A stretch of 64,000 nucleotides of DNA from an uncultured Thermoanaerobaculia bacterium (GTDB taxonomy: Bacteria; Acidobacteriota; Thermoanaerobaculia; Thermoanaerobaculales; Sulfomarinibacteraceae), in NCBI GenBank assembly GCA_964552395.1, contig CAZKGM010000003.1:50030-114029 (forward strand), read 5' to 3'. Numbering within the stretch: position 1 is the stretch's first letter; each line of letters opens with the position of its first letter. The notes below the pieces were generated by a model, which saw only the letters and a list, made by a program, of their open reading frames with translations, ran no database searches and was not told the DNA's origin. The position numbers were made by a program, and so were the translations under genes. Positions 1 through 64,000 of the stretch are shown here, in pieces.

Positions 1-879
1 CACGCCGCATGCCAGGAAGGTGAGGTCGTAGATCCTCCCCTCGCGCTCGCCCTGGTCCAGCCGCTCCTTGCGGTCCCAGATCCCGTAGTCGAGGACTCCG
101 TGGCGCGAGCGGAGCAGGCGCTCGAGCGCCGTCTTGGCGTCGTCGTGGACGTCAGCCGAGGCCAGCCGCAGGTTGAGCTCGTCGATCTTGTCGTCGCCGG
201 CCTTCATGTGGCGCTGCTCGTAGGAGGTGATCGGGACCATCATCAGGCGGTTCATCCACTCGTAGGCGTTGTAGGAGGAGTTCTCGCGCCACTTGAAGAC
301 CTTCTCCCGCATCACGCCGACGACCGTGTAGCGCACGTTGCCGACGCTGACCGCCCTTCCCACCGGGTCCGCGGTCCCGAAGAGTTCTCGTGCCCGGGTT
401 GACCCGAGGACGATCACCGCCGCCCGGGTCTCCATGTCGTAGGCGGAGAAGAACCGTCCACGCGCCATATTGAGGTCACGCATCTGCTGAAACTCGGGCT
501 CGATGGCGGTGATGCGCTCGGTCATCTCGGTCGCGCCGGCGCGCACCTGGTGCGGGCCGGAAATCTCCGCCACCACCGAGTCGAAGCCGGGAATCATGCG
601 CCGGATCTCGGCCGCATCGGATAGCTTGAGGCCGGTCTTGGCCCTCTGGCGGGCCGTCAGCTCTGTGTCCGCGGGCGGCTGACTGTACACGCCCATCAGG
701 AGCGTACCGCCGCTGGAACGGAAGTACTCGTCGCGCGCAGCCTCCTGACCCGCGGTCATGCCGAGGGTCGCGACCACGGAGGCGACCCCGAGGATCACCC
801 CCAACGTCTGCAGGACCGTCCTGCCGAAGTGCTCGCGCATCTCGACGAAGCCCTCGCGGACAAGCTCGGCAGGGCTCAT
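1..879 (-). CDS. MacB/FtsX-type ABC transporter permease (3' part runs off the window)
   Basis: Read manually: ATG at 879 overlaps the ATPase stop (ATGA). Translation MSPAELVREGFVEMREHFGRTVLQTLGVILGVASVVATLGM is a typical MacB permease N-terminus. Confidence 0.85.
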   Translation of the reverse strand, partial: MSPAELVREGFVEMREHFGRTVLQTLGVILGVASVVATLGMTAGQEAARDEYFRSSGGTLLMGVYSQPPADTELTARQRAKTGLKLSDAAEIRRMIPGFDSVVAEISGPHQVRAGATEMTERITAIEPEFQQMRDLNMARGRFFSAYDMETRAAVIVLGSTRARELFGTADPVGRAVSVGNVRYTVVGVMREKVFKWRENSSYNAYEWMNRLMMVPITSYEQRHMKAGDDKIDELNLRLASADVHDDAKTALERLLRSRHGVLDYGIWDRKERLDQGEREGRIYDLTFLACGV

Positions 880-1568
880 GCCGCCGCTCGCTGCTCGGAC
901 TGGATCAGCCCGTCGACCAGGGTCACGACACGCTGCGCCCGGGTCGCGACCCCCTGGTCGTGGGTCACGACGATGAGGGTCTGGCCGGAACGGTGAAGCT
1001 CGTCGAAGATGTCCAGGATCTCCAGCCCCGTGACCTGGTCCAGGTTGCCGGTTGGCTCGTCGGCCATCACCACCGCCGGCTCACTGACCAGAGCACGCGC
1101 TATCGCCGCCCGCTGGCGCTGACCGCCCGAGAGCTCATTGGGCCGGTGGCGATGGCGGTCGGAAAGGCCGACCAGCTCGAGGGCCGCGCGGGCGCGGCGA
1201 CGACGTTCGCTGCGCCCGACCCCGGCGTAGAGCAACGGCAGCTCGACGTTGCGCAGCAGGCTGGCCCGCGGCAGGAGGTTGAAGTTCTGGAAGATGAAGC
1301 CGATCGCTCGGCTTCTCAGGTGGGCAAGCCGGCGCCGCGAGAGCTCCGCAACCTCCTCGCCTTCCAGGCGGTAGGAGCCGCTGGTCGGCGTGTCCAGGAG
1401 GCCGAAGATATGCATCAGCGTTGACTTGCCGGAGCCGGACGGTCCCATGATGGCCAGGTACTCGCCCCGCTTGATTGAGAGGTCGATCCCACGCAGCGCC
1501 TCGACCGCCAGATCGCCCTCGCCGTACACCTTGCGGACTCCCTCGAGCTCGATCAGCGCGTCGCTCAC
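876..1568 (-). CDS. ABC transporter ATP-binding protein (MacB/LolD type)
   Basis: Walker A GPSGSGKS, signature LSGGQRQR, Walker B VVMADEP, H-loop VTHD. Start moved to the GTG overlapping the upstream stop. Confidence 0.92.
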   Translation of the reverse strand: MSDALIELEGVRKVYGEGDLAVEALRGIDLSIKRGEYLAIMGPSGSGKSTLMHIFGLLDTPTSGSYRLEGEEVAELSRRRLAHLRSRAIGFIFQNFNLLPRASLLRNVELPLLYAGVGRSERRRRARAALELVGLSDRHRHRPNELSGGQRQRAAIARALVSEPAVVMADEPTGNLDQVTGLEILDIFDELHRSGQTLIVVTHDQGVATRAQRVVTLVDGLIQSEQRAAA

Positions 1569-2809
1569 GACCGTGTCTCCGGCGGCTTCGTCGGGTCGGC
1601 GAGCGCCACCTCGTCGCCCTTGGCCAGACCCTTGAGGATCTCGACGTCGGTGGTGGAGGAGATGCCGCTCTCCACATGCCGCTCCTCGAACCAGCGCCGC
1701 CACTGCTGGCGGGGATCCTCGCGCCAGTCGTCCCCGTTCTTCCCCTTCTCGCCTTCGGACGCCTTCTCGGCCTCGGCCGCCTTCTTGCCGTTGACCGCCT
1801 TCTTGGGCAGCGGCGTCTTCCGCTTCAGGTAGACAACCTCATCGTCGCCGCGCAAGAAAACGGACTCCACCGGCACCGTGAGCACGTCCTTGTGCTCCTC
1901 GCCGCGGATCTCGATGTTGGCCGTCATCCCGGTGCGCAGCTCCTTGCCCAGCCGGTCGAGATCAATCTCGACATCGAACACCTTCACCTGGTTGTCGAGC
2001 CGGGCCGCCGGCGCGATCCTCCGAATCGTGCCCGGGAACACCAGGTGCGGGAAGGCGTCGAGGGTCACGCGCACCGGCTGGCCGTCGTGGATCTTGCCGA
2101 TGTCGACCTCGTTGATGCCCGCCTTGACGAGCATGCTACCGAGATCGGCGACCGTGGCGATCACGGTGCCGGCGTTGAACGAGCCGCTGCCGGTGACCGA
2201 CTCGCCCAGCTCGACCGGACGGTCGATCACGACACCGTCCATCGGCGAGGTGATGTTCACCACCTGCCGCGGGTTCTCTCCGACCGGGATACCGGACGCC
2301 TCGACGACCTGGATCTTGCGGCGCGCCTCGTCATACGTCTGCTGGGCCTGGCGGTAGGCGGTCTCCGCATTGCGGTTGACCTCGACCGAGACCAGACCCT
2401 TCTCGAACAGCTCGCGCTTCGCCTGGTAGTCGGAGCGTGCATTCTCCAGCGCGATGCCGGCGGTCTTGACGGAGCCCTGGACCGACACCAGGTCGCGCGC
2501 CTGGTTGACGTCCGGCTCGATGCAGGCCAGCAGCTGCCCCTTGTGCACGCGGTCACCGGCCTTGATCTTGAGGTCGACGACACGCCCGGAGAGGTTCGAC
2601 TTGACGTCGACCTTCACCTCAGGCTCGACCGTCCCCACCTCTCGCACCACAACCTGGACATTGCCCATTCTCGCCGCCAGCGTCGGCACCTCGGGCCCCT
2701 TCTCCTCGTCCTTGTCCGAGCTGCTGCGCCCCTTGGCCGCAAACGCCACCACCGCTACCAGGACCGGCACCATCGCGAGCCACAACCAGCGTTTCTTCCT
2801 ACGAGTCAT
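1565..2809 (-). CDS. Efflux RND/MacA-type periplasmic adaptor subunit
   Basis: N-terminal TM anchor, VDVKSNLSGRV and ITSPMDGVV lipoyl-like halves, GMTANIEI. ATG at 2809 has a GGAGG RBS. Confidence 0.88.
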   Translation of the reverse strand: MTRRKKRWLWLAMVPVLVAVVAFAAKGRSSSDKDEEKGPEVPTLAARMGNVQVVVREVGTVEPEVKVDVKSNLSGRVVDLKIKAGDRVHKGQLLACIEPDVNQARDLVSVQGSVKTAGIALENARSDYQAKRELFEKGLVSVEVNRNAETAYRQAQQTYDEARRKIQVVEASGIPVGENPRQVVNITSPMDGVVIDRPVELGESVTGSGSFNAGTVIATVADLGSMLVKAGINEVDIGKIHDGQPVRVTLDAFPHLVFPGTIRRIAPAARLDNQVKVFDVEIDLDRLGKELRTGMTANIEIRGEEHKDVLTVPVESVFLRGDDEVVYLKRKTPLPKKAVNGKKAAEAEKASEGEKGKNGDDWREDPRQQWRRWFEERHVESGISSTTDVEILKGLAKGDEVALADPTKPPETRS

Positions 2810-2995
2810 TCCAGCCTCCACACCCGGCGTTGCCGGACCTCCAGTTGTTCTACGCATGAGCGAGTGGGAAGTTCTCAGCTCCGACTCGGCTCCGCGCGCC
2901 TCCACCCGGCGCGTCGGCTCCAGGACCTACACCGCGCTCACCCTGGTCCTACGGATTCCCGATACCCTCTGTCCAGGGGTGGGAGTGAGAACGTC

Positions 2996-3412
2996 CTACC
3001 AGTCAGGAAAGGGGCGCTTGAGCCAGGTCCGGACCACGGCGTCGCGCTGGCCGCTCAAGAGATCGTCGGCCGCGGGGGTGCGCTGGACGTCGCCCTCCAC
3101 CTTCTTGAGCAGGAAGGCGAGCACAAGGACGATCAGCGACGGGAAGATCAGGTAACCCACGTCCGGGGGGTGAAGATCGCCGCGGGCGAGGCCGAAGAAG
3201 AACACCAGGATCGGCAGGCCGAGGAGCCCGATCTGTGCCAGCGCCGCATACATCTGATGCGCAGCCAGCCGCTTGAACCGCTCGAGCTCATGTGTCGACG
3301 CGATCACCTTCACCTCGCGCCGAAACCGTCCCAGCTCGAGACCGCCCCACAGCAGATTGACCAGCGCCAGCCCGAGCAGGCCGAGGATCACGTACAGCAG
3401 CTCCTCACGCAT
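2996..3412 (-). CDS. Hypothetical membrane protein (about 3 TM)
   Basis: 138 aa ORF with hydrophobic segments and a GGAGG-like RBS; same strand as its neighbours. Confidence 0.7.
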   Translation of the reverse strand: MREELLYVILGLLGLALVNLLWGGLELGRFRREVKVIASTHELERFKRLAAHQMYAALAQIGLLGLPILVFFFGLARGDLHPPDVGYLIFPSLIVLVLAFLLKKVEGDVQRTPAADDLLSGQRDAVVRTWLKRPFPDW

Positions 3413-3463
3413 GGGCTCCTCCCTGAGACCCTTGTTCCCTTTCCCGAACCATCTGCTCGCAGT

Positions 3464-6400
3464 CTACTGCGGCGGCACGCCCCGCCCGAGGGTGACGTAG
3501 AACCTGCCGCCAACCGTTGCCGGATCATCCTCGTACCCGAGGGCGTCAAAGTCCATCCGATGTCTCACCTCCGGAAAACGCGCCAGGGCCTCGTCCGGCA
3601 GTGTCGTTCCCCTGGCCGCCCGGTGACACCGCCGGCACTGGACTGCCTCGACGCTGTGGCAGTCGCCACAGCTCAGCGCCCTGTGGTCCGGCACCACCTC
3701 GTGGTGCACCGACGAGTAGCTCACGGTCTGGACGAAGGCATGGCGCCCGGAGTAGGGCAGGCCCATGCGCTCCATGCCGGTGCGGATCGCCGCCTGCCAG
3801 TCGAGGCCGCTCGAGGATCGATCCCAGAGCTCGGCCACGACCAACGTTCGGTTCTCCTCGTCAAACGGCTGGACCGCGGTGTGGCGCTTGAACGGGAAGA
3901 TCCGCGCCCGAGGGTTGCGCCTCTCCCCCACCGGGGCGCTGAGCACGACCGCCTTGGTGGGATCGATCCGATCCCCGGCCAGCGAGAGCGTGTGCGAGCC
4001 GTCGTACCAGAGGTAGACGGGCGTCACGTCCATGCCCCAGACGAGGGTACCGAACCTGGGATCATACGTCTGCATACCGCCGGGACCTCTCTCCACGCTC
4101 CTGTCCTGCCCGGCCGTGGAAAAGTCCTGGGCCAAGAGCGTGGGAGCCGTTCGTGCCAACGAGGGAATGTGGCAGGTCTCGCACGCCACGCTCTTGACGT
4201 GGTCGTCCAGGTGTCGGCTCAGGACCCCGGTCATACCGTGAGGCGAGGCGCCGTGGCACCTCTCACACTCGACCGTTCCTTCCACCGCCGGCACCAGAAG
4301 CGACCTGCCAGAGATCCTGTGGGCGACGGTGGTGTGGCAGTCCTGGCAACGCATGGCGAGAGCCCCCATGTGCACGTCGAGCTCCGCCGGCGGATCGGCC
4401 AGCGCCGGCTCGAGGTCCCCGTGCTTGGCGTTGGGGAAGCCGCCGCTCGAGAAGTGGCAGCCGCCGCAGGTCTGCCTGGACGGGCGCCCCACCGCTCTGG
4501 CGACGACCGCCAAATCTACGGTCGGATCGGGCATCCCGGCCGTGCCGGGGTCCTTCCGGTACAGGCCGGTCGTGTCATGGCACACCAGGCAATCGATGTT
4601 GTCTGCGTCGTTCAGGTCGAAGCCGGCGTCCGCCCAACCATAGCCGATGTGGCAGGCGGCGCACCGGCCCGGCTCCGTGCCGATCCCGAGGAAGTAGTTG
4701 CCGACGACACTGGTGAGGCTGACATCGACCCGGTGCTCGGAGCCAACGAGCGTCGGCGAGCGCCCTTTCCAGCTCCAGTGCGCGGTACCCATGATGTCCT
4801 CCCCGACATCCGCATGACAGGTCAGGCAGGTTTGGGTCACCTGTTGTGGGGCCGGCCGCTCGCCCAGCGCCACCAACGTCGAGTGGTCGGGCGTCCAGGG
4901 GTGGTGGCAAGCTTTGCAGTCGGCTGGGGCGTTGGCCATCCGGGTCTGCTTCTCGTGGCATCCGATGCACTGCCGGTGGTAGGCGCCCTTGAGGCCGATA
5001 CGGGACGGCGCGTCGGCCTCGTTCGGCAGGCCGTGGCAACGGGAGCAGCTCTGCGGCGGGTTGGAGGCCATGTTCTCGTGGCACGAAGCGCACGGCCCGC
5101 CCAGCCGAACGTCGATGGCCGCGTGAAGCGCCTTGATGTCCTCTCCGATGCGATCGTCCGCCGACATCGCGTAGCGGTGATGGCAGACACCGCAATCGCC
5201 ACCAGTGAGCGCGTCGTGGATCCGGTGCGCGAACCCCACGGGCTCGTAGTCGTCGGTCTTCTCATTGAGAATCGGGCTCTCGAGCAGGTAGAAGTTCTTG
5301 TAGGCCAGCGGTCGCTGCGGGTAGGCCGGACCCGGCAAGGCCGCCGCTTCGGCCTGCGTCATCTTGAGGCGATGGATCTCTTGCACGGTCTGCGCCGAGG
5401 CATGGAGCGCCTCCCCGTGGACGAAGCTGTAGAGCGCGACAAAACCGAGCAGGAAGAGAACGCCCACGGAACGGAAGACGAAACCAAGGCGCCGGGAGAT
5501 CGGAACCGGTGGCCCGACCAGCGAGGCGGGCGGCTCGGCGGCCCCCACCCGCTCCACCCACAGGACCGGGAAGAACGTGACGAACAGCCGGTAGAGGAAC
5601 ACGATCGTGCACACAACGAACAGCGTCAGGGCAATCTCGCCGATCGACGGGAAGTAGCGGTGGGTCTCATACGCAGGACGATAGCCCACGAGGAAGACGT
5701 TGATGCGGTTCATCACGACACCGAAGACCACCATCAGCGAGGCCGTGAGCAGCCATCCCGGGGATCTCCGCACGGGCTTCCACAGCAGGATAACGAACGG
5801 CACGATGAGGCCGATGACGACCTCCACCGCAAAGGCAATCGTGGTCCCGGGGTTGCTGACGAAGCTGATGGTTCCCAGCCTACTCAGCAGGTCGGCCGCC
5901 TTGGCCAGGGCATAGATGCCGATAAGGATCGGCACCTTTGTGGCAAGTCTCTCCAGGACGTCCATCTCGGGCTCCAGGCCCAGACTCTTGTGGGCCAGGA
6001 TGGACTCGACAATGAGCATGGGAAACCCAACCATGATGGCGGACAGCAGGAACAGGACCGGCAGGAAGGACGAGTACCAGATCGGGTCCAGCTTGGTCGG
6101 CGCGATCACCATCAGCGTGCCGAGCGAGGACTGGTGCATGCAGGACAGCACCACGCCGGCAACAATGAAGATCGGCAGCACCGCCCGGACAAAGGCCCGA
6201 GCCACCCGCACCGGCTCCTTCAGGCGCTCGAGCCAGGTGACGTCCCGGCTGTGCTCTTCCAGGTAGTCCCTAACGCCGCCCAGAACCGCCGGCGCCATCT
6301 CGATCGTCAACACGAGCAGGTACGCGACCACACAGATGCCCACCTCGAACAGCACCGAGTTACCCTGCCAGAAGAACACCGGCCGCCAGATGTTCCACCA

Positions 6401-6739
6401 GCGGCCAAGGTCGAAGATCAGGGCAACCGCCACGAACAGGTACCCGAGCCAGGCGGTGAGGATGGCCGGACGCAGCAGCCGCTTGAAGGAGTGTTGCCAG
6501 AAGATCTCGATCAGGGCCGCCGCCGTGAACCCGCCCGCCGCCAGCGCGACCCCGCAGGCGACGTCGATCGCGATCCAGATCCCCCACGGGTGCTGGTTGT
6601 CGAGGTTGGTCACGGCACCGAGACCGTTGAAAATCCGTCCGAGGCCGAACGCCAGGCCAACGCCCATGAAGACCATGAGGAGGATCGTCCCCGAGGTCAG
6701 GAACGGGACGCCGGTGCGGGAACGGGGCTCAAGCCTCAT
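3464..6739 (-). CDS. NrfD/HybB-type membrane anchor fused to a 14-CxxCH multiheme cytochrome c (c3-like 5-heme region plus OTR-like region)
   Basis: N-terminal PWGIWIAIDVACGVALAAGGF, FDLGR and HQSSLG (HybB/HmcC family). 14 CxxCH motifs counted. The C-terminal ~470 aa follows the octaheme tetrathionate reductase pattern (HWSW, GYGW, KHGDL, DVHM, PFKRH, DALGY). Confidence 0.88.
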   Translation of the reverse strand: MRLEPRSRTGVPFLTSGTILLMVFMGVGLAFGLGRIFNGLGAVTNLDNQHPWGIWIAIDVACGVALAAGGFTAAALIEIFWQHSFKRLLRPAILTAWLGYLFVAVALIFDLGRWWNIWRPVFFWQGNSVLFEVGICVVAYLLVLTIEMAPAVLGGVRDYLEEHSRDVTWLERLKEPVRVARAFVRAVLPIFIVAGVVLSCMHQSSLGTLMVIAPTKLDPIWYSSFLPVLFLLSAIMVGFPMLIVESILAHKSLGLEPEMDVLERLATKVPILIGIYALAKAADLLSRLGTISFVSNPGTTIAFAVEVVIGLIVPFVILLWKPVRRSPGWLLTASLMVVFGVVMNRINVFLVGYRPAYETHRYFPSIGEIALTLFVVCTIVFLYRLFVTFFPVLWVERVGAAEPPASLVGPPVPISRRLGFVFRSVGVLFLLGFVALYSFVHGEALHASAQTVQEIHRLKMTQAEAAALPGPAYPQRPLAYKNFYLLESPILNEKTDDYEPVGFAHRIHDALTGGDCGVCHHRYAMSADDRIGEDIKALHAAIDVRLGGPCASCHENMASNPPQSCSRCHGLPNEADAPSRIGLKGAYHRQCIGCHEKQTRMANAPADCKACHHPWTPDHSTLVALGERPAPQQVTQTCLTCHADVGEDIMGTAHWSWKGRSPTLVGSEHRVDVSLTSVVGNYFLGIGTEPGRCAACHIGYGWADAGFDLNDADNIDCLVCHDTTGLYRKDPGTAGMPDPTVDLAVVARAVGRPSRQTCGGCHFSSGGFPNAKHGDLEPALADPPAELDVHMGALAMRCQDCHTTVAHRISGRSLLVPAVEGTVECERCHGASPHGMTGVLSRHLDDHVKSVACETCHIPSLARTAPTLLAQDFSTAGQDRSVERGPGGMQTYDPRFGTLVWGMDVTPVYLWYDGSHTLSLAGDRIDPTKAVVLSAPVGERRNPRARIFPFKRHTAVQPFDEENRTLVVAELWDRSSSGLDWQAAIRTGMERMGLPYSGRHAFVQTVSYSSVHHEVVPDHRALSCGDCHSVEAVQCRRCHRAARGTTLPDEALARFPEVRHRMDFDALGYEDDPATVGGRFYVTLGRGVPPQ

Positions 6740-7736
6740 CGGCCTCTCCCTCTCCGGCGCGACCGTCGCTGCGGTCGCCGCCCGCCTCTCGTTCCCCCTC
6801 GGCCTTTCTCTCCTCGCCGATGGCCCGGCGCCAGTTGAACCACATCAGGCCGGCCAACCCCGCGTAGACCGCAACCGGAATAGCCCCGTACTTGAAGATG
6901 CCGTGCTGGATAGCCTCCGTGCGGCTGGGCGGCGGGGCGGTGGGAAGCGACAGCAGGCTGACCTCCTGCGGCGGCCGGCCGGTGAGGTACAACCACGACG
7001 TGCCCCCGACCTCCTCCTCGCCGTAGATGTGCGCCAGGTAGCGGTCCGGGCGCTTCGCGATCCGCTCCTTGGCCAGGAGCAGCAGATCCGCCCGCTTGCC
7101 GAACACCAGCGCCTCCGTGGGGCAGGCCGCCGCGCAGGCGGGGTTCGCGCCGGTTCCGGCCGCAACATCCGTGCACATCTCGCACTTGCGGACCCGCGGC
7201 TTCACCGGATCCCGGTACTCGTACGCGAGAATCTCGAACGGGCACGCCACCATGCAGTAGCGGCAGCCGATGCAGATCGTCGGGTTGTACACGACCGCGC
7301 CGTCCGCGGCCTTGACCATCGCGCCGACGATGCAGGCGGAGACGCACGACGGCCATAGGCAGTGCATGCACTGGAGCTTGGCGTAGGTCTGGCTCTGGTC
7401 ACTCTGGTCACGGGAGGGGGCGCCAGGAAACTGGTTCACGACCGTGAAGGCGTCCGCTGCGGGGCGCCTGAAGGTCCGGAACACGCCGCGGTCGGTGAAC
7501 GGCCGCTCCGGCCGCCGCAGTTTGTTGCGCCGGTTGCAGGCCTCCTCGCACTTGCGGCAGCCAATGCAGAGCGTGGTGTCCACCAACACGCCGACGACGT
7601 CCGGAGAGCTCTTTCGTCGGCTCGCCTTCCCGGTCTGGGCAACTGCAGGGAGAGCCGCAGCGGTCGCCGGGACCGCCCACCCTATCTCCAGCAACGCCCG
7701 TCTGCTCAGCTTCACGACGACCTCCCCGCCGGTCAT
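6729..7736 (-). CDS. HybA/HmcB-like 4x[4Fe-4S] protein with Tat signal
   Basis: SRRALL twin-arginine motif; CIGCRKCEEAC, CMHCLWPSCVSAC, CIGCRYCMVACP and KCEMC; C-terminal TM helix. Confidence 0.9.
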   Translation of the reverse strand: MTGGEVVVKLSRRALLEIGWAVPATAAALPAVAQTGKASRRKSSPDVVGVLVDTTLCIGCRKCEEACNRRNKLRRPERPFTDRGVFRTFRRPAADAFTVVNQFPGAPSRDQSDQSQTYAKLQCMHCLWPSCVSACIVGAMVKAADGAVVYNPTICIGCRYCMVACPFEILAYEYRDPVKPRVRKCEMCTDVAAGTGANPACAAACPTEALVFGKRADLLLLAKERIAKRPDRYLAHIYGEEEVGGTSWLYLTGRPPQEVSLLSLPTAPPPSRTEAIQHGIFKYGAIPVAVYAGLAGLMWFNWRRAIGEERKAEGEREAGGDRSDGRAGEGEADEA

Positions 7737-8030
7737 CCGCTCGTTCTGCGCTGTGGGTCTCTGATTTCATTCTATGGTTGTATGACGACAATAGCCATAG
7801 TCTTGGCACATTCACGGTCTCCCGGCTCATCCTGCCGGTAGCACGTCAACGACCCGGCGGGAAGGCAACGCCGCCGGTGTCAGTGCATCGCGCGGTGGAG
7901 CCACGTGGTGGTGAGCGGTGCGGGCCAACTGAATGATCCGGACCCTCGCTCTCTGCTGCGTGCGCTCCACTCCATCACGGTACTCCATGGGCTTCGTGCG
8001 AGGCACCCCACCAGCTCGGGCTCGCGAGAG

Positions 8031-9029
8031 TCACTCGAGGTTCGGGAAACGCGCGATGAGGTCCGAGACAGCTGCCATCGAACGCTCTTTGGTGAGATCT
8101 GCATCCACCTGGTAGGGAACAATCAGGACCACTTCGGAGGTGGCGGCGTCGATGACATAGAAGAGGAGCATCGCCCCTGACGAGGGCGCGAATACCGCCG
8201 GGTTGGAGATGGATGCGTACGAGGGATTCACGCCCTCGACAACGGCGCCCGCCAACATCGCCAGAACGTTGCCGACCTTCCGCCCCTTGGTCTCCGTTAC
8301 CGCTCGGCACCAGACGTACAGGAGGTACCGGCCGTCCCCGTCCTCGGGTCTCACCGCTTGCCGGACCTCGGCAAAGGCGTCAACCTCGTCGAGGAGCGGT
8401 GGGAGCGAACGGTATGCGAGCAGTCCCGGGCGGAGCTTGCGAAGGACGTCGTGCAGCGGCGCAGCGACCTGACCCCAAGCATCGAGCAGTTGCGGCGAGG
8501 CCGACCACGCGGCCTGTAGCCGTCCACCGGCGCCGGCAAGCCGCTCTGCAAGCTCCGTCCGGAGCAGCCCAGTCAGGCGTTCCGCCTCCAGTGGTGCGGG
8601 CTCGAGGTGACCCACGGCGCCCACACCGGTCTTCATCTGAAGCTCCACGTCCACCGGCATCAGGAGGTAGCGGCCCCTTCTTGCCGCCTCCTGATCGGGA
8701 GGTTCTCTGGGAACTCCAGGGATCGGCTCCAGCTCGAGATTGACCACCTCCGGCGACTGTTCGTCGAGCTTCGTCGTGGCGGGCTCGTAGCCACGCTTCT
8801 GCACCGTGACGTAGTGCGGCGTCTCCCCGAAGAACACAACCTTCGCGGTGCCCGGCGTCTCGCCGTCCGACTCGAGCAGCACCGAATCGTCGAGGCTCGG
8901 CTGCGAGTGCTCGACAATCAGCGCCCCCGCAGGCTCGGACACAACCGTGAACTGGCGACTGGTCCCACAACCCACCAGCGCCACGATCCCAGCCAAAGCC
9001 AACCAACAAACTCGTCTTTGTCGCGTCAC
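8031..9029 (-). CDS. Lipoprotein with PEGA-like N-terminal domain
   Basis: Lipobox LVGC; VSEPAGA...GETP...VQKRGY is a PEGA-like pattern; GGAGG RBS before the GTG. Confidence 0.7.
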   Translation of the reverse strand: MTRQRRVCWLALAGIVALVGCGTSRQFTVVSEPAGALIVEHSQPSLDDSVLLESDGETPGTAKVVFFGETPHYVTVQKRGYEPATTKLDEQSPEVVNLELEPIPGVPREPPDQEAARRGRYLLMPVDVELQMKTGVGAVGHLEPAPLEAERLTGLLRTELAERLAGAGGRLQAAWSASPQLLDAWGQVAAPLHDVLRKLRPGLLAYRSLPPLLDEVDAFAEVRQAVRPEDGDGRYLLYVWCRAVTETKGRKVGNVLAMLAGAVVEGVNPSYASISNPAVFAPSSGAMLLFYVIDAATSEVVLIVPYQVDADLTKERSMAAVSDLIARFPNLE

Positions 9030-9052
9030 GACACACCTCCTCCGCGATACCG

Positions 9053-9077
9053 GCGCTGCAGGCGCAGGCTGCAGCGC
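9053..9077. other. Intergenic hairpin, 9-bp perfect stem
   Basis: GCGCTGCAG-N7-CTGCAGCGC. There is no U-tract, so it is not called a terminator. Confidence 0.5.
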
Positions 9078-9092
9078 TGACCGAGCTCCTGA

Positions 9093-12000
9093 TCAGTTGC
9101 CGCCGATCCTCAGAATCTCGCCGAAGTCTCCGACGGCCCAGCACAGGTTGGAGCGCACGCAGTGCAACCCGAGAAGGCTCAGTCCCGTGGGGCTCGCCAC
9201 CGACGACCAGCTGGCGCCGCCATCCCCGGAGTGCACGATCGTGCCGCGATCTCCAACCGCCCAGCCGTTCGCCGCGGTAGGAAACGCGACATCGTGGAGA
9301 TCGCCGCTGACTCCCACGCCCCTGGCCGTCCAGGTCGTCCCGCCGTCCAGGGTGTGGAAGAACCCGCCTTCGCCGGCAATCCAGCCCTCCGAAGAGCTCG
9401 TGAAGACGACGTGCATCAGGTGCCAGGGGCAGCTGGTGTACCCACAGTCGAGCTCCTGTTGTGCCCAGCTCTTGCCGCCGTCTGCAGTGTGGATGATTGT
9501 GCCGAGCCCTCCGACCGCCCAGCCGTTCTGACTGTCCGCAAAGTGAAGCCCACCCTGAACGATGGCGAAGCCAATGGCCAGGCCGCCCTCGATTCCGGTA
9601 GGCACCCAGGCCCAGTGCGCACCCCCGTCCTCGGTCTTTGCGAGGAAGAGAGATTGTCCTCCGGAGGTGTCATCGTAATGACCCTTATCCAACGCCCAGC
9701 CGTGCTGGCCGTCGAGGAACTGGACGTCGAACAGCTCCGGTGCCAGGCCGTCCGCCAGCTCCTGACCTTGCTCCTCCCAGTGGAGGCCGCCGTCGGAGGT
9801 GTGGAGGATCGCCCCGTGAGATTTCCAGCCGGCCTCGTAGAACGTCTCCGAGCTTCCGGTCGCCCATCCGTGGAGAGCATCCACGAAGCTCACGGCGTCG
9901 AGCCGGAAGTAGCTGAACAGGTTGTCCATCGGCGGCGCCTTCTCGTACTGTTCCGCCCAGCTCGCACCGCCGTCCGAGGTGTGAAGGATGACCTGACCCC
10001 AGAGCTCCGGGGCGAAAGTCCTCCGTCCCACCGCCCAGCCGTTGTATTGATCGATGAAGAAGACGTCCTCGAGTTTGTAGTGAGCGCTGATGTACGCCTG
10101 CTTGAAGAGGTTGTCGCCGTGCGGCCAGCCATACTCCCCCCACGCGTCCTCGGATCGCACAACATAGTCATGATCTCCCACCGCGATGGCGCGGTCGCCG
10201 GTGAGGGCGAGGCCGAACAGGCCCTCGCTGTCGTGGCGCTCTTGAATGACCTTCTCCCAGGTTGTGCCACCGTCTACTGTACGGAACACCGGCGGGCCCC
10301 ATGCCGCGATGTAGTTGGCGCCCATGATGTAGGCTCGGTTGGCATCGATCGCCTCGACATCCCACAGCAGGTCGAAGAAGTGGCCAGGATCCTGCCGCTC
10401 CCAGGTCGATCCTCCGTCCGTGGTGTGGAAAGTCGCGCCGCCGATTTCTCCCGAGCTGGTCACGAATCCCACCGCCCAACCGTGTTCGACGTCGACGAAG
10501 TCAACATCCGTCAACGAGACCGGGAGATCCGGGGCATACTGCTCGGCCCACGTCGCGCCGCCGTCGGTCGTGTGGTAGACAACCATCCGGTGCTCCGGCC
10601 AGGGGTCGTCACCGACATACCGGGCCCCGACCGCCCAACCGGTCTTGGTGTCGATGAACTGCACTCCGTGCAGGATGCTGGCGCCGGCGGGCAGGCTCTG
10701 CTCGTTCCATGTCTGCCCCCCGTCGTCGGTGTGCCAGACGCTCGCCTCCCAGTTGTCCTCATCACCTACGAAGTCCCAGTGCGTCGGTCGAACGGCTGTG
10801 ATCCACCCATGCTCGTCATCGGGAAACGAGACGGCCCGCAGGCCATCTGTCGTGGCGATGGTCTGACGGGTCCAGGAGCCACCACCGTTCGAGGTGTGCA
10901 GGATGAGCCCACCCCCACCCACTGCCCAGCCGTTGTTCTGTCCGACGAAGACCACTGCGTTGAGGCCGGCAGTCTGGCCGACGGCGTGTTCACTCCAGCT
11001 CGCGCCGCCGTCATCGGTCTTGAGAAGCGTCGTCACGTACTGCTTCTCCGCCGGATCCCAGTGTGCCTCACCCACCGCCCAACCCGTAGTCGAGCTCAGC
11101 ATGTCCACGTCGCGCAGGTAGTACGAAACCTCCTCGAACTGCCTGGTCACCGTGAGCGCTCCAGCCGGCTGCAGCTCCGGCATGAAGACCGGATCTCCGG
11201 TCCGATTGTCGATGACCGAGGCGTAGGCGAAGAAGGCCCCCGCCGATGTGTTGGTGGTGAGCACGGCGTAGCCGTCCTCAACGGCGGCCGAGGTCACCGT
11301 ACGGAAGACCCGATCGAGCTGCCGGAACTCCAGCGGCCGCAAGGCCGTACGGCTGGAGGGAACTCTCCCCAGCAGGGCCCCTGAGCCGTCGTACAGATCG
11401 ACGGCAATCTGCAGTGGCGCCGCGGTGGCGTTGACGATGCCGATGTTGGTCCGGAAGCCGGTGCTCGACGCGGTGCTTTCCCGCAGCTGGATCAGGCGCA
11501 CCGCCACGCCGGCCGGGATCGCCGCCGCTGTGGCTCGGCCCGGCACGAGCTGACCATAGGTGCCGTCCGCGGTTTCGTTGTAGGTCCGACTGCTCAGCTG
11601 AAGAGGACAGCCCGACGGGGTCACCCTGAGAGCGGCTGCGCCGGAGAACGCGAACATCGACGCCAACACGTCTTTGTAGCGGACGGCCAGTCCGGGGTCG
11701 AGCTGGAAGCTCCTGGAATCCGGCAACGAGTTGTCCTGGTCCCGAGCGAGCAGCTCGATCGTGTAGGCGCACTGGGCGGGCCCAGGGTTGAGGAGCTCGA
11801 GATCCGTCCGCCAGCTCGTGCCGCCGGCACCAGTGACGTGTGCCGCGGCCGGAATCACCAGGCTGCCACCCGCAGGCGTTCGCAGGGCGGGCAGGAAAAC
11901 CGGATCGCCGGTGCGATTATCGATCACCGAGGCGTAGGCAAGAAAACGCTCCGACCCTCCCGTGAACTGTGCCTCCACCACGGCGTAGCCATCGGAAACC

Positions 12001-12761
12001 TCCTGAGAAGTCACCCTCCGGAAAATCTTGTCGAGCTGCTCGAACTCGTAGGGATCGAGCCAGGTGGTCACGGTCCCCAGCTCGGTGCCGCCCGAGTCAA
12101 ACAGCCGCACCTTCATGAGGAGGGTCCCTTCGCTCAGATTCAGCAGGCCGATATTGGTCCGGAAGCCTTGTGTTTCCGAGGTGCTTTGCGAGAGCTGGAT
12201 CAGATATGCCGGATCTTGACGCGTGAACGCCTCACTCTCGGCAAAGGCCGGCACGAGCTGGCCGTAGGTCCCCTGCGGCTGGTCGTTGAAGGTCCTGCTG
12301 GTCACCAGCGGATCGCCGCCACTCGTGGTCAGCCGGAGGGCTGCCGCCCCGGAGAAGGAGAACAGGCTCTGAAGGACGTCATCATAGCGCGCACTCCTCC
12401 CCGCACCCACGCTGATCGTCGTACTCCTTGGGCTCGAGTTGTCATGATCGCGTTCAAGCAGTGCAACCGTGATGGAGACATCACTGACGCCCGGGTTGTG
12501 GAGTTCAAGGTCGGTGCGCCAGTTCGTGCCGACCGCTCCCGAAAGGTGGGCGCTGGCCGGTATATAGAGCGTGCTCCCTGCTGCCAGGCGCACCGCCGCG
12601 GCGGAAGCCGCTGTTTGCCCTTGGCTCCCATCCGGACGAATACGCTGAGTCGTTGGATCGAACCCGTAGGCCTTCGTTGCAGCGAATGCCTGGACCACCG
12701 CCAGCATCAGCAGCAGCGCCACCTCGACCACACTCAAGCACGATCGGCAAAGATGAGCCAT
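9093..12761 (-). CDS. Large secreted protein: two tandem YASVIDNRTGDP domains plus YCF48/BNR-like beta-propeller repeats
   Basis: Signal peptide (VQAFA). Two ~240 aa repeats run from WRTDLEL to YASVIDNRTGDPVF. Many [T/S]xDGGxxW / GWAVG blades follow. Confidence 0.85.
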   Translation of the reverse strand: MAHLCRSCLSVVEVALLLMLAVVQAFAATKAYGFDPTTQRIRPDGSQGQTAASAAAVRLAAGSTLYIPASAHLSGAVGTNWRTDLELHNPGVSDVSITVALLERDHDNSSPRSTTISVGAGRSARYDDVLQSLFSFSGAAALRLTTSGGDPLVTSRTFNDQPQGTYGQLVPAFAESEAFTRQDPAYLIQLSQSTSETQGFRTNIGLLNLSEGTLLMKVRLFDSGGTELGTVTTWLDPYEFEQLDKIFRRVTSQEVSDGYAVVEAQFTGGSERFLAYASVIDNRTGDPVFLPALRTPAGGSLVIPAAAHVTGAGGTSWRTDLELLNPGPAQCAYTIELLARDQDNSLPDSRSFQLDPGLAVRYKDVLASMFAFSGAAALRVTPSGCPLQLSSRTYNETADGTYGQLVPGRATAAAIPAGVAVRLIQLRESTASSTGFRTNIGIVNATAAPLQIAVDLYDGSGALLGRVPSSRTALRPLEFRQLDRVFRTVTSAAVEDGYAVLTTNTSAGAFFAYASVIDNRTGDPVFMPELQPAGALTVTRQFEEVSYYLRDVDMLSSTTGWAVGEAHWDPAEKQYVTTLLKTDDGGASWSEHAVGQTAGLNAVVFVGQNNGWAVGGGGLILHTSNGGGSWTRQTIATTDGLRAVSFPDDEHGWITAVRPTHWDFVGDEDNWEASVWHTDDGGQTWNEQSLPAGASILHGVQFIDTKTGWAVGARYVGDDPWPEHRMVVYHTTDGGATWAEQYAPDLPVSLTDVDFVDVEHGWAVGFVTSSGEIGGATFHTTDGGSTWERQDPGHFFDLLWDVEAIDANRAYIMGANYIAAWGPPVFRTVDGGTTWEKVIQERHDSEGLFGLALTGDRAIAVGDHDYVVRSEDAWGEYGWPHGDNLFKQAYISAHYKLEDVFFIDQYNGWAVGRRTFAPELWGQVILHTSDGGASWAEQYEKAPPMDNLFSYFRLDAVSFVDALHGWATGSSETFYEAGWKSHGAILHTSDGGLHWEEQGQELADGLAPELFDVQFLDGQHGWALDKGHYDDTSGGQSLFLAKTEDGGAHWAWVPTGIEGGLAIGFAIVQGGLHFADSQNGWAVGGLGTIIHTADGGKSWAQQELDCGYTSCPWHLMHVVFTSSSEGWIAGEGGFFHTLDGGTTWTARGVGVSGDLHDVAFPTAANGWAVGDRGTIVHSGDGGASWSSVASPTGLSLLGLHCVRSNLCWAVGDFGEILRIGGN

Positions 12762-12784
12762 CTCGCACCTCCGGCCACCACCTC

Positions 12785-12800
12785 AGCAAGAGGAGTGCCA
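12785..12800 (-). promoter_or_regulatory. sigma54 (-24/-12) promoter of the large secreted protein
   Basis: Reverse complement TGGCAC-TCCTC-TTGCT matches the consensus, followed by a GGAGG RBS and ATG at 12761. Confidence 0.85.
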
Positions 12801-12888
12801 CATGGCCGGCGGATCACAACTTCCAGTCTTTCAGGATGATCCAACACCGGGTCCCGGAGGAAGCGTCCTTCTGCATAGCCACAGCCAG

Positions 12889-12918
12889 GTCCCGAGATAC
12901 CCTCACGGGTATCGGGAC
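12889..12918. promoter_or_regulatory. Inverted repeat: candidate enhancer site, or terminator of the kinase gene
   Basis: GTCCCGAGATACCC-TCAC-GGGTATCGGGAC, about 90-120 bp upstream of the sigma54 motif and 24 bp past the kinase stop. Confidence 0.45.
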
Positions 12919-12941
12919 GGTCGGCCGCCCCCTATGTCGGA

Positions 12942-15383
12942 TCAGTCTCCGGAACCGTTCAGGCGCGCCATGAGCTCTGCAATACAACCGCAGACCACGC
13001 CTTCCGTGGGACGACCCTCCGGGTTCTTGGCCATCATGCTGAGGATCAGCTGATCGAGCTCGGGACCGATCTCCGGCCGGTAGCGGATCGGCGCCACCGG
13101 CTCGACGTCGAGGATCTGCTTGATCACCTCTACCGGCGTATTGCCGGGGAACGCTTGCCGCCTGGTGAGGAGCTCGTAGCCGATGACGCCGAGGGCGTAC
13201 AGGTCGCTGGCGGGAGAAGACCTCTGCTCGGTGATCAGCTCCGGTGCGAGGTAGCCGATCGTGCCCACCAGCATCCCGGTCTGCGTGAGCCGCGTCAGCG
13301 ACTGCGTGCGGGCGAGCCCGAAGTCGAGGAGCTTGACAAAGCGCACGTCACCATCCCGCTGGACCAGAAACACGTTTTCCGGCTTGAGGTCGCGGTGGAG
13401 GATCCCCTTGTCGTGCAGGCGCGAGACGGTATCGATGAGCTGGCCCAAGATGTACAGCGCATCGGCCACCGGGACCAACCGCGGCTCGGAAATGAGCTCG
13501 GCAAGCGACCGCCCGTCGAGGAGCTCCATCGCCATGAACAGGCGGCCGTCGTGCTCTCCTCTTTCGTGAACCCGGACGACATGTGGGTCATCAAGCTGGT
13601 CGATGACGGCAGCCTCGTGGAGGAACCGTCGGCGCACGGTTTCGTCTGCAGCCAGCTCATCCCGAATCACCTTGAGCGCGAACCGGCGCGAGCCATCTGC
13701 GACATCCTGGGCAAGGTAGACGACCCCCATGCCACCGCTGGCGATGCGGTCTAGGATCCGGTAGTGCCCGATGTGGCTGCTCCGCCTCCAGAAACCGAGA
13801 AGTGAACGGTACCTGTAGCCCAACCAGCCCAAGACCAGGAGCGCCACGCCGAGCCCGGCGAACATGAGGTTGGCGCGCAGCCTGGCGCGGCTCGACAGCA
13901 GGCGCTCGAGCTCGTTCTCTTTGGCCAAGAGATCGATCTCCCGCTGCTTCTTCTCGGCCTGGAACCGAGCCTCGAGCTCTTGCACGCGACGGTTGGAGCG
14001 CTCGTTGAGCTTGGTCTCGCGGGCCGTTGCGGCCTTCTTGTACGCCCTGAGCGCTCCACGGTAGTCACCGAGGCCCACTCGGATTCGAGACAGAATGCCG
14101 CCAGCCTCGCTGAGTCGGTCCGGGTCGGTGATCTCCTCCGCGAGGCGAACGGCGCGCTCGAGGTAGGGCAGCGCCTCTCGACTCCTGCCCATCCCGTCGA
14201 GCGTCTCGCCAATGTTCTGCGAGGCGCGGGCGATTCCGTCCTTAACGGCCAAGCGCTCCCACACGGTCAGCGCCTGCCGGTGAAAGGAGAGCGCGGTGGC
14301 GAGCTGACCCCGGTTCCGGTTGACGACTCCGAGGTTGTCCAGAGCAGCCGCAATGTCCCACTGGCTCGCTTGCTCCCTGGCCAAGGCGAGCGCCGCGCGG
14401 TACTCCGCCTCTGCCTCGGAATACCGTTTCTGGAGCTGGTAGATATTGCCGATGTTGCCGTGGGCACCGCCCACCCCCGAGCCGTTGCCGATTCTCTGGT
14501 AGAGCTCCATCGCGCGCCGAAAGTACTTCAGTGCATGGTCGAGCTGCCCCATATCCTGGAAGATGTTGCCGATGTTGGCCGAAGAGGCAGCAACACCCAG
14601 GTCATTGCCGGCCGCCTCGTCCATCTTGAGTGAGGCCAGCAGCTTCTCGAGCGCCCCATCGTAGTCGCCCATCTGGTACAGAGCGATCCCGATGTTGTTC
14701 AAGGCCTTGGAAACCCCGCGCTGATTCCCGAGCTTGGTCTCAATCTCGAGCTCTTCGGAGTGGATCTCGTACGCCTTGGCAAAGTCGCCGCGGTCGTAAT
14801 GAACGTTGGCGAGATTGCCGAGGGTTCGGGCGACGCCCTTCGAGTTTCCCAGCTCCCGGTCGATGGCGAGGCTGCGCTCGTAGAGCTTGAGGGCTTGGTC
14901 GTAGTCGCCCATCATGCGGTGGCAGACGCCCATCACGTTGAGTGAGCTCGCCATCCCCTTGCGGTTGCCGGTCCCCTCGTACAGGGCCAGCGCCCGGGTC
15001 GCGTGCTCAAGCGAAACTTGATGGTTGCCGCCGACGCTCTCTGAGACCGCCAGGTTGCGTTCCGCCGCAGCCTCACCCAGACGATCTTCGAGCTTGCGTG
15101 CGAGCGCGAGCGCCTCGAGGCCGTAGCGTCGACCGGTCTCTACCGATGCGAAGCTGGTCCGGTACGCAAGCTCGTTGAGGATCCCAAGCCGCTCGGCGCC
15201 CGCAGCCTTCGCCAGGCGACTTTCGAGCTCGGCCACCGACGGTTCATCGGCGGCGACCCCCGGTGCCGCTATGCAGAAGGTCATTACCAGCGCGATCAAG
15301 GCCGCTCGTGAGAGTGCCCGTGTCGATACCACCCGCAAGCGAGATCGACACGCTGATGACGACGTTCTCGCAGTATCCCGCAT
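12942..15383 (-). CDS. Membrane Ser/Thr protein kinase with extracytoplasmic TPR domain
   Basis: Signal-like N-terminus, multiple TPR helices, one TM, then GGMGVVY, ALK, HRDLKPEN, DFG and GTIGYLAPE. Start is uncertain. Confidence 0.9.
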   Translation of the reverse strand: MRDTARTSSSACRSRLRVVSTRALSRAALIALVMTFCIAAPGVAADEPSVAELESRLAKAAGAERLGILNELAYRTSFASVETGRRYGLEALALARKLEDRLGEAAAERNLAVSESVGGNHQVSLEHATRALALYEGTGNRKGMASSLNVMGVCHRMMGDYDQALKLYERSLAIDRELGNSKGVARTLGNLANVHYDRGDFAKAYEIHSEELEIETKLGNQRGVSKALNNIGIALYQMGDYDGALEKLLASLKMDEAAGNDLGVAASSANIGNIFQDMGQLDHALKYFRRAMELYQRIGNGSGVGGAHGNIGNIYQLQKRYSEAEAEYRAALALAREQASQWDIAAALDNLGVVNRNRGQLATALSFHRQALTVWERLAVKDGIARASQNIGETLDGMGRSREALPYLERAVRLAEEITDPDRLSEAGGILSRIRVGLGDYRGALRAYKKAATARETKLNERSNRRVQELEARFQAEKKQREIDLLAKENELERLLSSRARLRANLMFAGLGVALLVLGWLGYRYRSLLGFWRRSSHIGHYRILDRIASGGMGVVYLAQDVADGSRRFALKVIRDELAADETVRRRFLHEAAVIDQLDDPHVVRVHERGEHDGRLFMAMELLDGRSLAELISEPRLVPVADALYILGQLIDTVSRLHDKGILHRDLKPENVFLVQRDGDVRFVKLLDFGLARTQSLTRLTQTGMLVGTIGYLAPELITEQRSSPASDLYALGVIGYELLTRRQAFPGNTPVEVIKQILDVEPVAPIRYRPEIGPELDQLILSMMAKNPEGRPTEGVVCGCIAELMARLNGSGD

Positions 15384-15509
15384 GTTTCGTTTCCGGACCA
15401 GTGAAGTGTACCAGGCCCTCGGTCAGCGATGTGACTTGCACGCGAGATCCTCGGGAGGCGGATGATCTGCGTCACAGCGCCCCACTTCGGATCGTCCTGT
15501 ACGGACCCG

Positions 15510-16931
15510 CTACCACCGCCCCTTTGCCGGGCGCACGCCGTACTTGTGGAGGGCGGCAACGAAGCGCGGGTACTCGCCCGGCTCGATGTTGAGGGCGGCC
15601 GCGAGCTGCTTCAGGCTGCTCCCGTTGCGGGCGTGATGGCGTTCCAGAAACAGGCGCAGCTGGCGCCGGTTGAGCTCACGATCCAGGAAGGCCCGCCACG
15701 CCGTGTCCCAGAAGCTGGCGCCCGACCCGATAGCGGCCTCCAGCTCGGACAGTACGGCCTCCGCATCCACCACTTCCACGGCTCCACGACCGATCACGGT
15801 TTCCAGCTCCCGCCCAATCTCCGAACCCTCGAGCTGGATTCCGGCGCGCTTGAGCACCTGGATCAGCTCGCGGACATTGCCCGGCCAGTCGTGGGCGAGG
15901 GCGACCTCCCAGAACCCGCTGCCCGGACGCTTCCCCCGCAAGAGGTCAAGGTGCTGCTCGACTAGGGCCTTAATGTCCTCGGGTCGTCCGCGCAGGGGAG
16001 GAATCGTGATTGGCAGCACGCCCAGCCGATAGTACAGGTCCGCCCGCAGACCGGCAGCCTCGGGTCCGGCATCGAGCGCGCGGTTGCTGGCTGCGAGGAT
16101 CCGCACATCTGCCGTCTGCTCGCGCGCCTCACCCACCCTCCGGTAGCGACGGCTGTCCACGAGCTCCAGCAGCTTGGCCTGGAACTGGCGCGGGACCTCG
16201 CTGACCTCGTCCAGCAGCAGGCTCCCGCCCTCCGCCTCCGCCACCAGACCATCCCGACCACGATCGGCACCTGTGAACGCCCCCCGGACATGTCCGAACA
16301 TCTCCCTCTCGAATAGGGTTTCCGGGATCGATGGCACGTGCACGGACACGAGACGGCCACGGCGGCCAGAGTGGCGGTGGATCAGCCCTGCAAGGTAGGT
16401 CTTGCCGACGCCGGTTTCGCCGAGCAGCAGCACCGGATCCTCCTCCAGGGCATAGCGCGCGACCAGCTCGCGCACGTGGACCATGGCCTCACTGGTGCCG
16501 GCAATGCCGGCCGGACCGTCACCGGCGCCCGCAATGGTGGCGAGAGTGTCCCCCAGCAGCTCACCGAGGGCACGGATGACTTCTCTATCCGAACGGTCGA
16601 AGGCGTCTTTGGAGCCGCTATCGACGTAAAGAAACAGGTCGCCGCCAATCGGCAGGACAAGCAGGCTCCGAATGAAGAGGGCCTGGGCCGACGCCGGCAG
16701 GGCACGCTCCTCTGCGAGATCGACTACATCCTCTCGCTCGAGGGCGGCGCCGTCCGTCAGGGTGCGACGGATGGCACTGTGCGGAAACCCGGAGCCGGTG
16801 TCGATTGTCTCGCCGCTCACCCTCCTCCCGCAGTGCCAGAGGATCCGGCCGTCCCTGCCGTACACCATCGCGAGCGACACATCCCGCCCCTCGAGCAGAT
16901 GCCACAAGCGGTTCTTGATGGCCTGAATCAT
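15510..16931 (-). CDS. sigma54-dependent transcriptional activator (bEBP) with GAF-like N-terminus
   Basis: Walker A GETGVGKT, GAFTGA, LLLDEV, ADLYYRL, WPGNVREL; C-terminal HTH-like region; no receiver domain. Confidence 0.9.
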   Translation of the reverse strand: MIQAIKNRLWHLLEGRDVSLAMVYGRDGRILWHCGRRVSGETIDTGSGFPHSAIRRTLTDGAALEREDVVDLAEERALPASAQALFIRSLLVLPIGGDLFLYVDSGSKDAFDRSDREVIRALGELLGDTLATIAGAGDGPAGIAGTSEAMVHVRELVARYALEEDPVLLLGETGVGKTYLAGLIHRHSGRRGRLVSVHVPSIPETLFEREMFGHVRGAFTGADRGRDGLVAEAEGGSLLLDEVSEVPRQFQAKLLELVDSRRYRRVGEAREQTADVRILAASNRALDAGPEAAGLRADLYYRLGVLPITIPPLRGRPEDIKALVEQHLDLLRGKRPGSGFWEVALAHDWPGNVRELIQVLKRAGIQLEGSEIGRELETVIGRGAVEVVDAEAVLSELEAAIGSGASFWDTAWRAFLDRELNRRQLRLFLERHHARNGSSLKQLAAALNIEPGEYPRFVAALHKYGVRPAKGRW

Positions 16932-17072
16932 CCAATGGACTCCAGCATCGTCGCTACTTCCGGAGCGTTCACCGGGATTCTACATTACGCGACGCAAACC
17001 GTCCCGCGCCCGGCCCCTTGACGGTCATTCCGAACTCGCGGCGGCCGTTCCCGGGCGTGCCAAGCCGCGCCC

Positions 17073-17144
17073 TTACTCCGAGGGCCGTGCTCCGACGATG
17101 GCGACCGGGTCGCCGGACGGGTTGGCGATCACCGAGGCGTAGGC
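17073..17144 (-). pseudogene. Relic 3' end of a YASVIDNxxGDP-family gene
   Basis: Reads AYASVIANPSGDPVAIVGARPSE-stop. DNA CGATCACCGAGGCGTAGGC also occurs near 11922 in the large secreted gene. Confidence 0.65.
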
Positions 17145-17265
17145 AGCGGAGCGTTGTCCTCTGCATTTCGACTGACACGGCAGCCACCCCTCAATAGCCC
17201 GGCCCCTGCGTACCCCTTGAGTCAGGTTGTCTCCACGCACGCATGATCCCGGTTGGACAACAACT

Positions 17266-17408
17266 GAAGCGCCAAGGCGCGAAGAACGCGAAGATAAGAA
17301 AGGGAATATCTGCTTAGCGAGCTTGGCGTACTTGGCGGCTTGGCGGTTCGCAATCAAGCCTCATCGACACTCGAAACGGGTAAGAACGAACCTGAACGAA
17401 GGAGACAG
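17266..17408. repeat. Dispersed ~145 bp REP-like element, copy 1
   Basis: Imperfect palindrome (CGCCAAG/CGCGAAG...CTTGGCG triplets) plus tail AATCAAGCC.CATCGAC...AACCTGA.CGAAGGAGACAG, shared with 62954-63103. Confidence 0.8.
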
Positions 17409-17422
17409 GCCGGGGCCGGCCT

Positions 17423-19246
17423 TCACCCCAACCAGCGGCGGCACCAGCGGGTGAGCACGGCCACCGCGAAGAGGCGCTCGGCATAGTCGGCGCGGCCGTC
17501 CTGGTGCGCCCGCCACGTGGCCTCGAGGATTCCCTGGTCGAGGCCGAGCTCGCCGGCAGTGGCGCCGAGCACGGCATCGCCGAGCGGCTCGCGCAGCGGG
17601 CCGCGCAGCCAGCCTGCGAGAGGGACCTCGAAGCCGCGCTTGCCCCGCTCCGGCTGCCGGCCCGGCAGACGCCGTGCGAGAGCACGCCGCAGCAGCCGCT
17701 TGTCGCGGGCGAGCCGGGGCGGAAGGCCGAGCACGAGCTTGACGACCCGGTGGTCGAGCAGCGGCACCCGGACCTCGAGCGAGTGGTCCATGCTGGCCCG
17801 GTCGACCTTGGCGAGGACCCGCTCGGGGAGGAACGTGAGAAGGTCGAGCAGGCGCCAGCGGCGCCACAGGGGTTCACCCGCGACACGATCAAGAGTCTCC
17901 TGCGGCCACGGCAGGGGAAGCTCCGTCTCGCCGAGGAGCCTCGCCGCCTCGCGCCCGGGCCACACCCCCTGCAGGCACTGGTAGGCGTGCCACGGCGTCG
18001 GCGCGGCAAGCGCGGCAGAGAGCTTGGCGCCCCACCTTTTGGCCGGCAGCGGCGCCAGCCGCAGCCCGGCGCGCGCCCCGGGAACGCGCCACAGCCGCTC
18101 CAGCCGCGGCATGAACCGGAGCCGCGGGTAACCGGACAGCAGCTCGTCTCCCCCGTCCCCCGACAGGGCCACGGTCCAGCGCCGCCGCGCCGCCCGCGAC
18201 ACCACCCAGGTCGGCGCCAGGGACGGGTCCGCAAGCGGATCCCCGGCGACCTCCTCCCAGCGGCCGAGAACTTGGAGCATCTCGGTCGGCGAGCACCTCT
18301 CCACCAGGTGGCGTAGGCCCAGTGACCCGGCGGTTCGCGCGGCTGCCGGCGCCTCGTCGAAGGAGCCATCGAAGCCCACGGTCAGAGCCTCGAGCCCGGC
18401 CCCGGCGGCCGCCGCTGCGGCCGCCACGGCGGCGGAGTCGACGCCGCCCGACAGGAAGCAGCCGAGGGGTACGTCGCTGACGAGCCGTTCGCGAACCGCC
18501 CTCATCAGGTGCGCGTCCAGCTCCTCCACCGCGCCACTCGCCGACAGCTTCGAACCACCCTCGGCGGACGCCGAGATCGGGTCGTACCAGGGGCGGACCC
18601 GGATGCCGGACGAATCGGCTTCCAGCAGGTGGCCTGGCGGCAGGCGGCGCACGCCGCGGACCAGCGTTGCCTCACCGGCGGAGAAGCCCAACTGTAGCCA
18701 GCTCGCAACCACCGCGCGGTCGAGGTCGCGCGCTACCCCCGGGTGGCAGAGCAGTGCCGGCAGCTCCGAGGCAAAGGCGAGCCCCCCGGCCACCGGCGCC
18801 CAAAACAGCGGCTTGATGCCGAGGCGATCGCGGGCGAGAAGGAGACGCCGGCGCTCCGGATCCCACAGTGCGAGGGCGAACATTCCTTCCAGCTCAGTCA
18901 GCGCGTCGGCACCTCCCGGACCGAGGACGGCCAGCACCACCTCGGTATCACCGCTGCTCGCGAAGATAGCGCCGTCAGCCTCCAGCCGCTGCCGCAGCTG
19001 ACGGAAGTTGTAGACCTCGCCGTTGTAGACCAGGACGCGGCCGGCGGCGTCCGACATCGGCTGATCGGCGCGAGCGGAGGGATCGAGCACACACAGGCGG
19101 CGGTGCCCGAGGACGGCGGCGCCGCACGGATCCCTCCACAGTCCCTCGCCGTCGGGCCCCCGGTGGACGAGCCGGGCGGTCATGCGTCGCACCGGCCCAT
19201 CATCCACCGGGTCCCGCCAGCTCACCCAACCCGAGATCCCACACAT
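17423..19246 (-). CDS. asnB: Asparagine synthase (glutamine-hydrolysing)-family amidotransferase
   Basis: N-terminal MCGISG, HRGPD, GHRRL, YNGEVYN, LSGGVDS, SGDGGDE and DRASM...RVPLLD. Start reset to the Met before the catalytic Cys. Confidence 0.93.
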   Translation of the reverse strand: MCGISGWVSWRDPVDDGPVRRMTARLVHRGPDGEGLWRDPCGAAVLGHRRLCVLDPSARADQPMSDAAGRVLVYNGEVYNFRQLRQRLEADGAIFASSGDTEVVLAVLGPGGADALTELEGMFALALWDPERRRLLLARDRLGIKPLFWAPVAGGLAFASELPALLCHPGVARDLDRAVVASWLQLGFSAGEATLVRGVRRLPPGHLLEADSSGIRVRPWYDPISASAEGGSKLSASGAVEELDAHLMRAVRERLVSDVPLGCFLSGGVDSAAVAAAAAAAGAGLEALTVGFDGSFDEAPAAARTAGSLGLRHLVERCSPTEMLQVLGRWEEVAGDPLADPSLAPTWVVSRAARRRWTVALSGDGGDELLSGYPRLRFMPRLERLWRVPGARAGLRLAPLPAKRWGAKLSAALAAPTPWHAYQCLQGVWPGREAARLLGETELPLPWPQETLDRVAGEPLWRRWRLLDLLTFLPERVLAKVDRASMDHSLEVRVPLLDHRVVKLVLGLPPRLARDKRLLRRALARRLPGRQPERGKRGFEVPLAGWLRGPLREPLGDAVLGATAGELGLDQGILEATWRAHQDGRADYAERLFAVAVLTRWCRRWLG

Positions 19247-19416
19247 GACCTTATGGTACGCGTACCGGGCTCCGGTGCCGGCATCCGCACCGGCACGATC
19301 ATTGAAGAGGGAGGAAACGTGGGGCCTTGGCGTTGCTCCCAGTCTCGAGAGGCCCGTGGTGATCCGAAACACGCTCCCGGCTTGCTCAATCGGCAGCGGC
19401 CTCGTACGATGACGCC

Positions 19417-21177
19417 ATGGCACGCGGGAAGGCATCCGGTCGCGGCGCGCCGCCGCCTGCCGCGGCGGATGACCGGAGCCCCGCCATCACCCTCCTCGGG
19501 ATCGTGCTCCTCCTGACCGAGGTCATCGTCCTGCCTTCCGCGGCAAGCCCGTTCCGGGAGCCCAAGATGGCGGTGGCGGTTGCCGGACTGGCGCTCGTGC
19601 TCGGCGTTCTCGCCGCCGTCGGGCTGTGGCGGCACCAGCTCGAAATCCACACCTCGCCGCTGGTCGCGGCCCTCGCCGCGTATCCGGCCCTCCTGGCTGT
19701 TTCTGCGCTGTGGGCGGCGAGCCCCCGTCGCGCCTTGCTGGCGGCGGGGCTGGCAGGCGCCTGGGTCGCCGTGATTGTTCTACTCGCCGGTTTGGGGAGG
19801 TCGGCGCTCTCGCGCCTGGTCGTGTGGGCGGCCGTGGGGGCGGCAGCCTCGGTCGTAGTAGAACTCCTGCAGGTCGCGAACCGGTCGCCGCTGGTGGCGG
19901 TGGCCACCTCCGATGACCGGCTCGCGCGGACCGGCCTCGCGGGCAACCCGGCCGACCTGGCCGCCGCCTCGTTGCTGCTGATCCCGCTGCTCCTCACGCC
20001 CGGCGAACGCAGGGTGCCGTCGCGCTTCGGGTTGGCGCTGATCGCAGTCCTCGGCATCGGCGTAGCACTGTCGCAAACCCTCACGGGGTATGTTGCGATC
20101 GCAGCCCTCATGGTGGCCTGGCTTGTCCATCGCCGCTCGCGGAAGCTGTGGCTCGGGGCGGTCACGCTGCTGGTTGTCCTGGCTGCGGCCGCGGCCCTGT
20201 CCGGCGTCGGCGAGCGTCTGCGAACGTTGGACACCAACCTTCGGGAAGGGAACTGGTACGCGGTCTTCTCGGCCCGCGCCGACGGCTGGACGGCGGCCGC
20301 GCAGATGATCTCAGACCACCCGCTGACCGGTGTCGGCGGTGCCAACTTCACCCAGGCCTTCTATCCCGCACGGCTGGCGTGGCTCGACACGCACGAGACC
20401 CGGGGCGCCCGCGGCGAGCTCGCCACGCACTTCCCCTGGACCCACTGCGATCCGTTGCAGCTGGTCGCAGAGCTCGGCGTTCCCGGCACGCTGTGGCTGC
20501 TGCTTTTTGCAGTCTCCTTCGTTCGCAGCGCCCGCGATTCCCGCGAGCTGGCAACTCTGGCCGCGGCTGCAGCCGCGCCCTTCCTGCTGTTCCACTACCC
20601 GGCGCACCTGGCGATCGGCCTCATCCCGCTGGCGTTGATACTCGCGCGCCTGGTGGCCGACGGCTCATCGCCCCGTCGTGTCGTCCGTGGTCCGGCCGCG
20701 GCGCGGGGCCTCGCGCTCCTGGTCCTCGCGCTCACCGCTGCCGTCGTCGTCTGGCAGTACCAGGGCTTGGCAACAACCCTGTGGTACGGACGAGCAGAGC
20801 AGGCCATCGAGACCTCGATCAGGCTGCCCGAGCCGCTTCGCGGCCGCACGCTGGCCGGGGCCGAGAAGATCCTCGTTGCCCGCGAAGCCGCCCATCCCGA
20901 GGAGGCGCCGTGGCTGTTGCGGCTCATCGGCCGCACACGTCTCGCTCTCGGACGCGACCCGGCCGCCGAAGACGCGTTCCGTCGCGCTTTCGCCCTCTGG
21001 CCGCACGCCCAGGCCGAGCTTGGGCTCGGCCTGGCCCTCGCCGCCGAAGGCCGCGTCACCGAGGCCCTGCCCCACCTCGAGCGGGTCGCACGCGTCAACC
21101 CGAAGCTCGTCGACCTGATCCCCGATCCCGAGCTGCGGCGCGCCGTCAGCGAGTCGGTCCGGCAAGCGCAGCAGTGA
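19417..21177 (+). CDS. O-antigen ligase/polymerase-like membrane protein with C-terminal TPR
   Basis: About 12 TM segments, GLAGNP, R...W...HPLTGVG, HCDPLQ (Wzy_C-like), TPR-like tail. Confidence 0.8.
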   Translation: MARGKASGRGAPPPAAADDRSPAITLLGIVLLLTEVIVLPSAASPFREPKMAVAVAGLALVLGVLAAVGLWRHQLEIHTSPLVAALAAYPALLAVSALWAASPRRALLAAGLAGAWVAVIVLLAGLGRSALSRLVVWAAVGAAASVVVELLQVANRSPLVAVATSDDRLARTGLAGNPADLAAASLLLIPLLLTPGERRVPSRFGLALIAVLGIGVALSQTLTGYVAIAALMVAWLVHRRSRKLWLGAVTLLVVLAAAAALSGVGERLRTLDTNLREGNWYAVFSARADGWTAAAQMISDHPLTGVGGANFTQAFYPARLAWLDTHETRGARGELATHFPWTHCDPLQLVAELGVPGTLWLLLFAVSFVRSARDSRELATLAAAAAAPFLLFHYPAHLAIGLIPLALILARLVADGSSPRRVVRGPAAARGLALLVLALTAAVVVWQYQGLATTLWYGRAEQAIETSIRLPEPLRGRTLAGAEKILVAREAAHPEEAPWLLRLIGRTRLALGRDPAAEDAFRRAFALWPHAQAELGLGLALAAEGRVTEALPHLERVARVNPKLVDLIPDPELRRAVSESVRQAQQ

Positions 21178-22327
21178 CGGCCGCGCTCACGGCCTCCGCC
21201 ACGCGACGGGGATGGTAGAGCCGGCGCCACACCTCACGCCCAGCGTCGCCGACGGTGCGGGCACGCTCGCCGTCCAGCAGCAGCCCGGCCACCGCATCTG
21301 CAAACTCCTCGCAGCCTTCCGCCGTCACCAGGTCGTGCCCGGCCACCGCCTGCAGCCCAGCGGCGCTCCAGGAACGGGCAACCACCGGTACCCCCGCAGC
21401 CCACGCCTCCAGCACCTTCATTGGCACTCCAGAGCCGCTGGCCATGGGTGCAATGGCGACCCGTGCGCGAGCGAAGAACGGCGCCAGGTCCGGAACGTCG
21501 GCGTGGACCTCAACCCCGGCCAGATCGGCAAGCTTGCGAACGGCGCGCGGCGGGCGCGCCCCCGCGACAACCCATCGTGCCTTGGACACCCGTGCCCGGA
21601 TCAGCGGCCACACGCTCTTTGCGAACCAGATCGCACCGTTCACCGTCGGGCGGTAGCCGAGGTTGCCCGACAGCAGCACCACGGGCGGCTCCGAGACGGC
21701 CCCGTGCCGACGCTCCGGCGCGCTCACCGGCACCACCCTGCCACAGCCGTCCCCCACGCTGATGGCCTCGAGGTCCCGCCGCGAAACTGCGGTCGTCACC
21801 GTCGCCGCACGGGCCAGATCGACCTCGAAGCGGCGGCAGCGAGCGGCCTCCAGCCTGGCGAACGGCCGCAGAGGCGCCGCCAAGTCGCCGGCGCCACGTC
21901 CAAAGTGGAGCCCCATTGCATCGATGGCGTCGAACACGACCGGCGTGCCCGGCGCCACTGCAGCGATCTCTGAGAGCGCCCACCAGCAGCGCACCATCTG
22001 CACCACCACCACATCTGGGGATGCGGAAAGAAGCGCTCTCCGCAATGCTCGGCGAGCGGCCGCGTGGTGGTACAGGCCCTCTTGCACCGGCCGTCCGGCC
22101 ACTACCGCCCTAGCGGCCCCGAAAGCCATCCGCGCCCGCGACAAGGGGTACTCCTGCACCTCGACCCCAGTCGCGTCGAGGGAGGTGGCATCGACGTCGG
22201 AGGGTGGCTCCGGCGTCACGAGGGTGAGCCGATGATCCGCCAGGGCACGCAGCCACTCCATTGTTCGTACCTGGTTGCCGCGCCATGGGGGCAACGGATA
22301 TCGGCTGGTCACGAGGAGGACGTGCAC
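21146..22327 (-). CDS. Glycosyltransferase family 4 (GT-B)
   Basis: LLVTSRYP N-terminus, GNLGYRPT, SGVPMKVLEAWAAGVPVV. Confidence 0.88.
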   Translation of the reverse strand: MHVLLVTSRYPLPPWRGNQVRTMEWLRALADHRLTLVTPEPPSDVDATSLDATGVEVQEYPLSRARMAFGAARAVVAGRPVQEGLYHHAAARRALRRALLSASPDVVVVQMVRCWWALSEIAAVAPGTPVVFDAIDAMGLHFGRGAGDLAAPLRPFARLEAARCRRFEVDLARAATVTTAVSRRDLEAISVGDGCGRVVPVSAPERRHGAVSEPPVVLLSGNLGYRPTVNGAIWFAKSVWPLIRARVSKARWVVAGARPPRAVRKLADLAGVEVHADVPDLAPFFARARVAIAPMASGSGVPMKVLEAWAAGVPVVARSWSAAGLQAVAGHDLVTAEGCEEFADAVAGLLLDGERARTVGDAGREVWRRLYHPRRVAEAVSAAVTAALAGPTR

Positions 22328-22396
22328 GGGCCCAAGGTAGCTCACCGGGCCAAACCCCGCCACTCACCCTGCTGCACTCCATAGCGTGCGAGCGCT

Positions 22397-23524
22397 TCAC
22401 ACGGCGCGCGGCTTGACACGGCGGTAGAAGTCGCCGATTGCGCCGACAACCTGCTCCTGCTCGGCAACGGTGAGCTCGGGAAAGACCGGTAGCGCCAGGA
22501 CCTCGCGGCTCGCACGCTCGGCGACCGGGAAGTCACCCGCGGCATGGCCGAGGCTCGCGAAGCAGGGCTGGAGGTGCAGCGGCAGCGGGTAGTACACGGC
22601 GGCGATGACCCCGCGTTCGGCGAGAAAGGCCCGCAGCTCGTCGCGGTGCGGCGCCCGAATGACGTACTGGTTGAAGGTGTGGCCGCGACCGTCCACTGCC
22701 TCCGGCAGGCCGACGACATGGTCGAGACCGGCCTCGGAGAAAAGCCGGGCGTAGCGCGCAGCGTTGGCGCGGCGACCCTCTATCCAGCCCTCGACCCGCG
22801 GCAGCTTGACGCGCAGCACCGCCGCCTGCAGCGCGTCGAGCCTGAAGTTGCCGCCGACTGTAGCGTGCTCGTAGGTACCGGACTGACCGTGCACCCGCAG
22901 CTGGCGCAGGCGCGCCGCGACTGCGGCCTCGTTGGTGGTGACCAGGCCGCCGTCGCCGAAGCAGCCCAGGTTCTTGGAAGGGAAGAACGAGAACGCTCCC
23001 ATGATCCCCATGCCGCCGACAAGCTGACCGTCGAAAGTGGCTCCCCACGCCTGGGCACAGTCCTCGATGATCGGCACCCCGCCCGCCACCGCGGCCAGCG
23101 CTCCCATGTCCGCCGCCTGGCCGAAAAGGTGCACCGGGATGACGGCACGCGTGGTCGCCGACAGCCGCTCGGCGACCTGTCCCATGTCCAGGCAGTAGTC
23201 GGTCGGGTCGATGTCGACGAACACCGGCCTGGCGCCGAGACGCACGACTACCCCGGCGGTGGCGAAGAACGTGAAGACGGGCAGCACGACCTCGTCGCCG
23301 GGCCCGACGCCGAGCGCCATCAGCGCTACCAGGAGGGCATCGGTGCCCGAGGTCACGCCGACCGCGTGCGCAACACCGAGGATCTCGGCCGCCTCGCGCT
23401 CGAAGCTCTCCACCTCGGCGCCGAGAATGAAGCTCTGCGCATCGCACACCCGGTCGATCGCCTCGCGAATGTCGTCGCGCAGAGGCTGGTACTGCCGCTT
23501 CAGGTCCAATAGGGGAACTGCCAT
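22397..23524 (-). CDS. DegT/DnrJ/EryC1/StrS sugar aminotransferase
   Basis: SGTDAL, PVHLFGQ, IEDCAQAWG, SFFPSKNLG with the PLP lysine, GGNFRLDALQAA. Confidence 0.93.
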   Translation of the reverse strand: MAVPLLDLKRQYQPLRDDIREAIDRVCDAQSFILGAEVESFEREAAEILGVAHAVGVTSGTDALLVALMALGVGPGDEVVLPVFTFFATAGVVVRLGARPVFVDIDPTDYCLDMGQVAERLSATTRAVIPVHLFGQAADMGALAAVAGGVPIIEDCAQAWGATFDGQLVGGMGIMGAFSFFPSKNLGCFGDGGLVTTNEAAVAARLRQLRVHGQSGTYEHATVGGNFRLDALQAAVLRVKLPRVEGWIEGRRANAARYARLFSEAGLDHVVGLPEAVDGRGHTFNQYVIRAPHRDELRAFLAERGVIAAVYYPLPLHLQPCFASLGHAAGDFPVAERASREVLALPVFPELTVAEQEQVVGAIGDFYRRVKPRAV

Positions 23525-23632
23525 GGTCGTCCTCCAGACTCCGGCGCCCGGCCGTCGTCTCTCGCGCCGCGCATTATTCACCAACCGGAAGGCGAGGGCT
23601 ACTCCGGCCCGGATCCACGTCGGGGGCGGCTG

Positions 23633-25096
23633 TCATGATCCCGGCGGCCCTGCGAACCGCCCCCACAGCTCCCAGTACGGCTGCTGCGCCGCCACCGGGG
23701 CCAGGCCGACCTCGCCCACCAGCCTGTCCAGCAGCCGGTCGGAAGGCAGCGCAGGGGAGCGTAGCAGCCACACTGCATGGCCCGCGGCACGGGCGGACGC
23801 GAACCGCTGTGCAAGCTCCGGCACATCGCCCGCAGCACTCAAGGCAAGACTGTCGTCGTACCAGCCCGGATGGGCGGCGGTGTCGGCCGGGAATGTCGCC
23901 CACCGCAGCCGGGTATCCAGCGGGCCGACCGCATGGCGGAGGTCGAGCAGCCACCAGCCGGTCGTGACGACGAGATCGCCCGGGCGGGCAACCCGCTGCA
24001 ACGCCGCCGCCGCCTTCGCCACGGGCCGCGACGGAGCCGACTCCCACTGATGCAGCGTGGCCAGCGACTGCCAGGCGCCCCCCGCCGCCAGGGCGAGTAC
24101 CAGAGCCAGGCCAGTCTTGCCGAGTCGACGGGCGCCGGCCGCAACCACGACCACTGCCGCCGGCAGCAGCAGCACATCGGCCCTGTCCGGAGCGTAGACC
24201 GGCCGCAGCAGGATCGTCGCCGCGACCAGCACGCCGCCCGCAGCGAGCCACAGAAGGAGCGGCGACAGCACCCTCCGCACGGCCGTCATTGCGGCCACGA
24301 GAAGAGCCAGCCAGGCGAGCGTCCCGATGACGGCGACAGGCCCGCCCAATCCCGCGAGGTCGATGAAGGCCGTCCGCTGCGCCAGCGGACCGCTCTGGAT
24401 CACCGGCAGCAGCCAGCGCAGCATCGCCGGCGTATTCTCCCATCCCCGCACCATCCAGGTCAGTGACGCACCAGGCTGGCGGAGCATCACCGGCAGCCAG
24501 GGCAAGAAGGAAACCAGGGCCGCCAGCGCCGCCAGCCACGTCAGGCGCCTGGCCTTGGCATCCATCAACGACGCCACGACAACGACGGCGCCGGTCAGCA
24601 CCAGGCCCAGGGCATGCACCCAGCAGGCTGCAGCCAGCACCGCGGCCAGAACGGCCGCGCGGCGTGGACTCGCGTCGGCTCTCAGGAGACACACCGCCAC
24701 CGCGGACAGTGCGAACAGCAGGGCGTAGGCCCGCGCATCGGCCGCCGCCGCCAGCAGCAACGGGTGCGCTGCGAGAAGGAGCGCCGCGGCTGTACGCTGC
24801 CGCTGCTCCGCCAAGGACAGAACCAGGATCGCGACACCGGCCGCCACAGCCACCACCGACAGCATGCGCAGAGCACGCACCGAGTCGGCACCGAAAAGGT
24901 GGGCGAGCCGGCACAGAAGGTAGTAGCCGGGCGGTCCCGAGTCGAGACGCAGCGCGCCCACGACAGCTGCCAAACTCGAACGGGCCAGCTCGAGGGTGAA
25001 CAGCTCGTCGTGCCACGGCCGGCGCAGCAGCGCTCCCGCCATCCCGAGCCCGCCCGCAATCGTGGCTGCGGCCGCCGCCCACCGTCCTCTTCCCAT
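23633..25096 (-). CDS. GT-C fold (PMT/ArnT-like) integral membrane glycosyltransferase
   Basis: PWHDE first-loop acidic motif, DSGPPGYY, DARAYAL, many TM helices. Start is approximate. Confidence 0.72.
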   Translation of the reverse strand: MGRGRWAAAAATIAGGLGMAGALLRRPWHDELFTLELARSSLAAVVGALRLDSGPPGYYLLCRLAHLFGADSVRALRMLSVVAVAAGVAILVLSLAEQRQRTAAALLLAAHPLLLAAAADARAYALLFALSAVAVCLLRADASPRRAAVLAAVLAAACWVHALGLVLTGAVVVVASLMDAKARRLTWLAALAALVSFLPWLPVMLRQPGASLTWMVRGWENTPAMLRWLLPVIQSGPLAQRTAFIDLAGLGGPVAVIGTLAWLALLVAAMTAVRRVLSPLLLWLAAGGVLVAATILLRPVYAPDRADVLLLPAAVVVVAAGARRLGKTGLALVLALAAGGAWQSLATLHQWESAPSRPVAKAAAALQRVARPGDLVVTTGWWLLDLRHAVGPLDTRLRWATFPADTAAHPGWYDDSLALSAAGDVPELAQRFASARAAGHAVWLLRSPALPSDRLLDRLVGEVGLAPVAAQQPYWELWGRFAGPPGS

Positions 25097-25127
25097 GCCG
25101 CCAGGGTACTCCATCGCCCGCGGAGAA

Positions 25128-25156
25128 TTGGCGGTTCGGAGCGCCTCTGCTACGAT
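25128..25156 (+). promoter_or_regulatory. Putative sigma70 promoter of ugd
   Basis: TTGGCG-17 bp-TACGAT with an extended -10 TG. Confidence 0.5.
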
Positions 25157-25186
25157 GCTCGCCGGCTGTTGAGCGGGAGGTCGTCG

Positions 25187-26524
25187 ATGCACATCTGCGT
25201 GGTAGGAACGGGTTACGTGGGGTTGGTGACGGGCGCGTGCCTGGCGGACCTCGGCATGGACGTCACCTGTGTGGACAAGGACAGCGCCAAGATCGACACG
25301 CTCCAGCGCGGTGAGATCCCGATCTACGAGCCCGGCCTCGACACGCTGGTGTCGAAAAACGCCAAGTCGGGACGGCTTCACTTCACGACCGACCTCGCGA
25401 TCGCCGTGCAGCAGGCGCTGGCGATCTTCATCGCCGTCGGGACGCCACCGAAGAAGGACGGCTCCGCCGACCTGTCCTACGTGGTCGAGGTCGCCGAAGC
25501 GATCGCAGACCACATGAATGGCTACAAGGTGGTGGTGACGAAGTCAACCGTGCCCATCGGCACCGGCCAGCTGATCGAGAAGATCATCCGCGGCCGTACC
25601 AACGGCCGCCACGCATTCTCGGTGGTCTCCAACCCCGAGTTCCTGCGCGAGGGCTCGGCAATTGAAGATTTCATGCGGCCCGACCGCATCGTCATCGGCG
25701 CCCGCGACGCCCAGGCGATCGCGATCATGAAGGACATCTACTCACCGCTCTACCTCATCGAGACACCGTTCGTGATCACCAACGTCGAGAGCTCGGAGCT
25801 GATCAAGTACGCCTCGAACGCCTTCCTTGCCACCAAGATCACCTTCATCAACGAGGTCGCCCTGCTGTGCGAGCGCCTCGGCGCCGATGTCCACGACGTC
25901 GCCAAGGGAATGGGCCTCGACCGCCGCATTGGCCCCAAGTTTCTCCACCCCGGACCCGGGTACGGCGGCTCGTGCTTCCCGAAGGACACCCAGGCGCTGG
26001 CCGAGATCGCTCGTGAGGCGGGCCGGCCGTTCCAGATCGTGGAGACCGTGATTGCGGCCAATGAGAGCATCAAGGCCCGCTCCATCGACAAGGTCCGCGC
26101 CGTCCTCGGCGGCGAGCTTGCGGGCAAGACGGTGGGTTTGCTCGGCCTTTCGTTCAAGCCTGAGACCGACGACATGCGAGAGTCGCCGGCCATCCCGCTG
26201 GCCGAGGCATTGCTGGCCGCGGGCGCAGCCGTGCGCGCCTTCGATCCCGCCGCCATGGAGAACGCTCGCTCGGCGCTGCCCGACGGCATTACGTACTGCG
26301 AGGACTCGTACCAAGCCGCGGAGGGCGCCGACGCCCTCGTCATCGTTACCGAGTGGAACCAGTTCCGCTCTCTCGACCTCGAGCGCCTGCGTGAGCTGGT
26401 CGCCAGCCCGGTCGTCGTGGATCTCCGCAACGTCTACGAGGCCGCCAAGATGCGCGCCGCCGGTTTCCAGTACGACTGCGTCGGTCGTGCCGCAAGGGAT
26501 CTCCCCGCGGGAACGACATCGTGA
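25187..26524 (+). CDS. ugd: UDP-glucose/GDP-mannose 6-dehydrogenase
   Basis: VGTGYVGL, IAVGTP, KSTVP, NPEFLREG, GYGGSCFPKD; GGGAGG RBS before the ATG at 25187. Confidence 0.95.
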   Translation: MHICVVGTGYVGLVTGACLADLGMDVTCVDKDSAKIDTLQRGEIPIYEPGLDTLVSKNAKSGRLHFTTDLAIAVQQALAIFIAVGTPPKKDGSADLSYVVEVAEAIADHMNGYKVVVTKSTVPIGTGQLIEKIIRGRTNGRHAFSVVSNPEFLREGSAIEDFMRPDRIVIGARDAQAIAIMKDIYSPLYLIETPFVITNVESSELIKYASNAFLATKITFINEVALLCERLGADVHDVAKGMGLDRRIGPKFLHPGPGYGGSCFPKDTQALAEIAREAGRPFQIVETVIAANESIKARSIDKVRAVLGGELAGKTVGLLGLSFKPETDDMRESPAIPLAEALLAAGAAVRAFDPAAMENARSALPDGITYCEDSYQAAEGADALVIVTEWNQFRSLDLERLRELVASPVVVDLRNVYEAAKMRAAGFQYDCVGRAARDLPAGTTS

Positions 26525-26919
26525 GCGACGGCGGGCGCGTCCGCCTCGACGTGTGGCTGGACGTCGCCTGCCTCTTCAAGACTCGCTCCCAGGCGCAGCT
26601 TGCCTGCAAGGGCGGCAAGGTCGAGGTCAACGGCGTGCGTGGGAAGCCGCAGCGCCAGATCACGCCAGGCGACGAGATCCGCATCACCCTGCCAGGCGGC
26701 TGGAAGAAGATCGTCGTCGTCCGCGAGCTGGCCTCGACTCACGTTCCCAAGCGCCGGGCGCGTGAGCTGTACCAGGACCTCACCCCACAGCCGACGATGG
26801 AGGAGCTGGAGCTCAGGCGCCTGCAGAAGCTGTCTCTGCCGCCCCGGCGGGCCCGCGGCCTCGGCGCGCCGAAGAAGAAGGAACGCCGGCAGCTCAGACG
26901 CATCAAGGAGAGCTGGTAG
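26521..26919 (+). CDS. hslR: S4-domain RNA-binding protein (Hsp15 family)
   Basis: VRLDVWL...FKTRSQAQ...GKVEVNG...KP, and C-terminal GAPKKKERR. Confidence 0.85.
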   Translation: MSDGGRVRLDVWLDVACLFKTRSQAQLACKGGKVEVNGVRGKPQRQITPGDEIRITLPGGWKKIVVVRELASTHVPKRRARELYQDLTPQPTMEELELRRLQKLSLPPRRARGLGAPKKKERRQLRRIKESW

Positions 26920-27001
26920 GCCCGGTTGTACAATGGGTCGCTGACGACCCCGGGAGGCCCACGCTGATGTTGCGTGACTGCCGGGGTGTGAGGAGGAGGT
27001 C

Positions 27002-28327
27002 ATGAGCTACTCGCCGTCCTGGGATTTACTCGTCTTCGGCGGCACCATCCTGACCATGGAGCCAGGGAGTGAGCCGATTGTGAACGGCGCTCTGGCAATC
27101 GCCGATGGACGCATCGCTGCGGTCGGACCGGCGGAGGAGTTGGTCGAGCAGGCGCCCACCGGGGAGGTCCTCGATGCGGCCGGATGCCTCATCATGCCCG
27201 GCCTCGTCAACACGCACTCGCACCTGGCAATGACGCTGCTCCGCGGGCTCGCCGACGATCTGCCGCTGAAGACCTGGCTCGAGGAGCACATCTGGCCCGC
27301 CGAGCGCCAGCACATGAACCGAGAGGCGGTGCGCGTGGGCACCCGGCTCGCCGCCGCCGAGCAGCTGCTGGCCGGCGTTACGACAACCACCGACATGTAC
27401 TTCTTCGATGACGAGGTCGGCAAGGTGTTGGCCGAGGCCGGGATGCGCGGCGTGGTGGCCGAGTCGCTGCTCGACTTTCAGACCCCGCGTTGCGCGGGAC
27501 CCGACGAGATGTTGGAGCGCCAGCGCGAGCTCCTCGAGGCGTTCCGGGATCATCCGCTCATCACGCCGGCAGTCGCCCCACACTCGCCCTACACGGTCTC
27601 CGCAGCCAATCTCGTCCGCGAGGCGGAGCTCGCCGACGAGCTGGACGCGCCGCTTCACATCCACCTGTCCGAGACGCGGTGGGAGGTGCAGAAGCTGCTC
27701 GACGAGAAGGGCATGTCACCGGTAGCCTACCTCGCCGACCTGGGCGTGCTCTCCGAGAGCACGGTAGCCGCGCACTGCGTTCACGTCTCGCCGGACGACA
27801 TCGATATCCTCAGCGATCTCGAGGTCGCGGTCTCCCACAACCCGGTCAGCAACCTCAAGCTCGCCTCGGGCATCGCTCCGGTACCGGCCATGCTCGCCGC
27901 CGGCGTCAAGCTCGGCCTCGGTACCGACGGCACCGCCTCGAACAACACCCTCGACCTGCTGCGCGACGCCCAGCTCGCGGCGCTTCTCCACAAGGGTGTT
28001 GGCGGCGACCCGACGGCGCTGCCCGCGAAGCAGACGGTCGAGCTGATGACGACTGCCGGCGCCAGGGTCCTCGGCCTCGACAAGCGGATCGGCCTTCTCC
28101 GCGAGGGATACGAGGCGGACATCGTCTGCCTCGAGGTCAAGGCGCCGCACGCGATGCCGCTGTACGATCCCTACTCGCACCTGGCGTACGCCGCCCGCGC
28201 CGCCGACGTCCTCCACGTCCTCGTCCGCGGCAGGACTCTGGTTCGGGATCGAGAGCTCACGACCCTGGACCTCGAGGAGATCCGTGCACAGGTGAAGGAG
28301 GTCACCGGCAAGATCAGGGAGGGGTGA
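27002..28327 (+). CDS. Amidohydrolase, MTA/SAH deaminase (MtaD)-like
   Basis: PGLVNTHSH, HIHLSET, AAHCVH, HNPVSNLKLASG, GTDGTASNN. Confidence 0.88.
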   Translation: MSYSPSWDLLVFGGTILTMEPGSEPIVNGALAIADGRIAAVGPAEELVEQAPTGEVLDAAGCLIMPGLVNTHSHLAMTLLRGLADDLPLKTWLEEHIWPAERQHMNREAVRVGTRLAAAEQLLAGVTTTTDMYFFDDEVGKVLAEAGMRGVVAESLLDFQTPRCAGPDEMLERQRELLEAFRDHPLITPAVAPHSPYTVSAANLVREAELADELDAPLHIHLSETRWEVQKLLDEKGMSPVAYLADLGVLSESTVAAHCVHVSPDDIDILSDLEVAVSHNPVSNLKLASGIAPVPAMLAAGVKLGLGTDGTASNNTLDLLRDAQLAALLHKGVGGDPTALPAKQTVELMTTAGARVLGLDKRIGLLREGYEADIVCLEVKAPHAMPLYDPYSHLAYAARAADVLHVLVRGRTLVRDRELTTLDLEEIRAQVKEVTGKIREG

Positions 28328-28403
28328 CCACCGCTCCGGCGTGCGAGGATCTTGGAACCTTCTGCCTTCCACGTACGTAGGAGCAACCGAAGGAGCTTCT
28401 CCG

Positions 28404-28625
28404 ATGTTGAAGACGTTGCGAGCTGTCAGGTTCCTCTTCATGGGTCCGCTGATCCTGGTCCTCCTGGTCGTCATCAATCTCATGACCTCGCCGGGCCACT
28501 GGTGGGTGCAGTGGGCGGCCCTGGGAATCGGGATCGTCTGGATGATCAGCCTGTTCCGCGTCCTCGGCGCGATCGTCGTGGCCGGGGGGGCCGCGGCCCT
28601 CTACGCCCACTTCCGGAAAAGGTAG
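28404..28625 (+). CDS. Small 2-TM membrane protein
   Basis: INLMTSPGHWWVQWAALGIG is a pattern typical of the 2TM domain; GGAG RBS. Confidence 0.7.
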   Translation: MLKTLRAVRFLFMGPLILVLLVVINLMTSPGHWWVQWAALGIGIVWMISLFRVLGAIVVAGGAAALYAHFRKR

Positions 28626-28668
28626 TCCGTAGCCGGCCAGCCCTCCGGTCGGGTTTCTGGTGGGTCCC

Positions 28669-29526
28669 CTACTTCCACGAGCTCTTGGTGGGCAGCCAGT
28701 GGTCGCCTCGCTTCTCGAGGGTCACCTCGCCATGGCCCTTGGTGCCTTCCGTCACCCCTTCGACCTGGAGGATGGCGGTCTCGCCGTCGCTCGAGCCGCC
28801 GAGGATCTTGACCTCGGTGGGCGTCATGAGCTGCATGAGCTCGAGCTGGTCCTGGGCGTCCTTGCTCTCGAGCTGTGCGGCCATATCCGGCGGCACCAGC
28901 GCCTTGAGTCGGTCGAGGCTGCCAGAGTGGATCGCGGCCACCCACGCCAGGTACGCCTTCCCGGGCTCGCCGCCGTCAGCGGGAAGCGCGCCACCGATCG
29001 GAGCGTCCGGGTTCGACAGCGGGGCGCTGAAGGTGAAATCGTACTGGAAGGTGTCGCCGAAGAACTCCTGGGGCTTGGGCAGGTAGATCCGGCCAGCGAA
29101 CCGGTCGGGACCGGTGCTCTCGAGCTCCAGCTCGGGGTAGACGCCCCCGGAAATATTGCCGCCGGAGTCGGCCGACAGCCTGATGTTCTGGGAGTAGGCC
29201 CGGAGCTCCGGCTTGTCGCCGAACTCGGCGGTCTTGGTGATGCCGATCTCAACGTAAGCCGAGTGCCAGATGGCCTCGTCGAGCTGGCGCTCCTCGATCG
29301 GCTTCTGGACGAAGACCACCTTCCAGGTCGGGTCGTTGTCGTCGTAGAACCCCTTCTTCTCAGCGTAGACATACACATAGGGCAGCTCCACCGTGACCCC
29401 GTTCGCGGTCAGCGTGCCCTTCACCTGGGCCTTCACCTCTCCCGCCCCCGAGACCGCCGGCCACAGCAAACCCGCAAAACAGACCAGCAGACAGGTCAGG
29501 CACAGCCTCTTCCCCTCACGCATCAC
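28669..29526 (-). CDS. Hypothetical secreted protein
   Basis: Signal peptide (AVSGA), GGAGG RBS, codon usage typical of the genes here. Confidence 0.75.
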   Translation of the reverse strand: MMREGKRLCLTCLLVCFAGLLWPAVSGAGEVKAQVKGTLTANGVTVELPYVYVYAEKKGFYDDNDPTWKVVFVQKPIEERQLDEAIWHSAYVEIGITKTAEFGDKPELRAYSQNIRLSADSGGNISGGVYPELELESTGPDRFAGRIYLPKPQEFFGDTFQYDFTFSAPLSNPDAPIGGALPADGGEPGKAYLAWVAAIHSGSLDRLKALVPPDMAAQLESKDAQDQLELMQLMTPTEVKILGGSSDGETAILQVEGVTEGTKGHGEVTLEKRGDHWLPTKSSWK

Positions 29527-29729
29527 ATACCTCCATTCGTTCGCCTCCCCCGTAAGAGGACGGCATCATCGCACAGGCACACCTGCTGCCACGCAGCGAA
29601 CGGCCCAGAGAGACATCAATGTTCCTGTTCCCCAGAATGTAGTCCGTGAATACCGTGTGCGCCAGGCAGGATTCCGCACCACGGAGAGAGTCGAGGCGGG
29701 CGTGATCCGACCCGACCAGGCCGTCAGGG

Positions 29730-31166
29730 TCACCGCCGCCAGAAGCTGGGCATGAAGAGGGCCAGCAAGGTGAAGATCTCCAGACGGCCGAAGAGCATGA
29801 GGAAGGCCAGCACCAGCTTGACGGCCGCGGGGAAGTGGGCAAAGTTGTCGTAGGCGCCGACATCCCCGAGACCGGGCCCCACGTTGCCGATGGCGGTGAG
29901 CGCCGACGACAACGACGTCAGAAGATCGTACCCGCAGGCCGCCACCACCGCCGCCCCGAAGAGGGCCAGGAGCGCATAGGCCGTGAGAAACGCCCAGATC
30001 CCCGACAGCACCGCCTCGTTCACCACCACACCGCCGAACTTTACCGGGCGCACCGCATGGGGATGGATCAGACGCTGCATCATCACCCTGAGAGACCGGA
30101 AGGAGAGCAAGGCCCTGAGGCTCTTGATCCCGCCCCCGGTGGAACCCGACATCCCACCCAGCACCATGAGAATGAGCAGCACGAGCAGGGCCAGTTGGGG
30201 CCACAGCTCGAAGTCCACGCTCACGTATCCCGTGGTGGTCAGGATCGACACGACCCCGAACGAAGCCACCCGGAGGGTTTCGAGAAGAGCCTGGCCCGGC
30301 CGGTGGAGCACCACGGTCACGACCACTGTTGCCAGAGCCGCCACACCCAGGAAGTACCGCAGCTCGGCGTCCCGCCAGACCTCCCGCCAGCGGCCCGTGA
30401 TGATCTTGAAATGGAGCACGAAGTTGATGCCCGCGAGCAGCATGAACAGGGTGATGATCCACTCCACGGCGGGGAGCCCGATCTCCCCGATCGACGTGTT
30501 CCGAGTGGAGAAGCCGCCCGTGGCCAGGGTGGTGAAGGCGTGACAGAGCGCTTCGAAACCCCCGAGCCCGGCCAGCTTGAGCGCCAGCCACTCCAGGGCC
30601 GTCAGCCCCACGTAGATGGCCCACAGGGACCGCGCCGTGGAGGCCAGCCGGGGCTGGACCTTGTCCGCCACCGGCCCAGGCACCTCGGCCTTGAAGAGCT
30701 GCATACCGCCAATGCCCAACAGAGGCAGGATGGCGATGGTGAAGAGGATGATTCCCATACCCCCAAGCCACTGGGTCATGGCCCGCCACAGAAGCAGGGC
30801 CCGGGGCACCATCGTCACGTCGGCTATCACCGTAGAGCCGGTGGTGGTGAACCCGGACACCGACTCGAAGAAGGCATCCTCCAGCCCCAGCACGCCGGCC
30901 GTCACGTAGGGGATCGCTCCCAGGACCGAGACCACGAGCCAGGTCCCCCCCACTACCAGGAAGCCGTCCGCGGGCCGGATCCTCCGATCCTCCGTGGCGA
31001 AGGACCGCACGAGGACAAAGCCCGCCCCCGCAGCGACGCCGATCGCGACCAGGTAGGGAACCGCGGAGTCGCCGATGAAAAGTGCCACGCCCAAGGGCAC
31101 GCAGAGGAACGTCCCCACCAGAAGCATGAGCCAGCCCACAAGCAGGACGTCGAAGCGGACGTTCAT
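29730..31166 (-). CDS. trkH: Trk potassium uptake permease
   Basis: FESVSGFTTTGS, QWLGGMGI, TLATGGFS, TTTGY, GNVGPGLG, GRLEI. Confidence 0.95.
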   Translation of the reverse strand: MNVRFDVLLVGWLMLLVGTFLCVPLGVALFIGDSAVPYLVAIGVAAGAGFVLVRSFATEDRRIRPADGFLVVGGTWLVVSVLGAIPYVTAGVLGLEDAFFESVSGFTTTGSTVIADVTMVPRALLLWRAMTQWLGGMGIILFTIAILPLLGIGGMQLFKAEVPGPVADKVQPRLASTARSLWAIYVGLTALEWLALKLAGLGGFEALCHAFTTLATGGFSTRNTSIGEIGLPAVEWIITLFMLLAGINFVLHFKIITGRWREVWRDAELRYFLGVAALATVVVTVVLHRPGQALLETLRVASFGVVSILTTTGYVSVDFELWPQLALLVLLILMVLGGMSGSTGGGIKSLRALLSFRSLRVMMQRLIHPHAVRPVKFGGVVVNEAVLSGIWAFLTAYALLALFGAAVVAACGYDLLTSLSSALTAIGNVGPGLGDVGAYDNFAHFPAAVKLVLAFLMLFGRLEIFTLLALFMPSFWRR

Positions 31167-31212
31167 GTCACGCCCATGCCTGTCCCGAGCCGCACACCGC
31201 TCGCGCGCACTC

Positions 31213-32562
31213 CTATCCCCCCAGGAACCCGTCCAGGCGGCCCGCGTCGCCCGAGGTGGTGATCAGCAGCACCCGATCACCGGGATAGATCCGGTCGCCA
31301 CCCCCGGGTACTGCAATCCGGTTCTCATGCTGGACCGCTGCCACCAGCACGCCCTTGGGCAGCCCGATCTCGGCCAAACGTCCCGAGGCGAGACGGCTCA
31401 AGGCCGCCGCCTCGATCTCCATCACCTCCACGACGTCGTCCAGCAGGGCCGCCACCGCCCGCACCCTGCCCCGGCGTACGAACTGGAGCGCCAGGCTCAC
31501 CGACAGCAATCGCGGCGAGATGATGGCGTCGATCCCCAGCTCCCCCACCAGGTCCACAAACGCCGGGTTGTCCAGCACCGCGAACGTCTGGCCAGCGCCC
31601 AGCCGGTTCGCCAAGAGCGCGGACACCACGTTCACCTCGTGATCCTCGGTGCAGGCCACGAACCCGTACACGGCAGCAATGCCCTCCTCCTCGAGAAGAT
31701 CCCGGTCGGTGGGGAGACCGTGGATGACCAGCGTTCTGTCGAGCCGCGCCGCCGCCTCCTCGCAGGCTGCTCGCCGCTCGTCCACCAGGGTCACCGGCAC
31801 GCCGCGGCCCTCCAGCGTCTCAGCCAGCTCGACCCCGATCCTCGTGGCGCCGGCGATCATGACGTTGCGGCCCGCCGGTCGGCTCCGCCCCAGGAGGGCC
31901 AGCACGCCGTCCACGTGCTCCGGGTCGAGCGCGAAGTACACCAGGTCGTCGGCGCGGATCTCGTCCTCTCCGTGAGGGACAATCCAGCGTCCCTTGCGCC
32001 GAATCGCCACCACGAGCATCGGGGTCGCGGGGAAGAGGAGCCGGAGATGCGACAGCAGGAGTCCGTCGAAGTCGCTCTTCGCTGGGATGTTGAACCCGGC
32101 CACTAGGAGGCGTCCGTCGAGGAAGGGAACCACGTCCACCGCCCCCGGAACGGGCAGCAGGGACAGGATGCGCTCCACAGCCGCCTGCTCGGGATTGATG
32201 GCCAGCCGCTGGCCCCCGCCCTCCGCGGCCAGGGCTCGGAAGCTCTCCTGGTGGCCCGAGTCCCGGAGCCGGGCCACGACCCGAGGCACATGGAATAGCG
32301 CCGAGCCGACCAGCGCCACCACCATGTTGGCCTCGTCCGAATCGGTTGTGGCGAACAGGAGCTCGCACTCCTCGATCCCTGCCTCGAGAAGGACCGGCAC
32401 CGTGGCACCGTTGCCCGCCAGCGTCTTCACGTCCAGCCGGTCAGACAGGTCAGTCAACAGCAGGCGGTTCCGTTCCACGACCACCACGTCGTGGCCGTCG
32501 GCCGCCAGCTTCCCCGCCAGCGTCGAGCCCACGAGCCCGCCTCCGACCACGATCGCACGCAT
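31213..32562 (-). CDS. trkA: Trk system NAD-binding subunit
   Basis: Two RCK units: VGGGLVG...GNGAT and IAGATRIG...DHEVN. Confidence 0.92.
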   Translation of the reverse strand: MRAIVVGGGLVGSTLAGKLAADGHDVVVVERNRLLLTDLSDRLDVKTLAGNGATVPVLLEAGIEECELLFATTDSDEANMVVALVGSALFHVPRVVARLRDSGHQESFRALAAEGGGQRLAINPEQAAVERILSLLPVPGAVDVVPFLDGRLLVAGFNIPAKSDFDGLLLSHLRLLFPATPMLVVAIRRKGRWIVPHGEDEIRADDLVYFALDPEHVDGVLALLGRSRPAGRNVMIAGATRIGVELAETLEGRGVPVTLVDERRAACEEAAARLDRTLVIHGLPTDRDLLEEEGIAAVYGFVACTEDHEVNVVSALLANRLGAGQTFAVLDNPAFVDLVGELGIDAIISPRLLSVSLALQFVRRGRVRAVAALLDDVVEVMEIEAAALSRLASGRLAEIGLPKGVLVAAVQHENRIAVPGGGDRIYPGDRVLLITTSGDAGRLDGFLGG

Positions 32563-32825
32563 GCTGCCTCCCGGATAAACGCTCACCCCATTCTCCCCGG
32601 CGCCGGCTGAGGCGGCAAGCGCCGAGGTGTCGGCCAGGGGGGCCGGTCATCCTCTCATGAGGATTGCCGCACCCTCCCCAATCAAGCGACGAACCGGCGA
32701 AGGCTGGCGTCTCGCCGGCCGCAGCAGACCACAGGAGGCAGCTCCGCTGCGCTCCAGCGAACCCGAGGCTCGAGCGACATCGAACGGAAGTTGCTCCGGA
32801 TCTTGTCGAACCGGGTGAAAGCAAT

Positions 32826-32892
32826 GCCGGCACCCACGGCAGGTGCCGGCTTCTTGATCAGGCGCTGGGAAGGCCGTCTCGGAGGACGGCCT
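32826..32892 (-). terminator. Two hairpins downstream of dsrC, likely the operon end
   Basis: GCCGGCACC-N7-GGTGCCGGC (followed on the minus strand by ATTGCTTT) and AGGCCGTC-N6-GACGGCCT. Confidence 0.55.
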
Positions 32893-32912
32893 CGGTTGGC
32901 CCGTCGGGTGTG

Positions 32913-33230
32913 TCAGACGCAGCCAGTCGGCTTGGGAAGACCGGCAACCTTGCAGGCGCCCTTCGCCGGGCCGGACGGGAACAGCTCGTAGATCCGCTTC
33001 AGGTTGAAACCCGTTTCCTTGCAGAGCTTGCGGATCATTGGTGCGACCCCGAACTGCAGGTAGTACTCGCGAAGATAGTTGACAACCTTCCAGTGCTCCT
33101 CGGTCAGGTCATCGACCCCCTCGGTCGAGGCCAGGGCATGCGCGACGAGCTCGTTCCAGCCCTCCGGCTCCTGCATGAAGCCGTCCTCGTCGACCTCGAT
33201 GGATACCTCACCCTGTGTGAATGTTGGCAT
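32913..33230 (-). CDS. dsrC: Sulfur carrier DsrC
   Basis: DEDGFM, ELFPSGPAKGACKVAGLPKPTGCV with both C-terminal Cys present. Confidence 0.95.
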   Translation of the reverse strand: MPTFTQGEVSIEVDEDGFMQEPEGWNELVAHALASTEGVDDLTEEHWKVVNYLREYYLQFGVAPMIRKLCKETGFNLKRIYELFPSGPAKGACKVAGLPKPTGCV

Positions 33231-33232
33231 AA

Positions 33233-33820
33233 TCAGACCTCCTTTAAAGTCTCCGGAACCCCGGTTTCGGTGCTAGCCATGTTCGCGTTTCTCTGATTGA
33301 GCTCGCTCTCCGCTCGGTGGAGCTTCTTGAGGAACTCGGGCGACGGGCGGTGGCCCAGCGCCATGGCGGCGCCGAGCTCGGCCCGTGCTTCCTCGACCTG
33401 GTCGAGGGCCAGCAGGCCGACGGCCAGAAAGTAGTGCCCGGCGCCGTTGTCCGGGTCGAGCTCGAGGACCCGGCGATTGGCCCGTACGAGCCCCTCCGCG
33501 TCTCCCATGTAAAGGTACGACTGGCCGAGGTTGTAGTGGGCCAACGGCATGCCGTCCCGCAGCTTCACCGCCTCCAGATTGGCTTCGAGGGCCGCCTTGA
33601 AGTCCCACTTCAGGAGCAGCGCGCCACCGAGGTTGACCCATGCCTCAACGAGACTGGAGTCGAGCTCCACGGCCCTGCGGTACTCGCGCCCGGCGCGGTC
33701 CACGTAGCCGTGCTCGGTGTAGGCGAGACCCAGGTTGAAGTGAGCCGCGGCGGAGTCCGGGCACTCCTGCACCCGTGCCTCGCAGCGCTCAATCCGTTCT
33801 TTCAGCGACTCTATTGTCAT
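33233..33820 (-). CDS. Tetratricopeptide repeat protein in the dsr operon
   Basis: AHFNLG, AWVNLG, AHYNLG TPR motifs; ATGA coupling with the upstream gene. Confidence 0.85.
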   Translation of the reverse strand: MTIESLKERIERCEARVQECPDSAAAHFNLGLAYTEHGYVDRAGREYRRAVELDSSLVEAWVNLGGALLLKWDFKAALEANLEAVKLRDGMPLAHYNLGQSYLYMGDAEGLVRANRRVLELDPDNGAGHYFLAVGLLALDQVEEARAELGAAMALGHRPSPEFLKKLHRAESELNQRNANMASTETGVPETLKEV

Positions 33821-34329
33821 CGTGATCCCCCCCTCATGCACAAGTTCTCGATCGCAGCGAACAGTCTCCGCTCGGCATCATTCGCCGCCTCCAGCTCAAC
33901 TTCGATCTCGGCCAGGTACGGCCGGACCAGTCCCGGATCGGCCTCGGCGATCGCAGCCAGGGCCTGCAGCAGCTCGGGTCTCAGCCCCTCGTCCCACACC
34001 AGTGAGACAAGGGCACCGACGTGAGGGCCGACCAACCCCGGCGCGCGGCGGCCGATCTCGCCGATGGCGGCGAGGCCGGGCGCTCCATTAGTTCCCGACT
34101 CGTCGTTCAGCGCCCACAACAGGCGGCGCAGAATCTCCTTTCCCAGCTCCGCGTTCGCTGCCGCGGCTTCGCCAAGGGCGGCCGCGGCGCGGCTCCGCAC
34201 GGCCGTATCGTTGTCCCACAGGCGCCCGAGAAGCGGCCGCACCGAGCGGCTGTCGGCCTCTACCAGCCGCCGCAGCTCGTCGTCTCGACCCTCGTGCAGG
34301 AGCTCCGACACCATCTTCTTCAGCTCCAT
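33817..34329 (-). CDS. HEAT-repeat protein (DVU0298-like)
   Basis: RAAAALG, LRRLLWALNDESG, AIGEIGR. Start overlaps the dsrN stop region. Confidence 0.7.
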   Translation of the reverse strand: MELKKMVSELLHEGRDDELRRLVEADSRSVRPLLGRLWDNDTAVRSRAAAALGEAAAANAELGKEILRRLLWALNDESGTNGAPGLAAIGEIGRRAPGLVGPHVGALVSLVWDEGLRPELLQALAAIAEADPGLVRPYLAEIEVELEAANDAERRLFAAIENLCMRGGSR

Positions 34330-35720
34330 GCCAAAACCCGCGACCGTTCGTGTCGGAAGACTCGAGCCGCGTTCAGCAGCCCAGCGGACCACTGCGGAAC
34401 GGCCAGGGCGTGGAGATGAGTGTACGACGCCCAGACGCGGCCCTTGGCGATGCCGTCCCGGCCGCCGCCGACACCGGTGCCGCGCTCGAGCCCGGCCGCC
34501 GTCGCTTCGGCATCCGCACCGCCGACGACGTGCGAGTAGTGGAACTCGTGCCCGCAAAGGCGGGTGCCGACCGGAAAGAAGTGGTTCTCGCGGTCGACCC
34601 GGCCGACGACGTAGCCGTGGCCCTGTGGCCGCCGCGTGTGCTCCACGACCAGGTCCAACACTCCGGTCATACGGTGGGTGATGCCGTCGACGATGAGCTC
34701 CCGCGCCAGCAGCATGAGGCCCCCGCACTCGGCGTACACCGGCAGACCGGCGGCGACTGCCGCGGACAGCGATCCCGCGAAGCTGCGGGCGGCCGTCAGC
34801 TCGCGGGCGTACATCTCCGGAAATCCGCCGCCGATGTAGAGGGCATCGACATCCTCGGGCAGCGGCCGGTCGTCGCGCGGAGAAACCAGCACCAGCTCGG
34901 CGCCACCGGACTCCAGGGCCTCCAGGTTTTCCGGGTAGAAGAAGCTGAAGACGTCGTCATGAAGAACCGCCACGCGCGCCGGCAGCCCCGGCGACATCGG
35001 CCGCGCGCGCGGCAGCTCGAAAGGCGGCGCCATGGAAGCCGTCGCCAGCACCGTCTCCAGGTCCACGTGTCCGCGCACGAGCTCGGCGGCCTGCTCGATG
35101 GCGGACTCCCGATCCGGGTGCTCCGCCGCCGTCACCAGCCCCAGGTGGCGACCTGGAAGCGGCTCGGCCTGCCGCAGCCGCGGCACGGCGCCGACGACAG
35201 GCGGTCCGTCGACCGCCGCCAGCGCCTCGCGAATGAGGCTTTCCTGGCGCGCGGTGGCGACGCGGTTGAGGATCACCCCGGCGAGCTCCACCTGCGGGTC
35301 GAGAGCGCGACATCCCAGCACCATGGCCGCCGCGGTTCGCGTCGTCTTGGTCACGTCGACGACCAGCAGCACGGGGGCACGAAGGCGCTTCGCGAGCTCG
35401 CCCGTCGAGTGGGTACCGCGTGCGTCAAGACCGTCGAACAGCCCGCGGTTGCCCTCGACCAGGAGAAGGTCGGCCGGCAGGGAGCGCGCGACCGCCTCTC
35501 CCATCGCCTCGTCGTTCATCATGAAGGTATCGAGGTTGCGGGCCGTGCGGCCGGCCGCGGCCGCCAGCCACGCTGCATCGATGTAGTCCGGGCCCTTCTT
35601 GAACGGCGCCACGCCGACACCCCGCTCGACGAGGGCGCGGGCAATGCCGAGACAGACCAGCGTCTTGCCGCTGTCCCCGGCCAAGCCCGCCACTACGACG
35701 CGAGGGGTGTTGACGCGCAT
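34320..35720 (-). CDS. dsrN: Siroheme a-amide synthase (CbiA/CobB family)
   Basis: GDSGKT, FKKGPDYIDAAW, EGNRGLFDG, FYPENL, YAECGG, GHEFHYS; position inside the dsr operon. Confidence 0.9.
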   Translation of the reverse strand: MRVNTPRVVVAGLAGDSGKTLVCLGIARALVERGVGVAPFKKGPDYIDAAWLAAAAGRTARNLDTFMMNDEAMGEAVARSLPADLLLVEGNRGLFDGLDARGTHSTGELAKRLRAPVLLVVDVTKTTRTAAAMVLGCRALDPQVELAGVILNRVATARQESLIREALAAVDGPPVVGAVPRLRQAEPLPGRHLGLVTAAEHPDRESAIEQAAELVRGHVDLETVLATASMAPPFELPRARPMSPGLPARVAVLHDDVFSFFYPENLEALESGGAELVLVSPRDDRPLPEDVDALYIGGGFPEMYARELTAARSFAGSLSAAVAAGLPVYAECGGLMLLARELIVDGITHRMTGVLDLVVEHTRRPQGHGYVVGRVDRENHFFPVGTRLCGHEFHYSHVVGGADAEATAAGLERGTGVGGGRDGIAKGRVWASYTHLHALAVPQWSAGLLNAARVFRHERSRVLAWS

Positions 35721-35740
35721 CTCGTGCCGCCTGCCGCGCT

Positions 35741-37480
35741 CTACCGTCCCTCGAGAAAGCCGCAGGGACACTCTTCCCAGCACTTCTTGCAGCCGTCGCA
35801 CAGCTCGAGCTTAACCTCAAAGAAGTCGCCCATGCAGGGCTCGGAGACCTTCTTGAAGCAGTTGTTCTGGCAGTACATCCAGCAGTTCTCGCAGTCAAAG
35901 CAGAGGCCGCAGCTGAAGCACCGCGTCACCTCCTCGAGCGCCTGCTCGGCAGTAACCCCGAGGTCGACCTCGTCGAGCGGCCTCGCCAGCCGCTCCGCCG
36001 GACCCAGCTGCTTGCGCTCGGCGCGCGTCTTCGCCTCGTACCAGGCCATCTTGATCTTTTCGGGACCGATCGTGGATCTGGAGTCGTCGTTCGGAAGCGC
36101 AAGCCCCCGAAGCGCGGCGTGGATCGATTCGGCCGCCTTCCGGCCCTGGCCGATGGAGGTCGTGGCGATCCCCAGGTTGAGGTTGTCACCTCCGGTCCAG
36201 ACACCGTCAGTCGAGGTGCGGCCCCAGTCGTCCGCCTGCAGCCAGCCGTCGCCCAGCTCGTCGGAGCCGAGAACGTCGAGTGCCGGCTTCTGGCTGACCG
36301 CGGTGATCACGGTCTCGACCGGCAGCTCGTAGGTGTCGCCCTCGATCGGCACCGGCCGCCGGCGGCCGGACTCATCGGGCTCGCCGAGCTCCATGCGCTG
36401 CACGAGGATGGCTCGCACCGCCCCATCGGCGTCGCGCAGGATCTCCTTCGGTGCAGCGAGGAACTCGATGCCGATCCCCTCTTCCAGAGCCTCGTCGATT
36501 TCGCGCTCGATGGCCGGCATTTCGACACGGGTGCGGCGGTAGAGGATCGTGACGTCGGCGCCCATCCTCTTGGAGATCGCCGCCGAGTCGAAGATCAGGC
36601 GCTTGGAGACGCGCGCCGCGTCGATCGCGGTGTCGCCACCGCCGATCACGACCACTCTGCCGCCGAGCTCGACCTCCTTGCCGGAGTTCACGTGGTTGAG
36701 GAACTCGGTCCCGGTCCAGATCCCGGGGCCGTCCTCGCCCGGCACGCCGAGGTTCTTGCCGCGGTGGGCACCGATGGCGACGTAGATCGCCGCGTAATCG
36801 CGGCGCAGCTCGTCAAAGGCGATGTCCTTGCCCGCGGTGACGCCGCAGCGGATGTCGACGCCGGCGTCGGCGATGCGCTGGATCTCGGCGTCGAGCACCT
36901 CTCTCGGGAGGCGGTAGACGGGGATGCCGTAGCGCAGCATGCCGCCCGCCCGTGGCAGGCTCTCAAAGACGGTCACCGCATAGCCCCGCCGCGCCATTTG
37001 GTAGGCACAGGACAGCCCCGACGGCCCGCCGCCGATGACCGCGATCTTCTCTGTGAACGGCCCGCCGACGTCGAGCGCGGGCAGCTCGAGGCCTCGCTCC
37101 AGACCCCAGTCGCCGATGTGCCTCTCGACCGCATTGATGGCAACCGCGCCATCCTTCTCCTTGCGGTTACATTCGCCTTCGCACGGGTGCGGACAGACGC
37201 GGCCCATGATGGCCGGGAACGGGTTGGTCTCGACCTCCAGCCGCCACGCGCGGTCCGACGCCTCCTCCAACGTCAGGCCGAGCTTCTCCCGGTGCGCGAG
37301 AGTCGTCAGCCAGCCCCGGATATCGTTCCCCGACGGGCAGTGACCGATACACGGCGCCAACTTCTCGATCGCGATCGGACGCAGCGGCGAGATTTGCGAG
37401 CCCGAGCCTCCGCCGCTCGAAGTCAGCCGCGCCATGCGGCTCTTTGATCTTTCTGTGTCCTTCTTCTTCAGAAGACCCAT
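35741..37480 (-). CDS. dsrL: DsrL, NAD(P)H FeS flavoprotein (YRR motif, DsrL-2-like)
   Basis: APCIGHCP and GRVCPHPCE, GGGPSG FAD motif, GGGDTA, ILYRR, C-terminal 2x[4Fe-4S] ferredoxin; dsr context. Confidence 0.9.
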   Translation of the reverse strand: MGLLKKKDTERSKSRMARLTSSGGGSGSQISPLRPIAIEKLAPCIGHCPSGNDIRGWLTTLAHREKLGLTLEEASDRAWRLEVETNPFPAIMGRVCPHPCEGECNRKEKDGAVAINAVERHIGDWGLERGLELPALDVGGPFTEKIAVIGGGPSGLSCAYQMARRGYAVTVFESLPRAGGMLRYGIPVYRLPREVLDAEIQRIADAGVDIRCGVTAGKDIAFDELRRDYAAIYVAIGAHRGKNLGVPGEDGPGIWTGTEFLNHVNSGKEVELGGRVVVIGGGDTAIDAARVSKRLIFDSAAISKRMGADVTILYRRTRVEMPAIEREIDEALEEGIGIEFLAAPKEILRDADGAVRAILVQRMELGEPDESGRRRPVPIEGDTYELPVETVITAVSQKPALDVLGSDELGDGWLQADDWGRTSTDGVWTGGDNLNLGIATTSIGQGRKAAESIHAALRGLALPNDDSRSTIGPEKIKMAWYEAKTRAERKQLGPAERLARPLDEVDLGVTAEQALEEVTRCFSCGLCFDCENCWMYCQNNCFKKVSEPCMGDFFEVKLELCDGCKKCWEECPCGFLEGR

Positions 37481-37519
37481 GGAATCGCCTCCCCGGACCC
37501 CACTCCCGTCCGTCGAACG

Positions 37520-37960
37520 TTACGCGTACGGGTACAAGTTTTTCTTGAACTCCTCGAGCTGGCCGAGGATGTGGTCGTGCTTCTCCTCATCGACGATCAG
37601 GTAGTCGAGCAGCGAGCGCTGTACGAAGAAACGGCACTCCTCCTTCAGCTTCTTGGCCAGCTCGATGGTCTCGCGCTCCACCTGGTCGTGGGCCTCGATA
37701 GCATCCCACACCTCGGCGAGGTCCTCAGGTGTCAGCTGGACCGGCGTTGTCGTCAGCGAGTCGATGATGAACTGCTGCACGCGATGGTGCTGTACCGAGT
37801 CGTTGCGGATGATCTCCATGAACTGCCGGATCAGGAGGTTGTTGGTTCTCTCCATGATCTCGGCCGTGGTCTCGACCGCGTCGCGCTCGAGAGCCTGCCA
37901 CTTGCGCAGCATCGCCACCATTTCCGAAACGCGCTCAGGACCCTTTGCGGATGTCGTCAT
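37520..37960 (-). CDS. Ferritin/rubrerythrin-like four-helix protein
   Basis: Duplicated helix pairs LERDA...NDSVQHH and VERET...DEEKH; AAGGAGG RBS. Confidence 0.7.
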   Translation of the reverse strand: MTTSAKGPERVSEMVAMLRKWQALERDAVETTAEIMERTNNLLIRQFMEIIRNDSVQHHRVQQFIIDSLTTTPVQLTPEDLAEVWDAIEAHDQVERETIELAKKLKEECRFFVQRSLLDYLIVDEEKHDHILGQLEEFKKNLYPYA

Positions 37961-38026
37961 GCTGCCCTCCTTGGCAGAGATCAAATGCGGGGGCCGGGGG
38001 CACCCGGCCCCCGCAGGGTGTCAGCA

Positions 38027-38275
38027 TCAGCCGCCCGAGCCCTCCTCCGGCGGCAGGGTGATGAAGGAACCGCCGAAGTAGCTGTAGATGCAGCGCCCGG
38101 AGTCGATCAGCTGCCGGATCGCGAGCTTGCACAGCTTCTTGTCGACGGCGTCGTCGCCGAACTTTTCGATCATGGCCTTGGTCAGGTCCATGGCCTTCAG
38201 GTTCTTCTTGCCATGTGTGACCTTGACCAGGTCGAACATGGCCTGGGCCACCTCATCGACTATGGGCTGACTCAT
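38027..38275 (-). CDS. dsrD: DsrD
   Basis: 82 aa directly after dsrB; K..KKNLK..DL and LIDSGRCIYSYFGGSF. Confidence 0.88.
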   Translation of the reverse strand: MSQPIVDEVAQAMFDLVKVTHGKKNLKAMDLTKAMIEKFGDDAVDKKLCKLAIRQLIDSGRCIYSYFGGSFITLPPEEGSGG

Positions 38276-38284
38276 GACCGCCTC

Positions 38285-39361
38285 CTAGTGCTTCAGCTGG
38301 GTCGACCGCTTGTAGGTCTCCCCGGCATGCCTGAAGTCATCGATGTGGTACTTGGTGAACGGAATCCCGGTGATGTCGAAGAACCGGGGCCAGCCGATGC
38401 GCTCGATCCACTCACCCATCCGCTCATGCTTCTGAGCGTTCTCGGCATACACGTTGACGAGCTTGACCACGGCGTCCACAACCTCCGGCCACCGGGGCGG
38501 GTTGTTGGGGATGAAGGGGATGGCCAGCTTGGAGAACATGGGCTCGTGGCGGGCGTTGGAGACCTTGCCGCCGACCCAGATGGAGATGCCGTCGGCCTCG
38601 GCGTTGTTGATCTGCATCGCCGGGCAGACGGTGTAGCAGTTGCCGCAGTACATGCACTGCGCCTCTTCGACCTCCACCGACTGCTTGCCGTCGATGGTGG
38701 CCGGACGGATGGCGCCGGTCGGGCACGAGGAAACGAGCGTCGGGATCTCACACATCTTCGGCAGGTTCTCGTGATCGATCTTGGGCGCCTTGCGATGGAT
38801 TCCCAGCACCGAGATGTCGGAGCAGTGGACGGCGCCGCACATGTTGAGGCAGCAGGCGAACGCGATCCGCAGCTTCGCCGGCAGGTTCATGTTGACAAAG
38901 TGCGGGTACAGCTCGTCCATGATCGCCTTGACCACGCCGGAGGCGTCGGTCGCTGAGGAGTGGCAGTGAACCCAGCCCTGGGTGTGGACGATCGATGAGA
39001 TCGCGTTGCCGGTGCCGCCGACCGGGAAGCCGAGCTCATGCAGCTCCTCCTTCAAGGCGGCGATCTTCGACTTGTCGGTGAGCAGGAACTCCACGTTGTG
39101 GCGGCTCGTCCAGCGGAGATGCCCGCCACAGTACTTGTCCGCGAGCCCCGCGAATGCTCGAATTGTAACGGTGCTCAGAAGACGTGGGGTACCCGCCCGC
39201 ACCGTGTAGAGCTTGTCACCCGACTCCGCCACATGAACCATCACACCCGGCTCGAGGATCTCGTGGTAGGCCCACGTGCCGTAGTTCTTCTTGATGATTG
39301 GCGGAAGGAACTGCCTGAAGTCCGGGGGACCGATGTCGGTCTTTCTCTCTGCTACAGCCAT
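38285..39361 (-). CDS. dsrB: Dissimilatory sulfite reductase beta subunit
   Basis: [62 protein letters not shown]. Confidence 0.97.
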
Positions 39362-39377
39362 GGATTCCTCCCTTTCC

Positions 39378-40571
39378 TCACTGATCCTCGTCTTCGAGCT
39401 CGTCCTCGAAGAAGATGTAGGGGTTGGTACGCGGATGGGCGACCATCTCGGGCGTCGGCTCGAGACCGATCTCCTCGAGGAAGTTCCCCAGGCCAACGCG
39501 CTGGATAAACTCGCCGACGCGCTCGCGGTTCTTGCCGTACTCGCCCCAGAAGTCCCAGATCGCCTCGGCGAGCTCCTTGAGGTCCTCGTACGGTGGCTTC
39601 ATCTCGAGGAACGGCACGAACACCGCCGACAGCAGAGCGCCGCCGATGATCGGCGCCTTGGCGCCAATCAGGATCGTCGCGCCCCGCTCCTTGCCGGGCC
39701 TCAGCGCCTTCGGCATCACGTTGATGCAGTGCATGCACTTGACGCACTCGGAGTTGTCGATGTCGAGGCTCTTGCCGTCCCACTGGATGCAGTGCGTCGG
39801 GCAGAGCCTGCAGATCTCGTTCCGGATATCGACGCCGTCCGCCGCGTACTTCTGCACCTGCTCCTGGTCGACCTGGATGTCGTCCTTCCAGGTGCCTATG
39901 ATCGACATGTCCGAGCGGGCCACGGAGGCCACGCAGTCGTTCGGGCAACCGGAGAACTTGAACTTGTACTTGTACGGGAACGCCGGCCGGTGCAGCTCGT
40001 CCTGGTAGCTGTGGGTGATGTCGTTGCAGGCATCCAGAGTGTCGTAGCACGCCCACTCGCAGCGGCCGGGGCCGACGCAGCAGCTCGGCGTCCGCACGTC
40101 GGAGCCCGAGCCGCCGAGGTCGAAGCCGTGCGCGGTGAGGTCGGCAAAGCAGGGCTCCAGCGCCTCGGTCTTCGACCCCAGGAAGATGATGTCGCCGGTG
40201 GAGCCGTGCATGTTGGTCAGACCGGAGCCGTGCCGCTCCCAGATATCGCACAACGTACGAAGCACCTCGGAGGTGTAGAACCAGCCGGCGGGCTGGTTGA
40301 CGCGGTAGGTGTGGAACGCCGCAACCTCCGGAAACTCCTCCGGTAGGTCGGAGTACCGGCCGATGACGCCGCCGCCGTAGCCCATGACGCCAACCAGGCC
40401 GCCGTGCTTCCAGTGGCTGATCTTGTCCTCAAACGACCGCTCGAGCTGGCCGAGCGTGTCGCGGGCCATGGGGTTTGTCTCCGCGCTTTTCTTGATCTCC
40501 TTGACGAAGCTCGGCCACGGCCCTTTGTCGAGCTCGTCAAGCAGCGGGGTTGCTCTATTCTTCTCACTCAT
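39378..40571 (-). CDS. dsrA: Dissimilatory sulfite reductase alpha subunit
   Basis: [71 protein letters not shown]. Confidence 0.98.
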
Positions 40572-40589
40572 GTCGACTCCTTTCCCAGA

Positions 40590-42173
40590 TCAGATCTTTG
40601 ACCAATAGCCTGAGAAGACTACTGTTGACAGGAAGTAGCCCAGAGGCACATTGACGAGCACCCCGGCCGTGAACGCCCAGAACGGCTTGAGGCCGAAGTT
40701 GGCGAGCTCGGCGAACCGCGTCGACAGCCCGATGCAAAGGAAGCAGAGCACGAAAGCCCACGACCGCAGCTTCTTCACCGGCGCGATGACCTTCGGGTTG
40801 AGCTCGCTCTCGAACCAATCGGACTTGTACCTCAGCTGGGTGAGCGCCCAGCGCTGACCCTCGCTGGTCGCAACGCCGCGAAGAACGTTGAACTCCTTCA
40901 GCGACATGTGACCCGCGAACGTGATCACGCCCTTCTCGGCCTGGTACTGGAACTTCCCGGCCAGTGACTCGGGCACAGCGTAGGTGGAGAAGTCGGCGCT
41001 GTACTTCGTCTTCCCGGCCTTCGACGAGAAGGTCCCGTCCACCTTGGCCGTCCCGATGTATCCGGGCGGCGGCGCCGCCGAGACCGCGCTCATGATGACC
41101 GAGGCCGCGAAGAACCCGAGAACGAACTTCGGGAACCTCTCCCAGATCACCCCCGCCCCGACGCTCGAGCGTGTTCCCTCCGTATTGCGCTCCCAGAACA
41201 TCACCGACACTACCGACAGGAGTAGGCACCAGATGCCGATCCAGATGTCGCGGCCGATGACCTTCATCAGCGTGAAGGTGTTGATCGGCGAGTCGCCGAA
41301 CTTGGTGGCGAGCTCGGCGACGACGGCGAACCCGGCCGCGTCCGCGAACTCGGACGTACCGATCCAGGCGCCCGCTTCACCGGGACTGATGGTGTGCGGA
41401 ACCATGGCCTTACAGACGAATGTCAGGGTGAAGATCATCACGATTGCCCAGATCGAGACGACGCCGATGCCGATTGCGATATGGTCCTTGTCGGCACGTA
41501 CTGAACCGCCGACGGCAATCGAGGCTGACACGCCGCAAACTGCCCCGCCGGCGCCGAGAACAGCGCCGAAGCGCGGATCCAGCTTGAACACCTTGGTCGC
41601 AACCAGGAAGATCACCAGCCACGTCGTGACCGCGACGATCGTCGCCTGGACGAAGGCGATCGGACCGGCCGAGAAGATCAGGGTCAGCGGCAGTGTGGCG
41701 CCGAGCAGGACGATACCGGTCTTGATGTAGTACTCGGTGCGCAACGAGGTCTTGAACCACTCGGGCACCTTGATGATGTTGCCGATGATAAGGCCGATGA
41801 TGAGCGCGAGCAGCGGCGCGCCGAGATCGTAGCGCTTCATCACCTCCCAGCCCGCGAGGTAGAAGACCACGAGCGAGCCGAGGAAGAGAATGATGTAGCC
41901 AGGAATGAACTCCGACAGTTTGCGGCCCATGATCTTCATCGAGATCGTGAACACGACCCCGAAGACGAGGAAGACCACCGCGACGCCACCAATGTGCTTG
42001 GAAAAGTCAGCGCCCAGCTGGGAGAGGTTGCCCCACGTCCCAGGAGTGACCGCCCAGCCCTTGATTGTCGCGCCGAAGGCATAGGTGATGAGCGCAAGCC
42101 CCATCAGGCCGAGGCCCAGCCACACCGCCCACCAGTCCTCCGTCTTCCAAAGCTTTTCCAACGCCTTTCCCAT
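40590..42173 (-). CDS. YeiH/PSE-family putative sulfur-oxyanion transporter
   Basis: EDWWAVWLG, EYYIKTGIVLLGA, GGAVCGVSA, WIGTSEFADAAG, KVIGRDIWIG, IGLSTRF. Stop lies 19 bp before the dsrA start. Confidence 0.88.
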   Translation of the reverse strand: MGKALEKLWKTEDWWAVWLGLGLMGLALITYAFGATIKGWAVTPGTWGNLSQLGADFSKHIGGVAVVFLVFGVVFTISMKIMGRKLSEFIPGYIILFLGSLVVFYLAGWEVMKRYDLGAPLLALIIGLIIGNIIKVPEWFKTSLRTEYYIKTGIVLLGATLPLTLIFSAGPIAFVQATIVAVTTWLVIFLVATKVFKLDPRFGAVLGAGGAVCGVSASIAVGGSVRADKDHIAIGIGVVSIWAIVMIFTLTFVCKAMVPHTISPGEAGAWIGTSEFADAAGFAVVAELATKFGDSPINTFTLMKVIGRDIWIGIWCLLLSVVSVMFWERNTEGTRSSVGAGVIWERFPKFVLGFFAASVIMSAVSAAPPPGYIGTAKVDGTFSSKAGKTKYSADFSTYAVPESLAGKFQYQAEKGVITFAGHMSLKEFNVLRGVATSEGQRWALTQLRYKSDWFESELNPKVIAPVKKLRSWAFVLCFLCIGLSTRFAELANFGLKPFWAFTAGVLVNVPLGYFLSTVVFSGYWSKI

Positions 42174-42224
42174 GTCCTCCTCCTTCTCCCCCGCGCGACA
42201 TCCACTCCTCCCCGTCGCGCAGAC

Positions 42225-42240
42225 TGCAACCCATGTGCCA
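42225..42240 (-). promoter_or_regulatory. sigma54 promoter of the yeiH-dsrABD...dsrC operon
   Basis: Reverse complement TGGCAC-ATGGG-TTGCA, a perfect consensus; AT-rich tract at about 42265-42295. Confidence 0.88.
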
Positions 42241-42334
42241 GTCGGGCGTTCCCGCAACCGACATGGAAAAGCTTGAAGATGCAGTTATTTATGGAGCCAA
42301 GCCACGATGCTGGCTGCGCGACGCCAGCTGGCCC

Positions 42335-42350
42335 GTTACCTGAGCGTAAC
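42335..42350. promoter_or_regulatory. Palindrome GTTAC-N6-GTAAC (candidate enhancer site 1)
   Basis: GTTAC-CTGAGC-GTAAC. A one-mismatch copy GTAAC-CGTCGG-GTAAC lies at 42438-42453. Confidence 0.75.
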
Positions 42351-42690
42351 CTGCAGGCTCAATGCGCTGAAGGAAAGACACTTGACCGGACAGAGCCAGC
42401 CCGCACCGCCGTTGCCGAGCGAGGCACAAACCGACCCGTAACCGTCGGGTAACAGCCTCTGCCCCCATGAGTCTGGTTCCACAGCAATCTCGATCTGTGG
42501 GCGGACTGAACCTGATCCCGCGCAAGGCGCACCAATCCCGCCAGCTGGACGCCCCACGCGAACGATGACTGGGTTGGCTGGATTCGCTCGCGATGCGCGC
42601 AGCACATCCATGGGAGCGCTTGCCGAGTAGCCCTCCCTTGGCGCTCGAGCGGTGGCTCGACGCCTCTCAGGGGCTACGCGGTGCGCGGTC

Positions 42691-44304
42691 CTAGTGGAAC
42701 TCCCACTCCAGGAAACCCTCGGGGATGTCGCTCATCGCGTTCACGATCAGCTCCACCAGGCCCCCGTACAGGATGCCGCAGCGGTCCCAGGCATCGTAGT
42801 AGGTCAGGAGGTCCCTCATCTGGCCCTTGCAGTTGGAGCACGGCGCGCACACATACTTGTGCGTCTCCGGCTCGATGCAGTCGGCGAACGCCTCCAAGAT
42901 CTGAATGAACTTGACCCGGCCCGCGACCCGGGTTCGCCAGTCCGGGAAGTTGAGAGACTGGCAGACGGCGAAGCCCGACCCGCCGCCACAGCAGAAGTTG
43001 TCGACGCCGTGGGGCTCCATCTCGCGGAAACGGGGCGCGATCTTGGCGAGAATGTTGCGCTGGGGCTGGATGATGCCCATCGAGCGCGTGATGTTGCACG
43101 GGTCGTGCAGGGTGACCGGGAAGTCGTTCCGCGAGGGGTCGAGGGGCAGCCTGCCGCTCAGGACCAGGTCTTCGAGTGTGACCAGGCAGCTCTCGGTGCG
43201 CACCCGCAGCGGGTCCGGGATGAGGCGGTCGGCGGCCGCCATCGTGGCCTTGTGGGCGTGGCCGCACTCACCCATCATGATCTTCTTCACCCCGAGCTTC
43301 TTGGCCACCTCATAGTGCTTGAGCGCAATCCGCGAGAACTGGATGTCATCGTAGAAGAGGCCGTAGTTGACGGAGTCGTACCCCACGAGCTCCGACGACA
43401 GCGTCCATTTGATGCCTGCCGCCTCGAGGATGATCGCGAACGCCTGCAGGTTCTCCGGCCATGACAGGAACTCGCCCGCGTTGTGCAGCACCAGGTAGTC
43501 GGCGCCCTCGACATCGAAGGGGATCTTGATGTCGAGCTTGGTCTTCTCCGTAATATCTTCTTCGGCGAACTCCATGATGTCCATCAGGCCGGCCGGATTG
43601 AGGCCGGTGGAGGAGCCCACCGCCATCTGCTTGACCGTCCCCAGCTCGTGCAGCTCGGGCATGGCGATTCCCAGCTCCTGGCTGAACAGCTTCCTGATCT
43701 CCCGCGTGAGGAGGCCGTTGTCGATCCCGATCGGGCACTGCTGGGCGCAGCGGCGACACAGGGTGCAGCGGTATGACAGCTCGGCGAGCTTGACCAGCGT
43801 TTCCCAGTCGAGCTCGATGTCGTTGCCGCGCAGCTTCGGAAACAGGTTGCCGCCTGGCTTGATGTAGCGGTCGACGATCTTGCGCAGGATCTCGGCGCGG
43901 AACGTCGGACGATACATTTCCATGTGCCCGGACGCCGTGTAGATCGGGCACGCCTCGGCGCAGGTCTGGCACTTGACGCAGTTCTCCATGGACACGAGAA
44001 GCGGCTGCAGGAAGGTCCAGTTGTTCTCCTTGGTCAAGAGCTTGCGCAAGCCGCTGAGGAACCCGGCCACCAGGCGCTCCTTCTCCTCCTCGCTTTTCGG
44101 CACCGGGATCTGGGCGCCGCACACACCATCCGGACCGACCTCGATCCTCGTGCGCTGGTCCTCGGTGATCTCCTTGATCGGCTCATCCACCCAGTCCTCG
44201 TAAGGAGGAGGCAGCGGCAGCAGGCGGGCAGGGTCGACGTCCTCGTTCTCGGCGAGAAAACGGAGCAGGTCTCCCTGCGATGCGATCCTCGGCCTCTCCA
44301 TCAC
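42691..44304 (-). CDS. DsrK/HmcF-like FeS protein with CCG domain
   Basis: CVKCQTCAEACP, CTLCRRCAQQCP, GECGHA, HDPCN, CCGGGSG, CSNC. Confidence 0.88.
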   Translation of the reverse strand: MMERPRIASQGDLLRFLAENEDVDPARLLPLPPPYEDWVDEPIKEITEDQRTRIEVGPDGVCGAQIPVPKSEEEKERLVAGFLSGLRKLLTKENNWTFLQPLLVSMENCVKCQTCAEACPIYTASGHMEMYRPTFRAEILRKIVDRYIKPGGNLFPKLRGNDIELDWETLVKLAELSYRCTLCRRCAQQCPIGIDNGLLTREIRKLFSQELGIAMPELHELGTVKQMAVGSSTGLNPAGLMDIMEFAEEDITEKTKLDIKIPFDVEGADYLVLHNAGEFLSWPENLQAFAIILEAAGIKWTLSSELVGYDSVNYGLFYDDIQFSRIALKHYEVAKKLGVKKIMMGECGHAHKATMAAADRLIPDPLRVRTESCLVTLEDLVLSGRLPLDPSRNDFPVTLHDPCNITRSMGIIQPQRNILAKIAPRFREMEPHGVDNFCCGGGSGFAVCQSLNFPDWRTRVAGRVKFIQILEAFADCIEPETHKYVCAPCSNCKGQMRDLLTYYDAWDRCGILYGGLVELIVNAMSDIPEGFLEWEFH

Positions 44305-45194
44305 TTTCCCCCCTTCGTGTCGTGCTCTGGCACCTCGGTCACGACCTCGGCCCAGCTGCGGCCGGTCTGGATGTGCGGCGCCGACCAGTCCATCCCGTAC
44401 TGCAGCGCCGCCTCCAGACGAGATGAGAACGGGCCTCCGGCCACGTACGGCCGATCATCCCACCGCACCTTGTGGTAGGTAAAGTACTTGGCGAAGAAGT
44501 GCACCATCCGCGTGTAGGGCATGTAGAGAACGAACAACGCACCCAGCGCCATCTGGAGCCCGAGGAGCGGCGTGACATCGAGTGGCTTCAAGCGCAGCAC
44601 GGAGGCGACCGCTGCGCCCGCGCCCGCCAGCCCATCGGTGACCACCACGGCCGTGCTCGCCGCCCCGAACGCCAACAACAGCAGGAGGTTGAGGCGATCC
44701 AGCGGCGTCGTGTACGGCCTCAGCTTGGGGCTCGACGAGCGCTCGATCAGGAGCACGGTTGCGCCCACGAGCAGCAGGCCGCCGCCGAAGCCGGCCAGCC
44801 ACGGGAGCACGATGCTCAGGATCGCCGGCGACCAGCCCAGCCCCTGTACGACGAGGCCCACCGTGGTGACGACGAGGAGGTAGAGCCCCCAGTGGAACGG
44901 CATCGATCCCCACCACAGGCTGCGGTTGTTCTTCCACACGCCCTTCAGCAGGACGATCTCCTCACCCATGGCGCTCACCTCTCCGACCAGGCTCGTCCGC
45001 CGCTTGTGGGTCCACCAGTCCTTTTCCTCGAGGTAGGAGCCGCCGTGATCCCGGCGCGGCTCGTGTGCCACGGGGTACAGATCCCACCTCAGATGCATCG
45101 GCGTCAGCGCATAGTGAAGCCCCTTCATGACACATCCCGCGATGAACCCGATAACTGCCACCCAGACCCACGCCAGCAAGCCGATCCCCGCCAT
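44301..45194 (-). CDS. DsrM/NarI-like membrane cytochrome b
   Basis: RWDLYPV, FHWG, PYTRMVHFF, about 5-6 TM; translationally coupled to the DsrK-like gene. Confidence 0.82.
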   Translation of the reverse strand: MAGIGLLAWVWVAVIGFIAGCVMKGLHYALTPMHLRWDLYPVAHEPRRDHGGSYLEEKDWWTHKRRTSLVGEVSAMGEEIVLLKGVWKNNRSLWWGSMPFHWGLYLLVVTTVGLVVQGLGWSPAILSIVLPWLAGFGGGLLLVGATVLLIERSSSPKLRPYTTPLDRLNLLLLLAFGAASTAVVVTDGLAGAGAAVASVLRLKPLDVTPLLGLQMALGALFVLYMPYTRMVHFFAKYFTYHKVRWDDRPYVAGGPFSSRLEAALQYGMDWSAPHIQTGRSWAEVVTEVPEHDTKGGK

Positions 45195-45240
45195 GAAACC
45201 TCCCCGGCCCGGCACCCGGCCGGACACCGCCGTTCGACCG

Positions 45241-45256
45241 AGCAAGTATCGTGCCG
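45241..45256 (-). promoter_or_regulatory. sigma54 promoter of the dsrM/K-like pair
   Basis: Reverse complement CGGCAC-GATAC-TTGCT. Confidence 0.82.
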
Positions 45257-45393
45257 TCTCAGCATCGGCACCACTCGGCGGCTGCGGCGAACCAGAGTGC
45301 ACGCAAGTGGCGCGGCACCCAGCCGTTGCCGACCGCTCGTCGCGCCTTCACGATCCAGCGCCTCGCCTGCAGACCGCCGCCGCCGGGCAAGCA

Positions 45394-45409
45394 GTTACGG
45401 AAAGGTAAC
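45394..45409. promoter_or_regulatory. Palindrome GTTAC-N6-GTAAC (candidate enhancer site 2)
   Basis: GTTAC-GGAAAG-GTAAC, 138 bp upstream of the -24 element. Confidence 0.75.
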
Positions 45410-45436
45410 GTGCCCCGGGCCCGGACCTTCATGCGC

Positions 45437-45478
45437 GATCCCAGCGAGACCGGCGAGACTTCTGTCAGCGCTGGGATC
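45437..45478. terminator. Hairpin downstream of the TVP38 gene
   Basis: GATCCCAGCG...CGCTGGGATC inverted repeat; no clear U-tract. Confidence 0.35.
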
Positions 45479-45595
45479 TGAGCGTCGAGCTGCCGCAGGC
45501 ATACTTGACGGTATGTTGAGGACAGCGAGGCGTGAAGGGCACCGCGATGGCTGGCGTATCGCCGGCCGCGGTAGATCGCGAGTGAATGATCTGGG

Positions 45596-46348
45596 CTATG
45601 AGCCCTGTATCAGGTCGTCCTTGGCATAGCGTTTCTTCACCCAGCTCGGGATGAGCGACAGCAGGACGAAGAAGATGGCTGCTATCGCCAGGTAGACAAT
45701 GGTCTTCTTCACAGCTTCCGGCTGCCCTCCGGAGAGGATCACCTCACGCGCCGAGCCGGCGGCGAAGTTGAAGGCGATGGTCGCCGGGATCATGCAGGGA
45801 AAGGTCACGAGAATGTAGGTCCGCAGCGGGATATCGGTCAGGCCGTAGACGTAGTTCTGGACATTGAACGGAAAGAGCGGCACCAGGCGGGTGATCATCA
45901 GCATCCGCCACCCCTGCTTGCGGACGCCGTCGTCGATCTTCTTGAGGGCCCGGTTCTTTTCGACCCACCCGGCGACCATGTCGCGGGCCGCGTAGCGGCC
46001 GATGAGGAAGGCCAGCACGGCCCCCAGGTTGGCGCCCACCGTGGTCCACACCGACCCCCACACCGCACCGAAGATGAGGCCGCTAACGATGGACATCGGC
46101 AGACCCGGCAGCAGCAGAACGCAGGCGATGATCCAGATCGCGATCAGCGCCGCCGGCGCCCACGGTCCCATACCGTGGAAGAACGCATCGAGCCTCAAGA
46201 CGCGGTCCTTGAGCGTCCCTCCCTTGAGCATGTCGAAGACGCCGAAGTGGTTGGCAATGAGGATCAGCGCCGCGATCGCGGCCAGCACCACTACCAGCTT
46301 GATCCAGGGCCTGCCGCCGCCGGCCTTGTCCTCGCGTTCTCCGCTCAT
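45596..46348 (-). CDS. TVP38/TMEM64 (DedA superfamily) membrane protein
   Basis: LPGLPMSIVSGLIFG, FLIGRY, RLVPLFPFNVQNYVYGLT. Confidence 0.9.
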   Translation of the reverse strand: MSGEREDKAGGGRPWIKLVVVLAAIAALILIANHFGVFDMLKGGTLKDRVLRLDAFFHGMGPWAPAALIAIWIIACVLLLPGLPMSIVSGLIFGAVWGSVWTTVGANLGAVLAFLIGRYAARDMVAGWVEKNRALKKIDDGVRKQGWRMLMITRLVPLFPFNVQNYVYGLTDIPLRTYILVTFPCMIPATIAFNFAAGSAREVILSGGQPEAVKKTIVYLAIAAIFFVLLSLIPSWVKKRYAKDDLIQGS

Positions 46349-46491
46349 GGTCTGTACTCCTTCCCAATGGTAGGCCCTCAAGCTGCGCCCGAAGGCCCAC
46401 CCGGATCACCCGCGGACGTTAGCCGGACACCGAGGAACGAAGCGGGCCGGGAATGACCCCGGCCCGCCTTCCCTCGAAATCGCGAGCCGGT

Positions 46492-47463
46492 CTACTTGCA
46501 GTCGTCGCACACGATGTTGTTCGGATAAGCCTTGTTGTAGTAGCTCCACTCGATCCACGAGCCATCGTAGTTGTGAAGATGGGAGATATCCCATCCCATG
46601 AGGTAGAGCGAGAAGATCTCGGTCGTCGTGCGGACGCCCGACTGGCAGTAGAAAATCTGGTGCTTGTTCTTGTCCATGCCGATTGCATCGATGAGCTTCT
46701 GGGTGGCGGCGGCGTCCTTCCAGGCGGTCGCCTCCCCACCCTCGGCCACCGGCTGCTTGAACGCCGGCCAGTTCTGATGCTTGGCCCACGGAATGCGGCC
46801 CTTGGCGTAGGCGCCCTTCTTGAGCTGCTCGCCGCTCCACTCCTTGCCGCCGCGCGTATCCCACAGCTGGTACTCCGGCGAGGTCTTGACCCGCCAGATC
46901 TCCGACAGCCCGACGGTCCACCCGGGCAGCTCATCGGCTGCGACAAAGGTCCCCTCCTTGGCCGGCCTGGCCGGCAGGTGATCGACATCGTAGCCGGCCG
47001 CCTTCCACGCCTGGAAGCCGCCGTCGAGGACCCGGCAGTCCGTCTTGCCGTACAGGTAGAACATCCACCATACCCGTGTCGAGTCGTACTTGTGATCGTA
47101 GATGACGACCTTCGAGTCGTTGTCGATCCCGAGCTCGCGTGCGAACGCCTGGAAGGCGTCGCGGTCGAGGGCCATCCCCTCGTACGGGAACTCCACGCCT
47201 TCCTTGGGCTCGTAGTCGCCCCGCCAGATGTGCAGTGCACCCGGGACATGGCCAAGGCCGTAGTCGGTGAGCTTGGCAACCGCCAGGACCACCAGCTTGG
47301 GGTCCTTGGCATCCATCATCGACTTCAGCTCCTGGGCCGTGATCAAGGCTTGACCGCGCTCGAAACCCTTGTAGTTGTCTCCCGCGAGGAGCGGCGCCGC
47401 GGCACCTATGACGAGGGCCAGGATCACGACGATCGGCCACCTGCAGAATCGTTGCTGGGACAT
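46492..47463 (-). CDS. Exported tandem-domain rhodanese/sulfurtransferase
   Basis: Sec signal peptide, GHVPGA, VLDGG, DTRG..E, GRIPWA, active-site FYCQSGVRT, YDGSWIEW. Confidence 0.92.
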   Translation of the reverse strand: MSQQRFCRWPIVVILALVIGAAAPLLAGDNYKGFERGQALITAQELKSMMDAKDPKLVVLAVAKLTDYGLGHVPGALHIWRGDYEPKEGVEFPYEGMALDRDAFQAFARELGIDNDSKVVIYDHKYDSTRVWWMFYLYGKTDCRVLDGGFQAWKAAGYDVDHLPARPAKEGTFVAADELPGWTVGLSEIWRVKTSPEYQLWDTRGGKEWSGEQLKKGAYAKGRIPWAKHQNWPAFKQPVAEGGEATAWKDAAATQKLIDAIGMDKNKHQIFYCQSGVRTTTEIFSLYLMGWDISHLHNYDGSWIEWSYYNKAYPNNIVCDDCK

Positions 47464-47517
47464 GTCTCTCCTCCTTTGCATTCACGTTCAGACAGCCACT
47501 ACGGCCGGAACATCTAG

Positions 47518-47533
47518 TGCAAGCTGCGTTCCA
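47518..47533 (-). promoter_or_regulatory. sigma54 promoter of rhodanese-TVP38
   Basis: Reverse complement TGGAAC-GCAGC-TTGCA; AT-rich tract at about 47540-47572. Confidence 0.8.
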
Positions 47534-47587
47534 CCACCGATATTGTGCTAACCTATTGTTGATGAAGTAATTGAGCGGTGACAGGAG

Positions 47588-49045
47588 CTATTCCGAGGCC
47601 GTGCCCGCAGGTGCCGTGTGGGGCCGGTAACCGTCTTCGTTACCCTGCTGTAACAGCCGCCTCGCCTCGGGTGGAGTGTAGTGGAGGGGGAGCTCGACGG
47701 CAAAGGTGCTGCCCGCCCCCTCCTCACTGCTGACGGCCACACCACCGCCGTGCGCCTCGAAGACCTCTCGCACAATCGCGAGACCGAGCCCCGTCCCCTC
47801 CGGCGCGTGACGCTTTGCGTTCGGCGCGCGAACGAACTCGAGCAGGACTTGATCGCGGAACGCCGCCGGAATTCCGATGCCGCGATCGAGCACCTGAACC
47901 GTCACGGCGGTGTCGTTGACGCGCAGGCGAACCGTCACGGCGCCTCCCCGATACGAGTACTTGATTGCGTTTTGGACCAGGTTCTCGAAGGCATGGACCA
48001 GATCGGGGGGAATCCCCCAGTCGAGGATGGCCACACCGTCGAAGTCCGGGACCAGCTCGATATTCCGCTCCGCGGCCAGCGGCTCCAAGGCATCCATGAT
48101 GTCGGCCAACAGCTGGTTGACGTTGATAGCCCGGCTCCACGGGGCCCGACCCCGGCCCTCCCGAATCTTGGCCAGCTCGAGCAGGTCGTTGACGATCGCC
48201 AGCAGGCCGTCGACCCGCTCGATCGCACCGGCGAGCAGGCGGCGCCCGCGTTCGGAGGCAGGGTCGACGTAGCCCTTCGCCAGCACAGACAGCGTCGTCT
48301 GGACGGTTCCCAACGGCGACCGGAGCTGGTGGGCCGAGATCCGCATGTAGTGCGACTTGCGTTGCTCGAGCTCGGCGATCTCATCGAGCAGGCACTGCAG
48401 CTCGGTCGTGCGCTCCTGCAGCTTGCCGGTGGTCCTGTAGAGCTCGATGTTGCGCTTCTTGAAGCGGCTGGTCACCGAGTCCGTGAGGTAGACGATGCCG
48501 AAGAGGGCGACCGTGAGAGCCACGAGGTTGAGGTCACAGGCACGGCCGCACATGCCGCGAGTAGGATCGACGGGATGGACGGCGAGTAGCCCCTTGCCCT
48601 CCGCCATGTACAGCCCGAGAAGACCGACAGACGTTGCTGCGGCCAGGACATACATGATTCGGGTCGCGATCATGATGGTCCCGATCGCCATGTGAAATGC
48701 GAACACCGGGAGCAACGGGCTCTGCAAGCCTCCGCTGAAGTGAACGGTCACGACCAGCGACAGGAGGTCCATGACCATCTGCCGGATGGCGCAGCTGCGG
48801 AGGTTCCCGTAAGGTTGGCCGTGCTCCTCCGCAATGCGAAACACATTGAAGAAGATCAAGTTGTAGGCGGCCACGAAGAGGGCCACCAGGAACAGGCTCG
48901 GCCATACCGACTGCATGCCGATGCGCGGGCCCACAAGCGACGCCGCCACCAGCCCCGCGACCGCCAGCCAGCGGAGCTTGATGAACCACTGCAGACGTTC
49001 CCGTAGCTCCGGGGCGAAGATGAAGGCGAACCGGGACTCGGCCAA
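47588..49045 (-). CDS. Membrane sensor histidine kinase
   Basis: About 6 N-terminal TM; H-box SAHQLRSPL; NLVQNAIKY, DRGIG, GTGLGL, GAGSTF. Confidence 0.92.
   Translation of the reverse strand: MAESRFAFIFAPELRERLQWFIKLRWLAVAGLVAASLVGPRIGMQSVWPSLFLVALFVAAYNLIFFNVFRIAEEHGQPYGNLRSCAIRQMVMDLLSLVVTVHFSGGLQSPLLPVFAFHMAIGTIMIATRIMYVLAAATSVGLLGLYMAEGKGLLAVHPVDPTRGMCGRACDLNLVALTVALFGIVYLTDSVTSRFKKRNIELYRTTGKLQERTTELQCLLDEIAELEQRKSHYMRISAHQLRSPLGTVQTTLSVLAKGYVDPASERGRRLLAGAIERVDGLLAIVNDLLELAKIREGRGRAPWSRAINVNQLLADIMDALEPLAAERNIELVPDFDGVAILDWGIPPDLVHAFENLVQNAIKYSYRGGAVTVRLRVNDTAVTVQVLDRGIGIPAAFRDQVLLEFVRAPNAKRHAPEGTGLGLAIVREVFEAHGGGVAVSSEEGAGSTFAVELPLHYTPPEARRLLQQGNEDGYRPHTAPAGTASE
47639..47654. promoter_or_regulatory. 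Palindrome GTTAC-N6-GTAAC (candidate enhancer site 3, inside the 3' end of the kinase gene)
   Basis: GTTAC-CCTGCT-GTAAC, 106 bp upstream of the -24 element. Confidence 0.72.
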
Positions 49046-49048
49046 GCA

Positions 49049-49432
49049 CTACTCCCCGATCAGCTCCGCAACGTGGGCCAGGAGCTCCTCGGGGGAGACG
49101 GGCTTCTCAAGGTAGCGGTCGCACGGCACCCACGACTCGTCGACCTCCATCCTCACGTTGTAGACCTGGTCCACACCGGTGAGCATGATGATCGGGATGG
49201 CGGCGGTCGCCGGATCCGTGCGCAACGTGCGCGCCACGTCGAAGCCTTCCGAGAGGTGGTCCATCATCACGTCGAGAACGATCAGATCCGGCGCTGCCTC
49301 GTGGACCCGAGCCAACCCCTCCGTTCCGTTGCCCGCTGTCGAGATGCGGTAGCGGGTTTCCAGTACCGCTGACACCGCGTCCACGAAAACCTCGTCGTCG
49401 TCGATCAGGAGGACTGTCTTCCTCTCGTCCAT
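49049..49432 (-). CDS. Stand-alone response regulator receiver
   Basis: LLIDDD, LDVMM, IIMLT, YLEKP; no output domain. Confidence 0.9.
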   Translation of the reverse strand: MDERKTVLLIDDDEVFVDAVSAVLETRYRISTAGNGTEGLARVHEAAPDLIVLDVMMDHLSEGFDVARTLRTDPATAAIPIIMLTGVDQVYNVRMEVDESWVPCDRYLEKPVSPEELLAHVAELIGE

Positions 49433-49440
49433 GGGACCTC

Positions 49441-51351
49441 CTAGTGTCCGACCAGCGCCCCTGTTGGACATGCGGTGAGGCATGAGCCACAGTGGATGCA
49501 CAGCTCCTGGTTCACGGAGTGCACATGCTTGATCGTACCCGAGATGGCATCCGATGGACAGGCCTTGGCGCACAGTCCGCAGCCGTTGCACAGCTCCTCA
49601 CTGATCGAGTATGTCAGCAACGCCTTGCACTGGCCCGCGGGACAACGACGATCGACTACGTGGGCCTCGTACTCCTCGCGGAAGTGGCGCAACGTCGACA
49701 GGACGGGGTTCGGCCCGGTTTGTCCGAGGCCGCAGAGCGCGGTTCCCTTGATGTGAGCGGCCATCGACTCCAGGAGATCGAGATCCTCGAGCCGTCCCCG
49801 GCCGGCGGTGATCTCCTCCAGAGTATTCAGCATCACCCTGGTGCCGATGCGACAGGGAGGACACTTACCGCATGACTCGTCGACCACGAACTCGAGGAAG
49901 AAGCGCGCCAGCTCCACCATGCAGGTGGAGGAATCCATGACGATGAGGCCCCCCGAGCCCATGATGGCACCCAGCTCCTGCAGCGACTCGTAGTCGATCG
50001 GGGTATCGGCGGCCGACGCCGGTATGCAGCCCCCGGATGGACCGCCCGACTGCGCCGCCTTGAACGGTAGCCCCGAGCGCATCCCGCCGCCGATCTCCTC
50101 CACCACCTCAGCCAGCGAGACACCCATCGGCACCTCGACCAGCCCGGTGTTGCGAACCGCCCCCGCAAGGGCGAACACCTTGGTTCCCTTGCTTCGCTGG
50201 GTGCCGATGCCGGCGTACCAGTCGGCGCCTCGGAGCAGAATCGGAGGCACGTTGGCCCATGTCTCGACGTTGTTGAGCAAGGTCGGCCGGTTCCACAGCC
50301 CACACTGAGCGGGGAACGGCGGCCGCGGTCGCGGTGTACCACGCTGTCCTTCGATCGACCGCATGAGGGCCGTTTCCTCGCCGCACACGAAGGCTCCGGC
50401 CCCGATCCGAATCTCGACCTCGAAGGTGTGCCCGGAGCCCAGGATATCGGGCCCCAGCAGGCCGCAGCGCCACGCGTTCTCGATCGCGCCCTCGAGTCGT
50501 TCGATCGCGAGAGGGTACTCGGCCCTGACATAGATGTAGCCCTGACGCGAGCCGATGACACGGCCCGCTATCGTCATCGCCTCGATGACGGAGAGCGGGT
50601 CTCCCTCGAGGATGCTGCGGTCCATGAACGCGCCGGGATCGCCCTCGTCGGCGTTGCAGACCACGTACTTGACGTCGCCGGCCGCCTCACGAACGAACTG
50701 CCACTTGAGGCCGGCAGGAAAACCGGCGCCGCCGCGGCCGCGCAGGCCGCTTCGCTTGAGAGCGTCGAGCACCTCGGTCGCTTCGAGGTCGAACAGGACC
50801 TTCTCGAGAGCCCTGTAGCCATCGGCTGCCACGTACTCCTCGAGGCTCGCGGGATCGATCACGCCGCAGTTGCGCAGCGCGATCTTCTGCTGCCGCGCGA
50901 AGAACGGTACCTCTCTGCTGTGCAAGAGCTTGCCCTCGGGCGTCTCCCAGGCAAGCTCGAGATCGGCCACAGGGGTGTTGCCGGCCAGATGCTCGGAGAC
51001 GACGCGCTGCACCTTTTCTGGATCGAGCATCGGGTAATACACACCGTCCGGCACCACAAGGGCCAGGGGGCCGGCGTCGCACAGCCCCATGCAACCCACC
51101 TCGACCACTCTCACGGCATCCTGGAGCCCTGCGCCGGCAACCTCGTCGCGCAGGGCCTGCGCGACAGAGTCGGCATGGCAAGAAACACAAGCTCCACCAG
51201 CGCACACCAGCACCTCGCGCCGGACCGGAGTCTCTCCACGACGGCTCTCGAGCCGCGTCGCGAGCTGCGTCGACAGGGCGCTGCGAATGGCCGCCAGGTC
51301 CGTCCTCGTGAGCGGGTTGGGGATCGCCGAGTCAGGCAGGTTCGTCGCCAC
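49441..51351 (-). CDS. HydB/NuoF-like NAD(H)/FMN subunit with N-terminal [2Fe-2S] and C-terminal 2x[4Fe-4S]
   Basis: CAGGAC...CMGLC, LRGRGGAGFP, CNADEGDPGAFMDR, CGEETAL, SCGKCPPCRIG, CNGCGLCAKACP. Confidence 0.92.
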   Translation of the reverse strand: MATNLPDSAIPNPLTRTDLAAIRSALSTQLATRLESRRGETPVRREVLVCAGGACVSCHADSVAQALRDEVAGAGLQDAVRVVEVGCMGLCDAGPLALVVPDGVYYPMLDPEKVQRVVSEHLAGNTPVADLELAWETPEGKLLHSREVPFFARQQKIALRNCGVIDPASLEEYVAADGYRALEKVLFDLEATEVLDALKRSGLRGRGGAGFPAGLKWQFVREAAGDVKYVVCNADEGDPGAFMDRSILEGDPLSVIEAMTIAGRVIGSRQGYIYVRAEYPLAIERLEGAIENAWRCGLLGPDILGSGHTFEVEIRIGAGAFVCGEETALMRSIEGQRGTPRPRPPFPAQCGLWNRPTLLNNVETWANVPPILLRGADWYAGIGTQRSKGTKVFALAGAVRNTGLVEVPMGVSLAEVVEEIGGGMRSGLPFKAAQSGGPSGGCIPASAADTPIDYESLQELGAIMGSGGLIVMDSSTCMVELARFFLEFVVDESCGKCPPCRIGTRVMLNTLEEITAGRGRLEDLDLLESMAAHIKGTALCGLGQTGPNPVLSTLRHFREEYEAHVVDRRCPAGQCKALLTYSISEELCNGCGLCAKACPSDAISGTIKHVHSVNQELCIHCGSCLTACPTGALVGH

Positions 51352-51949
51352 TGGCCTCCTCCTCCGCTGACGCGGCGCTCTCTCGCCGCGCCCGTGCCCG
51401 CAACTTCCGAACCAGCTTCCGCACCTCGGTGGCAGTCAGGTGACCGTGCACCTCATCGTTCACCATCATGGCCGGAGCGAGGCCGCAGGCACCGATGCAG
51501 CGCACCTGCTCGAGACTGAAGAGTCGGTCCTCAGTGACATCACCAATCCCGATCGCGAGCAGGCTCTCGATCGCCTCCAGCACGCGCTGTCCCTGCCGAA
51601 CGAAGCAAGCGGTTCCCATACACACCTTGAGCTGATACCGACCGCGGGGGTTGGTGGTAAAGAAGTGGTAGAAGCTGACCACGCCGTAGACCTCGATCGG
51701 CGACAGAGCGAGCTGCTGGGCGACGTACTCCTGGACCGGAAACGGAAGGTAGCCGATCTCCTCCTGCACCCTGTGCAACAGCGGAATCAGCCGCTCCCGT
51801 CCGCCGGGGTGCGCGGCAACCCACTGGTCGATCAGGTCCCACACCTCCGGACGGATCTCGTCGGCCGGAAGCGGTTCCTGGGTCCCGAAGAAGCCCGGCA
51901 ACTCGCCCGTTGTGCGCTGCCGCTCTTCCACCCCCGTACGCTCGCTCAT
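51332..51949 (-). CDS. HydC/NuoE-like [2Fe-2S] subunit
   Basis: VVSFYHFF, VCMGTAC, RCIGACGLAP. Confidence 0.92.
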   Translation of the reverse strand: MSERTGVEERQRTTGELPGFFGTQEPLPADEIRPEVWDLIDQWVAAHPGGRERLIPLLHRVQEEIGYLPFPVQEYVAQQLALSPIEVYGVVSFYHFFTTNPRGRYQLKVCMGTACFVRQGQRVLEAIESLLAIGIGDVTEDRLFSLEQVRCIGACGLAPAMMVNDEVHGHLTATEVRKLVRKLRARARRESAASAEEEASGDEPA

Positions 51950-54474
51950 TTCGACCTCCGGACCTCAACTGCCGTCGGCTCGGCCCCGTTCTCCATCAGC
52001 CGCGCAGCCGCATCCTCGCTGCCGTACCACTGCGCCACCGGCCTCCCCGGCCTCACCCGGCGGTCAAGCCGGGCGCGAAGCAGAATCTCCCTGCCGCCCG
52101 CCCTGACGCACACGCGCTCGCCGTTGCGGACACCGACGGCCTCGGCGTCGGACGGGGCGAGGTGGAGGGCGACAGTCGGCGCCAGCTCCTGGAGAGTCGC
52201 GCTGAAGCTGGTCACCAGCCCGCTGTGGAACAGACGGGGCGAGGCGTCGAGCAGCATCCCGCTCGGCTTCCTGCTTCCTATCGGCGGCGGCGCGGCGGCA
52301 AGACTCACCGTGGGCCGCTGAGCCGCTCCGGCCAGGGCTGCTGCGATCTCCTCGTCGAGGAGCAGCTTCGACGGCAGCTCCACGCCCAGCCGCCGCGCAA
52401 CCTCCACGATCAAGCGGCCATCCTGGGGAAGGCCCGCCGGAGCCTGCACGACTCCGGCAAGGCGCCGCCGCTGTCCGTCGGCGGCGACCACGGACCCTTC
52501 CCGCTCGCCCAGGATCGCTACCGGCAGCACGACGTCGGCAAGGCGGGCGGACTCGGTGAGGAACGTGTCCTGCACCACCACGAACTCCGCGCTCCGCACC
52601 ATGGCACGCCCGGCCAGGCGTCTGGGCCAGGAGCCCACCGGGTCCTCGCCAACGAGGTAGAGCAGCCCTACCTCCCCCGTCGCCGCGTGCTCGCTAGCTT
52701 CAGCAAGGGACCATCCCGGGGCTGCAGGCACCGGTACGCCCCATGCCGCCTCGAGCCCAGCTGTCGCCTCGCAGTCGCCAACACGCTTGCCGCCCGGCAG
52801 CAGTCGAGGATGGAGACCAACGTCGAGCACGCCCTGCACGTTTGCCTTTTCGCCCAGGACCATCACCTTCGGTTCGGCTCCATCCCCGCCGCCGAGAAGC
52901 GACATCAGCTCGACTGCGGCACGTGTCACCTCGGCCTCGTCGCCCGGGATGCCGAGCCCGGTCAGCACCACGGCGACTGGTGCGGTCGCCGCAAGCAGGC
53001 GCTCGGCAAGCTCCTCGAGCCGTTCCGGCGCCACCCCGGTGATCTCCGAGGCCGTCACCGGTGTGTAGGCACCGAGGCTGGTGAGCCAGTCCGAGAGCCC
53101 GGCGGCCCCTTGGTCCCTGGCTATCCCGGAGCGCTCCGCCACCCGTGCGGCCACCGCCCGTACCAGGACCTCCTCTGTTCCGAGAGCCGGCGAAAGGTGC
53201 ATGGCGGCGTGTCGCTCCAGTCCGCCCGAGAGACCATGCACGAGGATGAAGTCCCGTCCCCGTTGCCGGGCCCCCTGTACGAGCTCGGTCTTCACGAGCG
53301 GGTGGGTCCGGGTGGGGTCCGCCCGCAGCACGAGGACCAGGTCCGCGGCCCACAGGTCCTCGAACGTGGCCGTCGACCGCGCCGCGCCTGTGCGCTGGCC
53401 CATCCCGTCGACCAGTGCCTCGACACCGCCCACAGGTCCGACTCCGACATGCGGTGAGCCGAGGCCGCCGCGCACCAGCCGCTGCAGGAGATAGGCGTCC
53501 TCGCAGGTGAGGCGGGAGCTTCCGACCGCGACCACAGCCTTCTTCGACCGGCGAGTCTCGGCGGCAATACGCTCGACCTCGGCCAGCGCTTCGGCCCAGC
53601 TGGCGTCGACCAGGCGCCCGCCGCGCCGCACCAGCGGCACCGACAGCCGCTGCGGGCTGGTGAGAACGTCCCAGCCGAGCCAACCCTTGGCGCAAAGCTT
53701 GCCGCGGTTGGGCGCCGTGTCCGGGTCCGCCGTGACCCGCTGCAGGGCCCCGCCGTGCGTCTCAACCGTCACCTGACAGCCGCAGCTGCACAGGGAGCAG
53801 GTCGTCACAGCCCTTTGCCGGAGCCACGCCGGTACGTCCGAGTGGTAGGGCCTGGCGGAGAGCGCTCCCACCGGACAGGAGTTGACACACTGGCCGCAGA
53901 ACTCGCAGTCCAGCGGTCGCTCGAGAAACGTGGTGACCCGTGCATCGAGGCCGCGGTTGACAATGCCGATCTCCGCCACCCCCTGTACCTCGTCGCACAG
54001 GCGAACGCAACGGCCGCACAGGATGCACTTCTCTGCGTCGCGGACGATGACCGGCGAACGGTCGTCGAGCGGCACCTGCCGGCGCTCGAACGGCAACAGG
54101 GCATCGGCAACTCCGTGGTCGAAGACCAAGTCCTGGAGACGGCAGTCGCCACTCTTTTCGCACACCGGACACTCCATCCGATGATCGAGCACGATCAGCT
54201 GCAGCTGCCGCCGTCTTGCCTCGATCACCTGCGGCGTGTCGGTCTCGACAATCATGCCCCGCTGCACCGGGGTCGAGCACGCCGGCACCAGGCCGCCGCG
54301 CCCGTCCCGCCGCTCTACCAGACACAGACGACAGCCTCCGTAGGGGGTCAGGCGATCGTCGTGGCACAGCGTGGGTACGGAGATCCCGAGCCCCCGCAGG
54401 ACCTCGAGGACCGAGGCGCCGGAGCTGGCCTCGAGCTGCTCACCGTTGACCGTGATCGGCACGCTCGCCGTCAT
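51946..54474 (-). CDS. NuoG/FdhA-like FeS relay subunit with molybdopterin-fold C-terminus lacking a catalytic ligand
   Basis: CH...CRLC...C [2Fe-2S], HRMECPVC...C, 2x CxxCxxCxxxC, CSLCSCGC...LCAKG. No C/U-H motif in the Mo-ligand region. Confidence 0.85.
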   Translation of the reverse strand: MTASVPITVNGEQLEASSGASVLEVLRGLGISVPTLCHDDRLTPYGGCRLCLVERRDGRGGLVPACSTPVQRGMIVETDTPQVIEARRRQLQLIVLDHRMECPVCEKSGDCRLQDLVFDHGVADALLPFERRQVPLDDRSPVIVRDAEKCILCGRCVRLCDEVQGVAEIGIVNRGLDARVTTFLERPLDCEFCGQCVNSCPVGALSARPYHSDVPAWLRQRAVTTCSLCSCGCQVTVETHGGALQRVTADPDTAPNRGKLCAKGWLGWDVLTSPQRLSVPLVRRGGRLVDASWAEALAEVERIAAETRRSKKAVVAVGSSRLTCEDAYLLQRLVRGGLGSPHVGVGPVGGVEALVDGMGQRTGAARSTATFEDLWAADLVLVLRADPTRTHPLVKTELVQGARQRGRDFILVHGLSGGLERHAAMHLSPALGTEEVLVRAVAARVAERSGIARDQGAAGLSDWLTSLGAYTPVTASEITGVAPERLEELAERLLAATAPVAVVLTGLGIPGDEAEVTRAAVELMSLLGGGDGAEPKVMVLGEKANVQGVLDVGLHPRLLPGGKRVGDCEATAGLEAAWGVPVPAAPGWSLAEASEHAATGEVGLLYLVGEDPVGSWPRRLAGRAMVRSAEFVVVQDTFLTESARLADVVLPVAILGEREGSVVAADGQRRRLAGVVQAPAGLPQDGRLIVEVARRLGVELPSKLLLDEEIAAALAGAAQRPTVSLAAAPPPIGSRKPSGMLLDASPRLFHSGLVTSFSATLQELAPTVALHLAPSDAEAVGVRNGERVCVRAGGREILLRARLDRRVRPGRPVAQWYGSEDAAARLMENGAEPTAVEVRRSK

Positions 54475-54485
54475 CTTCAAACCCC

Positions 54486-56612
54486 TCACTCGACCCCCAG
54501 CGGTCGCAGTCTCTTGAACGCCCACTTCGTCCGCAACCGGTTCCCGTAGCGGGCGATGCTCCCCGGCGGTTTGGCGGACGCCTTCGACCTCCAGTCCTTC
54601 TCGAACAGGAAGTCCAGAATGTGGATCGCCGGCTTGCCGGTGCCGGCGATCGCCATCCGACAGCCGGCGCAGTAGGTCACCTGAGGCAGCGCGGACTCCG
54701 CCGCCCGCCGCCGGCTCACGGCCTGCGAGAGCTCCGGATCCACCGGGTAGATCATGCCTCCGAAGCCGCAGCAGCGGGCCAGCTCACCGTTGTACTCGAT
54801 GTCGTCGACCCCGCCGCCGCCCGCCTCGATCAGAGTACGGACCGCTTGGTGAAGATCCGGCTCGTGGCGCGCCTTGCACGAGTCGTGGACCGAGACGACT
54901 TCTCCCTCCCGTCTCCGCGGCGGCTCCCACCTCCCGGCCAGCAGCTCCCACACCGTCGTCACCGCGAGCTCGGGAAAGCTCTCCTTCAAGGTATGGGCGC
55001 AGTCGGGGCAGGCGGCGACCAGCTCTTCCGCACCGACCTTCTCGGCCGCCTCCAGGATCCCTCGCCGCGTCTGTTCAAACTCCTCCTCCATCCCGAGCAG
55101 CTCCACCGGCGCGCCGCAGCAGTACATGAGAACGCCCGTTCCGGGGTAGCTCCGCCGCAGCTCGTCATACATGGTGATCGTGTGGCGCGGCGCGACCGCC
55201 GGCAGGGCGCAGCCGGTGAAGAACAGCCGCTTCGCCCGTCTCCTGCCCGGCTCGGCCATTGCCAGCGTGAACATCGAGCCGACTCCGGCCTTCCAGTAGC
55301 TCACGATCCCCTTGTGCACGGGCAGCGGGCCGACACCCTCCTCGACCGCTCGGCGCCGCGCCTCAATCAGTAGCCGCCCGGTGTCGAGGTCCTCCGGGCA
55401 CACTGCGGCGCACAGGGAACAGACGTTACAGGAGTACGCCATCTTCACCGTCTCGGGCACCTCGAGACCGGCCATGATGCGTCGTGCGATGTCCTTCGGC
55501 GAGCTGCAGTACTTGGCGAGGAATTCGCAGTCCTTGACGCACAGACCACACTCGCAATCAAGGCACCGGGCGGCTTCCTCGAGGGCCTCCTCCTCAGTCA
55601 GCGGCGGGTTGGCAGGGACCAGCATCATCGGGGTCCGCTCGCGCCTCTTGCGCTCCTCCTCGGTGACCTCCAACGTCCACAGCAGGCGATCCGGTAGCAG
55701 CTGCTCGCGATCGGCCCTGAGGTCTCGGCCGCTCAGAAAGCGGTCCACAGACTCCGCCGCCCGGCGCCCCAGCGCCAGCGAGTAGATCACCGTCGCGGGC
55801 CCGCTGACGGCGTCGCCGCCGGCGAAAACACCCGCCATTGGGGTCTCACAGGTCAGGGGGTCCACAGCCAGGAGCCCACGCGGGGTGGTGCCTTCGGCGC
55901 CCCGGCGCATCATCACGCACGCCCCGGCAAAACCCACCAGCAGCAGCACCGCGGCATAGTCACGGCGCAGCTCATCGAGGGTGATGTCGCGCCCGACCTC
56001 GACCCCGGTGCGCACCTCGATGCCGAGCGCGGCGACGACCGACAGGTCGCGCTCCACGACGCTTCTCGGCAGGCGCCAGGCCGGGATCTTGGCAACCAGG
56101 CAGCCGCCGATCTCCTGCTCTCGCTCGAAGACCGTGACCCCGAACCCCTTCCTGCGCAGGTCATACGCTGCCAGCAGGCCCGCCGGGCCGGCGCCCACGA
56201 CCGCCACCCGCTGCCCACGGTCCGGCTCGCAGTCGATCACGTGCTGCGGCTCCCCCGTCTCCCACTCGGCCAGGAACCTCTTGATATCGCGGACACGGAC
56301 CGCTTCGTCCTCGTCAATCCGCTTGCAGTGCAGCTCGCACGGATGGGCGCAGACATACCCCAGAACCCCGGGAAACGGCAGGCGCTCCCGCACCAGCTGC
56401 AGGGCCTCGCGGAACCGACCCTCACGGGTCAGCTGGACGTAGCCCCGAGCATCCACGTGCAGCGGGCAACGTCCGACGCAGTTGGCGGGCCCCTCGCCGC
56501 GACACCGCTCGAGCAGATCGCTCGCCAGCCACTCCAGGCTCCCGACATCGTGCCTGGTACCACCGACAACCCCGAGGGCCGATCCTTCCAGACGGTCCGC
56601 TGGTTCTGCCAT
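54486..56612 (-). CDS. GltD-like FAD/FeS oxidoreductase fused to 2x[4Fe-4S] and two CCG domains
   Basis: CVGRCP and GYVCAHPCE, VGAGPAG, FAGGD, CLDCECGLCVKDC, CNVCSLCAAVCP, FTGC/CCG/CPDC and HDSC/CCGFGG/YCAGC. Confidence 0.88.
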   Translation of the reverse strand: MAEPADRLEGSALGVVGGTRHDVGSLEWLASDLLERCRGEGPANCVGRCPLHVDARGYVQLTREGRFREALQLVRERLPFPGVLGYVCAHPCELHCKRIDEDEAVRVRDIKRFLAEWETGEPQHVIDCEPDRGQRVAVVGAGPAGLLAAYDLRRKGFGVTVFEREQEIGGCLVAKIPAWRLPRSVVERDLSVVAALGIEVRTGVEVGRDITLDELRRDYAAVLLLVGFAGACVMMRRGAEGTTPRGLLAVDPLTCETPMAGVFAGGDAVSGPATVIYSLALGRRAAESVDRFLSGRDLRADREQLLPDRLLWTLEVTEEERKRRERTPMMLVPANPPLTEEEALEEAARCLDCECGLCVKDCEFLAKYCSSPKDIARRIMAGLEVPETVKMAYSCNVCSLCAAVCPEDLDTGRLLIEARRRAVEEGVGPLPVHKGIVSYWKAGVGSMFTLAMAEPGRRRAKRLFFTGCALPAVAPRHTITMYDELRRSYPGTGVLMYCCGAPVELLGMEEEFEQTRRGILEAAEKVGAEELVAACPDCAHTLKESFPELAVTTVWELLAGRWEPPRRREGEVVSVHDSCKARHEPDLHQAVRTLIEAGGGGVDDIEYNGELARCCGFGGMIYPVDPELSQAVSRRRAAESALPQVTYCAGCRMAIAGTGKPAIHILDFLFEKDWRSKASAKPPGSIARYGNRLRTKWAFKRLRPLGVE

Positions 56613-56709
56613 ACGCTACCTCCGCCTTGCCGCCGGCCGGAGATCGCTCGCCCACGACCCTCGGCGGGCCTCACGCGCCTCTCCGAACCGTTCCGATCCT
56701 CGCCGACCG

Positions 56710-56967
56710 TCACCGATTCGTAACATCATCGGCCACCCGTTCGAAACGTGCGGGTCGGAGCTCGAACTCTCTGCAGGCCACCTCCGGATCCTGAAAGGTG
56801 TTCCGCACCGCGCAGATGCCCGCGCGCCCGCGCGTCGAGCCATAGGACGACGACAGCACGAGGATGCCGGGGAAGCTCCTCTCGAGAGCCGCCGGATCGT
56901 CCTGGAAGTACCTGCACTCAGCACAGGTTCGGCTCTCCTCGACAGCTGAAGGGTGATCTCTGATCAT
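56710..56967 (-). CDS. Small 4-Cys protein (C-X2-C-X33-C-X12-C-X2-F)
   Basis: 85 aa ORF directly after a sigma54 motif, on the same strand as the cluster. Confidence 0.65.
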   Translation of the reverse strand: MIRDHPSAVEESRTCAECRYFQDDPAALERSFPGILVLSSSYGSTRGRAGICAVRNTFQDPEVACREFELRPARFERVADDVTNR

Positions 56968-56990
56968 GCTGCACCACCACCGCCGGGTCA

Positions 56991-57006
56991 TGCAATTGGT
57001 ATGCCC
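56991..57006 (-). promoter_or_regulatory. sigma54 promoter of the flavo-FeS/CCG unit
   Basis: Reverse complement GGGCAT-ACCAA-TTGCA keeps the GG-N10-GC spacing. Confidence 0.7.
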
Positions 57007-57160
57007 GACGACGGGCGACCGCTCTTCCGCGGACGCATCGCGTCACGCAGGGCCGTCAAGGGCCTCGAGCGCCTGCCGACACGACGGCACGATCACCGGC
57101 ATCTCCGGCGCAGCAGCCGCGGGCTCGTGGAAAGTGCCGGTTAGAGGCTCGGCCGGACCT

Positions 57161-58294
57161 CTACGGCTCCTGGCCGGTGGCGAGGCGGCCGATCAGCGGC
57201 ACAAACCAGGCCTCCGTCGGCATCTGGATTTCCCAGCCGTTGACGAAGTACGTCGGCGTGGCGTTGATCCCCAGGTCCTGAGCCAGGGTCAGCTGGCTGT
57301 TGACGGCGGACAGAGATGGTGTGGCGAGATAGCACTTCGAGAAGGCCACTCCGTCAAGGTCATGGGCGGACACGAACCCTTCGGCCGTCGATTCCACCAG
57401 CGAGATCATCATCTGTCCCTGGAGCGAGTAGAACTGCTCCTTGAGCGGGAGCAGAAGGTCGGGGTTCTGGCTCGCGACGCACCAGGCCGCGCTGGCGGCC
57501 CGGAACGACCACGGGTGGATCGTCGTCAAAGGGAAGTTCACCATGCCGTGCCTGACCTTGGCGCCGTACTTCTCCAGCGTCTGGCGGATGATCGGCCACT
57601 TCGCCTTGCACGCTGGGCACTCGAAGTCCGAAAACTCGACGATGTCCACCTGAGCCTTCGGCGACGGGTGGTCCCACATGACGAGACGGCTGCCCTCGAG
57701 CTCCTGCTTGCGGTGGGCTACCGGATCCTGATCGTAGGGAAGGCTGCTGCCGAGCATCAGTAGCTTGCCGTCTGCGGTCATGGCCACGGGCTTTGCGAAC
57801 TGTCCATACCCGGACTGCGCCTCCAGCGTAAACGGAATGAGGGCGCCTGAAGGAACTCCGCCAGCGTCCCAGCTGACCTGAGTACTCATGCGCAGGGAGC
57901 GTCGCATCGCCTCCGGGAGGAAGGTTTCCAGGAACTTCTTCAGTGCCTCCGGTCCGAGCCCGGCCCCCTGCGGCGGAAGGTCGCCGAGGGCGCCGGTCCA
58001 TGCCGTTCCGGCGACCTCGTCGATCAACCAGGAGCTGACTCCCGACAGGTAGCGATCTCCACAGTCGCGTTTGACCTCCACGACCCGATAACTACCCGAC
58101 GGCGTCTGGTGCCGCTCGTCCTTGACGATGGTGAAGGTGGAGTCCGGGTACCACGGCAGGGCTCGCTCGACCCAGTGCAGGAACTTGTAGTCCTGCTTCG
58201 GCACCTGAGCAGGAGCGGTTTCCGCCGCTGCAGCAGCTCCCACCGCGCCCAGCACGAACATGACGGCCACCACCCAAATGCGTCTCGCTCTCAT
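57161..58294 (-). CDS. Exported DsbA/thioredoxin-domain protein
   Basis: Signal peptide, VEFSDFECPACK, NFPL...HPWS..AA, GINATPTYFVNG. Confidence 0.88.
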   Translation of the reverse strand: MRARRIWVVAVMFVLGAVGAAAAAETAPAQVPKQDYKFLHWVERALPWYPDSTFTIVKDERHQTPSGSYRVVEVKRDCGDRYLSGVSSWLIDEVAGTAWTGALGDLPPQGAGLGPEALKKFLETFLPEAMRRSLRMSTQVSWDAGGVPSGALIPFTLEAQSGYGQFAKPVAMTADGKLLMLGSSLPYDQDPVAHRKQELEGSRLVMWDHPSPKAQVDIVEFSDFECPACKAKWPIIRQTLEKYGAKVRHGMVNFPLTTIHPWSFRAASAAWCVASQNPDLLLPLKEQFYSLQGQMMISLVESTAEGFVSAHDLDGVAFSKCYLATPSLSAVNSQLTLAQDLGINATPTYFVNGWEIQMPTEAWFVPLIGRLATGQEP

Positions 58295-58310
58295 ATCGTC
58301 CCCTCCGCGC

Positions 58311-59321
58311 TCAGTCTAGCAGCACCACGAGCTTGCCGATGCTCGCCCGCCCCTGGAGCGCGGCGTGAGCGTCGGGCAGTTGCTGGAACCGGAAACGTTC
58401 GCCGATCACGACCCGCAGGTGTCCGGTCCGGCGCGCCTCGAGAAGACGCTCGTGGCGCTCGCGCAGCTGTCCGGCAAGAGTCGGCACCAGCGACAGGTTG
58501 AAACCTGCCAGGGTCCGCGTTCCCGAGACCAGCGACATCGGGTGGATGACCCCCATCGCCAGCCACTCCCTCGCCGCCCCCAGCCAGCGGATCCGCCGCC
58601 GGCCGGCGGCCGCCGAGAAGCCGTACAGAACATAGCGGCCGTCGCCGGCGAGAAGCCGCCAGGCGTGACGGAAGACCCTGCCGCCGACCGAATCGAGAAC
58701 CAGGTCGAGCCCGCCCCACTCATCGGCGACCTCGGCCCACCCGTCGTAGCCGACTGCTGCCTCGGCGCCGAGCTCGAGCGCGAGGCCGCGCTTGCGGTCG
58801 GTGGAGGCCACCGCCAGCACCCGCGCGCCCCGCGCCCGGGCCAGCTGCAGGACCATCGTCCCGACGCCGCCGGCGGCGGCGGTGACGAGCACACGCTCGC
58901 CCGCCCGCACCCGCCCCACGACGGTGAGCGCCCAGTCGGCCGTCAGCCCGGTCACCGCCAGGCCCGCCGCCTCGTCCCACTCCATGTCCTCAGGCATCGG
59001 CGCAACGTGGGTCGCCGGCACCGCGACCAGCTCGGCGTGGCCGCCGAAGATGGGTACCGCGAGCACACGCTCGCCCACTCGAAAGCCGCCGACGGCGCCG
59101 CCGAGCGCCGCCACCTCGCCGGCGACCTCCATGCCGGGCACGAACGGCGGCCGCGGTGTGTTCGGGTAGACGCCGAGGCGGGCCATGCAGTCCGCGAAGT
59201 TGAGGCCGATGGCGCGAACCCGCACGAGGACCTCGCCGGCGCCCGGAACCGGGTCATCGACCTCGGCAAGCTTGAGTGCATCCGGCGGACCGAGTCGGCG
59301 GACGACCCAGGCGCGCATCAA
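58311..59321 (-). CDS. MDR-family NAD(P)H quinone oxidoreductase (VAT-1/Qor-like)
   Basis: GLNFAD, PGMEVAG, TAAAGGVG, LDSVGG, IGKLVV. Confidence 0.9.
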   Translation of the reverse strand: MMRAWVVRRLGPPDALKLAEVDDPVPGAGEVLVRVRAIGLNFADCMARLGVYPNTPRPPFVPGMEVAGEVAALGGAVGGFRVGERVLAVPIFGGHAELVAVPATHVAPMPEDMEWDEAAGLAVTGLTADWALTVVGRVRAGERVLVTAAAGGVGTMVLQLARARGARVLAVASTDRKRGLALELGAEAAVGYDGWAEVADEWGGLDLVLDSVGGRVFRHAWRLLAGDGRYVLYGFSAAAGRRRIRWLGAAREWLAMGVIHPMSLVSGTRTLAGFNLSLVPTLAGQLRERHERLLEARRTGHLRVVIGERFRFQQLPDAHAALQGRASIGKLVVLLD

Positions 59322-59377
59322 TCAGAAACGGTCACGGACCGACCGCGACCCGGGAGCGCCCGCCTCATAGCCACCGC

Positions 59378-60403
59378 CTACGCCTCGCCTTCCTCCTGCA
59401 CGGCGGTACGGATCAGCCCCAGCGCTTCTCGCAGCTTGAGCTCGATCTCGCCGCTCACCTCCTCGTTTTCGGCGAGAAAGACGCGAGCCGCCTCGCGACC
59501 CTGGCCGAGGCGGGTCTCGCCGTACGAGTACCAGGAGCCGGACTTCTGGACCAGGCGGTGCTCCACCCCGAGGTCCAGCAGCTCGCCGGTGCGGGAGATG
59601 CCCTCGCCGTACATGATGTCGAACTCGGCGAAGCGGAACGGCGCTGCGACCTTGTTCTTCACCACCTTGGCCTTGGTGCGGTTGCCGATCACCTCCTCGC
59701 CCTGCTTGATCGAGGCGATTCGCCGGATGTCGACCCGTACCGACGCGTAGAACTTGAGCGCGCGGCCGCCGCTGGTGGTCTCCGGGTTGCCGAACATCAC
59801 GCCGATCTTCATCCGCACCTGGTTGATGAACACCAGGCAGGTCTTGGACTTGGACACGATGCCCGCGAGCTTGCGCAACGCCTGCGACATCAGCCGCGCC
59901 TGCAGACCCATTTGCGCATCGCCCATGTCGCCCTCGAGCTCGGCCCGCGGCACCAGCGCCGCCACCGAGTCGACCACGATAACGTCCACCGAGCCCGAGC
60001 GGATCAACGTCTCGGCAATCTCCAGGCCCTGCTCACCGTAGTCCGGCTGCGACACCAGCAGGTCGTCGAGGTTGACGCCGAGCTTCTCGGCGTACTCGGG
60101 GTCGAGGGCGTGCTCGGCATCGATGAACGCGGCGAGCCCACCGGTGGCCTGTGCGTTGGCGATGATGTGGAGCGCCAGCGTCGTCTTACCCGACGACTCG
60201 GGCCCGAAGATCTCCACGACGCGGCCGCGCGGCACGCCGCCGACGCCGAGCGCGGCGTCGAGCGCGATCGAGCCGGACGGGATGACGTTGACGCGGATTG
60301 CGGGCTGCTCGCCGAGACGCATGATCGAGCCCTTGCCGAACTGGCGCTCGATCTGTCCGATCGCTGTCTCCAATGCCTTCATCTTCTCAGGGTTCGAACT
60401 CAT
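59378..60403 (-). CDS. recA: Recombinase A
   Basis: [50 protein letters not shown]. Confidence 0.99.
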
Positions 60404-60448
60404 GAGATCACTCCTCCTGCGAGACCCGCAGCATGGTGGGACCAACCC

Positions 60449-60477
60449 ATCGTAGGGCTCGCCGCACGGGTCGTCAA
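60449..60477 (-). promoter_or_regulatory. sigma70 promoter of recA
   Basis: Reverse complement TTGACG-17 bp-TACGAT. Confidence 0.7.
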
Positions 60478-60503
60478 GGGCGAACGGTACCGACCTCCTG
60501 CGG

Positions 60504-62726
60504 TCACTTTCCGTCCGGTACCGGCCGGAAGTGGACGCTCAGGAGGAAGACACCGAGATCACGGGTGTCGGTGCCGGCGCCCTCGCGCGCCGGGTTGAAG
60601 GTGTCGGTGTCGATCCGGATGGGCACGCCGTCCGGCAAGGCGTCACCGGAACGGATCCTGACGAGCACGGACCGCGCCCCGTTACCCACGTACAACGGCC
60701 CGGCTACCGGACGGCCGCCGATGGAGATCGTGACCCGCGCCGGCCGCGGGCGCGGCGCCGCCAGCGTGATGTCAAGCGTACCGACGCAGGCCGGCACGCG
60801 CAGGATGGCGTGCGGCTGCAGCCAGCAGCCGCGGCCGATGTCCGGAATGGTCTCCGGTCCGTACGCTTCGTCGAGCGCAATCGCCAACCGGTCCCGTTCG
60901 TGGGCGTCGGCCACCGGCCCGCCCCAGGCGACGTTGGGACCCACCGTGTTGACATGGAACACCTCGATCGCCAGGGGACGTTCGTCTCCGCCGCCCGGCG
61001 GGTAGACCGCCGATCGCCGGAAGGTGAGCCGGTTGGAACCGTCCGCCCGGAAGAGACGGGGCTCGAGCCACAGCAGCGAGCGGGGCTCCCGGCCGCCGAT
61101 CTTGCGCGCAGCAGTGCCGTTGACATCGAGGATCAAGGGGGCATCACCCGAAGCAGGCCGCAGGTCCACGGCAACCCGCGTGGACGCCGGCAGCGGCGGC
61201 AGCTCGAGCTCCGAGCCCGCGGTCCCCCACATGAACCGCACCCCGGAACGGGTCTCCTCCGGCGTCCACCAGCCGCGCACCGGCAGCGGCGGATTCTCGA
61301 TCACAGCCGCATCCAGGAACCGCCCCTGGGTCAACGGGATCAGGGCAGGGCTCACGCCCCCCCACTCGGTCTGCTGCCCCGCTATCGAGCCCAAGTACCA
61401 GTCCGGGTGGTTGGTTGCCACCAGGTACGGTCCCGTCACGCCGGCCCACGGCTCGGGCGCCGACGGCGACAGCACTAACGCCGGCTTGTCGGGCTGGGCG
61501 CCGCCGCCGGCCAGGAACCACCGGTAGCTCGCGAACGGGTACAGGCCGGCCTCCAAGACCACCGTCTCTCCGTTCTTGTCGGCCTGTCGGAACGCCGCTT
61601 TGACGGCAGCCCACCCCGGCAGCTCGGTAGCGTGCTGCTCGGCCAGCAGCGGGTACGATCCGACGCCGGCGGCCAGCGCCAGGGCCAACAGGCCGCCGAC
61701 GGCTACCGCCGGCACCGTCGCCGCGGCTGCTCCTCCAGCCACCAGCGGCGCCAGCGCCAACTGCACCGGCACCGCATAGCGCGGGTAGGTCCGGTTCTGG
61801 AGGAAAAACAGCTCCCCGACCGTGACGCCCAGCACCAGCAGCCACAGCACCACCCCTGCACGGCTGACCCGGCGTGCCCAGACGACCAGCCCGAGCCCGG
61901 CCAGGAGCGCCAGCGAGAGCGCCCAGAACGCTCCTCCGACGCCGGTGATCAGGCCCAGGCCGGCCACGGCCTCCGGGTTGTCGGCCAGGTTCGAGAAGTG
62001 TCGCTCGGCGTGCGCCGCGAACGCGGCGGTGAACGACGCCCAGCCGCCCTGCGCCGCCACCATCGCCGCCACCGCGACGACGATCAGCAGTGCCGCCAGG
62101 ACGACACCTGGCAGCAGCCGCCGCCGCGGCCGCACCGTCCAGGCGCCGCCCAGCCACAGCAGCCCGAGCCCCGGCAGCAGAATCGGCCTCACCAGGAACG
62201 CGGCGCACACCAGGAGCGTGAACCAGGTCGTCCGGCGGCCGGCCAGCCCAGCCGCCAGCAGCGCCGCCGCGGCCAGCGCGAACGTCGTCGCCGGCGTTGA
62301 CGAGAAGCCGCGCACCGCGTGCAGCCACGGGCCGGGCAGCACCATCACGAGCAACGCGGCCGCCGCCGCCACCACCGGCGGCGCCACCCGCCGGCCCAGG
62401 GAGGCCAACGGCCACAGCGCCAGGATCGACAGCGCCGCCGACCCCCACTGCAGCGCCTTCAGCGGCTGTCCCGCCAACGGCAGCAACAGGTGGCCGATCG
62501 CCAGCCAGCCCGGGAAGCCTGGCGGGTGCGGGTAGTGGGCGGCCAGGTTGAAGTGGAAGATCCCGCGCGCGAACAGGGTCTCGTCCCACTCCCACGGCCC
62601 GTTGGCGAGCAACCCAAACCGCGACCAGGCAAGGAACCCGACCGCCACCGCCGTCAGCACCCAGTCCAACCACCGCCGCTCGAGGCGGAACAGGAGCAGT
62701 TCGGTTGTCCACTTGGTCGCACGCAT
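60504..62726 (-). CDS. GT-C-like polytopic membrane protein with a C-terminal soluble domain
   Basis: WEWDE...HPPGFPG first loop, about 12 TM, and a C-terminal beta-rich domain (GWW..E...W, RDLG). Confidence 0.65.
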
Positions 62727-62953
62727 CTCCCTCTCCCCGACGATGTCACCCCGGAACAGGGTACCGCAGTGGATTCAAGAGACCCGCAGAGGATTTTCCG
62801 GAGCTCCGGCCAACAAACCTCCTCCCCTTCTTGGTCATCCTGAGCACCACTACGCCGCATCGCGGCGGTGGCAAAGGCACGAACTGCGGTCATGCGTCTC
62901 CGCTTGGCTCAGGTGGTCTCCGTGCACACGTACCCCCTGTGGAGCAGTGAGTA

Positions 62954-63103
62954 CACCGCGAAGACGCAAAGAGCGCAAAGATAAGAAGAGAAGAATACCT
63001 TCTTAGCGGGCTTGGCGTACTTGGCGCCTTTGCGGTTTTCAATCAAGCCCCATCGACGTCCAAGGCGATACTTGAAGACAACAAACCTGACCGAAGGAGA
63101 CAG
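62954..63103. repeat. Dispersed ~145 bp REP-like element, copy 2
   Basis: Aligns with 17266-17408, including CTTAGCG.GCTTGGCGTACTTGGCG and the AACCTGA.CGAAGGAGACAG tail. Confidence 0.8.
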
Positions 63104-63729
63104 TCGGGACCGAGGTCGTGCCAACTGCTGAGAAGGCCAACAGTTCCAGGCGATGCAGAGTGTCAGTTCTTTGGGAGCGCAAGCGAGTAAGGATGACAAT
63201 TGGGCCACGTATCAGCGGTTGCTGGGACCTACTCGGTGACCCTACCTGGAGACTGTCCTTTGAGGCTCCGGCGGCCGCGCGGTCCAAAGCGACCGCCCGT
63301 CTCGCGTCTCCGGCGGTCACGAGGCAGTGAGTGGGGATGATCGACTCGGCGGCGACCGCCGGAGCCTGCTCGAGCCGCCTCTTCCAATCGGGTGACCAAT
63401 GCTCTGATCGCCAAGGGCCGTGGGAGCCCGGCATTCTCTGTGGATCCGGCGCCCGGACGTCTGCTCTGCAGACGCCCGTCGTCACCTACCTCGGAGCGGG
63501 CGAGGATCTCCGTCGGTTCAGCGCTCTCACGGCCCGCTCCGGGCAGTCAACGAGGCGCCTCCGTCGTGGCTGTAGCCACACGGGCGAACGCCCTTCCCGC
63601 GGGTTGCCAAGCTCGAGGTTTCCCGCCGGCGCGCCGACACAGAGAACGCACTCCAGGAAACCTCGAAGCATGGCACGCCCCGCCCAACGCACCATGCTCT
63701 GGAGCGCGCGACGCCCCCGGTCTGCCGGT

Positions 63730-63916
63730 GGGGGGGGGGTCTATCTTCTATCCCCTTTCTTCTATCTTCCCGGGTGGGTGGGGGTCCCCGTACTCCTTAC
63801 CCTTCACTCCTCACCTTCTTGGGTGGGGGGCGTTTTCCGTTTCCCGTTTGCCATCTTTTCGGGCGGACGGGGGCCTCCGTCACTCCGTCACTCCGTCACT
63901 TCCTCACTCCGTCACT
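63730..63916. repeat. G-run-punctuated short tandem repeat tract
   Basis: G10, then TCTATCT-like heptamers (63740-63767), GGGTGGGTGGGG, TTTCCCG-like heptamers, and CCGTCACT x5 with one variant unit (63877-63916). Confidence 0.8.
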
Positions 63917-64000
63917 GGCCCGGAGCGTCTCGAGGAGTAGAGCCTGACCCGGCCCGTGGCGTCGTCGGTCACGGAGAGCACCCCTACGGGGACGGCTCCT

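Follow-up and report, generated by a model that had tools for sequence, protein, structure and literature searches.

Adjacent genes inside the dsr cluster of a 64,000-nucleotide stretch of DNA (the window) from an uncultured acidobacterium with a sulfur metabolism encode a tandem rhodanese with a predicted export signal and a YdjX-type DedA membrane protein, and together with a cytoplasmic Hdr-like CCG reductase, and often the transporter YeiH, the two proteins may well constitute a conserved module that is accessory to dissimilatory sulfur metabolism. We put the probability of this reading as a whole, in which a single sigma54-dependent transcription unit would provide a rhodanese outside the membrane and a DedA protein as membrane link to a CCG reductase inside, at roughly 0.55. 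A functional link between the rhodanese and the DedA protein, which the earlier note had proposed from this stretch alone, is well supported by comparison of sequences, because the two genes are adjacent in about 20 acidobacterial loci, recur in a different order in the Desulfobacterales and are joined in rhodanese-DedA fusion proteins. No description of the pair or of the module was found in the searchable literature.

The two genes described earlier are confirmed, and both are on the minus strand. The rhodanese gene spans 46492-47463 (323 aa plus stop), and direct reading of the sequence places a ribosome-binding site, AAGGAGG (47470-47476, minus strand), 6 nt 5' of its ATG at 47463; an alternative ATG at 47481 overlaps the AAGGAGG and is not preceded by a separate site of this kind. 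The protein contains two PF00581 stretches (Pfam, E 1.8e-23), its AlphaFold model has a pLDDT of 86, and Foldseek matches the model to MST/TST structures (4JGT, 1ORB, 1UAR) with TM scores of 0.81-0.85. By sequence and modelled fold it is a rhodanese superfamily member of the tandem TST/MST class, and it is predicted to be an active enzyme.

Comparison with bovine rhodanese (1RHD), the T. thermophilus enzyme (1UAR), human MST (4JGT) and E. coli SseA (1URH) shows a common two-domain fold (TM 0.81-0.85), with an inactive N-domain that has Asp at the Cys position (the invariant D123 of the window rhodanese) and a catalytic Cys on a six-residue loop of the C-domain. That loop is C273-Q-S-G-V-R278 (46630-46647, minus strand), already recognised as a CQSGVR active site in the earlier note; its counterpart in the alignment with bovine rhodanese is the CRKGVT loop, and C273, Q274, V277 and R278 are invariant among 23 aligned homologues. 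The anion-binding Arg186 of the bovine enzyme aligns with R204. However, the identity to these enzymes is only 24-28%, their loops read CRKGVT or CG[ST]GVT, and they are cytoplasmic or mitochondrial, whereas the window rhodanese is predicted to be exported by Sec and its family partly carries a C-terminal CxxC tail. Assignment as an SseA-type 3-mercaptopyruvate sulfurtransferase (NF008557) was rejected, the score being 78.5 bits against a cut-off of 250 and the loop being CQSGVRT, not CG[ST]GVTA.

In the window rhodanese the tail is C318-D-D-C321 (46501-46512, minus strand), which lies in a flexible segment modelled with low confidence (pLDDT 48-61). It can be seen in 20 of 120 homologues and, among 28 loci examined, at 14; each of these 14 has FAD-CCG, NuoF or histidine kinase module genes beside the rhodanese, and in 13 of them a DedA gene is also near (none is near in L019).

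The signal peptide is encoded at 47380-47463 on the minus strand (approximately residues 1-28, with probable cleavage after LLA or LAG). Its positive n-region is followed by a hydrophobic core and by a cleavage site with small residues directly before an invariant YKGF motif; the AlphaFold model gives this region a pLDDT below 50 and a single helix at residues 10-21. Export was scored by a simple three-part rule (positive n-region, hydrophobic h-region, small residues at -1/-3), with an additional check for Tat and lipobox motifs. The window rhodanese passed, as did 106 of 114 homologues, in agreement with the Sec signal peptide proposed earlier. None of the 114 homologues has a lipobox and six have an RR-like motif, and on these motifs lipoprotein and Tat export of the rhodanese were ruled out. 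Moreover, the rhodanese part of rhodanese-DedA fusion proteins is placed on the side opposite the K-rich cytoplasmic loop. We conclude that the rhodanese is a predicted Sec-type (SPase I) exported protein.

The earlier note had also claimed a sigma54 promoter and a palindrome belonging to this unit. A -24/-12 element, TGGAACGCAGCTTGCA, is found at 47518-47533 (minus strand) upstream of the rhodanese, just outside the interval 45596-47463 for which the promoter had been described, and is the sole exact match to TGGNACG-N4-TTGCW in the window. The conserved pattern TGG[AT]A[CT]-N6-TGCA precedes the orthologous rhodanese in 14-16 acidobacterial loci, and the genome has one rpoN and 22 sigma54 activators. 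With its GG-N10-GC spacing, TTGC -12 box and conservation among orthologues in a genome that has rpoN, the element is a predicted sigma54-dependent promoter. Two structures could correspond to the palindrome. One, GTTAC-N6-GTAAC (47639-47654), lies inside the 3' end of the histidine kinase gene, about 105 bp upstream of the -24 element; with at most one mismatch it has five matches in the window against 0.19 expected, and in 16 orthologous loci a copy stands 94-145 bp upstream of the sigma54 element that precedes the rhodanese gene. We regard it as a candidate site for upstream binding of a sigma54 enhancer-binding protein; the window has a candidate gene for such an activator at 15510-16931. 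The combination of palindrome and sigma54 element is common to the rhodanese unit, the dsrMK-like genes and yeiH-dsrAB.

The other is a GC-rich hairpin (46442-46467, minus strand; 10-bp stem, 6-nt loop) within the 143-bp spacer between the rhodanese and DedA genes, with a local fold of -34.5 kcal/mol. It is not a canonical intrinsic terminator, as a T-run is lacking and a terminator scan did not call it. Since a hairpin of similar strength (-25 to -41 kcal/mol) but another sequence is present in all 17 of the orthologous spacers examined, we read it as a probable intercistronic stability or attenuation element.

The DedA gene (45596-46348, minus strand; 250 aa plus stop) encodes a VTT domain (PF09335, 95.5 bits against a gathering cut-off of 33.9). 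Compared directly with the two E. coli proteins, the product shows 34% identity to YdjX (E 1.6e-32) and 28% to YdjZ, and close homologues carry the names YdjX/TVP38-TMEM64 (JGI, NCBI); judged by these similarities it belongs to COG0398 YdjX/TVP38-TMEM64. It has one conserved cysteine only, Cys76 (46121-46123, minus strand), which is located before an LPG-x-P motif. This residue is present in 22/22 rhodanese-adjacent DedA genes of Acidobacteriota and Desulfobacterales, whereas the position is A or T in all of the approximately 28 generic DedA paralogues aligned; that set includes the generic paralogue L111 (genome G049), and the claim holds without it. Some fused forms (P0250, P0259) lack Cys76, as does the DedA neighbour of the Fibrobacteraceae rhodanese. 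In a phylogenetic tree the clade of the window DedA is sister to the rhodanese-fused clade with moderate support (87/86) and separate from the generic acidobacterial TVP38 paralogues.

Natural fusion proteins join the components in two ways. Ten proteins of Spirochaetes (548-562 aa) consist of a signal peptide, a tandem rhodanese, a TM helix and a DedA domain of the window-type subfamily; the rhodanese part has 33% identity and the same CQSGVRS loop, and the DedA part 40-47% identity. Six proteins of Thermodesulfobacteriota (about 1090 aa) combine a DedA domain (47-51% identity) with an FAD/FeS/CCG reductase that is 36-49% identical to the window reductase. The DedA-reductase fusion is found in both domain orders, indicating that both termini of the DedA protein are cytoplasmic. 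Three further CCG-DedA fusions were found, two of them from Geomonas. DedA-family domains are known to recur with rhodanese and pyridine-nucleotide disulfide oxidoreductase domains, a connection that the authors call "unclear" (PMC10127716, PMC12893004), and fusions of both kinds have been reported (Todor et al. 2023, PMC10127716; P. aeruginosa PA1209, PMC12893004). The published DedA-rhodanese fusions belong to the COG0586 subfamily and have a C-terminal rhodanese domain, whereas those found here are of the YdjX-like subfamily and carry either an N-terminal signal peptide and tandem rhodanese placed outside the cell, or an Hdr-like FAD/FeS/CCG reductase. A metagenome scan with fusion P0241 returned only generic GltD/DsrL-like loci, with a weak rhodanese match in 1/80 and DedA in 0/80.

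The order NuoF-RR-HK-rhodanese-DedA recurs in the acidobacterial loci down to a rhodanese identity of 55%. In the Desulfobacterales (L014, L016, L017, L212) the order is DedA, an 840-aa Fer4_20/Pyr_redox_2/Fer4_17/CCG protein, rhodanese and YeiH; in Fibrobacteraceae (L032) the rhodanese leads an FAD-CCG/NuoG/E/F operon with DedA and YeiH divergent, and in Eisenbacteria (L021) it is divergent from the FAD-CCG operon. The window itself encodes the NAD(P)H/FAD/FeS/CCG (Hdr-like) reductase at 54486-56612, upstream, with NuoE/F/G-like partners. Judged by gene neighbourhoods, the Hdr-like CCG reductase is the most consistent cross-phylum partner of the pair, and YeiH is a recurrent neighbour; the earlier note had overlooked both. 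For many rhodanese orthologues, among them those of Scalindua, Binatia and Cyanobium, neither a DedA nor a CCG gene lies within 6 kb.

Few acidobacterial dsr clusters are accompanied by the pair, another point that the earlier note had missed. In a sample of 301 Acidobacteriota genomes dsrA is present in 35, and the rhodanese in only 2 of these 35; two dsr-positive genomes of the same family (G143, G165) have neither the rhodanese nor the DedA orthologue nor the orthologous kinase. A role as a universal dsr accessory is ruled out by these counts, and the module is therefore accessory and dispensable for Dsr function.

How the components might work together can be outlined as follows. In the periplasm, Cys273 of the exported rhodanese would carry a persulfide whose sulfur comes from thiosulfate, polysulfide or another anionic donor. 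The YdjX-type DedA protein, its two termini cytoplasmic, would be the membrane link, and the reductase would process sulfur or disulfide species inside the cell using NAD(P)H. We infer the substrate, and also that DedA lets something sulfur-bearing pass through it or along it; as to direction, we favour movement into the cell and subsequent reduction. A role of DedA as carrier of sulfane sulfur and of the pair as entry step for thiosulfate or polysulfide, both put forward in the earlier note, are possible parts of this scheme. A more specific proposal, which we hold only tentatively, is that the distinct Cys76-type DedA subfamily, with its membrane-embedded Cys before a re-entrant LPG-x-P motif, spans the membrane within a three-compartment sulfur system, in which the periplasmic rhodanese would pass sulfane sulfur or a persulfide/thiol carrier to DedA for delivery to the cytoplasmic NAD(P)H-driven Hdr-like CCG reductase. 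If true, this would give COG0398 DedA proteins their first non-lipid substrate and extracytoplasmic sulfur a route to cytoplasmic Dsr/Hdr-type enzymes. The module bears on the role of bacterial COG0398 (YdjX/TVP38) proteins, since lipids (undecaprenyl phosphate, phospholipids) are what every characterised DedA protein translocates and are the only substrates known in the superfamily (PMC10127716), as well as on how outside sulfur reaches such enzymes in sulfur reducers, oxidisers and disproportionators. The exported rhodanese, DedA and Hdr-like NAD(P)H reductase, sometimes with YeiH, offer a defined group of proteins for expression and assay, with a topology fixed by the fusions, and in uncultured Acidobacteriota and Desulfobacterales the module could be a marker for the use of thiosulfate or sulfur.

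The same components could instead form an outward redox shuttle, in which the CxxC-tailed rhodanese is a periplasmic thiol-dependent thiosulfate/polysulfide reductase, a thiol/disulfide carrier or reducing equivalents cross via DedA and are regenerated by the CCG reductase with NAD(P)H, and sulfite enters through YeiH for DsrAB. CCG domains are disulfide-reducing modules, and their fusion to the window-type DedA subfamily fits such a scheme, as do the conserved, membrane-embedded Cys76, the co-occurrence of YeiH and a weak match of the rhodanese to TsoB, a rhodanese/DsbD-like fusion in NCBIfam. The flexible CxxC tail, which spans two phyla and occurs only in rhodaneses with module genes beside them, is also in its favour, but about half of the DedA-linked orthologues are without the tail. 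Furthermore, DsbD/CcdA-type relays use a Cys pair, whereas DedA has its single conserved Cys, and no candidate carrier thiol was found; we consider a shuttle of this kind unlikely. It is highly improbable that the exported rhodanese works as a periplasmic co-sensor of the neighbouring histidine kinase instead of as an enzyme of metabolism. The gene for this kinase, a 6-TM protein with no obvious periplasmic sensor domain, does directly precede the rhodanese in every acidobacterial locus, but no kinase accompanies the rhodanese-reductase(-DedA) linkage that is conserved in the Desulfobacterales, Fibrobacteraceae and Eisenbacteria loci, and the catalytic loop is invariant.

A DedA protein that is an ordinary lipid scramblase, flippase or membrane anchor would agree with known DedA biochemistry (PMC10127716); the rhodanese would then act independently, for example in detoxification or thiosulfate assimilation, and the linkage would be an envelope adaptation. 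Rhodanese orthologues that have no DedA neighbour do adjoin unrelated transporters, of the MFS (L035, L039) and CitMHS/Na-sulfate-symporter (L041) types. Against this, independent fusions join DedA to the rhodanese and to the reductase, the linkage is kept across phyla despite reshuffling of the genes, the subfamily has its own signature, and an UptA-type undecaprenyl-phosphate flippase was rejected at 19.6 bits against an equivalog cut-off of 250 (NF052604). We find this explanation improbable, and we are similarly sceptical that the module serves selenium or tellurium oxyanions, or another chalcogen or metalloid, instead of sulfur. The top NCBIfam match of the rhodanese is ExtH of selenite/tellurite operons (NF040901), and a Ralstonia DedA protein has been tied to selenite resistance in work known here through its citation in PMC10127716. 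However, the ExtH match covers the N-domain only and at 79.2 bits is far under the 200-bit cut-off, the lipobox is lacking, no selenium-utilisation genes were seen beside the unit in the window, and the unit sits among dsr genes that share its operator and sigma54 architecture.

A similar known arrangement is the E. coli ydjX-ydjY-ydjZ-ynjABCD-ynjE locus, where genes for YdjX-type DedA and an exported multi-domain rhodanese also lie in one co-oriented cluster. It has two COG0398 DedA proteins and differs in its three-domain rhodanese, YnjE, to which the two-domain window rhodanese is 26% identical (E 1.6e-11). An ABC transporter, YdjY and an AhpD-like protein stand in place of the Hdr-like reductase and YeiH, YdjX has Thr at the Cys76 position, and there is no dsr context. 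A conceptual analogue from unrelated protein families is provided by YeeE/YedE(TsuA)-YeeD(TsuB) uptake and the YTD cluster, in which a membrane protein and a sulfurtransferase bring in thiosulfate-derived sulfur for dissimilatory or assimilatory use (PMC8528874, PMC13047784); YeeD(TsuB) is TusA-like and cytoplasmic, whereas the window rhodanese is predicted to be periplasmic.

Exported sulfur-handling rhodaneses also include Wolinella Sud, the periplasmic rhodanese of Aquifex, Geobacter ExtH and 'pRho' of Desulfobulbaceae, none of which has been described with a DedA or Hdr-like partner. Sud and the Aquifex protein are described as single-domain, and ExtH as a lipoprotein (also according to its NCBIfam name). 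For these exported rhodaneses, a role in supplying or mobilising sulfane sulfur has been proposed within dissimilatory sulfur metabolism (PMC13047784, PMC6378623). A paralogous exported rhodanese with 49% identity to that of the window is encoded on contig C27, where it stands without a DedA neighbour and without the CxxC tail.

The tandem rhodanese gene (46492–47463, minus strand) starts at an ATG at 47463, with an AAGGAGG sequence six bases before it, and Pfam recognises two rhodanese stretches in its product of 323 residues (E 1.8e-23). The N-terminus contains two arginines and a hydrophobic core of 18 residues, and a site of small residues lies 2–4 residues ahead of an invariant YKGF motif. 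A simple n/h/c rule was used to score export; it was satisfied by this protein, in keeping with the signal peptide described in an earlier note, and by 106 of 114 rhodanese homologues, none of which carries a lipobox and six of which have an RR-like motif. In the AlphaFold model the signal segment forms a single helix with pLDDT <50. The rhodanese is thus predicted by rule to be exported, a call that is reinforced by natural rhodanese-DedA fusion proteins.

The closest solved structures are those of the Thermus thermophilus and bovine rhodaneses and of MSTs (E ~1e-20, 24–28% identity), and the AlphaFold model, built from 23 homologues (pLDDT 86), matches MST/TST structures with TM 0.81–0.85. 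Alignment of the 23 homologues shows that the CQSGVR active-site loop, which had been picked out previously, is invariant (C273 to R278), together with T280 just after it, the D123 that occupies the dead site of the N-domain, and R204, aligned to the Arg186 that binds thiosulfate in bovine rhodanese. The best NCBIfam match, ExtH, scored 79 bits against a cut-off of 200 and SseA 78.5 bits against 250, so the protein falls in neither family. A second exported tandem rhodanese, a paralogue with 49% identity, is encoded on contig C27 of the same genome (24327–25202; locus L002, 1354–2460); it too has the CQSGVR loop, carries long insertions and lacks a C-terminal CxxC tail, and its gene lies between TPR-like and radical SAM genes, without a DedA neighbour.

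The downstream DedA-family gene (45596–46348, minus strand, 250 residues) was also borne out, its VTT/DedA domain scoring 95.5 bits against 33.9. Close homologues carry the JGI and NCBI name YdjX/TVP38-TMEM64, and the protein is 34% identical to Escherichia coli YdjX (E 1.6e-32); identity as the UptA flippase was rejected, that model giving 19.6 bits where the cut-off is 250. The pair resembles the arrangement in E. coli, where ydjX, ydjZ and the exported rhodanese gene ynjE share one cluster. A cysteine, Cys76, directly precedes the LPG-x-P motif in all 22 rhodanese-adjacent DedA genes from Acidobacteriota and Desulfobacterales; every one of the ~28 generic paralogues aligned (one from the unpublished genome G049) has A or T there, and YdjX has T. 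In a maximum-likelihood tree, resolved at its shallower nodes, the window's DedA clade (support 98/97) is sister to a clade of rhodanese-fused DedAs (87/86), the DedAs of Desulfobacterales operons group with reductase-fused forms (84/91), and all of these are separate from the generic acidobacterial TVP38 paralogues.

The source is an uncultured acidobacterium, and the nearest loci are in Thermoanaerobaculia MAGs. Upstream of the pair, on the same strand, lie a gene for a FAD/FeS/CCG protein (FAD-CCG, 54486–56612, minus strand) and genes for NuoG-, NuoE- and NuoF-like proteins, a receiver domain and a 6-TM histidine kinase; downstream are DsrM-like, DsrK-like, YeiH and DsrA genes, and the contig also carries aprA and sat. 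In a synteny scan limited to one genome per species, ~20 acidobacterial loci had the order NuoF-receiver-kinase-rhodanese-DedA, with identities down to 55% for the rhodanese and ~50% for DedA. In Desulfobacterales (L014, L016, L017 and L212) the order is DedA, an 840-aa Fer4_20/Pyr_redox_2/Fer4_17/CCG protein 39–45% identical to the window's FAD-CCG protein, rhodanese and YeiH; the DedA gene is absent from L019/L213. The genomes carrying this operon (G301–G303 and G315) are small, ~1.7–2.2 Mb. The L014 reductase is split, with a 375-aa Fer4/CCG protein following DedA and the FAD part encoded separately upstream, and a 1008-aa radical SAM, methyltransferase and DUF5714 fusion (7142–10168, minus strand) adjoins the operon. 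The rhodanese heads a FAD-CCG/NuoG/E/F operon in a Fibrobacteraceae MAG, where DedA-like and YeiH genes are divergent, and is divergent from such an operon in an Eisenbacteria MAG.

Longer proteins related to the window's DedA were also sought, and ten of 548–562 aa were recovered, from Spirochaetes wherever the source names an organism; in these a signal peptide and tandem rhodanese are followed by one TM helix, a K-rich loop and a DedA domain. Compared with its counterpart in the window, the DedA portion shows 40–47% identity and the rhodanese portion 33%, the latter with the YxxxxR, CQSGVRS and YDGSW-EWSY motifs in common. Six proteins of ~1090 aa join a DedA domain (47–51% identity) to a FAD/FeS/CCG reductase (36–49%), in both domain orders, with Thermodesulfobacteriota as the sole named source, and three further proteins, two from Geomonas, are CCG-DedA fusions. 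These natural fusions fix the implied topology, with the rhodanese outside and both DedA termini and the reductase inside.

We consider a partnership of the exported rhodanese, the YdjX-type DedA protein and the Hdr-like reductase to be well supported (probability about 0.85); its working mode we infer. In the favoured sequence the rhodanese would take up sulfane sulfur outside, from thiosulfate or polysulfide, the DedA protein would link the two sides of the membrane as the sulfur moves on to the cytoplasmic CCG reductase, working with NAD(P)H, and YeiH may carry a sulfite moiety toward DsrAB. A rival is an outward thiol/disulfide shuttle employing Cys76 and the C-terminal CxxC tail of the rhodanese, which its low modelling confidence suggests to be flexible. 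Of 120 homologues, 20 have this tail; they come from both phyla and in every case have module genes alongside (L019 has no DedA gene nearby). The tail is missing from many DedA-linked orthologues, and Cys76 from some fused DedA forms. Other rivals hold that the module serves selenium or tellurium, that the rhodanese is a sensor, or that DedA is purely a lipid or anchoring protein.

Papers on acidobacterial dsr clusters leave these two genes undiscussed (PMC8528874, PMC10591310, PMC10504309). Todor et al. recorded fusions of DedA to rhodanese in COG0586 and to oxidoreductases in COG0398, and called the link unclear (PMC10127716); exported rhodaneses of Desulfobulbaceae are highly expressed, with no DedA partner described (PMC13047784).

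A dsrA orthologue is present in 35 of 301 sampled genomes of Acidobacteriota, a DedA relative of >45% identity in three and the rhodanese in only two, and in dsr-positive genomes of the same family the rhodanese, DedA orthologue and orthologous kinase are all absent. The pair is therefore an accessory accompanying the Hdr-like/kinase module, not dsr as such. The rhodanese was found in 6/151 sampled Desulfobacterales genomes. No module partners lie within 6 kb of its orthologues in Scalindua, Binatia, Cyanobium and others, some of which adjoin MFS or Na-sulfate-symporter-type transporters. In a Cyanobium MAG (L041, 4087–5904) a CitMHS/Na-sulfate-symporter-type transporter with TrkA-C domains is followed by the orthologue (42% identity), and in Binatia and a deltaproteobacterial MAG the orthologue is followed by an MFS transporter; anion transporters are repeated neighbours of this family of exported rhodaneses.

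Both regulatory signals proposed earlier for the rhodanese recur in its relatives. The predicted sigma54 element TGGAACGCAGCTTGCA (47518–47533) is the sole exact TGGNACG-N4-TTGCW match in the window, and has a counterpart 38–94 bp ahead of the orthologous start codon in 14–16 acidobacterial loci. The palindrome GTTAC-N6-GTAAC (47639–47654) has five matches in the window against 0.19 expected, with a copy 94–145 bp upstream of the sigma54 element in 16 orthologous loci and more copies ahead of the sigma54 promoters that come next, those preceding dsrMK-like and yeiH-dsrAB. The 143-bp rhodanese-DedA spacer contains no promoter or operator motif; it holds a strong GC hairpin (46442–46467, -34.5 kcal/mol) without a T-run, and a comparable hairpin of differing sequence is present in 17/17 orthologous spacers examined. 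With the element and operator lying upstream, we read the two genes as a putative single sigma54 unit, in which the hairpin may act in intercistronic stability or attenuation.

The genome encodes a single rpoN together with 22 sigma54 activators. The sulfur cluster itself contains no gene for a DNA-binding regulator, which makes the product of a sigma54 enhancer-binding protein gene ~30 kb away (15510–16931, minus strand; PF00158 match at 66037–66534 of contig C3) a candidate activator for the palindromes. One-mismatch copies of the palindrome lie at 42438–42453, a second copy upstream of yeiH, and at 56709–56724, between a proposed promoter and the FAD-CCG start. The longest DsrM-like ORF (GTG at 45302) includes a sigma54-like element (45241–45256), making an ATG at ~45197 the more likely true start. 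Finally, matches to the rhodanese in L043, L044 and L039, and to NuoF and DedA in L043, are split over two adjacent frames, apparent frameshifts that are possibly due to assembly indels and do not mark pseudogenes.

Follow-up and report, generated by a model that had tools for sequence, protein, structure and literature searches.

A candidate NADH-driven sulfur-sulfur bond reductase encoded within a dsr locus of an uncultured Thermoanaerobaculia bacterium

Introduction

What is a hydrogenase-type, NADH-oxidising core for when it is encoded next to a flavoprotein with a heterodisulfide reductase-like end piece, amid the genes of dissimilatory sulfite reduction (dsr)? The question is raised by an uncultured Thermoanaerobaculia bacterium (GenBank assembly GCA_964552395.1, contig CAZKGM010000003.1), of which a stretch of 64,000 nt, here called the window, was analysed. 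The pairing of such a core with such an end piece suggests that electrons from NADH are probably fed into a sulfur-sulfur bond, a route of which we found no description in the literature on the dsr pathway. Our leading, though tentative, reading is that four genes, termed G1 to G4, encode a soluble cytoplasmic iron-sulfur (FeS) flavoprotein complex that would act as an NADH-driven S-S bond reductase.

Gene order and limits of the cluster

Positions 49441-56612 contain exactly four ORFs, all on the minus strand and all coding-type in composition (GC3 0.81-0.86). They are translationally coupled in the order G1-G2-G3-G4, with overlaps of 4 nt between G2 and G3 and 20 nt between G3 and G4, and this order is conserved across loci. 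A hydropathy scan found no transmembrane (TM) segments in G1-G4. Domain and ligand content match the preliminary description, which had recognised a four-subunit set of HydBC-like, NuoG-like and FAD-CCG proteins but had drawn the limits of the unit too narrowly. A gene for a receiver-only response regulator (49049..49432, minus strand; PF00072, 68 bits) begins 8 nt past the stop codon of G4, which its ribosome-binding site overlaps, and homologues gave tblastn matches in 36 loci. The histidine kinase encoded beyond it, which has a PilS-like 6TM domain by Pfam (47588..49045, minus strand), is a conserved partner downstream of G4 in most loci. On the other side, directly upstream of G1, lies a small cysteine-rich ORF of up to 93 aa with the core CAEC...C...C (56710..56991, minus strand). 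By tblastn it is conserved in this position and on the same strand in 22 loci, and in L012 and L045 it adjoins the YeiH-like gene instead. It matched nothing in Pfam or NCBIfam and is a possible seventh member of the transcription unit.

The NADH module

G3 (51332..51949, minus strand) is a NuoE/HydC/HoxE-like [2Fe-2S] subunit of the BfuC type (PF01257, 167 bits), and G4 (49441..51351, minus strand; 636 aa) is an NADH/FMN subunit of the HydB/BfuB type by Pfam, NCBIfam and PDB alignment. G4 contains the motif CNADEGDPGAFMDRS; its N-terminal [2Fe-2S] domain is thioredoxin-like, and the motif CxxCxxCxxxCP occurs twice near the C-terminus. The subunit has the B1 and B2 sites and a C-terminal pair of [4Fe-4S] clusters. 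Residues 44-633 align without large gaps to two bifurcating HydB proteins of solved structure (7t2r_B and 7q4v_B; E about 1e-235). These motifs and alignments uphold the earlier assignment of a HydB-type subunit with additional FeS domains at both termini. The non-canonical B2-cluster ligands given for A. mobile HydB (C438, C476/T, H525, C531 and C536; PMC9304861) correspond in G4 to C477, T515, H564, C570 and C575, and judged by its sequence the window's G4 has every mark of a Bfu core.

The same is not true of all relatives. The ferredoxin-type C-terminal domain (B3/B4) of G4 is absent in ten loci and the N-terminal domain in two, and NuoEF are missing altogether in two; the sister clades concerned keep G1-G2 despite losing the ferredoxin-side clusters or the whole NuoEF pair. 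Bifurcation is therefore not a family trait, and coupling to ferredoxin is not conserved among the relatives. The sister clades thus weaken the case for the electron bifurcation suggested in the preliminary description, although the features of the window's own G4 agree with it.

G2, a subunit with a vestigial molybdopterin-like domain

G2 (51946..54474, minus strand) is a NuoG/FdsA-like, BfuA-type subunit by Pfam and PDB matches, and it most likely starts at the ATG at 54474 rather than at the GTG at 54525. It has five FeS sites, namely a [2Fe-2S] site, a His-ligated [4Fe-4S] site, two ferredoxin-type [4Fe-4S] sites and the Molybdop_Fe4S4 cysteines, and the H-cluster domain is absent. In an alignment with FdsA, Cys386-His387 are replaced by Gly-Val, Arg587 by Gly and the DPR motif by HGL. 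The Mo-ligand Cys-His, the catalytic Arg and the DPR pterin motif are lost in every G2 orthologue examined, where the corresponding positions are not even conserved, and conservation is lower in the Mo-like domain (0.49) than in the FeS domains (0.63-0.66). The FdsA alignment and the orthologues thus agree with the earlier view of a NuoG-like subunit that keeps its FeS sites and has neither an H-cluster nor a Mo-ligand Cys/Sec-His.

G1, a flavoprotein with a double-CCG end

The 708-aa G1 (54486..56612, minus strand), characterised by Pfam, NCBIfam and PDB matches and a C-terminal profile, consists of two [4Fe-4S] clusters (Fer4_20), an FAD domain, a linker, an HdrC-like 2x[4Fe-4S] domain and two complete CCG motifs of the HdrB/HdrD kind. 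It scores 541.7 bits against NCBIfam NF045663 (cutoff 530), and its AF2 pLDDT is 78.9. The FAD site combines a GxGxxG fold with a GGD motif. G1 lacks about 155 residues which, in NfnA/StnC as well as in the DsrL of the window, make up the NAD(P)H subdomain. The CCG motifs, Cx29CCx35CxxC followed by Cx34CCx32CxxC, are invariant in their motif residues among 16 homologues; each has its CC pair, and all ten Cys are kept, as in catalytic HdrB. Only one CCG motif is intact in the window's DsrK. Comparison with PDB entries and DsrL, together with the Cys motifs, bears out the architecture proposed at the outset: a GltD-like FAD site, a lost NAD(P)H Rossmann domain and two CCG domains at the end. A profile of the C-terminal half matches HdrC, HdrB and EtfD, and a conserved basic helix lies at the C-terminus.

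Within G1, the GltD part most resembles the GltD module fused into BfuA of NfnABC/StnABC (208, 199 and 182 bits, versus 141 for NfnB), a fusion that provides a Rosetta-stone-type argument for contact between G1 and G2. With the Mo site lost from every G2 orthologue and no NAD(P)H pocket in G1, the sole plausible substrate site is G1's double-CCG module, which supports the preliminary view of the CCG domain as the only apparent catalytic outlet.

Genomic context and distribution

The cluster lies within a dsr locus that comprises dsrMK, dsrAB, dsrL, dsrN and dsrC, all on the minus strand. Beyond the histidine kinase gene come genes for an exported two-domain rhodanese with an N-terminal signal/TM segment (46492..47481, minus strand; Pfam, NCBIfam, hydropathy), and a DedA/VTT-family membrane protein (45596..46381, minus strand; Pfam), then dsrM (44301..45302, minus strand; Pfam) and dsrK (42691..44304, minus strand; Pfam, with an NCBIfam DsrK top match of 324.6 bits, below the cutoff of 400). 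The rest of the locus (32913..42284, minus strand) encodes a YeiH-like transporter, DsrAB, a helical protein of 146-166 aa, DsrL, DsrN, a TPR protein and DsrC (32913..33230, minus strand). The YeiH-family protein, a putative sulfate exporter, is encoded next to dsrAB, and the DsrL is of type 2 with a YRR motif. Hydropathy indicates export signals on the neighbouring rhodanese and thioredoxin-like proteins, so that these cannot serve as direct substrates in the cytoplasm. Homologous rhodaneses adjoin G1 relatives in L083 and L084, as do DedA homologues in L081 and L084.

Across a comparison set of 52 species-level genomes, almost all labelled Acidobacteriota, the G1-G2 pair is invariant (52 of 52 loci), and the G1 stop and the G2 start are about -5 to +17 nt apart. 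Rhodanese or dsr genes are found in all 30 loci with enough flank, and dsrMK or dsrAB within 10 kb in 21 of these 30, dsrMK lying downstream of the cluster; the cluster directly abuts dsrMK in L027, L038, L043 and L048. Linkage to dsr thus recurs in dozens of genomes, the opposite of the occurrence mainly in genomes without sulfur metabolism that the preliminary description had named as counting against it. Synteny with recA is also conserved, so the dsr linkage may in part be inherited gene order reflecting shared ancestry within Acidobacteriota.

Six G1 relatives of 831-861 aa keep the NAD(P)H Rossmann domain (four of the six Pfam-checked), and no NuoEFG-like neighbours were found beside them; G1 of the acidobacterial type, which is without this domain, has G2 next to it in 52 of 52 loci. 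This complementary distribution counts in favour of the complex proposed below. Several of the relatives with the domain lie beside rhodanese and DedA genes without dsr and others in non-sulfur contexts, which leaves a persulfide or another acceptor as open as DsrC. Neighbours in the wider G1 family include xanthine-dehydrogenase-type and Psr/Ahy-type Mo enzymes, 2-hydroxyacyl-CoA-dehydratase-like genes and corrinoid activators, and given this variety the CCG end may be a general electron-transfer module or another catalytic one.

Proposed function and alternatives

With domain and ligand content, operon structure and conserved synteny observed as above, we infer that the four proteins form a complex, that electrons flow from NADH towards G1 and that the substrate is a sulfur compound. 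Following homology to the solved HydABC, NfnABC and HdrABC structures, NADH would be oxidised at the FMN of G4, and its electrons would travel along the clusters of G4 and G3, then along the five in G2, and enter G1 by its two N-terminal [4Fe-4S] clusters. They would then cross the FAD and the HdrC-like dicluster to two HdrB-type non-cubane [4Fe-4S] clusters, where a sulfur-sulfur bond would be reductively cleaved. The substrate is most likely a sulfur carrier of the dissimilatory pathway, either DsrC trisulfide/disulfide or a persulfide or polysulfide delivered via the rhodanese-DedA pair. On this reading G1 is DsrL-like, its own NAD(P)H site having been deleted and the function of that site taken over by the NADH module of G2-G4. 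A point against the reductase reading is that DsrMK, the established DsrC-trisulfide reductase, is present, so that a second reductase is not required. Since, by sequence, nothing that marks a bifurcating Bfu core is missing from the NADH module, reduced ferredoxin may be a second donor in the source organism.

It is unlikely, although worth serious consideration, that G1 uses its CCG clusters as an electron wire, as mycobacterial EtfD does, with an NADH dehydrogenase module serving a protein partner (e.g., DsrK/DsrMK, DsrAB or another enzyme) or membrane menaquinone. EtfD demonstrates that HdrD-like double-CCG modules can be pure conduits (PMC13083937), and among PDB sequences it matches the CCG part of G1 best. 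The many different redox enzymes beside G1 relatives would suit a generic electron-transfer subunit, G1-G2 directly abuts dsrMK in several loci, and the basic C-terminal helix could be a docking element. However, the EtfD clusters are non-catalytic, with CT instead of CC in motif 1 and a His as additional ligand (PMC13083937), whereas G1 has all ten Cys and both CC pairs without the Thr and His substitutions, and it has no TM segment. It is highly improbable that the complex is an NAD-dependent, FdsABG-like formate dehydrogenase, or a different Mo/W enzyme, to which an accessory subunit has been added, even though automatic annotation would suggest this. Among proteins of solved structure, G2 is best matched by FdsA-type formate dehydrogenases (6tg9_A and 9wxb_B; E about 1e-92), Pfam detects Molybdopterin and Molydop_binding domains, published Thermoanaerobaculia MAGs list an "NAD-dependent formate dehydrogenase alpha/beta" with matching spacing, and G1 relatives often adjoin real pterin enzymes. 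Set against this is the loss of Mo ligand, catalytic Arg and pterin motif in the window and all orthologues, and G2 also falls short of the NCBIfam cutoffs, with 299.6 vs 666 for Fdh-alpha and 336.5 vs 470 for NuoG.

The remaining alternatives concern energetics and direction. Bifurcation as first proposed, in which NADH reduces ferredoxin with the pull of exergonic S-S reduction, like FlxABCD-HdrABC or MvhADG-HdrABC, is rather improbable. G4, G3 and G2 do have all Bfu-core sequence features, among them the B2 His and, leading toward ferredoxin, the C-terminal B3/B4 clusters, and the G1 flavin is homologous to the bifurcating L-FAD of NfnB and lies between two FeS branches. Yet the third substrates of known Bfu enzymes lie between NAD and ferredoxin in potential (PMC9304861), and with a disulfide acceptor above the potential of NADH a Bfu-type enzyme would co-oxidise NADH and ferredoxin instead of reducing the latter. 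The G1 flavin, moreover, lacks a hydride donor site, and no more than two FeS connections to it are visible; the loss of B3/B4 in ten loci and of NuoEF in two marks ferredoxin coupling as dispensable. We consider it very doubtful that the complex works oxidatively, drawing electrons from thiols or persulfides (on DsrC or another carrier) at the CCG site and passing them to NAD+ (and ferredoxin) in sulfur oxidation or disproportionation like sHdr/rDsr. The dsrL gene, the exported rhodanese and the YeiH-family gene near dsrAB are features also found in sulfur oxidisers. Thiol/disulfide couples are more positive than NAD+/NADH, so that reduction of NAD+, and even more so of ferredoxin, would be strongly uphill. 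Bfu enzymes are reversible (PMC9304861), but type 2 DsrL with a YRR motif is associated with reductive-type DsrAB (PMC7596348), and neither a lipoate-binding protein nor sHdr genes were seen in the window.

Comparison with known systems

In the Bfu family (NiFe-HydABCSL, 7t2r; FeFe-HydABC, 7q4v/7p5h; type 3, Schut et al. 2022, PMC9304861), the counterparts of G4, G3 and G2 are BfuB, BfuC and BfuA. Shared features are FMN, clusters B1-B5, C1 and A1-A5 and an extra subunit that carries the third-substrate site. Unlike in Bfu type 3, the extra subunit here is an FAD/HdrCB-like protein, and BfuB is eroded in sister clades; a search of the main text of the 2022 classification found no mention of a third-substrate module of the Hdr or CCG type. 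In its GltD-like FeS-FAD module, G1 most resembles the one embedded in NfnA/StnC of the Nfn-Bfu transhydrogenases NfnABC/StnABC (9bov, 9n5u, 8oh5). In G1, however, this module is on a separate polypeptide that has gained HdrC- and HdrB-like domains and lost the NADPH subdomain, so that G1-G4 cannot be a transhydrogenase. BfuA of NfnABC/StnABC also has a pterin-free FDH-like domain.

FdsABG (6tg9/6tga) has in FdsA the most similar sequence to G2, and its order alpha-gamma-beta equals G2-G3-G4, which annotation pipelines name NAD-dependent FDH; it differs in that G2 has lost the catalytic Cys-His, the Arg and the pterin-binding DPR, and G4 is of the HydB and not the FdsB type. DsrL, the NAD(P)H:acceptor oxidoreductase of DsrAB (PMC7596348), shares with G1 the N-terminal two-cluster domain, FAD domain, linker and C-terminal two-cluster ferredoxin domain, in that order. 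Identity between G1 and the DsrL of the window is 35-40%, and G1 differs from it in having no embedded NAD(P) Rossmann domain and two added CCG domains; the relatives of G1 of 830-860 aa are complete DsrL-like proteins plus CCG domains. G1 resembles HdrBC/HdrD and DsrK in having two Cx(n)CCx(n)CxxC motifs after an HdrC-like 2x[4Fe-4S] domain; unlike HdrBC/HdrD, it is fused to a flavoprotein and has no HdrA and no membrane partner of its own, and it is only 22% identical to the window's DsrK. FlxABCD-HdrABC of Desulfovibrio is a proposed NADH:DsrC/ferredoxin bifurcating complex. Its NADH end, Flx, is unrelated to the HydBC-type one here, and its bifurcating flavoprotein, HdrA, has no equivalent in G1-G4. 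The job proposed for the two is the same, a soluble, NADH-dependent reduction of DsrC-type disulfides in a sulfate/sulfite reducer.

Gene organization

The interval 49441-56612 contains four minus-strand ORFs of coding-type composition, with a GC3 of 0.81-0.86 in a genome of about 67% GC. The gene transcribed first, G1 (54486..56612), encodes a 708-aa DsrL/NfnB-like FAD protein with an HdrC-like dicluster domain and two CCG motifs, the Cys motif of HdrB. It is followed by G2, the NuoG/FdsA-like subunit, whose ORF covers 51946..54525 and whose likely start is the ATG at 54474, 11 nt past the G1 stop, with a GAGGGG box. G3, the NuoE/HydC-like subunit (51332..51949), overlaps G2 by 4 nt, and G4, the NADH/FMN subunit (49441..51351), overlaps G3 by 20 nt and begins at a GTG with GGAGGAGGAGG before it. 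The preliminary description was right about the four genes and drew the unit too narrowly. A receiver-only response regulator (49049..49432, minus strand, PF00072) starts 8 nt after the G4 stop and is translationally coupled to G4, with a PilS-like 6TM histidine kinase (47588-49045, minus strand) downstream of it. This pair, located between the complex and the rhodanese and dsr genes, is kept in most related loci. On the other side, upstream of G1, is a small Cys-rich ORF (56710..56991, minus strand) that encodes four Cys (CAEC...C...C) and matches neither Pfam nor NCBIfam; it is directly upstream of G1 in 22 related loci and adjoins a YeiH-like gene in L012 and L045. A scan of 48900-57300 for sigma-70 promoters and terminators returned a single weak promoter-like site, which is on the wrong strand, and a terminator-like site at chance level.

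The NADH module and the NuoG-like subunit

G4 is built like BfuB, the NADH/FMN subunit of the bifurcating HydABC-type (Bfu) family. By Pfam and sequence, it is made up of an N-terminal thioredoxin-like [2Fe-2S] domain (2Fe-2S_thioredx at 45-120, the B5 cluster), a Nuo51 FMN domain with ADEGDPGAFMDR, an N3-type cluster, and two C-terminal CxxCxxCxxxCP motifs (two Pfam Fer4 domains at 582-633, B3/B4). The FMN/NADH site and the B1 [4Fe-4S] cluster are recognized by PF01512, PF10589, and the ADEGDPGAFMDR motif, and the whole protein aligns with the solved bifurcating subunits 7t2r_B and 7q4v_B at an E-value of about 1e-235. The ligands of the B2 [2Fe-2S] cluster are present as C477, T515, H564, C570, and C575, corresponding to A. 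mobile C438, C476, H525, C531, and C536; in the account of Schut et al., the B2-cluster His is missing from non-bifurcating homologues (PMC9304861). G3 matches PF01257 and has the C1 [2Fe-2S] site of BfuC.

G2 carries a [2Fe-2S] cluster site, a His-ligated cluster, two ferredoxin-type clusters, and the Molybdop_Fe4S4 cluster. The solved structures nearest to it in a PDB search are FdsA-type formate dehydrogenases, and the HydA models match only the N-terminal FeS part (residues 22-239), the H-cluster domain being absent. Neither the Mo-ligand Cys-His pair (aligned with Gly-Val) nor the catalytic Arg (Gly) nor the DPR pterin motif (HGL) is present in G2 or in any of its orthologues in up to 70 loci, and the DPR position is unconserved among them. 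The Mo-like domain also evolves faster, with a mean identity among orthologues of 0.49 versus 0.63-0.66 for the FeS domains. From these losses and this rate, G2 is read as a probable pterin-free scaffold and electron wire, similar to NuoG. Two readings as an active enzyme were considered. The lack of the Mo/W ligand, Arg, and DPR speaks against a NAD-dependent formate dehydrogenase of the FdsA/FdhF type, as does a TIGR01591 score of 299.6 against a cutoff of 666. The idea of a genuine Mo enzyme came from pterin enzymes found beside relatives of G1, and it was rejected for G2; the Mo protein adjoining one such relative, P0124, was ruled out as a G2 orthologue, as it is of the Ahy/Psr type and 23% identical. 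The matter is of practical importance, as G2-G4 will automatically be labeled NAD-dependent formate dehydrogenase, wrongly implying formate use. A supplementary table for Thermoanaerobaculia MAGs lists alpha and beta genes of a "NAD-dependent formate dehydrogenase" at positions n and n-2 (PMC8528874); these may be G2/G4-type genes misnamed automatically, and their spacing matches the G2-G3-G4 layout.

The flavoprotein and its CCG end

The N-terminal part of G1 resembles NfnB and DsrL, with two [4Fe-4S] clusters and a FAD fold that has lost about 155 residues, those of the NAD(P)H subdomain: G1 232-242 spans residues 291-447 of the 9bov_A chain. No Pyr_redox central domain is found in G1, and the window DsrL has one at 288-373. 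The FAD fold is followed by a linker, an HdrC-like dicluster domain, and two complete CCG motifs (C468...C498C499...C535xxC538 and C579...C614C615...C648xxC651), all ten Cys of which are invariant in 16 homologues. A profile search with the C-terminal half matches 5odc_C and 5odc_B. The single-sequence PDB search returned only EtfD and weak HdrC matches, HdrB being reached by the profile alone. In a Foldseek search with the whole G1 model (AF2, free of cofactors), GltD/DPD folds dominate and EtfD appears at rank 13; the CCG half is not resolved. G1 also scores 541.7 bits (cutoff 530) against NCBIfam NF045663, a pyridine nucleotide-disulfide oxidoreductase/dicluster-binding protein family, with profile positions 661-759 unmatched; the family is without a tested function and is represented in unrelated contexts. 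A hydropathy scan shows no TM segment in any of G1-G4.

The likeness to EtfD, a mycobacterial protein with a non-catalytic double-CCG module, raises the question of whether the G1 clusters act on a substrate at all, since the EtfD structure establishes that such a module can be a closed electron wire (PMC13083937). In EtfD, CT replaces CC in motif 1, where the cluster is a linear [3Fe-4S], and the second cluster has a His as its last ligand (PMC13083937). G1 has CC in both motifs and CPDC where EtfD has CPHC, which is the HdrB pattern. It carries the features of a catalytic Hdr module, namely, two five-Cys CCG motifs with the CC pair and a 2x[4Fe-4S] domain before them; the window DsrK has only one intact CCG motif. 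These features favor, short of proof, a catalytic site that would cleave S-S bonds.

The three large subunits had been outlined in the preliminary description from the sequence alone, and the outline holds. Pfam and the 7t2r_B and 7q4v_B alignments agree with a HydB-type subunit that has extra N- and C-terminal FeS domains and the ADEGDPGAFMDR motif. The alignments and orthologues bear out a NuoG-like subunit that keeps all FeS sites and has neither an H-cluster nor a Mo-ligand Cys/Sec-His, and comparison with 9bov_A and DsrL likewise returns a fourth subunit with a GltD-like FAD site, no NAD(P)H Rossmann motif, and two C-terminal CCG domains.

The dsr locus

Downstream on the same strand are the kinase, an exported two-domain rhodanese, a DedA/VTT protein, dsrM, dsrK, a YeiH-family transporter, and dsrAB, and past these a small helical protein, dsrL (type 2, with the YRR motif), dsrN, a TPR protein, and a canonical dsrC with both C-terminal cysteines. 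The YeiH-family protein (40590-42284, minus strand, 564 aa), a putative sulfate exporter, is encoded between dsrK and dsrA, and its gene has the same place in several loci (L012, L043, and L048). The helical protein between dsrB and dsrL (37520-37960, minus strand) is 146-166 aa long, carries ExxH-like motifs, matches no family, and has a counterpart of 50% identity at the same place in L027. Elsewhere in the window, at 3464-7766 (minus strand), is a DsrOP/ACIII-like quinone module of unusual architecture: a Fer4_11 four-cluster protein is followed by a 1126-aa protein in which an NrfD/PsrC-like membrane domain is joined to multihaem cytochrome c domains.

Conservation of the cluster

G1 homologues number in the thousands; the best 120 are all more than 60% identical, and those with a named source are labeled Acidobacteriota. 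A survey of one genome per GTDB species gave 52 loci with a full-length G1, mostly from Thermoanaerobaculia, Vicinamibacterales, and other Acidobacteriota, with single MAGs labeled Methylomirabilota, Eisenbacteria, and Fibrobacteraceae. G2 follows G1 in 52/52 loci, with a spacer of about -5 to +17 nt. The link to Dsr would be contradicted if homologous operons occurred mainly in genomes without sulfur metabolism. Judged from the flanks, this is not the case: rhodanese or dsr genes are present in all 30 loci with at least 9.5 kb downstream, dsrM, dsrK, or dsrAB in 21 of the 30, and the cluster abuts dsrMK directly in L027, L038, L043, and L048. Part of this linkage may reflect gene order inherited within one phylum rather than functional selection, because in many loci the upstream synteny also takes in recA and the gene of a thioredoxin-like lipoprotein. 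Upstream of recA in the window is a 740-aa ORF (60504-62726, minus strand) of high GC3, with no Pfam or NCBIfam match and partly conserved in L026.

The NADH module is less constant. Of the loci that extend far enough for a judgment, 18 encode a complete HydB-type G4; in 10, G4 stops directly behind the B2 ligands and has no C-terminal 2x[4Fe-4S] domain (B3/B4), and in 2, it is without the N-terminal domain. The truncated form, in L029-L036, L048, L049, L070, and L071, has GNGDAGDPGPTADR in place of the FMN/NADH motif ADEGDPGAFMDR. An assignment of this sister-clade NuoF to the FdsB type was rejected, as it is a HydB-type protein minus its C-terminal domain; that of L031 (15117-16745, 542 aa) is still HydB-like by its best PDB match. 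L027 (9905-17315) and L012 (1996-8449) have no NuoEF genes beside G1-G2, and in L027, dsrMK-dsrAB-dsrL follows immediately. The conserved core is therefore G1-G2, and the NADH module is the variable part. From these sequences, ferredoxin coupling does not appear to be a family trait.

Relatives that retain the NAD(P)H domain

The C-terminal half of G1 was searched against 1.84 billion cluster representatives, giving 548 clusters with an E-value below 1e-30. The nearest relatives beyond the acidobacterial clade are proteins of 830-860 aa that are completely DsrL-like, including the NAD(P) Rossmann domain, and then continue into the same dicluster and CCG domains. Six informative NAD(P)H-domain relatives were examined, and no NuoEFG-like neighbors accompany any of them. 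This complementarity is the strongest in-silico reason to think that G2-G4 may supply the reductant once provided by the lost domain.

The neighbors of these relatives bear on the substrate. In L081, L083, and L084, the relative is DsrL-like plus CCG (844-861 aa), and the flanks contain no dsr genes. L084 (7062-11518) has the order G1 relative-rhodanese-DedA, L083 (4-4232) has a rhodanese upstream, and in L081 (2674-15647), TusA, DedA, rhodanese, and two Ahy/Psr-like molybdoenzymes flank the gene. The rhodaneses of L084 and L083 (31-34% identity) and the DedA proteins of L081 and L084 (37-40%) are homologous to those of the window. That CCG flavoprotein, exported rhodanese, and DedA recur together as a trio suggests a substrate of the persulfide type no less plausibly than DsrC. 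In L082, L085, and L086, the neighbors are corrinoid-activator, fumarate-reductase-like, or 2-hydroxyacyl-CoA-dehydratase-like, and the locus of a more distant family member in a Rhodocyclales MAG (L069, 2908-12217) encodes a 749-aa G1-like protein beside a xanthine-dehydrogenase-family enzyme and XdhC, together with a [2Fe-2S]/[4Fe-4S]/GltD protein that has an NADPH domain. Because these contexts are mixed, the wider G1 family is not sulfur-specific. Several G1 relatives have a DUF7479 gene of about 61 aa nearby (L082 623-808, L085 8837-9025, and L086 4038-4223), and the domain is also fused to the C-terminus of some of them (P0137 and P0180).

Proposed electron path and possible bifurcation

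Electrons from NADH would enter at the FMN of G4 and pass through the FeS clusters of G4, G3, and G2 to the Fer4_20 clusters of G1, an N-terminal two-[4Fe-4S] domain, and then to its FAD. From there, the HdrC-like clusters would lead to the non-cubane clusters and the S-S bond. The G1 flavin lacks a pocket for a hydride donor, and just two FeS connections to it are visible; it would therefore be a relay or one-/two-electron converter rather than a second bifurcation site. In characterized Bfu enzymes, the potential of the third substrate lies between those of NAD and ferredoxin, and for high-potential acceptors, Schut et al. propose that NADH and ferredoxin are jointly oxidized (PMC9304861). 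A disulfide or trisulfide falls into this high-potential class, and ferredoxin, if involved, is more likely to be a co-donor than a product, which fits the loss of the ferredoxin-side clusters in sister clades. The interpretation first offered for this complex is partly borne out. The CCG domain as outlet is supported by the two intact CCG motifs and the missing Mo site, and the Dsr linkage by the flanks; DsrC is a candidate substrate, and bifurcation as a general property is doubtful. We consider it unlikely that the complex represents a new Bfu class ("Hdr-Bfu"), a cytoplasmic terminal reductase using NADH and ferredoxin to reduce DsrC trisulfide. Were this true, the complex, together with the NADPH-dependent DsrL-DsrAB, would make sulfite reduction possible without the membrane DsrMK step, in hosts that are abundant sediment and soil Acidobacteriota; a bifurcating G1 flavin would in that case couple the DsrC trisulfide step to ferredoxin reduction.

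Comparison with known systems and significance

DsrL is defined by two-cluster ferredoxin domains at both ends, a FAD Rossmann fold, and a linker of about 100 aa (PMC7596348). G1 has all of these, and by BLASTP, it is 40% identical to the window DsrL over 43-227 and 35% over 257-413; it differs in lacking the NAD(P)-binding Rossmann domain that DsrL has within its FAD domain. In the Nfn-Bfu/Stn transhydrogenases, an NADPH-binding GltD module is located inside BfuA, whereas here it is a separate polypeptide without the NADPH subdomain. From DsrK, G1 is set apart by an identity of 22% in its C-terminal half and by the presence of a separate dsrMK pair. The complex lies outside the FDH, Nfn-Bfu, DsrL, and DsrK families, because defining features of each were looked for and found missing. 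No description of the cluster was found in the main text of the Bfu classification (PMC9304861), in the acidobacterial dsr papers, or by wider text searches of the searchable literature.

Acidobacteriota carrying dsr are reported to account for a sizeable part of the dsrAB genes and dsrB transcripts of marine sediments (PMC10591310). The soluble, NADH-linked Hdr-like complex conserved in the dsr locus is a concrete and testable candidate for electron delivery to DsrC in this phylum, and with it the HydABC-derived enzyme family would gain a third substrate of the thiol/disulfide type. The complex also illustrates module exchange clearly, a three-subunit NADH module having taken the place of a built-in NAD(P)H domain. 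G1-G4 would work much as Bfu type 3 does, the extra subunit here being a DsrL-derived flavoprotein tipped with HdrCB. The conceptual parallel is FlxABCD-HdrABC, which has reportedly been proposed as an NADH:DsrC system.
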